This document shows, one piece after another, positions 1 to 64,000 of a stretch of 64,000 bases of DNA (position 1 is the first letter of the stretch; each line of letters opens with the position of its first letter). The notes under the pieces were generated by a model. The model was not told the origin of the DNA. It saw only the letters and a program-made list of their open reading frames with translations, and made no database searches. The DNA is from Geosiphon pyriformis uo1 (Eukaryota > Fungi > Glomeromycota), in contig JAAOMT010000561.1 of the NCBI GenBank assembly GCA_016748015.1, positions 8,026-72,025 of the forward strand. Direction: 5' to 3'. A program made the position numbers and the translations under genes.

Positions 1-99
1 CTTTGCTTGCAGTGGGTGTAAATTGACTGGTAATACTCTAGAGTTGCTGTGTCTGGTGTGGTCACCACTTTGAATTTGTTGTTGCTGTGTTATTTCTGT

Positions 100-111
100 G
101 GGAGAGCACCA
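100..111 (-). promoter_or_regulatory. Primer-binding site (TGGTGCTCTCCC)
   Basis: Starts with TGG 2 nt after the LTR end. Complementary to a tRNA ending ...GAGAGCACCA; tRNA identity not determined. Confidence 0.65.
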
Positions 112-113
112 AA

Positions 114-1124
114 TGTTACCGGAGGTTTTTGGTCTCTTTTCTTAAATGTTGGTAATGTTGATTTGCTGTGAATTCACGTTTTCAGGAAGTAGTTGAATCT
201 CCAATAACTGAATTTATCTTCAAATTATCTCCTATAATTTGAACTGCTGGGCTTATAAGTGGAATAGCCAATTCCTTGCCAGTTACTTTATGTAGTTACA
301 TTGTAGTAAATGTCAACTTTTTTCCAGGAATTATTTGTCTGGAAGCTCACTAAAAATGTGTAGTTACTTTGCTGTGAAAGTCAACTCTTCTACAGGAATT
401 TCGTCTGTAGGCTACCCTAATGATTGTAATAAGAAAAATAAAAGAAAATAAAAGAAATGTAAAAAAATAGAATTTTGTCAAGAGAAACGTTTTCTATCCA
501 GGTCTGGAGTCACTAACAGTTTACTGAAATTGGTAGCTAATCAATTTCAAAATGTTAGTTGGGTTTTGGGGATTTTCCAAGTACAATAATTAAAAAATTT
601 GGTTTTTTGAATTATTTGATATTTATTTCTTTTTGTGTATATAGGAACGGTTTTAAGAGATAAATCTAAAGTAAGATACATTTTCCAGAAGAAAAAAGCT
701 CTTCTTTTATACAATTTGTTGTAGTACTAGTTTATGAACTTGCACTTTTTCTCTTTGCCCAAATTCCAGCAAACTAAAGATATATTTTGATGAACTACAA
801 GTTATTTTGCTGAACTATTGATTAATTTGGGTGAACTATTCATAATTTCGGCAAATTTCTGTAAATTTCGGTGAATTTCTTATAAATTTCAGCAAATTTC
901 TGTAAATCTCGGCGAATTTTTGAATGTTACAAAGTTCAGGGTATTGTGTAATTTGATCATCTTACTTTCTGTTGTACTAATTAGATTATTTTAATTGAAT
1001 CGTGATATGTGATAATTGATTAAATAATAAATAATAATTTGAAATAATATTAATATACTAATGAATTATAGGAATTATAAGGGTAATTTCATGCTAATTA
1101 ATAGCTAAAATTCTACTGGTAACA
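114..1124 (-). mobile_element. Family A LTR, probably the 5' LTR of a minus-strand element whose body lies left of the window
   Basis: TGTTACC...GGTAACA termini. Near-identical to 4200-5173, 11350-12335 and 39713-40683. No TSD. On the minus strand it is followed by TT-TGGTGCTCTCCC (PBS-like). Interrupts the plus-strand pol. Confidence 0.85.
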
Positions 1125-1327
1125 ATGTTCAAACTTTTGATGTCTTTGGCAATATTGAGAACAATTCAGAAGAATTTCATGAACATTATCAGCATTTGGC
1201 ACCTACTAGAGAAGAACAAAAACAGCATTTAGAGCAGTTGAACACTCAATTATGTCAATATTGCTTAATTTCATGTGACTTTTAATATTGTAATGAGTGT
1301 GATCTCATTTACAATCCACCACCATAT

Positions 1328-2431
1328 ATGATCTACATGATCTCAGAAGAAGATGAACCAATGAGCAGCTGCACATCTGAATTAAAATCAATTTCCAATT
1401 CCGATTCAAACTTTAACAATGATAATAATAAAAACAACAGTTCTAGCTCCGCTCTAAATAGCAATGAAAATGATAATAATTTAAACTCCGATTCAAACCC
1501 CGAAACATTTATTGCACTTCCTGACCTTTCCAAGAAACAGGAACTTAAATGGTTCAGTGATAATAACAAAAGTATCATGCCAGAATGCATGCATGATACT
1601 AATACAGGGTTTGATCTGAGATATCCAGAGAAAGATCCCATTAAATTAGAACCACATTCATGCACTTACATCAATCTGAAAATAGCACTGGAAATTCCAG
1701 CAACAACAATGGTTCAACTAGCATCCAAGAATAGTTTAGCAAAAAAAGAGATAAACATCAGAGGAGAAATAATTGACATAGAATATGTAGGAAATATCAT
1801 TGCTATGCTACAAAATGATTCAGAAAAAGCATATACCATAGATCCAAATGAAAAGATAGCACAGGCAATATTCCTACCTCTGATGAAAATAACTCAATTA
1901 GTGTCAGTGAGAAACAGGGAAGAATTAAGGATTACTACTAAAGGGATACAAAGATTCGGATCAATGAGTAGAATAGATGTATCAGTTAATATGGCAAAGG
2001 AAAAAGTTATTGACAAAAGAGATATTATCTCAACCTGCCAATCAATCTCTATCCCACCATATGATTAGTATATGTTAGCCATAAAAAAAAAAGTAAAAGA
2101 TCAAACTTAATTGTTCAAAGCAGAAGCCACCATTTGTGAATCAGGAGAGATTGAACTCACTAATCTTTACATATCTGTCAAAAGCCCCAAAAACATCAAA
2201 ATTCTCATTTATAACACAACTGGAAAGGTCATTGAAATACCAAAGGGAACCATCATTGGATATTTAACCACTCAAGTTGAAGATAAACCACCAAATCACA
2301 TTTCAGATTTTCCACAACTTTGCGGATATGTGGACATTACATCACAGACTATATACAAACGAAGTGAATGTTATCTACTCCAACCAGAACAATTGAAACA
2401 GATCAACATGAGAAATCTAGACCCACTCTAA
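1328..2431 (+). pseudogene. Retrotransposon dUTPase followed by a second degenerate dUTPase-like segment
   Basis: Motifs GFDL, LASKNSLA, IIDIEYVGNI, EKIAQAIF, KGIQRFGS (dUTPase motifs I-V, decayed). Then ILIYNTTGKVIEIPKGTIIG. Confidence 0.88.
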
Positions 2432-2434
2432 CAA

Positions 2435-3790
2435 ATGCAACTAAAGATATTACTCAGCAATTTCAATGACATCTTTGCAAGCAAAAATGAATTTGGCTGC
2501 ACCAATATCATCCAGCATCAGATCAAGACTAGAGATACAATGCCAATTAAGCAAAAAGCATACAGAGTACCACTAGCTAGCCATAAGATCATTCGTCAAG
2601 AAATCAATTGGATGCTTGACAATAGGTTAATTCAGCCATCAATAAGTCCATGGTCATTATCAGTGGTAGTCCAGAAGAAAAATGGAAAAATCCGTTTTTG
2701 TGTAGATTACCAAAAATTGAATGGAGTAACCAAAAAAGACAGCTACCCAACTCCAAAAATCCAAGAACTATTCAATGCTTTTGGAGAAAATAAATGGTTT
2801 TCAACACTAGATTTAGATAATGGTTATTGACAAATAGCCATGGACCCAGCTGACAAAGAAAAGACTGCATTCATGACAAGAGAAGGGAATTTCAAATTTG
2901 AAGTCATGCCATTTGGCTTGATAAATGCTCCAGTAACATTCCAATGACTCATGAAAATTGTCTATACTAGATTACTATGGAAATCAGTAGTTGTATACTT
3001 AGACAACACAAATGTATTTTCTAAGACATTTGATGACTATCTACATCATTTCCAACAAGTATTTAAAAGACTCAGATGAGCAGGATTGAAACTAAATGCC
3101 AATAAATGCTTCTTTGGCAAAACTGAGCTCAAGTTTTTGGGACATATGATGAGCAAAGATGGCATCAAAATGGATCCAGATAAAATTGCGATAGTAAAGA
3201 ACTTTCTAGTACCAACAAACTTGCCAGAACTAAGGGCATTTTTGGGATTTGCAGGCTATTACTACCACTTCATCAAGGATTTTTCTAAACTAGCCCAGCC
3301 ACTTTACTATCTACAAACCAAGAATGTGAAATATGAATGGATTGAAGCTCAACAAAAAGCATTTAACACATTGAGAAGAAAGCTTATTCAAGCTCCAGTG
3401 TTAATGTATTCAGACCACAGCAAACCAATCATTATTACTATGGATGCATCAAATTAAGCATTGGGAGTAGTACTATCACAGAAAAGACCAGATAGAAGAA
3501 AACATCCAGTAGCTTATATCAGTAGAAGCTTAATTCCAGCCGAAAAGAACTATAGAACACCAGTACTAGAACATTTAGCAATCTATTAGGCAGTCATGAA
3601 ATGGAGAAAATACTTGAGCCAAAAGTTTGAAATATATACAGATCACAAAAGATTGACTTCAATCCAGAAACAAGAATTTGCAGACAATTGCCATGCCAAA
3701 TGGAAAATAAAACTTTTACTATTAATTATACAGTACATTATAAAAAAAAAAAAAACAATGAAAATGCTGACAGATTGTCACAAATGAAAC
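2435..3790 (+). pseudogene. Ty3 reverse transcriptase + RNase H
   Basis: PIKQKAYR, SPWS, KIRFCVDYQKLN, FSTLDLDNGY, MPFGL, YLDN (YxDD), FLGFAGYY, TMDAS, IYTDHK. Confidence 0.95.
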
Positions 3791-3829
3791 AAATCTAAAA
3801 ACATTTCAACCCAAAAAATATAACAAAAC

Positions 3830-6070
3830 ATGAATATGCAAAAATACCAACAACTTCAGCATTATATAAATACTCAATTGTTCAAAGAGAAATTATTTCA
3901 AAAAGAACAAAACAACATAAAACAGCAATCAAAATATTTCATCAATCATCAAAATATACTTTACCAAAAAAACAGAAGAAATCCAGACCAACCAATCAGA
4001 GTAATTACAGAATCAGAAAAAGAAACAATATTGTTTAACATGCACTTAGATCCAACAACAAGATATTTTCATAAAGAAGCAACCATAAAAAGAGCAAGAA
4101 AAAGATAATATTGGCCATCAATGTATTCAGACATCATTCAATATGTTCAAAATTGTGATGCTTGTCAGAAAAGAGGAGGAACAAGACCCAATAAACCATT
4201 GTTACCGGAGGTTTTTGGTCTCTTTTTTGTAATGTTGTTGATATCTGTTTGTTGTGAATTCACATTTTCTGGATGTGGTTGAACCTCCAGTAACTAAATT
4301 TTCTCTTCAAATTATCTCCTATAATTTGAACTGCTGGGTTTATAAGTGGAATGGCCAATTCCTTGCCAGTTACTTTATGTAGTTACATTGTAGTAAATGT
4401 CAATTCTTTCCCAAAAATTGCTTGTCTGGAAGCTCACTAAAAAATGTGTAGTTACTTTGCTGTAAAAGTCAACTTTTCTACAGGAATCTCATCTGTAGGC
4501 TACCTTAATGATTGTAATAAAAAAAGAAAAGAAAAATAAAAGAAATGTAAAAGAAATAGAATTCTGTCAAGGGAAATGTTTTCTATCCAGACCTGAAATC
4601 ACTAACAGTTTTACTGAAATTGGTAGCTAATCAATTTCGAAATGTTAGTTGGGTTTTGGGGATTTTCCAAGTACAATAATTAAAGAATTTGGTTTTTTGA
4701 ATTATTTGATATTTATTTCTTTTTGTGTGTATAAGAACAGTTTTTAAGAGATAAATCTAAAGTAAGATACATTTTCTTAAAAAAAAAAGCTCTTTTTTTA
4801 TACAACTTGTTGTAGTATTAGTCTATGAACTTGCACTTTTTTTTTTTGCTCAAATTTTGGCAACTAAAGATACATTTTGATGAACTACAAGTTATTTTGC
4901 TGAACTATTGATTAATTTGGGTAAACTATTCATAATTTTGGCGAATTTCTGTAAATTTTGGTGATTTTTAGAATATTACAAAGTTCAGGGTATTGTGTAA
5001 TTTGATCATCCTACTTTCTGTTATACTAATTAGATTATTTTAATTGAATCATGATATGTGATAATTGATTAAATAATAAATAATAATTTGAAATGATATT
5101 AATATACTAATTAATTATAGGAATTATAAGAGTAATTTCATGCTAATTAATAGCTAAAATTCTACTGGTAACACCATTAAGACCAATCAAAGTGGAACAA
5201 CCATTTGATCACATTGGAATTGACTTAGTCAGACCATTAACAATCACCAGCAGAGGCAACAGATATATCACAGTAGCCATGGACTATTTCACAAAATGGC
5301 CAGAAACAAAAGCCATTCAAAGAGCAGATGCAGAATCTATTGCCGAATTTGTTTATTAAGATTTGATCTGTTGACACAGATGTCCAAAAAAACTACTATT
5401 AAATCAAGGAACTCACTTTGTGAACAGAACACTGGCAAAATTAAGTCAAAGATTTGGAGTTAAAAGACCATTGTTATCATCATATCATTCACAAACCAAT
5501 GGACTAGTTGAAAGATTCAATAGAACATTGTGTGAAACAGTTGCCAAGATCAGTCAAAAAAACCAGAATGAATGGGATTTGTTTATACTATCAGTACTAT
5601 TTGCTTATTGGACAATGAAGCAAGACACTACACAAGCAACACCATTTGAATTAGTATATGGCAGAACAGTAATATTACCAGTCGAGATAGAAGTCAACAC
5701 TTATCCAACAAAACCAATAACTGAAGACAATTTTCAGAAAATGTTGCTAAAAAGAACATATGACTTGATGAAAACTCTAGAAAACAAGCGACGAAAAGCA
5801 GCTAATAACATTTAAAAGTCATAAGAGAAACAAAAAGAGAGACATGATAACCAACTACCAGACAAACCAGTTGAATTCAAAATTGGAGACAAAGTACTTC
5901 TATATTGTACTAAAGCAGAAAAACAATGGAGTGAAAAATTTGACCCCAAATGAGACAGACCATTTTACATTGAAGAAATTCTTGGAAATGGAGCTTATAA
6001 ATTAAGATGGAACAACAAAATCTTAACCAAAGCAGCACATAGTGATCAACTGAAACCATATCACCATATA
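3830..6070 (+). pseudogene. Ty3 integrase (HHCC, DDE core, GPF motif; no chromodomain seen), split by a solo LTR
   Basis: CDACQK, then NKP|LRPIKVEQPFDHIGIDL in frame across the insertion. Also MDYFTKW, YHSQTNGLVERFNRTL, TPFELVYG. Confidence 0.93.
4200..5173 (-). mobile_element. Solo LTR family A
   Basis: TG...CA termini, TSD CCAT (4196-4199/5174-5177). Removing it restores the integrase frame. Confidence 0.95.
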
Positions 6071-6242
6071 GTATTACTATTATCAATAATATTCCACAAT
6101 TAGGAATACAATGAATACTAGTCCAACCAGATAAGATTCCATGAGATCTGGAACCAATCATAATCATTGGACTAAATATGTAAAATCAAACAATCAGAGA
6201 GTATATAAAGACACAGTATACGTGACAAAAGCAACCAAGAGA

Positions 6243-6878
6243 ATGGAAATACCAGATTATATTCACGCCATAGCTCAACAATTATTCCAGGCCTTAAGTT
6301 AATAATCATTAGACATGGAAATTATCATTAATAACCAAACAATTTGCTATCAAAACACCAAAAAAAAGACAAAGAACACATTATATTAGTGATCACCAAA
6401 GAACAATAAAAACTGGACAGATAACTTAATAAAAAAACTGAAAAATACTTTTGGGAAAATACTTGTTATGGCACCAACAGAAGAACTTACAAAAGAGAAT
6501 TAAAAGCAATGGACAGAATGACTTCCAATATTATATTGCTACTATCAGTTAGGTCAAAAGTTGAATATTCAGGAGTTGTATATCGACAAATCCAAGAAAA
6601 TATTCAACCAAGACATAATACAATAAATTAAAAAATTTATTGGAAAGAAAAAAAATTTAACACTATATGTTAGAACAATATACCGACTATACAACATATT
6701 TCAGAACTATTCAGAAGTACTGTTACACTCTGACATGAAAATCATAACCATCAACCAATGGAGAAGAATAAACAATACACAAGTAGAAGACATAAGAAAC
6801 AGAGTCGAACAAATAATACTTGAAAAAGAAGTATTAGAATTAATTCAAAATGAAGATTTCAATGGAGCTCAATATTAA
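6243..6878 (+). pseudogene. Extra 3' ORF of unknown function between integrase and PPT
   Basis: MEIPDYIHAIAQQLFQAL...RNRVEQIILEKEVLELIQNEDFNGAQY*, with stops/frameshifts. Ends immediately before the PPT. Confidence 0.55.
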
Positions 6879-6892
6879 AAAAGAGAAGATAA

Positions 6893-7755
6893 TATTACTC
6901 ATAAGAAAAAACAAATATAAGAAAATAGTAGACCAATAGGAGAATAGTATGTAGCATGTAAGCACATTGCTCAACAATGTAGAGCAATAATAGAAATCAC
7001 GGCACATTGCTTAGCAATGTGGAGCAATGTCAGAAAACACGGCACATTGCTTAGCAATATGGAGTGATATTAAAAAATGAGAGCACATCACTCAGCAATA
7101 TGAGCATTGCTCAAGAAATTATAGCACATTGCTCAGAAATGTAAGCAATCTCATAGAACATCAATTATGTATATATAGTGATAGCGTTAAAAGTAGAAAG
7201 AACAGAATCCATTAGTTAGAAATCTTCTATATCACAAATATCAATAAATAATTATTTACTATCTCAATCAACTCGTCACTATCAACATTTTATGTTAATA
7301 GTAATTGATACTTAACTCCACTGGAACAATAGCTCTTGATCATGGCTATTGATGGAATACTAACTCGTGCATTGCCTTGGCTCCTTTTTTTATTTTTCTT
7401 TTCTTTTATTTTGTTTTGTTTTTTTGATTTTTATTGTTGTATACTAATTGATTGAGGATTAAAAGCACTGAGATACAGACGTCATAGTGACTGGTAAAAG
7501 ACCTGTGAAACAAGGATAAAACACTCATAGATTTGAGAGTAGCTTACCAAGAGGATTACTGGCCATCATGCTGAGAAAAAAATTTGACAAAACTACAGTT
7601 TCGGAAAGCTACAGATAAACCCATCAATTAACTTTCTGTCTATTATACAAAAAACTCTACAATAAAACCTTCAGATATCAATACTTGAGTACCAACCAAG
7701 CACCAAGTTACAGATTTGTTATTTGACTTGAGATCCCAAATAATCATCTGTAACA
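6893..7755 (+). repeat. 3' LTR family B
   Basis: T(A)TTACTCATA...CTGTAACA. Homologous to 13171-14154, 15610-16458 and 39506-41265. Palindromic U3 array and TATATATAG. Confidence 0.9.
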
Positions 7756-7849
7756 TTGGCATTAGTGTTCTTGGATCCTTCCTTGTAATGAACTTTGAGT
7801 GAAAATTGTTGCAGATAAGTATTCTATCTTGCATATTTTTTTTTCAGCT

Positions 7850-9110
7850 GTGGGTTATTGAGTAATTAAATGAGTTTCTTATAATTAGTATATAGGTCAA
7901 ATAGTTGCCTGAGGTAGTGTTTCTATGTTTCTATGGCCCAATAAATAACAAGGCATTCCAAATTTGTTGCACTATATATTTTTTCTGCTGGGCTGGTACT
8001 GCGACTGGTATAGGTAATTGGATGTTCTCTTCTGTCTGGTCTTATTTGTGATAATACAGCTTCTAGTGCATTTTTTAATGCATCTGTAGTGTCAATGAAT
8101 TGTTTGATGAAATCAGGATAGATCAGTATTGGAGATGTGATTAATCACTGTTTAAGATAGTTAAAGGCCTTTTGTTGCTTTTCTTTCTACAGGTATGGCA
8201 TGTATTTTGACAACAAATAATGAAGAGGTTTTGTAATAGTTGAGAATCCTTTGATGAATTGGCAGTAGTATCCAGCCAGTTTTAAAAATCCTCATAGCTC
8301 TTGTAAGTTGATTGGGGCTGAAAAATCCTTGATCTTTTGGATTTTGTCTGAGTTGGGTTTTATTCTGTCTTTGCTGATCATGTGTTCTAAAAATTTCAGT
8401 TCAGTTTTCCTGAAAAAGCATTTATTAGAATTGAGTTTCAATCCAGCACCTCGAAAGTGTTCAAAAACTTGTTGCAAGTAAAGCAAATGTTTGTCAAATG
8501 TTTCCAAGAAGACATTGGTGTCATCCAAGTATACTATAATTAATTTCCACAAGATTCCTTTATATATGACATCCATAAGACATTGGAATGTAGTAGGAGC
8601 ATTGCACAGTTCGAAAAGCATTAAGTTGAATTCAAAATTTCTGTCTTGGATGGTGAATGCCATTTTCCCTTTGTTTTTCAGGTCTATTTTGACTTGTCAA
8701 TATCCACTGGCCAAATCTAGAAATGAGAACTATTTCTTTTTTCCTAAGTTGTTTAGGATTTTTTGGATAAGAGATGTGAGATAACTATTTTTTCAAGTAA
8801 TACTATTTAATTTTTGGTAATCTATGCAGAATTGTACCTTTCCATTTTTCTTGGTGATTAAGACCACTGAAGAAGACCGAAGGCTTAATGATTTTTTAAT
8901 TAGTTTGTTGTTAAGCATTTGTTGTACTTTTTGCTTAATCAGATTATCTCTAGATGGGGGTATTCGATAAGCTTGCTGCTTAATAGGTTGAGCATTTCTG
9001 GTGTCAATCTGGTGTTTTATGATATTGGTGCATCTGAACTCATTTTCATTAGTAAAGACATTGGTGTATTAGTTCAATAGAATCTTAAGTTGCATTTGCT
9101 GTAAAGTGCT
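7850..9110 (-). pseudogene. Ty3 RT + RNase H
   Basis: MLFELCNAPTTFQ, VYLDD, KCFFRKTELKFLEH. Confidence 0.9.
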
Positions 9111-9176
9111 CAGGTTTCCCAAATTGAGTTTATTGATTTCTTCTGACATGAACAAGTAATTTTTTTTTGGCAGGTT

Positions 9177-10139
9177 TCATACTTGTGAGATAATGTCACA
9201 GAACAAGAACAATTGAGTGAAATCTAGAATGAACTGAGGTTTTTCTGAATTCTGAATATTTGAAAATATGAAACCAACAAGGGTTCCCTTAGGAATTTTA
9301 ATAATGTCTTCAGTCAAATTGTGGATGAGAATTTTGAAGTGTTTATAAGCTTTGGCTGGTAAGTACAGGTTAGCAACATTGGCTAATGAGCAGATTTTGG
9401 AATTGGCCTTGAAGACTAGTGCTTGGTTCTGAATCTTTTGGTTGATTTTGAGAATGTACTGCCAATAAGAAGTAATAGAAATAATGGTGTTAGTGTAAAT
9501 AAATTCTACCTGATTACTATTCTCCTCCATAAAATTGACCATTATGTTCTTTCTTCTACTTGAGCCAAACCCCTTGATTTCTCGGACAGTAAGATCTAAT
9601 TCTTCTTAGGTGGTAACTAAGACTAGTTGGGGTATTTTGACTAAAGATAAGATGGCTTGGGCAATTTTTTTGTGAGATTCAATCTTGTAAAGTTTGTTTG
9701 AATTGTTCTGTAGCATTACAATGATGTTTTTCATATATCCAGCATTAATAATTCCTTCTTTTACATTGATTTTTTTTTTTGCAAGATTTAATCTAGACAC
9801 TACTTGTATTATGGTACTAACAAAAATTTCTAGCACTATTTTGAGATCTATTTTTACCAGGAAATGTAGGGCTATAACTATGGGTAATTGTTCAGAGTAT
9901 CTTAAGTCAAAACTTGTATTGGTTTTGTGTGCTTTTTCTGGGCATATTTCTTTGTTGTCATTACTGTACCACTTTAATTCTAATTCTTTGAAAAGGTCAG
10001 GATATGCAAGATATTGTTCTATTTCGGTAGTCTGATTTGGCTCTTGAAATAATATGTCTTTGGTAAGTAATTCCTCTTTTTCTTCAGGCTCAGGTAATTT
10101 GGTAATCAGGTATAGAATTCTGAAAGGCAGGTTGAACAT
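9177..10139 (-). pseudogene. Retrotransposon dUTPase plus second degenerate segment
   Basis: SFDLRY, SRLNLAKK, GIINAGYMKNI, KKIAQAI. Paralogous to 1328-2431. Confidence 0.85.
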
Positions 10140-11349
10140 AAGATTACATTTGTCGTAGTATTAAAAGTGGCAAGGAATTAAGCAGTGATTGTATAGTTTA
10201 GTATTTAGATCAACTAGCTGCTGTTTTTGCTCTTTTCGGGTTAGGGCCAATTCTTGATATCAGTTCTGAAATGCATTGGGGTTATCTGTAAAGAAATTAT
10301 CCACAAAGTAGTCGGATTTGTTATATTTGGGCATCCAAGGGTTGTTCTTAATTTCTCGTATTTCTTCAGTGTGGCACCTTTGGCTTTGGCACTTATTATT
10401 CTCCAAATTTTGTGATTATTATGTAAATAACCATTCAGCCTATTGAGTGCTCATTTCCAAGTGTCCTCGATAGAGATTCCCTTTCATACCTAATTGTTGA
10501 TTAATATGGTGTATTGACAAGCCTCATTGCATGTTTCTTCTCTGCCAGGCACATCATTCCAGAGTTCTTCATTAGGCAGAATTTCGCCACATGCAAGGCA
10601 TGACATGTTGTCCCATTTGTTTTGTTATTTTGGTCATTCAAATTTTTTCAATAAACAAGGTCTGCAGTAGTATTTGGTGGCAGTAGGCCATTCTTTGTTG
10701 TCTCTGATACATGTGTTCATAGTGGATAGCTTCTTTTCACAATCAATACATATTAGTCTTGGAAGTTAGTAAAATAGATTTCTTTGGTTTGAGGTTATGT
10801 ATATTAGTGATGACGATTGGAGTTTTTTTTCAGCTCTGTCTTTTCTTTTTTCTTCCCAGGTTGGTGGTGGAAGTAGTTCAGTTTGATAAATGTCCACCCA
10901 TGAAACCTAATAGATCTTAATATTTAGTAGTAGTGGTGTGTCTTCAAATTCAATAAGAAGTTCTTTAGTATATTGGGTTTTAAAGTGTTCGCACATAGCT
11001 GGGACTTGGGCATGCTGTCCATTAAATGTGAGTTGAAGTTCTTGGGTGTTCTAGTCGAGAGTAGCGTTGGCTTTTGACAACCAATTATTTCCTACCAGAG
11101 CTTGATATTGAGTAGCTTCTATGACAAATACTTTAGTAAGGATCTGAATTCCATTAATCTCAAAAGGGAAGTTGTCAATTTCTCCTATTGGAGTTTTTGT
11201 GTTTCCATCCATTGTAATGATCTGGACAGTAGCAGCATGGTCTACTCAGTGACCTAGTTGGTCCATGAGCTGCTTTGTGATTATGCTACCAGCTGATCTG
11301 TTGTCTAAAATTAATTTAATGTCTATTCTTTCGACTCTGGTGTTAGTGT

Positions 11350-12335
11350 TGTTACCAGACAAAATTAGAGATATTATTTAGCATAAAATTATCTTATAAT
11401 TCCTATCATTAATTAGCATATATTATTGTTTCAAATTATCACTTATTACATTAGCAAAAATGTCTGAAATTATTATTTTATTAATAACTCAAATTGTACA
11501 CAACACAAATATAACTTAATTGCAATGATCAATCATGCAATATCCCAAACTATGTAATATTCAAAAGTTTGCCGAAATTTGTAGAAATTTGCCAAAATAA
11601 TTAATAGTTCACCGAAATATCTAATAGTTTGCAGAAATAACTTGTAGTTCGCCAAAATGTATCTTTAGTTCAGCAAAATTGTAGAAAATAGCAAAGTTCA
11701 AGTTCATAGAATAGTGTTATAACAAGTTGTATAAAAGAAGAGCTTCTCTCTTCGAGAAAATGTATCTTACTTTAGATTTATTACTTAGAACCACTCCTAC
11801 ACACACAAAAAAAAATAAATATAAAATAATTTGAAAAACCAAAAACTCTTTAATTATTGCATTTGGAAAATTCTCAAAACTCAACTAATGTTTTGAAATT
11901 GATTAGCTACCAATTTCAATAAACTGTTAGTGACTTCAGGCCTGGATTGAAAATGTCTCTCTTGACAGAATTCTATTTCTTTTACATTTTTTATTTTATT
12001 TTCTTTTTATTTTCTTACTATAATCATTAGGGTAGCCTACAGATAAGATTTCTGTAAAAGAGTTGACTTTTACAGCAAAGTAACTACACATTTTTTTAGT
12101 GAGCTTCCAGACGAGCATTTCCTGGGAAAGAGTTGACATTTACTACAACGTAACTACATAAAACAACTGGCACAGAATTGACCATTTCACTTATAAGCCC
12201 AGCAGTTCAAATTATAGGAGATAATTTGAAGATAAATTCAGTTACTGGAGATTCAACCACATCCAGAAAACGTGAATTCACAGCAAACAAGCATCAACAG
12301 CATTTAAGAAAAGAGACCAAAAATCTCCAGTAACA
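11350..12335 (+). mobile_element. Solo LTR family A (inverted relative to the other copies)
   Basis: TGTTACCAG...CAGTAACA, TSD GTGT/GTAT. Sits just upstream of the protease motif. Confidence 0.92.
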
Positions 12336-13170
12336 GTATATAGGGCCGTTATTTGTTTATCCTAATTGATGGCTGCTCCACTAAAAAAGCTATGGATGCT
12401 CAAATTATTAATGTCAAAAGGAAATATGATGACTAGGGTAGTGTTCTTGGTAATAATGGCTGGTAAGATATTACTTTTTGTTAACTTGAAAGGTTGGAAG
12501 ATTTGTTTTTTCACAGATATAGATTTATCAAAACCCTGGTCTTTCATGAGACTGAGGTAGGAAGCTTGATTCGAATATTTGGTTGGTGCAAGTCAAAATT
12601 GAGCAGAACTGTGAGGAATTGGTCAAGACGGTCTGCTGTTGGTTTGTGCCTGATTGTTGTTGAGATTCCTCCATCCCTAATTATAATCTATGGCTTGAGG
12701 TCTGAACTGGCTGTAAGGAAAAATTTGATAGTGAGGAATTGTTTGTGTTATTGGTAATGGTTGATAATAATTCTGGGGTGGTGGTTGAGTATATGGGACT
12801 TGTTATGCATACTGGGGCAGTTGATTTTGAAGTATTGAATATTGGAATACTATGTTTTGCTAATATCTTGGTTGCTGGTATTGGTTTCCTTGAGTTTGGT
12901 CTATTATCTTTTTTCTGTAGTCACAGGCAATATGTTCAGGTTTCTGGCAATAATAACAGTTGTGAGAATTGGATCTTCAAGGTTGTTGCTATTGCTGACA
13001 GTTCTGTTGCTATAGATATCTGCTATTGTTGTTATTTTCTCTTTATTGTGATAGTTGGTAAGTTCCTGTAGTTCTGGCTAAGAATCCCTCAATTTTCTGA
13101 GTAAATTTTTCACTTAATTGGATTATCTTTGCATTAATGTTAGAGGTTCCATTGATGGCTAAATTTATGG

Positions 13171-14154
13171 TGTTATTTATAGAAAAAAAATACAAGAAAA
13201 TAATAGGAAAAACAGATAAGGAAAATAGACCAATAAGAGAATAGTATTTAGCATGTAAACACATTGCTCAGCAATATAAAACATTGTCAGAGAATTATGG
13301 CACATTGTTTAACAATGAGCATATTGTCAGAAATTACAGGCACATTGCTTAGCAATGTAAACATTGCTTAAGAAATCATGACACATTGCTCACGAATGTG
13401 CAGAACCTCATATAACATAAATTATATATATATAGTGAGAGTGTTAAAAGCAAAAAAAGTAATTTCAGGAGAATTCAAGAATTCCTAGAGAATTCAATAG
13501 AGTTTTATTAATTTAGAACAATCTCTTTTCTTCTCTATTTATTAACCCTTATTTCAAGGATAGTTGCTATTAACCAAAATGAAATTATATAAATAAAAAA
13601 TCTCTCCAATTCTTCAAATCTATGTTATTGTTGTTTGTTTGAAAATATAATCACTTTTTCATTTATCAACACTTCATGTTGATAAAATCTAACACTTAAC
13701 CACACTAGAACAATAGCTCTTGATCATGACTATTAATGGGATACTAACTTAAATTGCCTTGGCTTATTTCTAATTTCTTATTTTCTTTTTATTTTTTTTT
13801 CTTTTATTTTATTTTCTTTTGTTTGTTGACTTACTACTGATTAAAAAAATTAAACACTGAATAATTGACATCAAAGATAGCCTAATAAAAGACCCAAAAA
13901 TAAGGGTAGAATTATATATATTAACAAATAGCTTACCAGAAGGGCATGACTGCCAGATTAAACCAGCCACTATGCTGAAGACAGAAATTGGAAAAACAAT
14001 TTGAGAAAACAGCCTAAACCAATCAGAGTGAATCTCTGTCCATTATACAAAAAACTCCACAACAAAACCTTTAGATAAAACAATATTATATTAATTGAGC
14101 ACCAAGTTATGGGTTTGTTATTTGCTTTAAGACCCCAAATAATCACCTGTAACA
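13171..14154 (+). mobile_element. Solo LTR family B in gag
   Basis: TG...CA termini, TSD ATGG. Confidence 0.93.
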
Positions 14155-15522
14155 ATGGCTTGGGTATGGTTTGCTTCTTGTTCTGTGGATTCAAAATTAT
14201 AAGTAAGAGTGACTGCTTCTTGTAGGTTTGTTGAATGGTAAGATTGTACAGATTTTAGGAGGCTGCTCCTTAGTCCTTTAATAAATTGATTGAGAACTTG
14301 CATGGTGGTATAATAATTTTGCTCGATGGTTAGAATTTGTCGAAGGACCTGATTGAATCTTCTGAGATAAGTAGTTACTGCTTCATGGTCATTTTGTTTT
14401 ATTATACTGAATTGATTTTGCAATTGAATGAGTGTATTAGGATCACAGAAGTATTGCAAAAATACGAGTTTAAACTCTGTAAAGGAGGTAGGTTTCTCTG
14501 CAAGACTCTGATATCATGAATTAGTGATTCCAGTCAGAAAGAACGGCAGTGTCTAAATGGTGTGGTTATTGTTTCAACCATTAGTGGTAATTGCTTTCTT
14601 GGCATTCACAATCCAAGAATATGTATTATCTTCTTCATCAGAGAATTTCTCTAATTTAGCAATATCCCAGTAAGCCATGATTTGGTTAATGGGTGGGGTG
14701 TTACTGGTTACATTTGACGGAATTGGTGTCTGTGTATTCAAGTGTTCTCCAGGTGCTAATGCTGGTTGTTTTCCTTTGTCACTTGAATCAATAGGTTGTA
14801 AGATAGCTGTTCCTTCTATTAAGGAAGATGCTAATTCTGCTGAGTTTGTGCTGGTAGTGGTTTCCAAGTTGATATGTTTTCTTCTGTTTAACCAGCTGTT
14901 GGGGTAAGATTTCCAAACAGTGATTCATATTTTCTTAGTGATTTGGTCCAACTTTGTTGACTCCAAGGGTGTGAATTTTCAGGAGTTTGTGGTATTTCTA
15001 ACTGGATTTCTGGGGTGAATTGAATACAATTTTACTTTGGGATGTCTGATGATATGATAGAATTGTTGGAGAGAGGAACTTTGGTTTTTTGTTAACCGTA
15101 GACTTGTCTTGGGCAGTTGTGGAATTATTGGATCTGTTTTTGTATTTCTCCAGATTAGATTCTACTGGTTGTTGTATTTGAGAGAATTGTTTTGTCATAT
15201 AGTGTTTAATATCTGTATCGACTATGCATAGAGTTTCAGCAATTGTTCAAGTAGTGGTAGTTGTTGAGTACCCTAGTAAGCTTTGATGGATTTGTTCTTT
15301 AAGTCTTTCTGTATTAGTTGTGCAGCTTAATAAGCAGTTAATTTTTGTGTTGATATAGTTGCAAAAATCACTTTCTGCAATGGTGGTTTCTGCTGGTATT
15401 TCTAGATCTTTTCAAAAGTGTTAAAATAGTGCTCTTTTGTATGAGAAGTGGTCCTTTCCTATTGTTTCAATAGTCACCACTTTTGTGTATCTCTGGGATA
15501 TTCTGTTTTTGTAGATTTATAA

Positions 15523-15539
15523 CCTCACAGGGAGCACCA
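15523..15539 (-). promoter_or_regulatory. Primer-binding site TGGTGCTCCCTGTGAGG
   Basis: 2 nt after the family C LTR end. Complement ...CCTCACAGGGAGCACCA resembles eukaryotic elongator-Met or Ile(UAU) tRNA 3' ends. Confidence 0.75.
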
Positions 15540-15541
15540 AA

Positions 15542-17432
15542 TATTATGGGTAAACTTGGTGGGATATAAAAATAGTAACATTTGGTGCTTTCAATAATTA
15601 GTAATGCATTGTTACAAATAACTATTTGGGGTCTCAAGTCAAATAACACACCTGTAACTTGGTGCTTAAAAGCTATTTCTGTTGATAATGTTCTAAAAGT
15701 GTTGTATCTGAAGATTTTGATGGAATTCTTTGTATAATGAACAGAGATTCAATAGTGATAGTGTTTGCATGTTCAGTTGTTTTCCAATTTCTTTCTCAGC
15801 TTGATGGCCGGATTTATTCTGGCAGTTGTGCCCTTCTGGTAAGCTAACCAATAATATATATAAATCTACCCTTAGTTCTGGGTCTTTTACCAGGCTATTT
15901 GTGACGTTAATAACTCAGTACTTTTAATCCTCAATTAATTAGTATGCACACAAAATCAAAGAAAGATAAAAGAAAAAATAAGAAAATAAGCCAAGGTGAT
16001 TTGCAAGTTAGTATCCCATCAATAGCCATGATCAAGAGCTATTGTTCCAGTATGGTTAAGTATTAATTACTATCAACATGAAGTGTTAATAGTGAAGAAT
16101 GAATTTGATATAGTGAATAATTATTTATTCTTTAGGATTGTGGTAACTAAGCTAAGAATTCTTCTTGTCAATTCTTCTTCCTTTTTTCTGCTTCTAATAC
16201 TACTGCTATATATACATATTTGAGATTCCTCAATTCCTCAATTTCTTGCAACAGGAATCCTGGAATTCTGCAATTCTTGATAAGAGAAATCCTGGAATTC
16301 TGGAATCCTGCAATTCCCTGTCAGAGAATTCTGAAATTCCTGGAATTCTGCAATTCCTCTAAGAAGAATCTTGGAATTCCACATTTACTACGTCTACCTC
16401 TGATTGGCTAATATCTACTGGCTAATAATACTATATTTTCTATATTCTATGAGTAACAGCGTCTTTGGCATAATTCTGTTGGCTTATTCTTGATTATCAA
16501 TCTCTGAAAGTCTTATTTTACTGGTTGTGAATTTACCCATTGAGTTCTTTGGTTATAAAGCACAGAGTTTTGGTTTTCGCTAATTGTAACTTCTTATAAA
16601 GATGAGCTTTCTCTTTTGAGTTAACGAGTATAGTCATTAAGGTCTGACATTGTCTTTTTACCCTTTTGGTAAGCTATCAAGTTAATGTTAATATCCAAAA
16701 TCTAGGGGGAGCTTTTCTCTTTTACTAGGCTATCATAAAGTCTATTCCCAGACAGTCAATTTTACTATGTTGCCACTTCTCAAGAAAAAAATAAAAAAAA
16801 ATAAAAAAAATAAAAGCAAAGAAAGAAAGAAAATAAAAGAAAAGATAAATTAGTATTGTTAATCACCATGATCAAGAGTGATTGGTTAGAAAATTATTAA
16901 TAGTTTGAGGTGATTATACTAAGAGCATTTGTCTTAAAACAAAGGTACAAAACAATAGTTAATTCACATAAATTTCACAAAGTTCGAGAACATGAATTTG
17001 TGATTCTAATTTCTTAATAATTGATTTATTTCAGAAGATGAATATGGAATATAATTGATAAAAGTGTATAGAAATTTGATTCTCATCTAGTAATTCGTAT
17101 CTATTTGTCTTTCTACTTACTACAACTACTTGCTTTTATACTTTCTTTTGGTTTTATAGAATTGCTTCTGATTGTTTTATTATTGCTAATTATTGCTTTG
17201 TTATTTCTGTTATTGCTTTGCTCTTCTATGTTATTACTAGTTATCTTATATTATAACATGTTATCTGGTGTTATTACATGTTATTCTGTATTATCCTGCA
17301 TTATAATGCATTATTTTGCACTATCCTAAGTTATAATACATTATCCAACATTATTGTGTGCTATTCTGTGCTATGTTATGTTCTGGTCACATTACTTCCT
17401 AACTTCAGATCAGTTTTTTTACTTGAATAACA
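15542..17432 (-). repeat. 5' LTR family C (contains nested solo LTR B)
   Basis: Reverse complement of 35369-36407 once 15610-16462 is removed. Confidence 0.9.
15610..16458 (-). mobile_element. Solo LTR family B variant
   Basis: TGTTAC...GTAACA termini, TSD GCAT/GCGT. U3 carries a GGAATTCTGCAATTCCT array instead of the usual palindrome array. Confidence 0.9.
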
Positions 17433-17799
17433 ACAGTATATATTACAACAGAAAAATATTATAAAAAAAAACAAAATGTTCAATAAGTAAAATTGCTATT
17501 TTTTTTATGATCTTTGACCAATCTAATTAAAAAACTGCTCTAGTCTTCTATAATAACTATTATTGATATTAATAATAAAAAATTTTATAACATAATTACT
17601 ATTTGGTTTATTAATCACTAGTGATTACTTTTTATAATAAAAGATCATAAATTAATTAAAATATTTTAATATTTAAATATTATTTCTTAACTTATTTGTA
17701 TTAATACAATTAAGAATAAAGTCATAAAATTCTATGTTTTAAGTAAACAAAAATTAAAAATAAGTATTATCTTTATTATAAAATGTTTTTTTTTTACTT

Positions 17800-19235
17800 A
17801 TACTTATAATATAATAAATATACTTAAATATTATCAAGTCTAAATTTTTTTTTTATTAGATTTTTGAACATTTTCCAATAACAAAGTTTTTGTTTCTGTT
17901 ACTGCTCATTATATTAATAACAATTAGAACTTTTAATAAACAATAATTGATTTTAGATTAATAAGTAAATAACATAATAAAATAAATATTACAAACTAAT
18001 TTTTTAAAGTATTAAAAGATTACAGAATTACATTAAAAATATGTATATATATTCTTGCATAAATTTGGATTAGTTAATAGCCAATAATAAAATTGGCATA
18101 CTATATAGCAAAATTACTATAGTGCCTATATTATTAAAAATCATATTTTCTTAATATTAACTTAAGTTGGTTTTTATTATTGCTTTAAAATTAAATTTTT
18201 GGCATTAGTATTATCTAAGGCTTAAAGTTATCACAGTGCTTATATTATTAAAAATCATATTTCCTTAATGTTAATTTAAATAGTTTTTATTATTATTTTA
18301 AGCCAAATTTTCAGCCAAAAAGATTAAAAAAAAAGTTTAAAAAAGAATTACATTTATTTATTTTTTATACAAATTTACTATTAATTTTATTAGTTATAAC
18401 TTAATTTTTTTTCAACAGCTTTTTGCTATTATCTTTGATAATGCCATAAATAATAATATTTTTATAAGAAAGTTAACAAGAAAATTAGAAGAAGAAAACA
18501 TTCAATAGAACTCAAAAAATCTTTGATTTCAATGCTTTGATTATATTCTAAACTTGGCAATATGAAATTTTTCTAATATAAACTTTATATAAATTAAAGA
18601 TTAAAGAACTTAATTCTACAATCTGTATCTTGTTTTAATATTTTAAGCTTTTTGAATGTATTTGTAATACATGTTAAATTAAATACTGTAAACTTATTTT
18701 AGATTGTTCTATCCAGTGAAATTCTATTTACAACATGATAAAGAATAGATTTTTTTTTAAATTAACAAGTTTTTTATTTCTGATTTCTAAACATTAAACA
18801 ACCTTATTAGCACTCATATTAACTTTCATTAATATGCTATTTTACATGATCAGTGGGCTGTCTTCAATAAAATTGCTAAATATCTTGAATTATTTAAAGA
18901 TATTATAGTCAAAATATTAGCCAGTTCAAATAATACTGTCTTCTTAATTATTTTTTTCTTTAATATCATTTTTAATTATGTTAAAAACACAATTAATAAT
19001 AATGAGTCTGGTAAAACATTATAATTTTAATAGTATTTATTTGGTTATTTATTTAATATATTTAATATTAGATTTATTACTTATTATAACAACTAAAACA
19101 GCAAAAAAAAGTTGGTTAAATATTACTCTAAAACAAATACAACTGTAATATTCTGTACTGTATTGAATCCAAGAAAAAAATTCTATTATTTTATAAAAAG
19201 AGAATTTTTGGATAATAATATTAATAAAAAAGTAA
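17800..19235 (+). pseudogene. hAT-superfamily transposase relic
   Basis: Decayed hAT motifs: FVSVTAHYI, IFDNA, CFDYILNLA (CxAHxLNL), LDCSIQ*NSIYNM (TRWNSTY), TVLNPR (LDPR). Confidence 0.75.
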
Positions 19236-19240
19236 AAAAA

Positions 19241-20280
19241 ACTTCTTTCTTTTTTTCATCCAAATTTTTCAAAGAGCAATTTTTCAAAAAAAATTTTTTT
19301 TGTTTTTTATCTTACTTGTTTTATTACTTTCAACATTTTTCAAGTTAATAACCCTTTTGTGGTAAATCTGGAGGCTGCTTTGAGTAGCAGTATGTCTAAG
19401 AAAAAGGCTCTAAAAAGTGTTCTTTATGGTTCTGTTGATGGTATTTTCTTTCAAAAAAAAAAAGTTTCTGTTGGTAATATTAAGCACTCTGGTAATGAAA
19501 AAAAAATTTCTTTGACCAAATCTGATGTCAATAATAGTATATATTTAGATATAGACAGTAAATTTAGTAATAATGAGCTTGGTAGTGCTGTAATGAATTT
19601 AAGTAGTGGTTTTTTTCTCAGTTTGGCTGCAACAACTTCCAAAGCCAAAAAGTCAATGATGTTTTAATTAGTGGTTCTCCTGTTAATACTATTAATTTTG
19701 GAATAAATAAGAATATAATTTATCACTTTTTTCCTCTCAATATCTTTCTTAACAAAAAGTAGATTGATTCCAAAGTGGTAAAAACTCAGATTGAAGTATC
19801 CATTAGGAAATCTTTTGCTTTAAATATTAATTTCTCAACAGTAGAAAAAAAATCAGTGTTGGCAAAAACTCTGTTTATTAGAAAATTTTTTTCAGTTGTC
19901 AATGGTTTTAAAAGAATTACTATTTTCTCAAAATTTGAAAGGATTATCTAATTTACTTTTATTTTAGAAAAAAACATGAAAATGGTCACTTTATTGGCCA
20001 GAAAGAAAGGAATCAACATAAACAGCAATCTTAAAAAACAAAAAATGAGATCAGATCAGACTGTGATGATTAAAGAAATTTTTATGAACACATCTAAAAA
20101 TATAATCATCACTGCAGTATTTGAATTTGGAAAGATTAATTTGATCAAAATTCCATTGATTGGAATGTGACAGAAGACTGTGGTAAAGTTTGTTGAATCA
20201 AGTCATGCTAATATGTTGGCTGCAAAATAGTTATTCTTAATTGAGAAGGATTCTATACAAGTGACCAAAGCTGTGAGATT
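19241..20280 (+). mobile_element. 5' fragment (5' UTR + ORF1 start) of the LINE family at 55066-61839
   Basis: MSKKKALK..., KSFALNI, MKMVTLLARKKGININSNLKKQ match 55179-56060. Confidence 0.85.
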
Positions 20281-20466
20281 TAAAAATCTGTTAAATATTA
20301 AAAATAATTAAAACCAAATATATTTTTTTATTTTGATGCCAATTTTTTTCCCAAATTTTACTCTGAAAATATTATTTTTGCTTAATTGTTTTCTTATTTA
20401 TCAAACTTTTTTTAATTTTTTTTAAGTTTTGGCTTTATTTACAATTATTTTACAATTATTTTATAT

Positions 20467-21150
20467 TGTTACAGATTGAAGTAACAAGCTAATGGATAAC
20501 AAGAGAGAACAAAATTGTAAAGTAATGAAAGAAATCAAAAGAGAATTTAACTTTAAAGAGTGAATTGAATAAGTATGGATTCAATATATAAGATTAGTTT
20601 CATAAAATATCTCAGTTACTATACTTTCAAAAGATAACTGGGGAATCTAAAGGTAGAAAGATAGTTCATACTGTCAATAAATAATCACACACTGGTATAA
20701 TTCTATGCCTTACATTGGCACTCTTAGAATTTAATATCAAATATCAAATGTATTTTTCAGTCACGTTTTATTCAATAATTTTCAAATGTTACAATTACAC
20801 ATTTCAAAAAAAAGGTAGGAAATAATCAACAAGTAATCTTTTATCCCAAGATGTTTGAATACTTAAAGGTAAAGAAAAGAAAAATTAGCAATAAGAAAAT
20901 TGAGATGAAAGTTGTTATTTTATTTATTTGATTTCCTTTATTTTTAATATGCCTTGTATTTCTGATATGTTTTTCTACAGCTAAGAAATTTATTGCTTAT
21001 ATAGCTATTAAAAGTGGTTAATAATTAAGTCAATGACTAGATCAATGATTAGGTCAATAATCACTATCTAAAAATAGGATGGCTAATTATGTGACATCAA
21101 TGGCTAATACATGTGATAATTAATAAAAAGTGTGAGTTTCAACTGTAACA
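20467..21150 (+). mobile_element. Solo LTR family D
   Basis: TGTTACAG...CTGTAACA termini, TSD ATAT. Homologous (inverted) to 51255-51967. Orientation arbitrary. Confidence 0.85.
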
Positions 21151-22102
21151 ATATTATTAATATTAGTCTAAAAAACAATGACAAATATTAAAAAAATGAT
21201 TAAGAAATTACAAATTTCAAAAAAAATGAATAAGTCTTACTTTTTTTGGAGTTATCAACATTTTCTTAATTATCAACATTTTTCCTGTTGAAGCTTTCTC
21301 ATTATTATTAGTGGTAGTTAATGCATAAAGCAAAAGTTTCTTAATAAATTTTCCTATCAATCTCTGCAATTGGTATATAACATAAATGGAACTGATGATT
21401 TTTTATTTTGATATAATAAGTGTATTAAAGAACTTAATAAAGTTATCTTTAAATTTACAAAATAATTTCTACTAAACAAAGACTAAGATTGCAACCATAT
21501 ATACTCCCCACTTTCGGGCAAACCACAGACCCTATTATGACAAAGTCACTCAATCGCAGTTGTAGGGTGTAGTTGGGCTCTATCAACATTATGACAATTG
21601 CATGTCATGATGAAATCCATAATACAACACTCTTCTTCTCATACAGACAACCGCAGAAAATCTGTTATAAGACCTCAGTCCTGGGCGTAGCAAGTGTCAC
21701 TCTGTTGGAAGATACGAAAGGAAAAAAACCGACCTGAAGACTTTTACGAATAGAATTTCCATTCATGTAGTTTTTGCCATTGATTGGAAGCCGTTTTAAA
21801 AGTATATCAAGTTCACTTGAAAGTGCTGAATGAGAACTTTGCGATGTGCAGTCAGGCACTTCTTTGATGTAAAATACATTCCAGTCTTGTACACCACCCC
21901 ATAAATCAGAATCTGTATTCCAATAATCTAACGAAAAATAAAGTTTTTGATAAATATACTTGATATAGAGCAGAGTTCACGGAATTATATCAACTTACTG
22001 TTTTTTGATTGGCTGGTATCATCATAATGCACAATGGTGGATCCCAAAAAAAAGTTGACCAAAAACGTAGGTCCAACTTCCTACTTCTAATAACAGATAA
22101 CT

Positions 22103-24646
22103 ATGTCTACAATCCCCAATCCCCCTCCTACTCTGCACCCAAGTGAGATAGATAGATGTCTTGAGCTCCTTAACCCGTCTACTTCAGACGAAGAAAAGTT
22201 TGTTGCTCTGATGTTGCTTCCGCGTTTTCTTCAACAGAATCCGGGTTCAATAACGCTCGTCTTTAATGCAATGGATTTTCGCTTCTTGGAACGACTCCTC
22301 AGAACAAGTAAATAAAATGCTTATATGGGATTTTATGGGATTTTATCGGACTGATTTTTTTCCCTTATTGATCCAGAAAGCCTCAGCGATGTCGACTCAT
22401 CCGAAAATGTTTTAAGAGGAATAGCTGTTCAAATAATATCTTGCTTTTGTAGTTTAGAGGAATTGATATCCAAGAAACAGATAATAGCTCGTATCCCTTC
22501 CCTAGCGAATTTGATTACATCATGGTAATTCATTATATTAGCTTTGACTTCAGATCTAATACATTCTTCAACGAACTAATTATGCTTATTTAAGTAATCA
22601 ACCAGACCTAATTAAAGATGTGCTCAAAGTGTTCATTAGATTATCTTCAGAAGAGCTTGCTTTGGAACAATTAATTGAAAGAGAAAATTTTTCCAAGATA
22701 TTAATTTGTTTTACTGAGAGTCATGATTGTAAGTTTTGTATATATTGACCGGTTTAATACTTCATCATTAACAATTTGTTATATATAGACGAAATCCAAA
22801 ATCTTGGACTTACGTTGATTCGTTGTATTATCAATACATTTGTGGATTCCACGCCTTATGGATATATTATTTCGAACCAAGACTCTATCAATGAATTGTT
22901 AAATACGATTATTTATACCCTTTCCTCATCCTTCCAAATTATTCAAGGTCGAATAAAATTTGACATACTTGAAAATTTGGTTTTAATATTCTCGTCAATG
23001 TCCGATCAGGCAAGTTCACATCCCTTAAGTTTTGCCTTTGAGCAATCTTGAATATTGAAATTCAATATAGTTGGGACAGAGATTTTGGAATTTGGAGCAC
23101 AATGAGATTCCTACTTGGACTTTAAATATCCGAAATGGATTGCGGGATATCTTGGGCGGCAAAATTGGCAAGTATGATTTTGATGAAGCAGAGCTTTAGG
23201 GTTGAAAATTAACATACTCCCATTTAGGATGCGAGCAACGAGAAAAAGGACTGATTCTCGTAAACCTTTTAATGTGTAATTTTGGTGCAGAGTGGTTATT
23301 TTCGCCAACATTGAATTCAGCATCAACCAAAAAAATTGAAAAGTCGCCCGCTTACAGAATTGACGATGAATCGAAATTCGCTGTTTTAGTAGTAAAACTT
23401 GCATGTATAGAAATTCGCATGATTTTGGATCAAGTGGCGGAACAACAACAATCAGAGACAAAGCAAACTACTTTGCAACACGAACAATTGTTAGCCGCAT
23501 GTTATTCAATATTAGAAAGAACAATTGAGTATTTGTCTCAAATTGGCGAATCCCTAGAAACTGATAATGAGGAAAGTGATATCCATCGATTTATGACAAA
23601 GTTCGATCCTGATCTTTTACTGCAATTAAAAAGCACCATGACAGAGACATTTCGTGTAATTCTCGAATATTTGGTTGACATCAAGGTAAAATAAATTTGT
23701 GCCCAAGTTGTGTTGCTTCTGAAAGTCTCTTTACTAATTCCATAATCGTTTCCTACAGAATAGCTTAATAACTATAGAGACTGTTATCAATGATCCTATA
23801 GTTTTTGCAAGTATTCGTATTTTATCAGCATGGATCTCTGAAGAAGATACACTCGAAAAAGAAGTTGGTTCCGTTATCCCGTTATTTATTGATATGTCGA
23901 GACATGTGTATGAGAAATTACACATTATTTTATTACTTATTATCATAAATAGTGTATTCAACTTGTTTTTTTATTTCGCATAGAATCGAAAACGAAATGG
24001 ATTCGAGTCTCATTAACATTTTAATTCCAGCTTTCTTAAACCTTACAACCCAAGATCGAGCACGAGAAGCCTTTGTTGATCACGATGGACATGATCTAAT
24101 CATCAATTATATTGAAAAGAAATGGTTGGAATCAACTACCAGAGATATATCCGATGAATTAACTAGCGAAATTTTAGGACCCTTACAAATATTGCTTAAC
24201 ATAATCGTCGCCGAAAGTGAAAGCTTCATAGTACCTAACGAAAACAAAATTTGGAAGAGTGTAAAAATTGGGTCAGAGATCGTAGAAATTTTAGGTGAGA
24301 TAAATTTCTATAATTATGTCCGTTAGCTCTTAAAATTGTTTCACATTTTTTTTCTTCAGTACCAGGATTGAAGACGAAGGGCTATCCATTATCAAAGACA
24401 AGTCAAATAATTCTTATTGGAAATACGCTTTTATTTTGCCTTCTTTTCGTATCTGCGACTTCACAACTAGATATGGAAGAGAAAGAAATTGCGGAGAAAG
24501 TCAAAAAATTAGCAACTATTTTTTACAGGGATAAAGAAAAATTGAGATCAAAACCGGCTGTTTGGAGCCAATTAGAGGAACTGATTTTCCTTGGTGAACG
24601 TTCTCTTGTTCAAAAATCACGGGATTTACAATATTATGCTATTTAG
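22103..24646 (+). CDS. Neurochondrin-family ARM-repeat protein (multi-exon)
   Basis: N-terminal SDEEKFVALMLL...AMDFRFLERLLRT typical of neurochondrin; FGAEWLF; VKLACIEIRMILD. Short spliceosomal introns, two of them GC-AG. Confidence 0.82.
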
Positions 24647-24703
24647 CATAGCATATTCTATGTATCAAATCAGTTAGCCATTAAATTAATGAGTCAAATA
24701 TTT

Positions 24704-24717
24704 AAAGACGCGTCTTT
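24704..24717. promoter_or_regulatory. MCB (ACGCGT) element inside a perfect 14-bp palindrome
   Basis: AAAGACGCGTCTTT about 40 bp upstream of the FEN1 ATG. Confidence 0.55.
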
Positions 24718-24757
24718 CAATACAAGAGTAATAAGAACCAAATTTTTTGTTTGAAAT

Positions 24758-26632
24758 ATGGGAATCCACGGTTTGCACAAACTGATTAGTGACAACGCAC
24801 CTAGAGCTATCAAAGAAAATGACATCAAGAACTATTTTGGGCGCAAAATAGCAATTGACGCCTCCATGTCAATATATCAATTTTTAATTGCTGTGAGGTC
24901 CGAAGGTCAACAGCTAATGTCTGATTCAGGGGAAACAACAAGGTATTCGGTTTTACCATGTTGTACTCGAAGGGAAAATGCTCAACTGGAATACATCTAT
25001 CCTTTTAATTATCAATAAATTTTACTTTTATTATGTGAATTCCTAGTCACCTGATGGGAATATTTTATCGAACAATAAGAATGGTTGAAAGTGGAATTAA
25101 ACCTTGCTATGTCTTTGATGGGAAGCCACCCACTCTCAAATCTGGCGAGGTAAGTATTGGAAATTTTTCGCCAATAATCTCACGTGATTCATTATAATTT
25201 CTTTCATGCGTCCTAATACAGCTTGCTAAACGGACTGAACGAAGAAGAGAAGCGAACAAGAGTCTCGAAGAAGCTCAAGAAACTGGTTCGAATAAAATCG
25301 ATAAAGCAAACAACATGATACATACCTATCCTAAATTTATTCACTCCCTTTATGTATGTCCTCGGCTGGATAGGGATTACGGCTGATATTGATAAATTCA
25401 GTCGGCGTACAGTTAAAGTCACTGCGCAACATAATTCTGAATGCAAAAAGCTTCTGCAGTTGATGGGTATTCCTTATGTGGATGTAATTAATTTAACCCA
25501 TTTTTTGATGGCATTTTTCTTTTCTCATACTAAAATTTTCACATTAACTACAGGCCCCATGCGAAGCTGAAGCTCAATGCGCTGCGCTTGCCCGTGCTGG
25601 CAAAGTAAAATAGTTAAATAATGCTATATGATTATTTCTTCACAGCTAACCTCAGCCTGATAAATAAATTATTAGGTATATGCAGCGGCATCAGAAGACA
25701 TGGATACTTTGACTTTCGCAGCACCTGTACTTTTGCGTCACTTGACCTTTAGTGAAAACCGAAAATTGGCAATTGATGAAATACACCTTGACAAGGTTTT
25801 GGAAGGTCTTGATTTAAATATGAAACAAGTTCGTATACATAAAATCAATAAGATCAAAGGATATTAATAACCGTTTATCTCATACGATATATCCTCAATT
25901 TCAGTTTATAGATCTCTGTGTTCTTTTAGGATGTGATTATTGTGATTCGATCAAAGGGGTTGGCCCACATCGCGCGCTCGAGTTTATAAGGAAATACAAA
26001 TCATTGGAGAATATCGTTAAAAACATTGATACTAAAAAGTATCCAATTCCAGAAAACTGGCCTTATGAAGATGCACGTCAATTATTTCTTGAGCCGATAG
26101 TAAACGATTCCCAAGATTTAGAGGTAAAGTAAATAATCCAGGGGTGCAAAGATTCCATACCTGATGTGAATATAAAATAAAATGAACTTAAAATTTCTTT
26201 ATTTCTGCATTTAATCAGCTAAAATGGCAAGAGCCAAATGTCAAAGGCATAGTGGACTTCATGGTTCATGAAAAAGGTTTCAAGTGAGTAATTTTTAAAA
26301 ATTTATATTCTCAAACTATGAATAAATTATCAATACAATATAAAATTAGTGAAGACCGCGTGCGCAAAGGAGTTGACAAACTCCTAAAAAATCTCAAAGT
26401 AGCTCAGCAAGGGAGGTTAGATAGCTTTTTTACGCCGTTGACCGCCGGATCAGATCCCATGCAAAAACGCAAGGTAGGTCATGTAAAATCAATACATAAG
26501 GATATCACATTTTTTTGATTATGAAATTGAATCTACTCTTAGGGTGAGGAGGACGATAAAAAGACACCAAAGAAAACAAAGGCGTCAACTACAAAATCAA
26601 CAGTGACTAAACGTGGGCGACCGAAAAAATAA
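24758..26632 (+). CDS. FEN1: Flap endonuclease 1 (10 exons)
   Basis: MGIHGL...[56 protein letters not shown] box QGRLDSFF. Nine GT-AG introns keep the frame. Confidence 0.97.
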
Positions 26633-27399
26633 TTTTATATTACAAAAGCAATTCCTGTAAACATATTACTTGATCATGAGATAAAGATCATGCTAGAGAT
26701 TGATTAATTTTGCCCTAGAAATAGCTTGAAAGCAAATGATAAATGATAAAGAAAATCACTAACATTAATTCTAAAACTAAAACATTTAGTTAGACTTAAG
26801 ATTGTAGAAAAATTAATTAAAAATACTTATTAAAAAACATTAAAAAAATAATTTGTTTTATAATTTGGTTAAAAAATAATAAAAATAATAATTTGCAATT
26901 TAACAAATTTAATTTAAAAACTATTATTATTTTAATAAACAATTTTATAATATATTATTGTTTACAAGAATCGATAAAGTAAAAAATAAAAAAACTTTTT
27001 TTATATTAATTATTAAATTAGCTTAGAATTTAATATACAAAAATATAAAAAAAAATAACTATAAAAATAATTAAACTTTAAATTTTGTTAATAATTTGTT
27101 AAAGACAATTTTTTTTTAAATTTAAGAATAGTTTTATTTTTGAAATTTATTTAGAATTTTATATTCTTACATAGTTAGTTCATTTAAAATAACATAAAAT
27201 TAATATATAATGTTTAAAAAAGTTTAAAAATATTTTGTATTGATAAAAGAATATTAAATCGTTTCAATAAATTTTTGTTAATTAAAAAATAGATGTTATT
27301 GTGTAATAGATAGTGATTGGATCACACTCAATAAAGCATCAACTTATTTTTATTAATTCTTTCTAAATATACTATAAATAAACGCTTTTATGAAACATT

Positions 27400-28830
27400 C
27401 TTTTCAAAGTTTAAAGAAAAGATATTAATAAAATTCAACAAATCCTACTTTATCACATTCTTTTTAAATTTTATCCATACGATGGAAAACCCTGAGATTG
27501 AAAGAACTCGTCCAGAAGCTCATGATTGTAACGAATACGAAGAGTGTCAACGAAGCATCAGAAATAATTGGTGGTGCTTGTCGATTCTTATTTATTGAAA
27601 AACTTTTACCAGGACTTTTCGAATAATAATAAAGGACTTGATGAAATGATTAAGATTCCAATCTATATTACACCTACGATAAAAATAAATATGGCAGAGT
27701 TGGTTATTCTTGGATTCCATGGGAGGATTTAAGGAATATCAACAAAATTCACGAGGGAGGGTTTGGTACAGTATGTAGAGCAACATTAATTAATGGATTA
27801 ATTGATTTATATAGTATAAAATAATCTTTTCAAACAGTAATGAACTGTTTAAAAAGGTAACCAAATCATTATGATTATTTATGTTCATCTAAACATTCAA
27901 TTTGTGTTTATTTATTTAATCAACTATTTATCATTTTCACTTTTGATAGTTAATATTATAAGAGCTATTGATATTAATAGTAAGCAAAATAAGAGTCAAA
28001 TAAACAAAACGCTGAAACATTCGAATATGGAGTTTTAATGAATCTTTGCCCAATATTGAGGCATGCGGAAACATGTATCAACAAATTTTCATTCTACGAG
28101 TTGGTTTGGTAAATTAGAGGTCGGGTGGGTTATAGTTTTATGCATTATATGAAATTCATTCTACTGATATAGTTCATCGTGACCTACACTCGGGCAAAAT
28201 TCTACAATTATATAATAGTTATGTATTAATTGGACCTCGGATTATGTCAACCAGTAAGAAATGAAATAAAAGAGGTTATTTGTAGTTGTAGTGATTCCAT
28301 ACATTCCTCCCGAAATTTTAAGAGAAGAAAAGTTTACAACGGCTGACGACATTTATAGTTTTGCCATGTTATCATGGGAATTGGAACAGGAAAACCTCCT
28401 TTTCATGTTCCTTCTCATGACCGTGATCTCATATTCGATATTGTTTTTAAGGGCATTAAACCTAAGATTATTTCTCCCCTTATTCCACCTTGTATTGTTG
28501 AACTCTAATCCTAAGAATCGTCCTAATGAACAAATAAATTTATGAAACCTCGAGATTTGTATCATGAGAAGCCTAGAAATGAAGAGCCTACAGATGGGGA
28601 GTCTAGAGATGAGGAATCTACGGATGAGAAGTATATAGATGAATCTACAGATGAAGAGTCTACAGATAAGAAATCTACAATTAAGAGTCCTGAGAGATTA
28701 AAGTTTAAAATAAAATAAAATTTCAAACAAAAACGCGGAAGGCGACAATCAGATAAAAAAACTTTGATGATAAAAATTCATTCGGAACCAATTTATACAA
28801 GTCGTCTTTTTAACTTTGCAAATGGATGAA
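27400..28830 (+). pseudogene. Tyrosine-kinase-like protein kinase pseudogene
   Basis: WIPWEDL...EGGFGTV, IVHRDLHSG, VIPYIPPEIL...DIYSFAM. Frameshifts and stops. Confidence 0.8.
28563..28690 (+). repeat. 15-bp tandem repeat (acidic DEEST-like pentapeptide)
   Basis: gatgaagagtctaca-type units, about 8 copies. Confidence 0.75.
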
Positions 28831-29477
28831 GAAACAAAAGGTTACGTAGTCTATTTAATTAAGATTAATGAAAAATACAAAGATTAACTATATCTAATAT
28901 ATAGTTTTTTATTAAATAAATATTTTAATCAAAAAAATAGGTTTAATATAAATTAATATATTTTTTAATTATAAGAAAGTTATTTATATAATAGATTATT
29001 TGGAAATTTACATATTATATTAAATACATTAATTATTTAAATTAATCAATTGATTTTTTAATTTACTTAGCATATTATTTTTTTAGAAAATAGTAAATTC
29101 TAAATAACTTAATATAAAATATTAATTTTAATTATAATCTATATAATTAATTAATTATATTTCTTAATAGCATTCAAACAAACGAGCTATAATATGAGAG
29201 AGGATGAATCAATACCCAAGCACCATAGCAGACAATTAATATATGCAACCTATTGCCGCATTTAAAGAAATTAATGGTCAATATTATTTATATTATAAAA
29301 AAATGCTTCAAGGATTTATTAGGCTAGAAACTATACATTCGATTGGGATATCCTTTTCAATTATAACTGAAAAAGATAGGCATATTCGGATCTTTTTGAA
29401 AAAATCTCAATTGAAAATAGCTAGATATCTATCTATTTTGGGAAAGGATTATAAGCTAGAATCTTCATTATTTTGAA

Positions 29478-31562
29478 TCAACGACCTGCTGCTTTACACC
29501 TCACGCAATGCCATGCGTCCGAAACCACTTGCATTTCGTCACCTAATCCCACACATCCTCCGTGAAACCAAGTTGAGCACGTGTCGCACGCAATCATAAA
29601 CTTGTTATTATCAACATTTGGAAATTCGCAAATGCAATTTATTTCTTCATCTGGTGTTTGGAGAGTGGATACGGGTGGAAAAGCAGGAACGTGGAATTGT
29701 AAAGGTAAGGATGTTGGCGATTGTGAAGGTACAGGTGCAGGAACAGTTTTTGAAGGGGCAGAGAGTCGAAGTTTGATTTTGCTAGACTTAGATGAAGATG
29801 ACCCTGAAGTTGACGATGAGGATGAAGGAACCGGTAGTAAAACATCGGTGACCTTGGACTTGGAAGGTTTTTTGCTTTTTGATGAGTTTTTCCGGGATGT
29901 TCGAGGAGCTTCTACGCGGATTTCTGCTTGAGGATGTGGTGATCTCGCAGGAAATACTTGTGAAGGTGCTGGTAAAGATGGTTGCTTTGAACGATGGCTA
30001 GGAGCTGATATCGGTTTAGATGATGCCCGTGGGGTGGACGGTATAGAATTTCGTTGTTTGTTTCTTAGAACCACAGGTGATATTGCAGTTGCAAGGTGTT
30101 GATTTTGAAGTTGAGATGTTATTGGAAGTGACGATGATAATATCGGCGAAAATGATGCATTTGTATCATCTTGTGAGCCTTTCAAAGAAATTGAACCAAG
30201 CTTCACTGAACCATTATCGTTAGACAGGTGATTGCTTAGGTGAACATTATCCCCTACCACATCAATCAGCTCTTCGGGTTGAGTGTCAGGATTAAGAGTT
30301 GACGTAGGCTTTGTAACTTCTATCTTGGGAAGGTGCAACTCCTTAGGAACCGATTCTGGAATAGATTCAGTCCAACTTTCACTGTATAATGGATGTTGTG
30401 ACGTGGAAGAAACTGTTTCCACTATTGGAATGACAAACGGAGATTTTCCAACTCTACGCCTTTTTTTGGGTTTATCAGTGATGGAAATAGGAAACTTCTT
30501 GGGTGCAAATGATTTGAAAGCATTTTCAAAAGACTCCGAGGAAGGCAATTTTAAAGTATCCGATGTCGTCCGAGGTGAATTCTTTTGGATTAATAGGTTA
30601 TCCTCCCTATCGTCTGAATCTTGAATGTTAGGAAGCCCCAGCTGTACATTTTCGTCAAAAATATCTTTTACTTCATCCGCTTTATGTTCTTTCAAGTCGA
30701 GAGCGCGAAATAAATCCAAAACGCCGTTATTTGTCTTTTGATTGTCCTCTATTAATTGAGAGCTAGGTGTAATTTGCTCGTCTTTTAATTTTTGTCGGAA
30801 ATATAGATCGGGAAATGGGGGAAGATGCTCTGGTACATATGAGGGCATGAATTGACCCCACCAAACTTGATTATTAATTTTATCTTCAGCCAAATCACTA
30901 TTTTGCAATGAAGCCGTTTCATCTAATGGAAAATCTTGAAATTGATTAAGGTGACTTTCTTTTTTCCCTAGCTCATTCTTAGAGTGATAGTTTGATACTG
31001 AAAAGCCATATTGGCGCTTTCTTTTGGTGTGGCGCTCTTCTTCACTATCTTCTTCAGTAACTTCACCAAAAAGATGAAACTCGTCATCAAGATTCACCCT
31101 TGACGAACTTTCACCAAAAACTAAATATTGGTCATCTGTAGAACCTTGAGGGGACCCACCAAGTAAATCTAATGAAATGAGTTGAAAAATGCGGAAATTT
31201 AAAAGTAATTATGTTACAAAGAAAATTTAAAGGATATGTTAACTACCTTTCAAAACTTCAGAAGGGTCTTCGCCTTCCCATGATCCATAAGCCTTTGAAT
31301 CCTTTTCATTCTGTAGCCATTCTTCTAGCTCGTTAAATTTAATTCCCAATTTTTCAAAGGTGGCTCCAACATCATATGCATTGGCTCTAGTTCGACCTGC
31401 ATGCGTTGCATTTTTTTGGGCGATCGTTCCCAAGAGTTCTAGGTACTTCCCAAAAACGTCAGTAAGAACGTCAGCACCAATCGAAGAGCTTTTCTCAAAC
31501 CCTGTCGTTTGTAATATTTGAAGGGTAGAAACGCGAAGTATAAAAGAGCAAAAATTTTCCAT
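29478..31562 (-). CDS. TAF3: TAF3-like TFIID subunit: Bromo_TP histone fold, PEHLPPFP motif, disordered linker, C-terminal PHD finger; intron 31169-31246
   Basis: LQILQTTGF...VLTDV...YLELLG...AGRT. PHD CIC...MIACDTCSTWFHGGCVG...WHCVRC. The phase-1 intron joins the two ORFs in frame. Confidence 0.8.
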
Positions 31563-31930
31563 TACGCGAAATTCTCCCGAATTGAAGAAAAGGTGATGTT
31601 ATGAATTTAAATTTGAAAATTGTTTTTATTTGTTGCATATAAAAAAGAAGCCTGTTTATTATTGATGAAAACATTATAATATAACATGAACATTAAAATG
31701 AAAATATTCTTAATTATGATTAAAATTACTTTCAAAAGCAGTTGACTGTTGAGAAAACACTTTTCTGTCTTTAAGTAAAAGTTTTTTTGCACCCAAAGTG
31801 CCATTTCTAATATTGCTATTATTACTATTAAGAATTCAACTGCTGTTTAAAGTTAAAAAAGCAAAAAAACAACTTTTTTTTTATACATCTTTAAAGCTGT
31901 TTTTGTTTTTTTTAATGCTTTTACCAATTC

Positions 31931-32877
31931 TGTTATATCAATATTAATTACAATACTTAATTTTATTCTGGTTAAAATTAAAAATTATAATAATAGATAA
32001 AATAACCAATTAGAAATAGGCATAGTAAAAAAAGAAATTCCAGAATTTTTCTTAGAAAATTGCAGGATTTCTTTCAAAGAATTATAGGATTCCAAAATTC
32101 CAAAAATTTTTTTAGGGAATTGCAGAATTGCAGAATTTTAGGATTTCTTTTGAAAAATTGCAGGATTTTAGAATTTCTGTCAAAAAAATTAAAAGATTTT
32201 AAGAAATCTTATATAATATAAATTATGTATATATAATAAAAATATTAGAAGTAGAAAAAGTATTTATTCAACTTAGACAGAACAGTAGCTAGCAATAATT
32301 ACTTATTCTATATTCCTCCCTTTAAAAAATAGTTTTCTATAACTTAAAATAAAATCACATTAATATTAATAAAATGCTTAATTATCATTTAATCTATATT
32401 ATTATTGTTTGATTAAAAATATTAATTACTTTTCTACTATCAATATTTTATGTTGATAGAATCCAATACTTAATTACATTAATAACTTTTAATTATGACT
32501 ATTAATAAGATACTAATTTCTTATTTTCTTTTATTTTTTTTTCTTTGGTTTTATTTTTTTGTTGTTTATTAATTAATTAAAAAAATTAAGTATAAAGTAT
32601 TTGATGTTAAGAATAACTTGATAAAAGACCTGAAAACAAGAGTAAAAATTTAAGGATAACTTATTAGAAAGGCACAACTACCAGAATAAACTGGCCACTA
32701 TGCTAAAAAAAAATTTACAGAAGAAACCATTAATTAAATTTCTGTTTATTATACAAAAAACTTAACCCAAAAACTTTAAACTCCAAAACTTTCAGAAATT
32801 ACAGATATTTTCAGCTATTAAGTACTAAGTTATAAATTTGTTATTTGTTTTAGCACTTCAAATAATTACCTATAATA
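31931..32877 (+). mobile_element. Decayed solo LTR family B variant
   Basis: GGAATTGCAGAATT array as at 16220-16380, plus family B U5 end. TSD not recognisable. Confidence 0.7.
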
Positions 32878-33885
32878 ACATTAAACATAATAAGCAAATT
32901 TTTCTTAATTTTGTGATTTTTGCACATATTTTAAATATAAAAGAAATAACCAAAACAACCAAAAAACTAATAAATTTAATAATAAATTTTATTAAAACAA
33001 TCAAACATAAAATCTGAAATTTTAAAGAGTTTAATTTAGACTTAATAACAGAATTAGCAATAAAAACAGTCAAAAAAACAGCAAAAAAAGAAATTAAGAG
33101 AACAAAAACTATAACATAAGATTTATTATTAATAACAAAAGATACAAAAAACCAAAAACCAACAATTAACTTAGAAAATAATTTGAAAAATAAAAAAAAA
33201 ACACCTTATAATCAACAGATAAATGATTTAAACTCTAATATCTATAATAGTAATATTATTTAAAAGTTTTTTATTAAATACAATATTTGTATAAAGTACT
33301 AATTTTTGTTATAACAAGTTTTAACTTTTTACAAAACTTAAAAATAATAATAATAAAGTATTAATAATATGAATTAAAAAAATAAGAAATAAAACAAATA
33401 TAACTACCAATCTAAAAAATAATATTACTGATTTCAAAAGTAATATAATTAAAAAAAATTAATTAATTTAACTTTAAAAAAATTTTGAAAAAAAAAATTG
33501 AATATTGTCTTTTTTATTAAAACAGATTAGTTATTAAAAGCAATAATAGCAGAAAAAAAGTTCTTAAAATTAATAATGACATATTATTACAAGTCAATAG
33601 ACTTTAATTTAATAAAAATAACAATATTAAAAATTTTAAAGACATTTTTAATATTATTATCTAAATAGAAAAACCAATCTAAAACTATTAAAAAAAATAT
33701 GATTATTATATAATAATATAAAAAAATATGATAATACAAAATAACATAAAATACCATAAAATAATACAAATAATTCAGAATAATACAAGATAATACATAA
33801 TAATACAAAATAACACAAAATAAATAGTAAAAACATAGAATAAATATTTATAATATAAAAAAATAAAGCAATAACAAGTATAATA

Positions 33886-36800
33886 ATTTTTATCTCCTTA
33901 ATTTTATGGCCATAATTAAAGTAAAGAGTAAAAAAGCTTTGCCTGATATTTTTTCTGAAATATTTAATAAATTTTCTATTAAAAAAGCTTTCTTTGTTGT
34001 CAAAGCTACTAACAAAATGTCTTGGAAGCTTTTTTTTAAATATTTATAATAAAAGACTGCTTTTGATGGTCTTTGGAGCATTTTTTTTATCTTTGACTGG
34101 TTTTTTACCAGTTAAAATTTTTTTAAAAAAACACACTTGAGTTAGTTTTAATATTGCTTTTACTTTTTTAAAAAGTCCAAAAGTTTTTAATAACAGACCA
34201 GTCAACAAGCTAATCTTTCTTTTCATAATTTTTATATCAGATACTATTAGCACTTCTTCTTTAAAAAAAATGATTAAAAAAACCAAAAGTTCAGAAAAAT
34301 GGAGACAATTGCTTGTCTTTGTTATTGTTATACTGAACTCTTTTATGGTTTTTAATAAGATTTTAGATAAGATTTTTGTTGTATTATTCAGCATAGTATT
34401 CAAAATAAGCCAAAATTAACTACTGGCAATATTGTCAAATATAATCTTTTCTGATAAATTATTGTTAGTTTTAAAAGCAAAACAACAGTTTTCTGTTAGA
34501 TTATTTGTTTTTAAGAATTGAGCTAATCAGATAAAAACTGATTCAATTTTTTTTTGGTTTTTAGTGCTGTTATTAATAGTGCTTAGAAAACTATTGTTAG
34601 TTATCAAAAATTTGCTAAATAAGTGGCCTCTATTCTGGTGTTTTGTGCTATTTTTAAGATTAAATTGGCTTATATTAAGGCTGTTTTTCAGTCTGCATAT
34701 GGTTTTTGAATGTAAAGTCAGTATTAAAAGATAATATAAAGCTTTTTTATATAAATTTTGCTTCTTAAGAATTTTTAAAAGCTGTTTTTCTGGTTGAGCT
34801 TACAAGCTCTGTTTGCCTAATCACTCTTAAAATTGCCAAGTTCTTGGTAATTTCTAAAACTGGTTTTTTTTTACTGCTGTTGTGCTGTATAATATGCCTT
34901 TAGATATATTTGCTGCTAACATTAAAACAGTTTTTAGTGTGTTTAGTAAAGTTGTTTATGTTATATTAAAGTCTGTTGGCATTTGGCAATATGTAATTGT
35001 TTACTTTATTGAATTAGATTCTGCTGTGTTTGCTTTGAATTATTGGTTGGTTTAATAAGTAAAAATAGTGTTAGAATTTTTTTTTTAGTAAATTAAAATG
35101 AAACTATTTGTCTTATAATAGATTTAAAGCCAAGTTAATCAATTTTTTCTTTGGTTGTATTACTTTTAAAATTAGTAATATGATTTCTCAAATTGGTAAT
35201 CAAACATGTTTTATTTTTTATTTTTCTAATTCTGGTTATTATTTCTGGTTTGCTTTGGTTATGTTTGATTTTTAGGTTAATTTGAATACTGCAGTTTTCA
35301 AAACTAATACACTGAAGAAATATTATATTTAGTGGAAGACTTTTGGTTATTAGCATTGTTTTAGGTGTTGTTACCCAAGTAGAAAAACTGATCTGAAGTT
35401 AAGAAGTAACATGACTAGAACGTGACATAACACAGAATAGTGCTCAATAACATTGGATAATATATTATAACTTAGGATAGCACAGAATAATGTGTTATAA
35501 TGTAGAATAATACAGAATAACATATAATAACACCAGATAATATGTTATAACATAAGATAACTAGTAATAATATAAAAGAGCAAAGCAATAACAAAAATAA
35601 CAAAGCAATAATTAGTAATAATGAAACAATCAGAAGCAATCCTGTAAAACCAAAAGAAAGTATAAAAGCAAGTAGTTGTAGTAGATAGAAAGAGATAGAT
35701 ACAAACCATTAGACAAAAATCAAATTTCTATATTCTTTCATTAATTATATTTTATATTCATCTTCTGAAATAAATCAATTATTAAGAAATCAAAATCACA
35801 AATTCATGTTCTTGAACTTTGTGAAATTTACATGAATTAACCATTGTTTCGTATCTTTGTTTCAGGACAAATGTTTTTAGCATAACCGCCTCGAACTATT
35901 AACAATTTTCTGACCAATTGCTCTTAATCACAGTAATTGATAATACTAATTTATCTTTCCTTTTATTTTCTTTCCTTTTTTGCTTTTATTTTTCTTTCTC
36001 TTTCTTTATTTTTTTCTCTTGAAAAGTGGCAACATAATAAAATTGACTGTTTGGGAATAGACTTTATGATAGCCTGATAAAAGAAAAAAGCTCCCCCTAG
36101 GTTTTGGATATTAACATTATCTTGATAGCTTACTAAAAAGGCAAAAAGACAATGCCAGACCCTAATGACTGTGCTTGTTAGCTCGGAAAAAAAAGCTCAC
36201 CTTTATAAGAAGTTGCAATCAGCAAAAACCAAAACTCCGTGTTTTATAACCAAAGAACTCAATAGGTAAATTCACAACCAGTAAAATAAGACCTTTAGAG
36301 ACTGATAATTAAGAATAAGCCAACAGAATTATGCCAAAGATGCATTATTAATCATTGAGAGCACCAAACATTACCATTTTCATATTCCACTAAGTTTACT
36401 CATAACAGTATCAAAAAATAAGCTATTTGATAGTAAACTGTAAAGTTTTACTATCTTTCTCTTTTAAGACTTTTAAGATGTTCAAACTACATTTTGTGAA
36501 TCATGTTTTTTATACTAAGACCTCCATTTTTCTGAATTCTACTGAGTTTTTTTCTTTGGTAACTTTTGTTTTTTTTTGTAGTTGTTAGTAATTCTTTAAT
36601 TTTTTCTTAGCTGGCATTTTTGAAATTCAATTTGAATAAGTTGTTAGCTTTGATTAAATTAATTATTAAATCTGTTGGTACATTAGTTACTATATTTAAG
36701 CAGTTTATTAAAAATAATTTGGCTTCAAACAGTATTTTTAATTTTAAGATTAATAAGTTTATGATTCATCTAAGTTCTTTTGGCAAAGTTGTTAGTAAGT

Positions 36801-37207
36801 TAAAAAGAGAGATAATTTTGTTAAAAATATAGTACTGTATAGATAATATTGGTATGTTTAATAATTTAGAGATTCTAATTGGTGTTGATGATGATACATT
36901 TTCTAACTTGATGTTTTTTTGAATATATGAGCTTAATAATATTAAAACTAATCTCTTAAAAATGACTGAATAACTGGTTAGATTGGTTTTTTATAATATT
37001 TAATTGTTTGATGTAGTTTAAAATATATTAGCTTTAGATAAGTTTTCTTCTGTTGTATTAATATAGTATAGTTTAAACTGGTTTAAATAACTAATTATAT
37101 ATAAAAAGTATGTGAATTACATTTAACTAAGATTTATAGTTTTGATTTTATATACTAGATAGTAATTGAACTACACTTATTAAGCCTTAATAATTATTAA
37201 AAAAAAG
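33886..37207 (+). mobile_element. ORF1-only non-autonomous LINE-like element (about 2.3 kb net)
   Basis: T-rich 5' end. Decayed ORF1 with RRM-like region and knuckle CFRC|QKISYLIVNC. No ORF2. 3' tail homologous to the LINE 3' UTR, then an A tract. Confidence 0.75.
35369..36407 (+). mobile_element. Younger solo LTR family C
   Basis: TGTTACCC...CATAACA termini, TSD GTGT/GTAT. Inserted in the ORF1 zinc knuckle. Confidence 0.92.
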
Positions 37208-39505
37208 CAATAACTAAAAAAATAAGTAATAGTTAGTAATAATAAACAATTAAAAACAATCTTATAGAATTAAAAAATATGTATAAACACAAGTAGTTTT
37301 AACAAATAAATAAATAAAAAGTAATACAAAAATTTAATTACAATTTTTATTTTATTATTAATTTTAAAAACTTTTTTTCTTTTTTTTAATTTTTTATATT
37401 CCAAATTTACTAAATAAAACATTATTGTTTAAATCCACAAATTAATAATCTAAATTTTTAAAATTTTTAAAATTTAATTAATTGTTTTCATTTATTTTTA
37501 TTCTAGATCAAATGTTTTTAGCATAAATGGTTTGAAATCTTAATAACTTAGACCAATTGTTTTTGATTATAATAATTAACAAAATAGTAATTTTTTTATT
37601 TTATTTTATTTTATTCTCTTTATTTATTTATTTATTTTTCTTTTGTAAAGTAGCAAAATTAAAAATCAACTATAAGAAAATAAACTTTATAATAGTCTGA
37701 TAAAAAAAGAAAGCTTTTCTTAAGTTTAAATATTAATTTTATCTTGTTAGCTTATTAAAAAAGCAAAAAAATAATATTAAACTTTAGTAATTGTACTTAT
37801 TAGCTTAGAAAAAAATACAATTATAACAACATAATTAAAAAAACAATATCTCTGTATCTTATAACAAAAAAACTTAACAAATAGAATTTTAAGCAAAAAA
37901 ATCTTTAAAAACTAATAATTTACAATATAACTAAAGCCAATTTGTTTATTCTTTATATTATTTTTAATATTAAATCACAAATATTAAATGTTATAAACAT
38001 ATTCTACCAAGTTTATTCATAATAATATTATCAAGAATATATTAAAAAAAACATCATAAAATACAATAAAGATAGAAAAAAAAGAACCAAAAGTCATTAC
38101 AGAAGATTTTATAATCTTAAGTATAATTAAAAAAAGAGAACTACTAATAGAAACTTTAATAACAACAACCAAAAAACTCTTAAAAATAAAATTTACACAA
38201 AACAACTTAATATTATTTTTGAAAACTAACTTGAATTCAACAAAACCAGACAGTAAATAAAACAAAAAATTTACAAAACCAATTTAAATTTAAAAATAAT
38301 ATTAAACACCAAAGTAAAGACCATTTATTTAAAAATTTTTTGATAATTAAAAATTATTTTCCAAATATTATTAAAGACAACACCAAAAAACAAAAGAGCA
38401 AAAGTTAATTCAATTTTTATTTGATCAGTCTAATCCTTAAAATTAGATAACTTAATAAATTGTTTTGCTTTTAAAACCAGTAATAATCTGTTAAAAAACA
38501 TTATATTTGGCAATATAATTAGTAATTAATCTTGATTTATTATAAGAAACATACTATTGTTATTGTTACTTATATTAAAAAGAAAGCTGGTTATTGCTAA
38601 AAATATATTATTTAAAATTATAAAAAAGTTTGATATAAAAATAGTAAATACAAATAACTATTGTTGTTTTTTTAATTTTTTAATCTTTTTGGCTATTTAT
38701 AAGAAAGTAATAATAGTATTAGTAATAATAATAAGAAAAATTATATTGTTAATAAGTCTGTTGTTGAATACTTTTGGGTTTTTAAAAGAAGTAAAAACAA
38801 TATTAAAACTAACTTAAATATGTCTTAAAAAAAATTTGATTGAAAAAACCATTAGCCAAAAGTAAAAAAAATGCTTTAAAAGCTATCAAAAACAGTTTTT
38901 TACTATTAATATTTAAAAAAATATTGTTAAAACATTTTGTTTAACTATTTTAATAATAGAAAAACTTTTTTTTATTAAAACTTTATTAATTATTATAAGA
39001 AAGTAAAATTTGAAACTTTTTTACTTTTTGCTTTGATATAGTCATAAAAATAAAATAAAAAAAGTTTTTTATATTATTATTATTATTAAAAAATTAAATA
39101 TTATAAATATAAAAAATATATTTTTTTAGTTTTTGCTATTAAATAATTTATTCTATTTTTTTTAATAAAATTAGTATTTTATTATCTTTAAATTTTAATG
39201 TTTTTGGTGTTTTTGTTTCAAAATTAAATAGTTAAAAAACCAAAATAATTAAGCTTATAAGTTTTTTTAATATTGTTTTTTTAAAGTTAAAAATAAAATC
39301 AAATTATAATTTATAAACAAATTTAAAAACCATTAAAATATTTATTTTTAAAATTAATTTTATTTAATTGGATTTTAAAGTTGTAATTATTAATATTATT
39401 AATATTATTAAATATGATTATAAAATTTTTAAAATAGCTAAACAATTTTTGTTAATTTGTTTATTATTTAAAAATTGGGTTTTAATCATAATTTTAGGTT
39501 TATAT

Positions 39506-41265
39506 TGTTACAGATAATTATTTGGGATCTCAAATCAAATAACAAATCCATAACTTGGTGCTCAATATCTTGACAATGCTAGTAATACTAGTATATTGGT
39601 TGTATCTGAAGGTTTTAGAGTTGAGTCCTTTGTATAATAAACAGAAATTCAATGACAATATAGTTGGTTGGTGAGTTGTGTTCCCAATTTCTGTTTTCAG
39701 CTTGGTGGCCAGTATTACTGGAGGTTTTTAGTCTCTTTTTTTGAATGTTGTAAATGTCTGTTGATTGCAAATTTATGTTTTCTAGAAGTAGTTAAACCTC
39801 CAATAACTGAATTTATTTTCAAATTATCTTCTATAATTTGAACTGCTGGGCTTATGAGTGAAATGGCCAATTCCGTGTCAATTACTTTGTATAGTTACAT
39901 TGTAGTAAATATCAACTCTTTCCCAGGAATTGCTTGTCTGGAAGCTCACTAAAAATGTGTAGTTACTTTGCTGTGAAAGTCAACTCTTCTACAAGAATCT
40001 CATCTGTAGGCTACTCTAATGATTGTAATAACAAAATAAAAAAAAAATAAAAAAAATGTAAAAGAAATAGGATTTTATTAAGAAAAACGTTTTTTATTCA
40101 GGTTTAGAGTCACTAACAGTTTACTGAAATTGGTAGCTAATTAATTTCGAAATGTTAGTTGGGTTTTGGGGATTTTTCAAGTGCAATAATTAAAAAATTT
40201 GGTTTTTTTGAATTATTTGATATTTATTTCTTTTTGTGTGTATAGGAATGGTTTTAAGTAATAAATCTAAAGTAAGATACATTTTTTTGAAGAAAAAAGC
40301 TCTTCTTTTATACAATTTATTGTAGTACTAGTCTATGAACTTGCACTTTTTCTCTTTGCTCAAATTTTGGCAAACTAAAGATATATTTTGATGGACTACA
40401 AGTTATTTTGCTGAACTATTAATTAATTTGAGTGAACTATTCATAATTTCGGCGAATTTCTATAAATTTCGGTAAATTTTTGAATGTTACAAAGTTCAGA
40501 GTATTGTGTAATTTGATCATCCTACTTTCTGTTATACTAATTGGATTATTTAATTGAATTGTGATATGTGATAATTGATTAAATAATAAATAATAATTTG
40601 AAATGATATTAATATACTAATTAATTATAGGAATTATAAGGGTAATTTTATGCTAATTAATAGCTAAAATTTTACTGGTAACACCAGTTTATTCTGGCAG
40701 TCATGCCCTTCTGGTAAGCTATCCATTAATATATATATAATTTTACTCTTATTTCTGGGTTTTTTACCAGGCTATCCGTGATGTCAATTACTCAGTGCTT
40801 TAATCTTTAATCAGTTAGTATACAACAGTAAAAATCAAAGAAAGAAAGAAATAAAAGAAAATAAAGAAATGAGCCAAGGCGATATGTATGTTAGTATCTC
40901 GTCAATAGTCATGATCAAAAGCTATTGTTTCAGTGTGGTTAGGTATCAATTACTATCAACATAAAGTGTTGATAATAGAAAGTGGGTTTGAATAGTGAAT
41001 GATTTATTTATTTAATATTTGTGGATGGAAGATTTCTAACTAAAGGATTCTTATCTTTCTACTTCTAATACTACCACAATATATACATAATTGATGTTCT
41101 ATGAGATCACTTACATTTCCGAGTGATGTGCTATAATTTCTTGAGCAATGTGCTGTAATTTCTATCATTGCTCTACATTGCTAAGCAATATGTTCATGTA
41201 CTACATACTATTCACTTATTGGTCTACTATTCTCCCTATATCTGTTTTTCTTTTTATGAGTAACA
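39506..41265 (-). mobile_element. Solo LTR family B containing solo LTR A
   Basis: TGTTAC...GTAACA termini, TSD ATAT. Confidence 0.92.
39713..40683 (-). mobile_element. Solo LTR family A
   Basis: T(A)TTACTGG...GGTAACA termini, TSD CCAG. Confidence 0.93.
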
Positions 41266-42239
41266 ATATTCTAAAATTTTCTAAAAAAAAATTAGCTTAA
41301 ATAAATAATAATAGTCAAAACTTTAAATAATAATATTTTTATTGTTTTAAAAGATAATTTTAATTAAAATAAATATAATTATAATATTAATTTTAAAAAA
41401 TTTTTAAATTTAAGTTTATATATCTTTTTAGTAAATTTTTTTAATAAAAATTTTAATGTTGCTTAATTTTAAAAATATAAATAAATATATAAATTTTGTT
41501 TTTGTTAATAATAATCTTTTTAGTTTGACTTATAATTTAATAATCTATAAATTTGGTAAATTTTTTAATATTAATTATCAATTATGTTTATAAATATCAG
41601 TTTAAATAAATATAATATATAATTAAACTAATAAAAATTAATAAAAATACAAAATTTAATAAAATATAAGTAAATTTTAATAATAAATTTAATAAAACAA
41701 AAAGTATTAATAATTTAAATACAATATAAAATGTTTTTAATAAAATAATATGCTTTTTTATTAATAAAATTTTATTAAAAATTTAATATTAAAAAAATAA
41801 TGTTGTTAAAAATATTAAGTTTTTTGGTTTTTTGAATTAAAGTTATTAATTTTAAAAATATTAATAATTTTTAAATTGAATAATATAAACAAATTATAAA
41901 ATTTTTTAAATACATAATTTAAATTAAATTTAATTAAAGCTATTAAATTTTTATTTTTATTTAAAACAATTATTAAGATATTATTATAAAAAATGATTTT
42001 TGGTAAATTTAAATATTTTATTATAAATATTACCAAATTTTGAATAATAATATCAGTTTTTTTGGTATTATAAAGTATTTAATAATTTAAACTTTTTTTA
42101 ATAAGTTTTATTAATTTCTAATAAAACATAATTAATTTTTTTGTTTATATAGTATTTTTAGTTTGTTTATTACTATAATACTTTATTATCTTTTGTAATA
42201 GTATATTTTTTTTTATATATATTAAATATTAAATTATAT

Positions 42240-42670
42240 GTACTATTTTGTAAAGACTTTGTGCTTAGAAATTAATATTGTAAAGCTATATAGATATTTA
42301 ATAATCATAAAAAAGCTATTTATATATTAGTCAATTTTGTATATAGATTGAATAAATGTTATTACTCAAATTTGTAAAAATTTAGGTCTAAATACAAGAT
42401 TTATATGGAAAGACATAAGTTAATTGGCAATAACAAAATAATACTTAGTGTTTTTTATATTTTAATGACAAAATTATCAAATAAAGTGATTAAATTAATT
42501 AATATTGATAAGTTATTTAGTATTAGTTTTGGTTTTTATAAGTTTTGTTTGTTTTTTTCAAATTTAAATAATGAAGTTTCTGTCTATATAAGTATATATT
42601 ATTTCTTAATTAGTCCAAATAATTAATTACATATAAAAAGAGTATAAATTATATTTAGTTGAGATCTTTA
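42240..42670 (+). mobile_element. 3' end of an ancient LINE copy (tail resumes at 50984-51027)
   Basis: KVIKLINIDKLFSISFGFYKFCLFFS matches the ORF2 C-terminus, followed by a decayed 3' UTR. Confidence 0.75.
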
Positions 42671-42687
42671 GTTTTGATTCTATATAT

Positions 42688-45600
42688 ATTTTTTTTATTA
42701 TGTTTAACGAGTGAGGTCCAAATACAACCTAGGACTATACATTATATAAATGATCTAAACTAAGAGTGAATCATGCTTTTTCTACACATGACCAGCCACT
42801 CAGACCAATCAGAACAACACTACGCACCTATCTTAACAGAGACAAAATCTCCTATACCTGAAAAAAACAAACAAGATTTATAAAAGCCAAAACCAACACC
42901 AAAAGCCTCAACGACATCCAACAACCTAACCACACCAGCCGAAAGCACCATAGGTAAACCAGAAACCAGGACAGGAATAGAATCATCACAAGGAATAAGT
43001 CTATTCCTCTTCATAAAAACTCGGTGTTTGGTATGGACCAGCCAAAATTCATTGTGAAATGTGAAGCAAAACTCACGCACAAAACACACAATATTCGAAG
43101 CCGCAATCTTAGCATTCTTAAAGACTGAAAAAAATTCACGATACCAATCATTGAAAACAAAACTCTTATACAGAGTAGTACTAATTATAGCATTGGAAAA
43201 ACAAGAGGCCAATAAATGCGAGACACACAAAGTAGATCGAGAGAAACCAGACTGCACTTCCCAAAAAGATGCATGAGCATCCAGTAACCAAGCATGACCA
43301 GCAGCATCAAAAAAACAAATAAAGACATGGTCCAAGAATTCTACATCACCACAGAACAAACACACCACACTGGAATAGCACCTATCATACAAATGCTTAT
43401 GCACAGCAACAGGAAGCCAATGATAGAGAGATTTCATAAAGTATGTTCAAAGACCAGCAGTACGTGTACTGATAAAACCAGCAGCCAAATGAGAATTAGG
43501 ATGCCAAACTAAAAAAGACTTAGACCAGTTAACACCATCATGCAAACCAGCTGCCAAGATCTGGGAATCAGAACCAACCTCTCAACATGCACGAAAAATA
43601 GACTGAAACACATCACGAACAAAGTGCCTAGAATTTCCAGAAACCACATTGCCTCCAGCTCTCAAAAAACGTTCACTGACCAAATAGGACAAATGCCAAG
43701 TAGAGAGCACCACCTTCTTAGCAAGCTCATTCACATGCTTATTGCCTGAAATGCCTGAATGACCCTTAACTTTAATCCAATTTACAGTTAAATTCTTATG
43801 ACAAACTACATTAGCAATATGGTAACACTCTATCCAACAATAATTCCTGAAGTCTGGATGAGCCAATAATAATTTTGACTTGCATGCATCCAAAGCAACT
43901 TGGCTATCTGAGAACAAATCAACTGCACAAGAAGAAGGAACACACTCAAGAGCCAAAACAATGGCCTGCAATTCAGACAAAGTAGAAGAAACCAAACCAG
44001 ACACCCCCACACCTAAACCAGAATTAATGTCCTCAAAAAAAACCACAGTTTCAGCTTTTATGGCAACAATTCTCAAACCACTCAGAGATCCATTCATGTA
44101 CACAGAAAGGCAGGCAGTGTCAGTAGCCGACAGATTGTCACAGATAATACCAAAATCATGAAATTGACAAACATCAGACAGAATAGAATTTTTCACAAAA
44201 AAAGAGCATGCAGGAGAAGAAGCAATACTGCCAAGAAAACATGTAGAAAGATCAAACCAGAAAAGAATCGGACCATGGGGGTCTAATTTCTTCCATTGTT
44301 TGAATGTCTACCAACTGAAAACAACATCATTTCGATTGTGTAATTGTTCCACAAAAACAATACCATATCGCTTGAGTGAAGAGACACATTTTAGAAAATT
44401 GGTTTTACCAAAAACAAGAGACATAAGAGTACCACCCCGAAAACGGAAAGCACAGGCCAGAGATTTGCCCAGAGACAGATCACATCCAGAGAAAATACAA
44501 ACCACATCTGCTAAGAAATTATTTGAAGAACTAACACTAACATAAACTAGAAACTGCAAGGGGTAATAAAAACGCCAGCTGGGAACCTAGAAGTCGTAAG
44601 ACCTGTAAGAAAACAAGCAGCCCAAAATACAACTGAATTTGCAAAAGCAATGATGGAGGCCAATTTGCTTTCTGCCTGAATTTGTTTAAAAGTCTTCAAA
44701 CTATACAAAGAAGGATGATAAAGTGCATTATTGAGAAAATCAAGCAGCAGCCCAGACTTAGACTTCAAGCCTTTGCAAATCAAAGCATCCCATTTATTAC
44801 ACACACTAACAGAAACAAAGCTGAACTGAGTCCTGTAGCTAACAATAGGGAACAGAACAGCAAAAGCCAAATAACTGAATTGTTTATCCGAGATAACTTT
44901 CTTCAGAACAAGATTGACAAAAAATCAGATGTCCGAGTGAGTCTTGGCCAAGCTGAGCACTAAAAAACCATTAGAAGACAAAAAAATTCCAAGATAATAA
45001 TAAGGTTCATCTTTTTTGGCTATGGAAATAGGCAAGCCACTGACAGTTAGATAAGAAGTCTCAACCTGGCAGTTGATGAAAATAGCCATGGTTTTGTCAT
45101 TGTTAATTGAAATGTCATTAATTCTGAAGAACTCACTAGCAATGTCCAAAATGTGTTGTGTAGCGGCCTGGCTGCTACCAACCCAGATGGTATCATTAAC
45201 AAAAGCACCAGCAGCAAAAAACAATGTCAATTCAGCCTGAGATTTCACACAGCCAGTATTGAAAATGAAATGCGAATTCAACCTGTAACCACACACCTCT
45301 TTTTGTCTCTTGACCTTACACATAAGCGAATTGTAAAATATGTGCCAAAAAAGTGGTGAGAAAACTTCACCCTGATCCAAACTATCACGAACCACATATC
45401 CACTAGTCAAGCCAAAATCTGTTATCATCCTATTCCTGCGATTATTGTGAATGCTACCAAAAAATCTAATGAACTTGTTACATATTTTAATCCTGATCAA
45501 ACTCCTCTTGTGATGTTCCCAACCAACCAAATCATATGCTTTGTGCATGTCCTGTAAAACCAGCCATAGCTCTCTGTTTTTCTCCAAGATGTTCTCGACC

Positions 45601-48600
45601 ATAGAACCAATGGGAAAAATAGGTGACTGCATTGTTGTACCCTTTAAAACAGAAAAATTGTCCCTTTGTAAAATGTCAAACTCACTACAAGCCGAAGATA
45701 TTCTGTCCAATAAAATTTTGAAAAGAATCTTGCAGGCTGTTTCAATCAAAGCAATAGGATGGGTGTTTGTAAGAACACTCTCCTATTTATAAGATTTAGG
45801 AATTATCAAAACCCAGGCACCAATTCACAAACCAGGCAGAGATTTAAAAGCACCAACAGCATATTCAGAACCACTCTGTCGTAATGCTTCCATAATTCAT
45901 TAGAGATACCAGAAAAACCAGCCACTTTTTTATTAGGCAAGCTCGAAATGACACTGAACATCTCATCAAAACTAATCGAGTTCATGACACTAGAGAAAGC
46001 ATTATCAAAAACATAGTCCAAAGACTGAAATTGGCATTTCCAATCATCAAAGAAGTCCAAAACTACCAACCATCTCCTAGTCCATCCCTTTATAATCCCA
46101 TCCACTTTAGATTTAACCAGCTCAGGTTCCAAAACCAACTTATCATCCATTACCAAATGATCCAACACTATCTTGTGAAATAGACACTCCAAAACACTTC
46201 TGATAGTACAACTCTTATTCAACTCAAAACTCTTTATCTTACTCTCAATGGCCTGTCTTATCTGAGATTCCTTAGCACACTTAGATTCCAGCATCTTGGA
46301 AAAGTGGTAAGACTTCTTTGCCTTAGCCAGCTCAGAGCAAATATCATCAAAACCAGACTCTGAAAGGAAAAGAAGACTTCACCAACAAAGTGCCAACAAA
46401 GTCAAGCCTGTCCCACATATCCAACAACAGAGCAAAATCACTCCCAAAAATCAAATGGGAAGCCTTTACCAGCTTAGAAACCAGCAACTCCAGCTTATAA
46501 AACCTGGAAGACACCTTATTGAAAACACTGTCAAAACCTTTGAACCACTTTTTCTTGAAAGTCCCACTTGCTGAAAGAATCATGATTTTGTGAATAATGT
46601 TCCACATCACATCCAAATCTGAAAATTTTTCAGCTGCAACAAATGCATTTAAGAACATAGAGACATTGACAGCCATATCATCTCTGAACTCAGTCCACTT
46701 CAACTCATCCGCATTCTTGACATCAAACTTTCAGTGATCTTTGTTGGCCTGCTTACGTATTGAAGAAAGCCTTGTGTCCAACAATTCACCCAGACCCACA
46801 AAAACAGAAACAGCTTTATGATCAGTGTCAAAAAAATCATCAACATTTAACATGCCATGATTCATGATCGCATTAACCAAGTTAAAAGAAAGAAACACAT
46901 AATCAATTATCTTAGCAACACCACAAGAATTGCACCAAGTTGGTAACTTAGCAAGAGAACTCTCACCCAAAGAGTTGACCAAACCCAAATCAAAGCACTT
47001 CTTGAAACTGGCACACTTGTGAGATCTGTTTTTATTGAAGTCACTACTAAGGATAATGAAGGAGAATTCATTCACAGCTCTAGTAATGAGAGAATTAATA
47101 TCATCAGCCTGAGAAAAATGAACTGCCAAAGAAGCACCAGCATACAGCCCCAAAATGGAAACCAAGAGTCTGTTTCTGAAAAGCAATTTTACTAACAGGA
47201 GCTGACCAGGCATCTCTAAAACCTTGCACACATGTTTTGCCAGAGATGAATTCATAATAATTGCAACACCAGATCCCATGTGACCAGAATTCAGACCTGA
47301 AGTAAAAACATAAACACCAGCAAACCTATCTGCAATCCAGGGGTGGATTTTTCCCCTCAACTTTGTTTCAGTAACAATAGAAATCAGATTGTTCATATCA
47401 TTATGCCAACATACAATGTCTGTCTGTTTTGCACAATTGTTTATTTCTCTAACATTGCATGTAGCAATCTTCCAAGTAAACTCACTTATTGAGAAGGGGG
47501 TTGTAGAAGTGTACCAACAGCCAGAGCCAAACTGTCAAAACGAGCAGACAAACTCAGCACCAAAACAGTAAGGCCTTCCAACATATTTTCCAACTTAACA
47601 ACATGGAAGGACATGGAAGAGTCCTTTGCAGTATAAGTAGCAGCAGCAGTAGCAGTAGCAATCTTATTACAAGTGGACTCACCCGAATCCACTCCTATTA
47701 CTATATCTTTCTCTTGATTCTGTAATGGAAGAGGTCACCGGCAGCTAATATCCAGGGCTAGGCTAGAAAACTGCTGGCACAAGTGAATTCAACCTCCTAG
47801 CCAACTCACCAATTTGTCCCACAAAACTGACAAGACTGTTTTCAATGCTGACCAACCATTTTTCCAAATCATTTACAATAGGAGAAAGAGGTTTACCATT
47901 ATTAATGGAACCAGAAGAAGGAACCTGTTGACAAGAAGAAACACCAGAAGGAGCACCAACTATTGACACCCAAGTTCTTCCACCAAACAAAGCTGGATGA
48001 AAGACAGGAGCTGATTTTCTTTTATAAATTACAGCCAGATGAACATGATCCTGATCAGAAACCACTTGTTTCTCATGAACACCAGAACTCCCACCCACAG
48101 AACAATTGGCAGTGATATGACCAAATTGTGTATACTGTGTACAATATGCCAAGCAAAGACCAGCTCAGTGCAAATTTACACTCTTAAAAACTGGAATTGA
48201 ACCAACAGCAGCCAACTTGGACACCTCATTCTCAAAACAGATTACAGCACACTGATCACAAACATACAAAGAAGGATTATGGCCAATGAAACAAGTCTTC
48301 TCATCATATGACTTAAGTAAACCAGAGAAATCATGAGCTGTAGTGCCAACAAGTAAGGTATACAACAATGCCCAATGTTGATCCCTCAATACCCACGTTT
48401 GTTTATTCTCTACAGCCAAAGCCACATGCACAGAATTTTTTCCCACCAGAACAGACCACTTGGAAGCAACCTGGTTGACAACTTCAGCTGACTCAAACTC
48501 TACTAGAGCCTTTTGTCAAAGACCAATTAACTGCATCCTGACTGATTTGATTGCACCAAACTTGNNNNNNNNNNNNNNNNNNNNGAGTCTGTTTCTGAAA

Positions 48601-50966
48601 AGCAATTTTACTAACAGGAGCTGACCAGGCATCTCTAAAACCTTGCACACATGTTTTGCCAGAGATGAATTCATAATAATTGCAACACCAGATCCCATGT
48701 GACCAGAATTCAGACCTGAAGTAAAAACATAAACACCAGCAAACCTATCTGCAATCCAGGGGTGGATTTTTCCCCTCAACTTTGTTTCAGTAACAATAGA
48801 AATCAGATTGTTCATATCATTATGCCAACATACAATGTCTGTCTGTTTTGCACAATTGTTTATTTCTCTAACATTGCATGTAGCAATCTTCCAAGTAAAC
48901 TCACTTATTGAGAAGGGGGTTGTAGAAGTGTACCAACAGCCAGAGCCAAACTGTCAAAACGAGCAGACAAACTCAGCACCAAAACAGTAAGGCCTTCCAA
49001 CATATTTTCCAACTTAACAACATGGAAGGACATGGAAGAGTCCTTTGCAGTATAAGTAGCAGCAGCAGTAGCAGTAGCAATCTTATTACAAGTGGACTCA
49101 CCCGAATCCACTCCTATTACTATATCTTTCTCTTGATTCTGTAATGGAAGAGGTCACCGGCAGCTAATATCCAGGGCTAGGCTAGAAAACTGCTGGCACA
49201 AGTGAATTCAACCTCCTAGCCAACTCACCAATTTGTCCCACAAAACTGACAAGACTGTTTTCAATGCTGACCAACCATTTTTCCAAATCATTTACAATAG
49301 GAGAAAGAGGTTTACCATTATTAATGGAACCAGAAGAAGGAACCTGTTGACAAGAAGAAACACCAGAAGGAGCACCAACTATTGACACCCAAGTTCTTCC
49401 ACCAAACAAAGCTGGATGAAAGACAGGAGCTGATTTTCTTTTATAAATTACAGCCAGATGAACATGATCCTGATCAGAAACCACTTGTTTCTCATGAACA
49501 CCAGAACTCCCACCCACAGAACAATTGGCAGTGATATGACCAAATTGTGTATACTGTGTACAATATGCCAAGCAAAGACCAGCTCAGTGCAAATTTACAC
49601 TCTTAAAAACTGGAATTGAACCAACAGCAGCCAACTTGGACACCTCATTCTCAAAACAGATTACAGCACACTGATCACAAACATACAAAGAAGGATTATG
49701 GCCAATGAAACAAGTCTTCTCATCATATGACTTAAGTAAACCAGAGAAATCATGAGCTGTAGTGCCAACAAGTAAGGTATACAACAATGCCCAATGTTGA
49801 TCCCTCAATACCCACGTTTGTTTATTCTCTACAGCCAAAGCCACATGCACAGAATTTTTTCCCACCAGAACAGACCACTTGGAAGCAACCTGGTTGACAA
49901 CTTCAGCTGACTCAAACTCTACTAGAGCCTTTTGTCAAAGACCAATTAACTGCATCCTGACTGATTTGATTGCACCAAACTTGAAAAACACAGCCTCTAT
50001 TGCTAATTTGGGAAGATCAACTGGAATCTCCTTGATGATTATTTTCCGATCTGTACAGTTGTTTACTTTTTTGAGATTAGTATTGACAACAACTTTCTCA
50101 TTGATTGCCATTAATTTGGTCTTATTCAAACTAGATTCACTTGTAAAAGTTAATCTTATGATTCCTGGAAATTTTGAGAGAGTCGAAGCACCCCCAAAGC
50201 CATCAATACAATAAAAAATTCTCTTAATTGAAATCAACTTATCACTAATAGTTTTTCCAGGCACATTTGACAATTTTACATCTAAGGCAAACGATTTAAT
50301 TGGTTCAAAGACGCGACATTCCAAAACACATGAAATCACAGGCAGCAGCCAATTAAATCCAGCAAATTTAGCTCCAGGAAGCACCAACTCAGTATTGTTG
50401 TCACTTATGCTAGTAAAGAAAATTGTCTTTGGCGGCTGTCCCAGAACAAAGGTTCCAGTTTGCGTTTTCCTAAGAGTTACATTGTCTTCCATTTTATCAG
50501 TCTCTAAAGCATTGAGATCCATGTAACTCATTTCCCTAGCAACTATGCTCTCTAACTTCTCAGCATCTAACACTTCACTAACATCCACTTCCTCACTATC
50601 CACCTCACTTCCCCAAGATCTCTGCAGCCCAACACTATTACCATGTAGCATACTCACTAAGAGCATGCTGTCTGACGAGTCCACAACACCACTAGAGACA
50701 CCAAACAACTTCGTTTTTTTATATGAAAGACCACGTGAATATATACTCTCAACACATATTTTAATTTTTTTGCTGTCAGACTGGGACCCCAACCCAGCCG
50801 AATTTGAACTCGAAGCACCAGCAGAAGAGTCTACTGGATTCATAGACACAAATAGAGGTATGTCTGAAGAAATAATGAAAGAGACAAAGGGAAAAAAAGG
50901 TAAAGAAGGCTATCTTTTTAACAACTCCAAGCTTTCATTGTGGTCAGAGGATCAATAAAAAAAAAA
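42688..50966 (-). mobile_element. Full-length LINE (ORF1; ORF2 = APE endonuclease-RT-RNase H-Cys/His finger), degenerate
   Basis: 17-bp TSD GTTTTGATTCTATATAT (42671-42687/50967-50983). Motifs IVTETKL, DFN, IDYVF, TDHKAV, QDMHKAYD, QGEVFSP, FVND, ELQAI, SDSQ, KVKGHSG, CLFC...HVFIC. A-rich tail. Confidence 0.95.
47166..49983. other. Assembly gap (20 N, 48565-48584) flanked by an exact 1399-bp duplication
   Basis: 47166-48564 equals 48585-49983, giving identical ORF sets offset by 1419 bp. Confidence 0.92.
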
Positions 50967-51119
50967 GTTTTGATTCTATATATTAAATAATAATTAAACT
51001 ATATTTATTAAATTTAATAAAAAAAATATTGTCATAATTAATTAGTATTATTAAAATTATAATGTTAAATTTTTATTAATATTTTTAAATTGTGTTTTTT
51101 AGTAGTTTTTACAAATATT

Positions 51120-54103
51120 TTATTATTTAGTTTTAATAAGTATAATTTAATTATTATCTAAAAATTAGAAACAAACTAAATATTATAATATAAAATATAG
51201 TTCATATGCTTTTTACATATAACCAGTAATTTAAATCAGTTTAGACTATACTATTGTTATAGTTAGAACCTATATTTTTTATTAGTTATCATATATATTA
51301 ACCACTAATATTATATAATTAGTCACACTATTTTTAGATAGTGATTATTGACTTAATTAATGACCTAATTATTGACCTGATCATTAACTTGATCATTGAC
51401 TTAATTATTAACTTGATTATTAATTATTTTTAATAGTTATATAAATAATAAGTCTCTTAGCTATAGAAAAACATAATAAAAGTAATGAAATAAAATCCAC
51501 TATCAATTATTTCTTTTCATATCACTTATTTCTTTTTTTCTACTTTCAAGTATTTAAATATCTTGGAATAAAAAATTACTTGTAAGTATTTACATATCTT
51601 ATTTTTTTCTCTTCTTAATTTGTATTGTTAGAATTAGTCTAAAAAGCAATTACTTGCTCTTATAATTTATTGAATAAAAAAATGATTAAAAAACACAATA
51701 ATATCTGTTATTAATTTTAAGAATTGCCAAGTTGAGACATAAAATAATAGCAGTAGTGTTATTTTGTTAACAATTACAGATTATTTTTTTATCTTTAGAT
51801 TTTCAGAAAAGATTTATAACTGTGATTTTTATGAGACTGATCACATACATTAAATCTTTACTTATTTAATTTGCTTTTATATTGTAATTTTCTTGTTGAT
51901 TATTTTCATCACTCTACAATCCTGTTTTTTTTTGCTATCTGTTAGCTTGTTATTCCAACCCATAACACTATATTAATACTTTAGAAAAAAACTTATCCAA
52001 AAAAAATATTTTTGAATAATCTCAAACAATATGATATTATTACTAATTATTTTAATCAGTTATTTAGCTGTTTTCAATATATTAATCTTTATAATAACAG
52101 ATTTATGTTTTCAAAACAATATTAAATTAAAAAACATATTATTATTTACTATAAATAAATCTATCTAAGAACCAGCTATAGTAATATTTTTATAGTCATA
52201 TTTAGTTTTAAAACAATTATCTTATGTTTTAGCTTATTAATAACTTTGCTAAAAATATTTATATGTACTAAAACCTGATTAATCTTAAGGCCAAGTTCTT
52301 TATTTAAAACCAAATTTTTATTATCAAATTGTTTAAATACAACAACCAAAAAATCAACCAGTTTAACAATAAATTTGATCAATACAAAAAGCTTAACCAA
52401 ATTAAATTTCAGAAAAATTAACCAAAAAAAACCATAAAATTATTAATTATTATATTAGCAAAAAACATAACACCAATTAAAAAACTAAAAATTAAAAAAA
52501 ACACAAAAACAACAATCTTAACATAAAATTTAACATTAATAAAATAAGACACAAAAGTTTTAAAAATATTAAAAAAGACAAGTAAAGACATTTTATAATT
52601 AACAGCTAAATAATTTAAGTCTTAGTACTTAAAATAGTGTTAATATTTAGGAGTTTTTTACCAAACATAATACTTTTTCAAAGTATTAGTTTTAATAATA
52701 ACAGTATTTAAATTACTTTAAAAGCCAAACATAATTAAAACAAACTGAAAATAATGATTAGAATTAGAAAAACAAAGAATAAAATAAGTTTAACTATTAA
52801 TCTAAAAAATCATATTACTAATTTTAAAAACAATACAATTAAAAAAAAATTAATTAATTTGGTTTTAAACTTATCATAAAACAGAATATTTTTATTTTGA
52901 TTTACTAATAAAAAAATTTTAATATTATTTTTGTTAATAAAATTGACCAATAATTCAAAACAGATGCAATAGTATTCAAATTTTTGAAATAAACAATTAC
53001 ATATTACCAAATACCAATAAGTCTTAACATAATATGAGAGATTTTATCAAATATACTAAGTGTTATTTCAAAATTAGTAGCAAATATACTCAAAAATATA
53101 TTTTATAATACAATAACAACAAAAGAACTAAGCTTAGAACCCACCAAAAATTTTGCAATTTTAAGAATAATCAGATGAATAGAACTCTTAAGTTTAATTA
53201 GAAATACAGTTTTTAAAAATTAATAAAAAGCAAACTTTATACAGAAGAATTTTATATTGTTTTTTACAAATGATTTTGTATTTAAAAAACCATATACAGA
53301 CTGAAAAACAGTTTTAATATAAGCTAATTTAATCTTAAAAATAGTATTAAATATTAGAATAAAAGCTATTTACTTAGCAAATTTTTGATAATTAGTAATA
53401 ATTTTTTAAGCATTACTAATAGCAGCATCAGAAATTAAAAGAAATAATAAAAATTCAGTTTTTATTTGATTAATCCAGTTTCCAAGAACAAATAATCTAA
53501 CAAAAAACTATTGTTCTATTTCTAAAACTAATAATAATCTATTAAAAACCATTATATTTAACAACATAATTAGTGATTAATCTTGGCTTATTTAAATAAT
53601 ATGCTAAATAATACAATAAAAATTTTATCCAAAATTTTATTTGAAACCACGAAAAAATTTGATGTAACAATAACAAAACCAAACAACTGTTCTTGTTTTT
53701 AGAATCTTTGGCTTTTTTGGCCATTTTTAAAGAGATAGTATTAGTAGTATTAAGTATAGTAGCAATAATTAAAAAAACCAGATTATTAACTAGCCTATTA
53801 TTAAAAATTTTTAAGCTTTTAATAAAGATATAAACAATACTAAAACTGATCTAAATATGTTTTTTTGAAAGAATTTTGACTGATAAAAAACCAATTATAA
53901 ATAAAAAAAATGTTTTAACAGTTACTAAAAACAGTTTTTTACTATTACTACTTAAAAAAAAAGCTTTTAAGATATTTTATCTAGCTATTTTTACAACAAA
54001 AAAAAATTTTTGGTTGAAATTTTATTAAACATAAAAAAATTATTAAATGCTGCTTTTTTACTCTTTTTTTTAGTTATAATTATAAAATTAAAAAGACAAA
54101 AAA
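51120..54103 (-). mobile_element. Second ORF1-only element (about 2.3 kb net) with LINE-type 3' tail
   Basis: Reverse complement of 33886-37207 along its length. Tail at about 51120-51254. Confidence 0.72.
51255..51967 (-). mobile_element. Solo LTR family D
   Basis: TGTTATAG...CATAACA termini, TSD CTAT. Confidence 0.85.
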
Positions 54104-55065
54104 TTATTTTTTGTATTTTTAAATATTTAAATTATTATTTATATGTTTAAACAGTATTTTTTTTAAATTTAAAATTAACTGAAAAATATAAACAAAATAA
54201 ACAAATTTTAACAATTAAATTTCAGATTTTTTTAATTAATTAATTAATATTTTTTTATAATTTAAAATTATTATATATATATTATTTTTAATTAATTTGT
54301 AAACTATTAAGTTATTTATTTATATGTTAAATTTTATTAAATAATAATATGTAAAAAAAATATAAAGTATTTAAATTAATTGAATTTAAATTAACAAAAA
54401 ATTTTTATATTAAAACTATTATTATCAAATATGTAAAAACATTTATTAATAATAAAAAATATATTATTAAAAAAATTTCAAAAAAATAGGTTTAAATTAT
54501 TTATTAAAAGACAATAATTTAAATTTGGAATTAAAATTGGTTAAAATAAATTTTATTATGGAAAATTGTATTAAAAAGTATATAGTTATTTTTATTTAAT
54601 AATATTATAAAAAAAATTAATTTTAATAAATTTTAAATTTGTTATTAAAATTATTAAATACATGTTTATTTAGAAAAATAATTCTTAATACTTAATAAAA
54701 AATATAATTTTAAATTATATAAATAAAAAAACATTTTAATAAACATTAAATTTATTGTTTTAATTATGATTACAAAAAAATTTTCTTAAAAATTTTGTTT
54801 AATTTATATTTTAGATTTAATATTTATATAAAAAATATTTTAACACAATTATTTGTATTTGTAGTTAAATTTATAATCAAAAATAGTATAAAAAAATCAA
54901 TAAATTTAATTAATATTATAAGATATATGTAAAATATATAACTTTATAAAATAATTATATTTAAAAAGCAATTTATACAAAATTAAATATATTATAGATT
55001 TGTTAATTACTTAAAATATTTATATAATAATGATACTAACAGAATTATAATAAATTATAATAAAC

Positions 55066-58000
55066 TTCTTTTTTTTTTGCCTCTAAAAATTTTCAAAAAG
55101 TGCATTTTCTAAAAAAGAAGTTTTCTATTTTTTCTTGTTAGTTTTTTCAACATTTCTTTAAATAACAACACTTTCATCATGAATTTAAAGGCTGTTTCAG
55201 GTGGTGATATGTCAAAAAAAAAGACACCCAAAGAAGCTTTTTATGGTTCTGTTGGTGGTTCTTTTGCTTAAAAAAAAAAAGTGATTCTTGAAAATGTTAA
55301 ACACTCTGGTGATAAGAAAAATATCTCTTTGAGTAAGGATCTGGTAATAGTGTGTATTCTGATGTGGATAGTCTGTTTTGTGATAATAAAGATATTGGCA
55401 TGGCTGGTATAAATGGTGAGTTTCTTTTGGGTTCGGCTGCAACCACTCTTAAGGCAAAACATATTAATACTGGTGCTGCTTTTGGTTTCCCACTTGGTTC
55501 TCCCAACTTTGACATGGACAATAATGAAGAAGTGTTTCTTCCTTCTCACCTCTCTATCTCTCTGGATAAGAAGTGAGTTGATCCCAAAATTATTAAAACT
55601 CAAGTGGAGGTCTCAGTTAGGCAATCTTTTGCTTTGGACATTAATTTCTTAGTTGTAGAAGAGAAATTAGTGACGGCAAAAACCCAAATCATTAGAAAAA
55701 TTTTTTCAACTGTCAATGGTTTTGGAAGGGCCACTATCCTCTCAAAATTTGAAGGAATTATCTGATTGACATTTACTTCAGAAAAAAGCATGAAAATGGC
55801 CACATTATTGGCCAGAGAAAAAGGGATCAACATAAACAGCAATCTTAAAAGACAAGAAATGAGGTCAGATTGGGCTGTGGTGATTAAGAAAATTCCTATG
55901 GACACATCTAAAAATATGATCATTGCCACAGTATCTGAATTTGGGGAAATTAAGTCAATCAAAATTTAACTGATTGGAATTGGACCAAGCTAATTTGTTA
56001 GCCTCTAAGTGGTTATTCCTAATTGGTAAAGATTCTGTATGCATAGTCAAAGCAGTGGGAGATTGTGAAACTTGGGTGTTAAGAGATCAGTTCAGAGTGC
56101 TTTTGTTTACTTTGCTGATGGAAATAATGGCACATGATCTTAGAACTCTTCTGGGAAGAGCTGGTGAGAAAACTTACTTCATAAACAGATTTCTGAAAAC
56201 TGGCAATAGGATTTGTTGTGCTGTAGTTGGTTTTGAATTTGATGATGATCTGGAATCTGTCTTTTGTATGGAGCCAATTCTTGGTGGAATTAAACTTTTT
56301 TGGACAAGAATAGATCTGGTTTAGTGTAAGAAATGTGAGAAGTTTGGTCACTCTGCTCTGGAATGTAATGCATCTGTTGCATCCCCCTTTAAGTCTTCAA
56401 AAACATTTAAAAAAGTTGCATCTAATGAACGTCATCTTCAGTTGGCTAAATTATATGAGAAAAAAAGTGTTCCAATATCCTGCCCTGCTGCCTTTGGTGG
56501 TAAATCTTGGGCCTAAGTGGTCTTACTTGTTGATTCCTCTGATGGTTTTCACTTTGCTTCTGGTTCTAGTTCCTCTTTGTCTGGCACTTCAGGTTTGAAT
56601 GATGGTCTCCCTCCTGTCTTGGTTGGCAATTTGTCTTTGAATATTTGTTTGGCCTCTTTAGAACAATCTTTGGAATTGCTAACCAACCAAGTTTCTGGCA
56701 TTGTGCACAAACTCAGCAGCATGGAATTGGTGCCTTTGGTCTCTCCTCTCTCTTCTGGCCATTTAGTTGCCCCAATAGTTGTCAATGCAGATTCAGATTC
56801 GAATATGGTTTTGGATAGTTCAGTGGTGGTGCCTGCAACTCCCCCTATTGTTTCAGCTTTGGGTTTTAGTAGCTCAAAAATCTTAACTACCAAGGTGGGC
56901 TGTCTGAAATCCAAGTTGGTGGCTCTTAAAGCCTTAATTGGTTTTGTTTTAGTGAAGTTAGATCAGTTGTGTGTTGGCTCAGGGTTTTTGGTTTCTTCCC
57001 CCTCCCAATGAGTGGTTTGGTTTGGAAGTTTGCTGTATGCAATGTTTGCAGCATCAATGTTCCTGCAAAGCAAATGGATATTGTGCGTTGACATGTGAAT
57101 TCTGGCAATATGGTGTCTTTTGTTACAGAAACTAAATTGAGATTCAATATCAAGTCTTGAATTACTAATAAGTTTGAGGATGTATATGTTTTTACGTCTG
57201 GCTTGAATAAAAGTTTTCTCAGTGCTAAGATTGCTGTAATTATTAACAATTCATTGACTCACTATGTGTCTAAGGTAAAGAAGATTCTTGGCAAGATTAT
57301 TTTAGTTCGGTTTTTGTTTAAAGGCAAGCTTTCAGTCACAATTCTGGGTCTGTATGCTAGTGCTTCTTCTGAGACCAGATTTGGTCAAGCTTTGAAGGTG
57401 AACTTTTTGATTGCAAAAGCTGTTAATTCTAGCACTTTTGTGGTTCTGGGTGGAGATTTTAATGAGAATGAGTCTAGAAGGAGTGCAACTTTTAAGTTTT
57501 GTTTGGGTCTGGATTTGGTTAATTCATTTGCTAATCATCATATGGAAAAGGCTTTCACATGGAGCAATTCACAGAGAGTTGAAAAGACAATTGATTTTAT
57601 TTTTGTCAACAGAAATCTTTCTTTTGCTATTGCTGGTCATTAGGTCTGCTCTGTGTCTGGTTTTTTTGACACTGATCATAGTGATGTTTCAGTTTCAATT
57701 GGCTTGGATGGACTCCTAGACATTTGGTTGAATAGTTTGCACAAACAGGCTAACAAAAATCATTGAAAGTTCAAAATTAAAGATGCTGATGGCCCCAAAT
57801 AGACTGGTTTTAGGGATTGTCTTTCTATCAAGCTTTTGGTGGTTGCTGATGAATTTTTTGGTGCTGAAACTTACAATGATATGGATGTTATATGAACAAT
57901 TTTAGAGAGGGTAGTAGTGAAATCAGCTAACAAAACATTTTCAAGACAGTGATTTAGTGAATTTCATTGTTCTAGGAATAAATTTTCTTCTAAGTTCTTT

Positions 58001-61000
58001 GGTTTGGAATTGTTGATTGCCAAGATTGTTAAAAAGTTTGTCTTAGGTGATTTGCCTGGGGTTGATTGCCTTGTGAAAACATGGTCAACTTTGAATAGTG
58101 CCAAGACTTGTGCCTTTGCTGATTTGATTGGTTTGGGTGGAAAGAGTGAAGTAGTTCTTGGACATTTGTCATTGGTTCATAAAGAATACAGGAGATTGAA
58201 GATGTATGAGTCAAGAGTAGCTAAGAAGGCTTTTATTAAACTGGTAATATCGAAGCACATGGAAAATTTCTGCTCTGACAAAGACAGTATGATTAGGAGT
58301 GTTTTGGATCAGCCTTCTTGCAAAGTAGTTCTGAATTATCTAGTCGTGGATAATGAATTAATTTTGGAACTTGAGAAAGTAAAGCTCAATGTTAATAAAA
58401 TCATGGAGAGTTGGATTAGGAAATAGGCAGTGTTTTTGGTGGTGCCTGACCTCTGGGCTCATCAGTATGCTCTATTGGATTATGTGCAGGATTGTGCTTT
58501 TTCTAATGTAATGAGTGTTATCAGTTTGAATAAGTTGCTTTTAGTTGTTGATGGCCTGCCTGATAGTAAAGCAGCTGGCTTGTCTGGCATCCCTAATGAA
58601 CTATAAAAGCATAGTGGTGATGGAGTGTTGGAATATCTCTTGAGATTATTGAATGCATGTTTGTTGGTTGGTGGTGTTTCTGTTTTGTGAAGGAGGGCTT
58701 GGGTCTCAATGATCCCTAAACTGTATGATTGAAATAGGGTTCTTATGAATACGTGGCCTATAGCTTTGATCAAAACTGCTAGGAAGATTCTCTCCAAGAT
58801 TCTTTTTGATAGGATTTCTTCTGCATGCAGTAAGTTTGGTGTTCTTCAGAGTAATAACTTTTCTGTTTTAAAGGGTACATCTACCCAATCTCCAGTGTTT
58901 ATGGTTGGTTTAGTTGTTGAAGATGCTTTGGAAAAAGATTGGAAACTTTGGTTGGTTCTTCAGGATATGCACAAGACTTATGATTCTGTGGACTGGCATT
59001 ACTTGGAGACTAGCTTACATTGAATCAAAATGTGTAATAGGTTCATCAGATTTTTTGGTAGTATACATAATAATAGGATAAATAAGATTATGACAGACTT
59101 TGGTCTTACTGGTAGATACAGAGTTTGGGACAGCTTAGATCAAGATGAAGTTTTTTTGTCTCTTCTCTAGAGAATTTTTTATGACTCCCTTCTATGCAAA
59201 GTTAAGAGACATGAACATTTGTGTGGTTATCAAATTGACACTAAGTTTGTAGCTAGAACTGGTAGAATTGAGACTAGTGGTAGGATGTTCTCCTTTTTTG
59301 CTATAGGTGTATTTGTGGATGATACAATTTGGGTTAATGACTGTCAAATGTTAATGCAGTATGCTCTGAATATTGTTAGTGAGTTTTTTGCAATCAATAA
59401 CATTTCTATCAACAATAAAAAGACTGTGACCATTCTTATTAATCAAAGTGTTAGAGTAGCATTTTTAAGCATAAGTGGTCAGCCAATTTTAATAGCTAAA
59501 AAGGGTGAAACTCATAGATACTTGGGTATTTTTCTGTCTATTGAAGAGTTGTTTAAGCTGAGTGTGGTCAAAGCTCATTCAAATATGCACTTTTTTGTTA
59601 ATGTGGTGCTCAGGAAAGTTATTACTGACAAGCAGTTTTCCTATTTGGTTGCAGCTGTTTTGCAGCCCATTGTTAGCTATAGAACCCAGTTTAATTTTGT
59701 CTCATTAGAGATTTGCCACAAGTGGGATGCTATAATTCAAAAAGGTTTTAGGTCTAAGACACATTTGCCACATGATTTTCTAGTCAAAGCATTACATCAT
59801 TCCTCATTATATGGCTTGAAATTTTTTGAACAATTGCAGTCAGAATGTAAATCAGCTGTTGTGATTTCATTTTTCAATGCTCTTGACATTCTTGGGCATC
59901 TATTCAATCATAAATTTTTGGATTTGCAAGTTCTGAGTTGGGCTCCACTGAATCCCTTGCAGTTTCCTATTAAGTTACATATTAGCCTTGTAAACAATTT
60001 TCTGGCTGGTGTGGTTAAAATTTTTTTGGATAGTGAACTATTTTTAGCTAACAATTTGCCAAGTGCTTTTCATAGTCCTGGTGTGTTTCTTATATCTTCT
60101 GTGTTGGGAAATGCTCTTTACTTTAGCTTAGTTTATTTGTTGAAACATTTTGGTGTCGCTTTTGGTGACAGGCTGTTTAATAAAAAGAGTTGCTTAATGG
60201 ATTGGAAGACTTTTTGTCATTGGAAGAAATTGAATCCGAGAGGCCCTGTTTCTTTCTGGTTTGTAATTGTTTCAAAGTTTTTAATAAATATAGACTCTTT
60301 GTCAGCTGCCTGTACTGGGGACAGTTTTCTACCTGAGCTGAATGTTTTGAATTCTGTGGAGTTTTCTAATATTCAAAATGGTTTGCATGAAATTTGGTCC
60401 GGTTTATTTAACATCTATACAAACAATTAATTAAAAGATGTTGGGACTGCTGGTGTGGCTGATAACACTGCTGCATATTTTTCTTCTGTAAATTTGAGTG
60501 TTGATGTTAAGGTTTAAGGTCTATTGTCTTCTATTTTATCTGAGTTGCAGGCAGTTGCTCTGGTATTGGAGTGTGTTCCATCCTTTTGCACTGTGGTGTT
60601 GTATCTTGACAGCCAGGCTGCCATTGATGCATGTGTATCCGAAATGTTCTTGGCCATATCTGATTTTTATGTTCTGTGCTGGATAAAGAGACATCACATT
60701 TTTAATTTAATTAGAGATAAAGATTTTGCTGTGAAATGAGTGAAAGTCAAGGGCCATTCTGGGGTCATTGGTAATGTGGTAACTGATGCTGCTGCTGATC
60801 ATGCTATATGTTCTAAGTTTTTTTTGCCTGTGAGAGTGCATAAACGTTTTTTAGTGGCTGAAGCTACAGCTGTGTCTGACAATGTCTGTCATTTTGTTAG
60901 GGATGTGTTTTGGACTATTTGCTGTGCTTGTTGGGAGGCTGGTCTTGGCCAGGTTGTTGTTTCAAGTGATATAGTTGGGTGTGTAGACTGAAGTGCTATG

Positions 61001-61839
61001 GCTAGGGTTTGGCATTCTGACTTTCATATGCTTGCTGGCTTTACTAGTTGGGAATTTTCCAGTTTGTATACATATCTAATGAAAGCTGTGTACCAACAGC
61101 TGTCTGTGGCAGTTAGAAAGGGGTTGTATAATAGGAGATATCCTGACATGTTGTGTTTGTTATATGGTAAAGTGGAACTGCCTGATCATGTTTTTACTTG
61201 TATATTGGATGCTGGAATTTGGGAGGAGGTTTTGGCTGAGGCTTTTACATCTTGGACTTCTTTGTTGGATGTCAATGGCCTGTCTTTTTCTGCTGTGTTG
61301 CAGACTCTTAGTTGGTACTTTTTAAATATTAGCTTATATTCGGTTTTGTGCAAGGGGTTTGTGCTTAAAAATTGGTGTAAGGAAGCTGTTGATGTTTTTG
61401 ATAGAAAAAAAGAGGCTTTTTGTGTGGTTGTTGGATTTGTTAGACAGTTGGCTGAGTTACATTGCTCTAAAATTTGGCTGGTGAGATGTAAACATAGGGC
61501 AGATATGGAGAGAGCAGAGTTGGTTGGCAATAATGATTTGGTTTTGGGTTTGTTATATTGCATTGGATCTGTTCTGTCAGAGAAAGTGATTAGGATGCTT
61601 GGTATTATTGAGTCTTTTGCTGTTAGTTTTGGCTGTCAACAGCTCTGTCTTTTTTTCACAGATTTAAATTATAACTCTTGTGTTGTTTTAGGTGTGTAGT
61701 ATTGTCTTGTCTGGCCTGAGTGGCTAGCCACATGTAGGAAGTGCATGAGTTGTGTCTAGTGTAAGCCACTTAGTTTGGCTTTTTGTATTAGATAGTAATT
61801 GGGCTTTACTTATTAAAAGCTAATAAATAAATAAAAAAA
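55066..61839 (+). mobile_element. Full-length LINE, ORF1 55179-57011 and ORF2 57008-61699 (APE-RT-RNase H-Cys/His finger), degenerate
   Basis: Knuckle CKKCEKFGHSALEC. Motifs VTETKL, GGDFN, IDFIF, TDH, WPIALI, QDMHKTYD, FVDD, ELQAV, LDSQ, KVKGHSG. A-rich tail. Confidence 0.95.
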
Positions 61840-63342
61840 ATAACAAATTTTGATTTGTTTATAAATTATAAAATTTATGATAATTTAAATTAAAGTAAAC
61901 TTTTTTTATTAAGATATTTGTTAATTTTTATAAATTAATATAAAATTTAATACTATTTATTATTTTTAATTAATTTTAATTTAAATTGGTTGAACTTTGT
62001 TTAATTTATTTAAAATTTGTTTAAAATATATAAATTTTAACTTAAACTATTTAAACTTTTAAAATTTGGTTTAAACTATTTTAATTTTAATTTAAACTGC
62101 TTGAAATTGTTTTTGTATTCAAAGTTTATAATTTTACATATAACTTATATATAATTTACATATTTTTTGTAAATTAATGCTAATTTAATTTAATATTAAT
62201 TAATAATAAAAAACAAAAAATTAAATAATTAAACAATTAAGTAATAAATCAATGGCAAAAAAATCCTGTTATGTTTATATTTGCAAACAAAAATGTATTT
62301 AAAAAAAAAGTTTATTAAAAAACAAAAAAAAAGCAGTAAATATTTTTTTAGTGTCTTTTTGTTTTTTTTATGATTAGAAAATTAATAAAAAAAAAGGTTT
62401 ATTTTAAAAACTTTAATAAAAATTCAGATTATGTAATATAAATTTGGTTATTAATTTATTTAAAAGCTTTAAACAGTTAAAAATAAATACAAGACTTATT
62501 TTTTAAATATTATTAAATTTGGAATTTAAATTTTTTAACAAAAATATAATAAAATAACAAATAAGAATTGTTTTTATAAAAACAACTTTAAATTATTGTA
62601 AGTTAATAAAAATGTTATATGCATTTTAACCAAAATAATAAACACTATTATTTATAGAATTATTGTGTATTAACATAATAAAAAAATTAAAATAAAATAA
62701 AAAAGAACTTATAATTAAAAATAAATGCATACAAAAAAAACTTAAAAAAAAGTGTATAAAATAGACCAAAGAAAAAACTGGCAACTTAATAAAAAATAAA
62801 ATCCGATTATTTTTTTCCTTGATTAGCTTATAAAAGTAAAATTAAAGACAAATATCTTGTAGCCAATACATAAAAAGCACTTAGAATAAGTGTATAAAAA
62901 AGAAACCGGTTATTTAACAACCAGCAAAACTCCTTTTCAAAAAACAACAGTAATACAATAAAGATGAAATGAAGTTTTATAGTAATGAACAACAAATCAC
63001 CAAAAAAAAAAGATGCTAGTTTTATGTTCATGATTTCTGAAGAAAAATTGTACTTTATTAAATCACACGTAAATTCCACTAAAATTACAATTGCAATATT
63101 TAATTTGGGCTGAAATTAAAACACATTCAGGGATCTTTTTTAACCGCTCTCTTTTTAATACTTTCATTAGAATTGAATTTGCAGATCCAATTTTTTTAAA
63201 TAAATAAAATTAATCTTAATCTGAGGATTCGTAAAATTATAATACAACCTCTGAATCATAACTGTATAAAAGATCGAACACACTCTTCAATACAAAGACA
63301 TCGAAATATTTTGAAAATCTCTAGTAAAAAGCGAAGTATTGT

Positions 63343-64000
63343 TCAGTGGTCTAAAATGCGTAAGTTCCCAGAAACCACTTTATTTTCAAGTATGGCACCC
63401 GATGGGATATCGATCCTGGCGCCATGATTTGCAACAATAATTACAGTTCCTATAAGTTCAACACCAGACCCGAATGTCACATCTCCAGTGACTGTCAAAT
63501 GGTCAAGTTCGAGAATATGCGGAATCTTTTGAAAGCGTGCAAGGAAATTTGCAACCTTTGAAATTTCATAAACATAATAGATTAATATTGCTTCTTGAGG
63601 TATTGTAGAATAGAAATAAAGCTGTGAAAATTGTCAAAATCAAAAATTAGGCCACATAAATTGACCAGTCAATGGATGAAGCTCAAGATCCCTCCTTCAA
63701 TCCAGGATGTGGACAACCTTCACACATTCACTATTTTCTGAGCGATCGTTCGCAAAAGACAAATGGTGATCGTCAAAGTATAACCGACTAACCTTTTTAA
63801 ATTCGTCACCCAATTTAACCAAGGGAACAGTTTGGAAAAGTCTTTTAGGATTCATCGTTAACTCGCCATGGTTTAAAGAATATAAATCGGAAGTGACAAG
63901 AAAAAGATCGGATGTAGATTTGACGGGCAAGAAACGATTTCTAGGCACGTTGACACCATGTGCATTTCGAAAATGTTTTATTCCAGCACCAACAGCGGTT
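63343..64000 (-). CDS. UGP1: UTP-glucose-1-phosphate uridylyltransferase, 3' part (intron 63556-63792)
   Basis: [21 protein letters not shown]...VKLGDEFKK|VANFLARF...[15 protein letters not shown]...[11 protein letters not shown]. Confidence 0.96.

What the first reader, a model, noticed from the sequence alone, without database searches (positions are those of the whole stretch)
15523..15592. U5 anti-PBS (tRNA 3'-end mimic) conserved in three LTR families
Seen: in family C, AGCACCAAATATTA (15533-15546, PBS plus LTR end) and TAACATTTGGTGCT (15576-15589, inside U5) form a 14-bp inverted repeat (one mismatch) with a 29-nt loop. The solo copy has GAGAGCACCAAACATTACC (36357-36375). Family B LTRs carry AGCACCAAGTTACAG about 45-55 nt from their end (7699, 14098, 15653, 39550), complementary to CTGTAACA plus a predicted TGGTGCT PBS. 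Family A has AGAGACCAAA facing TTTGGTGCTCT (about 102-138). Known: Tf1-type elements self-prime using the mRNA 5' end, and 3' tRNA fragments silence LTR elements through the PBS. Inference: a hairpin that occludes the PBS. It could be a new self-priming route, a priming switch or a shield against tRNA fragments.
Basis: partly seen in the sequence, partly recalled or inferred. Interest (0 to 1): 0.72.

Follow-up and report, generated by a model that had tools for sequence, protein, structure and literature searches.

The report
Hairpin masks retrotransposon tRNA primer site
In two of three related families of decayed fungal Ty3/gypsy jumping genes, the end of the terminal repeat carries a conserved sequence complementary to the start of the tRNA primer site, which is predicted to fold into a hairpin that likely times primer loading, much as in retroviruses, rather than replacing the tRNA.

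Summary
The inverted repeat is real. It sits at the 5' LTR/PBS junction of a decayed, dUTPase-bearing Ty3/gypsy element (minus strand) in a Geosiphon-like genome. Arm 15576-15589 pairs with LTR end, TT spacer and PBS nt 1-7 (14 bp). Other copies mostly lack the one mismatch. None of 18 unrelated gypsy junctions has such a stem. Family A does not fit: its dominant fold is a 13-bp stem on the LTR end that leaves the PBS open. The PBS is a full 18-nt complement of a tRNA 3' end, its distal 10 nt stay free, and the arm lies about 460-590 nt behind the predicted polyA signal. Tf1-type self-priming and a tRNA-fragment shield are therefore unlikely. Best reading: a U5-IR/U5-PBS-type stem, as in retroviruses and Tf1, extended over the PBS and opened by tRNA annealing. 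Covariation inside families is not significant, and nothing is tested in RNA. An earlier scan note (e1-7508199) reached a similar idea in another genome.

The parts
15576..15592 (-). U5 arm of element C1: on the RNA it reads like a tRNA 3' end plus the first bases of minus-strand cDNA; pairs with PBS nt 1-7, the spacer and the LTR end
15547..15575 (-). 29-nt loop; variable in letters and length among copies
   Evidence: tables 3, 4 and 7
15542..15546 (-). 3' end of the C1 5' LTR (TAACA in most copies; C of the terminal CA changed at 15543 in this copy)
   Evidence: (G on + strand in 75% of depth)
15540..15541 (-). 2-nt TT spacer between LTR and PBS
15522..15539 (-). 18-nt PBS of C1, complement of tRNA positions 59-76 (T-stem, acceptor strand, discriminator, CCA); host tRNA not identified
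15542..17432 (-). 5' LTR of element C1, interrupted by solo LTR B3
15610..16458 (-). solo LTR B3 inside the C1 LTR, 4-bp target duplication ACGC/ATGC; arm at 15666-15652
7803..14543 (-). decayed C1 coding region: Gag (14543-14268), protease (weak hit, E 0.028), dUTPase, RT, RNase H; interrupted by solo LTRs B2 and A3. Fixes the element's orientation
35369..36407 (+). solo LTR C2, flanks GTGT/GTAT; arm at 36357-36375
6893..7755 (+). LTR B1, likely the 3' LTR (purine tract upstream) of a second element whose pol lies at 1125-6880; arm at 7699
13171..14154 (+). solo LTR B2, target duplication ATGG; arm at 14098
39506..41265 (-). solo LTR B4, interrupted by solo A4 (39713-40683); arm at 39562-39548
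32079..32881 (+). heavily decayed B5 LTR remnant (start approximate); arm degenerate
94..111 (-). 18-nt PBS of element A1 (a different tRNA), after a TT spacer at 112-113
114..1124 (-). 5' LTR A1; carries the family-A 13-bp stem on the LTR end and the weak AGAGACCAAA motif
4200..5173 (-). solo LTR A2, target duplication ATGG
11350..12335 (+). solo LTR A3, flanks GTGT/GTAT

Best explanation
These Ty3/gypsy elements are likely tRNA-primed, and the arm near the LTR end is predicted to fold back on the LTR end and the first 7-8 nt of the PBS, a U5-IR/U5-PBS-type hairpin that likely gates primer loading. Shown in DNA: the arm, its complementarity, its retention in families B and C with different loops and different LTR-end stems, and an 18-nt tRNA-shaped PBS shared by B and C. 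Predicted: in free RNA the hairpin hides PBS nt 1-8 while nt 9-18 stay open. Inferred: tRNA lands on the open 10 nt and, helped by the Gag zinc-knuckle chaperone in the particle, displaces the arm. The inner part of the stem (about 6 bp in C, 9+8 bp in B) would remain next to the primer 3' end and set the start of reverse transcription, as the U5-IR stem does in Rous sarcoma virus and Tf1. Family A keeps only that inner kind of stem (13 bp).
For: Orientation and class from Gag, dUTPase, RT, RNase H and integrase remnants. Stem covers 7-8 PBS nt in 6 of 6 B/C junctions (1 natural, 5 joined in silico), with predicted pairing 0.85-1.00. In 0 of 18 unrelated gypsy junctions does a Watson-Crick stem cover more than 5 PBS nt. 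Opening PBS 1-8 costs 9.6-14.7 kcal/mol (z 2.0-5.1), opening PBS 9-18 only 0.9-4.1, and the 18-bp duplex gains -37.6. The last 120 nt of B and C share little beyond GAGCACCAA, yet each arm continues as the complement of its own LTR end: 97.6% of cells paired in B against 34-57% when slid. Two further subfamily consensuses (5 and 8 contigs) share the PBS and keep the arm at a shifted distance (table 7). B-type ends follow the same PBS in 3 contigs. A decayed CCHC knuckle is visible in the Gag translation, and 2 of 52 Gag homologs carry PF00098. In MLV, nucleocapsid opens the U5-PBS segment for tRNA annealing (PMC11181671, passages).
Against: Family A does not mask its PBS, and family D (2 copies, PBS unknown) shows no arm by eye, so masking is not essential for the whole group. 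Covariation inside B and inside A does not beat shuffles (210-250 and 263 of 500), and CpG decay (CpG observed/expected 0.16-0.20) creates G-U pairs and apparent double changes by itself. About a fifth of the depth carries changes at 15579 and 15580 that break pairs, and solo C2 has two mismatches. B and C LTRs are related, so the arm probably arose once. Two of 18 background junctions also reach high opening energies through bulged stems (1 and 2 of 100 shuffles). Only one C and one A junction are natural in the window. No RNA data were available.
Confidence: 0.55

Rival explanations
1. Only the stem on the LTR end (U5-IR proper) is under selection. The extension over the PBS in B and C is a passenger inherited from their ancestor and has no gating role.
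For: All three families have an LTR-end stem (A 13 bp, B 9+8 bp, C about 6 bp), but only two mask the PBS. Both C arms continue no further than PBS nt 8, and the C2 arm matches the A-type PBS (10 nt) better than the C-type PBS (8 nt).
Against: GAGCACCAA is the main stretch B and C share in their last 120 nt. In C the LTR-end stem is too short to fold without the PBS part (C2 alone -5.0 kcal/mol and no such stem). The arm survives loop-length changes.
Confidence: 0.2
2. Neutral relic: an old inverted copy of the LTR-end/PBS junction (a captured tRNA-cDNA junction) that was passively inherited.
For: The arm is exactly the sequence of a tRNA 3' end joined to the first cDNA bases. B and C are related. 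Within-family covariation is not significant.
Against: The LTR-end part of the arm differs between B and C and matches each family's own end, while surrounding sequence is unalignable.
Confidence: 0.1
3. Self-priming: RNase H or another nuclease cuts after the arm's CCA, and the arm primes minus-strand synthesis as the mRNA 5' end does in Tf1.
For: The arm ends in the same register as a tRNA CCA end on the PBS. Tf1-type self-priming is known in fungi (PMC4600332, PMC7175516, passages).
Against: In Tf1 the primer is the first 11 nt of the RNA. Here the first AATAAA lies 74-109 nt after a TATA-like box in 6 of 7 LTRs (168 in B2), every AATAAA lies upstream of the arm, and the arm is 456-591 nt behind the first. 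A cut there would give strong-stop DNA without R (inferred from motifs; start and end sites not mapped). A self-primed element would copy its arm, not a tRNA, into the PBS, yet PBS nt 9-18 follow tRNA shape and not the arm's upstream sequence.
Confidence: 0.06
4. Shield against 3' tRNA fragments that silence LTR elements through the PBS.
For: 3' tRNA fragments block mouse LTR elements at the PBS (PMC7773854, passage). The hairpin raises PBS opening cost.
Against: An 18-nt fragment would still gain more than 20 kcal/mol and has the same free toehold as tRNA. The masked half pairs with the fragment's CCA end, not its 5' seed (seed position recalled). No evidence for such silencing in this fungus was sought or found.
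Confidence: 0.05
5. The repeat acts at the cDNA stage: the copy of the arm in minus-strand strong-stop DNA pairs with the tRNA 3' end and first cDNA bases, helping strand transfer or primer removal.
For: This follows from the same complementarity.
Against: No direct evidence. G-U-tolerant changes fit the RNA strand at least as well.
Confidence: 0.04

Closest known systems
U5-IR stem-loop of Rous sarcoma virus and the similar stem of Tf1 (Miller 1997; Cobrinik 1991; Lin and Levin 1998; seen only as citing passages and reference titles in PMC3601003, PMC5445492, PMC4600332; details recalled)
   Same: Inverted repeat in U5 that pairs with the LTR 3' end right next to the PBS; loop sequence and length vary.
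   Different: In B and C the stem runs on through the spacer over PBS nt 1-8. Stems are longer (up to about 25 bp in B). The host is a fungal tRNA-primed gypsy lineage, and no function has been tested.
Retroviral U5-PBS segment remodelled by nucleocapsid (MLV, HIV-1; PMC11181671, PMC8473020, PMC1865047, passages)
   Same: Structure around an 18-nt tRNA PBS has to be opened for annealing; masking and unmasking of priming signals regulates initiation.
   Different: Here the masking strand is a direct mimic of the tRNA CCA end plus the first cDNA bases. In HIV-1 the masked element described in those passages is the PAS, not the PBS.
Tf1/sushi self-priming elements (Tf1, Tf2, Tj1; PMC4600332, PMC7175516, passages)
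   Same: An LTR sequence is complementary to the PBS in a fungal Ty3/gypsy element.
   Different: The complement is not at the predicted RNA 5' end, covers 7-8 of 18 nt, and the PBS itself is tRNA-shaped with a 2-nt spacer.
Conserved Hairpin Site of fungal GalEa copia elements (PMC5445492, passages)
   Same: Conserved hairpin at the LTR/leader junction in a fungal LTR element.
   Different: CHS replaces the PBS, is palindromic and pairs downstream. Here a true PBS is kept and pairs upstream.

Membership tests
Ty3/gypsy LTR retrotransposon | Gag, PR, RT, RNase H, integrase order between LTRs with TG..CA ends and target duplication | tested here: met
   Pfam hits in that order across two decayed elements (C1 shows Gag to RNase H, the second dUTPase to integrase); TGTTA..TAACA ends; 4-bp duplications on solo LTRs
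tRNA-primed LTR element | PBS starting TGG 1-3 nt after the LTR and complementary to a tRNA 3' end | tested here: met
   18 nt split into T-stem, acceptor strand and CCA in C and A; the C-type end is the 3' end of a called tRNA gene in 19 of 19 viral loci
tRNA-primed LTR element | match to a tRNA gene of the host itself | not testable with these tools
   no host genome held, no tRNA gene in the window; the matching genes are phage-type, 18 Met(CAT) and 1 Leu(CAA); the A-type pattern had 0 hits
U5-IR-type stem (RSV, Tf1) | inverted repeat pairing the U5 3' end next to the PBS | tested here: met
   predicted stems in A (13 bp), B (9+8 bp) and C (14 bp with PBS)
U5-IR-type stem (RSV, Tf1) | stem forms in RNA and is needed for initiation of reverse transcription | not testable with these tools
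   all copies decayed; no RNA holder listed
U5-IR-type stem (RSV, Tf1) | compensatory base changes keep the stem | tested here: inconclusive
   97.6-98% of cells paired but not above shuffles; 5 and 4 copies only
Tf1/sushi self-priming group | PBS complement is the first 11 nt of the RNA | tested here: inconclusive
   motif layout puts the arm 456-591 nt behind the first AATAAA; start site not mapped
Tf1/sushi self-priming group | PBS matches the element's own LTR over its length and not a tRNA | tested here: not met
   only nt 1-8 match the arm; all 18 nt fit a tRNA 3' end
GalEa Conserved Hairpin Site | no PBS; palindrome at the LTR boundary | tested here: not met
   PBS present, no palindrome

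The most novel reading that the evidence does not exclude
Families B and C are a caught intermediate between tRNA priming and Tf1-type self-priming: their LTR encodes a tRNA-CCA mimic in exact priming register on a still intact tRNA PBS, and a cut after the mimic's CCA gives a second, host-independent primer.
Probability: 0.06. Interest if true: 0.8.

Novelty: new variant of a known kind. Interest (0 to 1): 0.38.

Why it matters
Structures that control priming have been worked out for a few retroviruses, Ty1, Ty3 and Tf1. A high-copy fungal gypsy lineage in which sister families keep either a PBS-masking or a PBS-free version of the same U5 stem is a natural comparison for what masking does. 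It also shows how an LTR can come to hold a PBS complement, the raw material for self-priming. If it is only a U5-IR stem, it is a modest extension of a known principle.

Tried and rejected
No host genome is held, so no genome-wide family set and no host tRNA match. Run search: one DNA holder, no RNA holder listed; no inference on expression is drawn. RT search in viral contigs with the window protein found nothing. The inverted-repeat pattern in viral contigs gave 6 hits that look like chance matches in coding-like sequence, judged by eye from flanks only. A Gag alignment found no relative in metagenomes, and all 52 Gag homologs were from one species. The RT scan of metagenomes read only 2 of 64 parts and returned distant gypsy elements (39-49% identity), so the planned cross-lineage covariation test could not be run; those loci served as background. 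The PBS-junction pattern had 0 hits in prokaryote genomes. The representatives search added no names or context. I first read the lack of variants in the PBS and arm as conservation, then dropped it: listed variants all lie 31 or more letters from the ends, so 15512-15542 and 15581-15612 are probably not assessed. One search shows 40 of 90 variant rows, so absence there is weak. A pseudoknot joining both family-A stems was rejected by reasoning (a 0-1 nt linker cannot span 13 bp); they would be alternatives. Reading 15576-15592 as the true LTR end plus a tRNA-Thr-like PBS on the plus strand was rejected, because the coding remnants and the solo copy fix the minus orientation. The Lin and Levin 1998 paper was not available.

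Full report
Setting. The window is 29% GC. All 119 named hits listed for its dUTPase-like ORF are Geosiphon pyriformis proteins, so it is a Geosiphon-like fungal genome. Repeat regions are CpG-depleted (observed/expected 0.16-0.20 against 0.95 in the gene-rich part). Self-comparison and alignment give three LTR families plus a fourth (D), with TGTTA..TAACA ends and 4-bp target duplications on solo copies. A six-frame Pfam scan of 1125-15525 shows two decayed Ty3/gypsy elements with dUTPase before RT.

The observation. The 14-bp inverted repeat and 29-nt loop are as described. In RNA the mismatch is a G-U pair. Contigs of the one DNA run that holds the stretch show G at 15543 in 75% of depth, which makes that pair Watson-Crick; about 20% carry changes at 15579 and 15580 like solo C2. 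The loop varies in letters and length. Two loose-end consensuses (5 and 8 contigs) share the PBS and LTR end and still carry the arm at a shifted distance. Summed depth over the PBS is about four to five times that over the C arm, in line with a PBS shared by several LTR families, though depth is not a copy number.

Family B. AGCACCAA is exact in 4 of 5 copies. No B copy in the window has its own PBS, but 3 contig joints place B-type LTR ends directly behind the C-type PBS and spacer (short sides 22-26 letters, laid at 80% likeness). Joined in silico to that PBS, B ends fold into a long hairpin: 8-9 bp on the PBS and spacer, a 2-nt bulge, 9 bp on the LTR end and an inner 8-bp stem. The 17 pairs that need no joining are formed in 97.6% of cells against 34-57% for slid registers, but the two double changes do not beat shuffles.

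All four copies, however, carry a 13-bp inverted repeat between about -97 and the LTR end (98% of cells paired). It wins in A2, A3 and A4, leaving PBS pairing at 0.01-0.11. PBS opening energy is 1.9-2.5 kcal/mol in all four, below shuffled controls. The AGAGACCAAA motif also aligns weakly with the inner-stem arm of B (E 0.03-0.3), so it may not be an anti-PBS. The claim holds for two of three families.

Control. From 87 gypsy loci (8 of 68, after dropping 60 pararetrovirus-like ones, and 79) I picked by eye 18 LTR-PBS junctions (one duplicate dropped; junctions not independently verified). None has a Watson-Crick stem over more than 5 of PBS nt 1-8, against 7-8 in all six B/C junctions. Two of 18 reach unusual opening energies through bulged stems. 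The feature is therefore not general in gypsy elements, but weaker PBS masking may occur elsewhere. Close relatives outside this genome could not be obtained with their PBS.

The primer. Both PBS types are 18 nt and split cleanly into tRNA positions 59-60, T-stem strand, acceptor strand, discriminator and CCA, with the conserved C61 (numbering recalled). The C-type end with a T-loop in front is a called tRNA gene in 19 of 19 viral loci, 18 Met(CAT) and 1 Leu. These are phage-type genes, so the host tRNA stays unidentified; elongator Met or Ile(UAU) are recalled candidates. Plus-strand synthesis copies the primer into the PBS (PMC7175516, passage), so an 18-nt tRNA-shaped PBS whose nt 9-18 do not match the arm's upstream sequence points to tRNA priming.

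Position in the RNA. A TATA-like box is followed by AATAAA 74-109 nt later in 6 of 7 LTRs, and every AATAAA lies upstream of the arm, the first by 456-591 nt. The arm is therefore probably in U5 and far from the RNA 5' end, unlike the Tf1 primer. This rests on motifs only.

Mechanism. In B and C, opening PBS 1-8 costs 9.6-14.7 kcal/mol, opening PBS 9-18 only 0.9-4.1, and a full duplex gains -37.6. This is the layout of a toehold-opened gate: tRNA can invade from the free half and displace the arm, probably with the Gag zinc knuckle (decayed motif visible), as nucleocapsid does for the MLV U5-PBS segment (PMC11181671, passages). The inner stem would stay beside the primer end like the U5-IR stem of RSV and Tf1 (citing passages in PMC3601003 and PMC5445492). 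The same energetics make a poor shield against 18-nt tRNA fragments (PMC7773854, passage).

Literature. Seven answered full-text searches of the open library, plus one with no result, listed no report of this arm in Glomeromycotina or in tRNA-primed gypsy elements. A survey of AMF transposons has no mention of PBS (PMC11952901, passages). All papers were seen as search listings or passages, none whole, no supplements; older subscription papers are not in the library. The scan's own notes hold a similar switch idea for another genome (e1-7508199) and two notes that this lineage has a stand-alone integrase; I did not test the first and only partly the second.

Verdict. A real, non-random feature, selected with moderate probability, in two of three families. 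It works like a U5-IR/U5-PBS stem and is not a member of the Tf1 self-priming group on the features tested. New variant of a known kind; interest 0.38.

Noticed in passing
   Followed up: yes
window:1574-1948 and 9558-9944: dUTPase domain just before RT in both gypsy elements (after the protease remnant in C1); hundreds of annotated Geosiphon 'hypothetical proteins' are fragments of it.
   Followed up: partly
window:2534-3715; P0122, P0125, P0127, P0340, P0363, P0374, P0379: Several of the closest RT-RNase H relatives end 26-37 residues after the matched RNase H stretch, in line with earlier notes that this lineage encodes integrase separately.
   Followed up: partly
window:94-111 and 15522-15539: Two related families use different 18-nt PBS types, neither like the initiator-Met site common in fungal and plant elements (comparison recalled); host tRNAs not identified.
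   Followed up: partly
solo LTR flanks at 4200, 11350, 13171, 15610, 20467, 35369, 39506, 39713: All target duplications are 4 bp, several with a purine-pyrimidine alternation (ATGG, GTGT/GTAT, ACGC/ATGC, ATAT, CTGG); several LTRs sit inside other LTRs.
   Followed up: no
window:47166-49983: A 1399-bp, 100% identical tandem duplication split by 20 N (48565-48584): probably an assembly or scaffolding artefact.
   Followed up: no
window:42800-51000 (-) and 56500-61700 (+): Two decayed elements in opposite orientation with endonuclease-, RT- and RNase H-like ORFs, LINE-like by eye.
   Followed up: no
window:20467-21150 and about 51240-51972: A fourth LTR family (D) with the same ends and TATA-AATAAA spacing but no visible arm.
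   Followed up: partly
window:23206-23694 (+) and 29478-31208 (-): Host-gene-like ORFs in the CpG-normal region; the second ends in a PHD-finger-like Cys/His motif (by eye).
   Followed up: no
L145 and L158, PBS junctions: Two unrelated gypsy elements also have bulged stems that pair the LTR end with the PBS more strongly than shuffles.
   Followed up: partly
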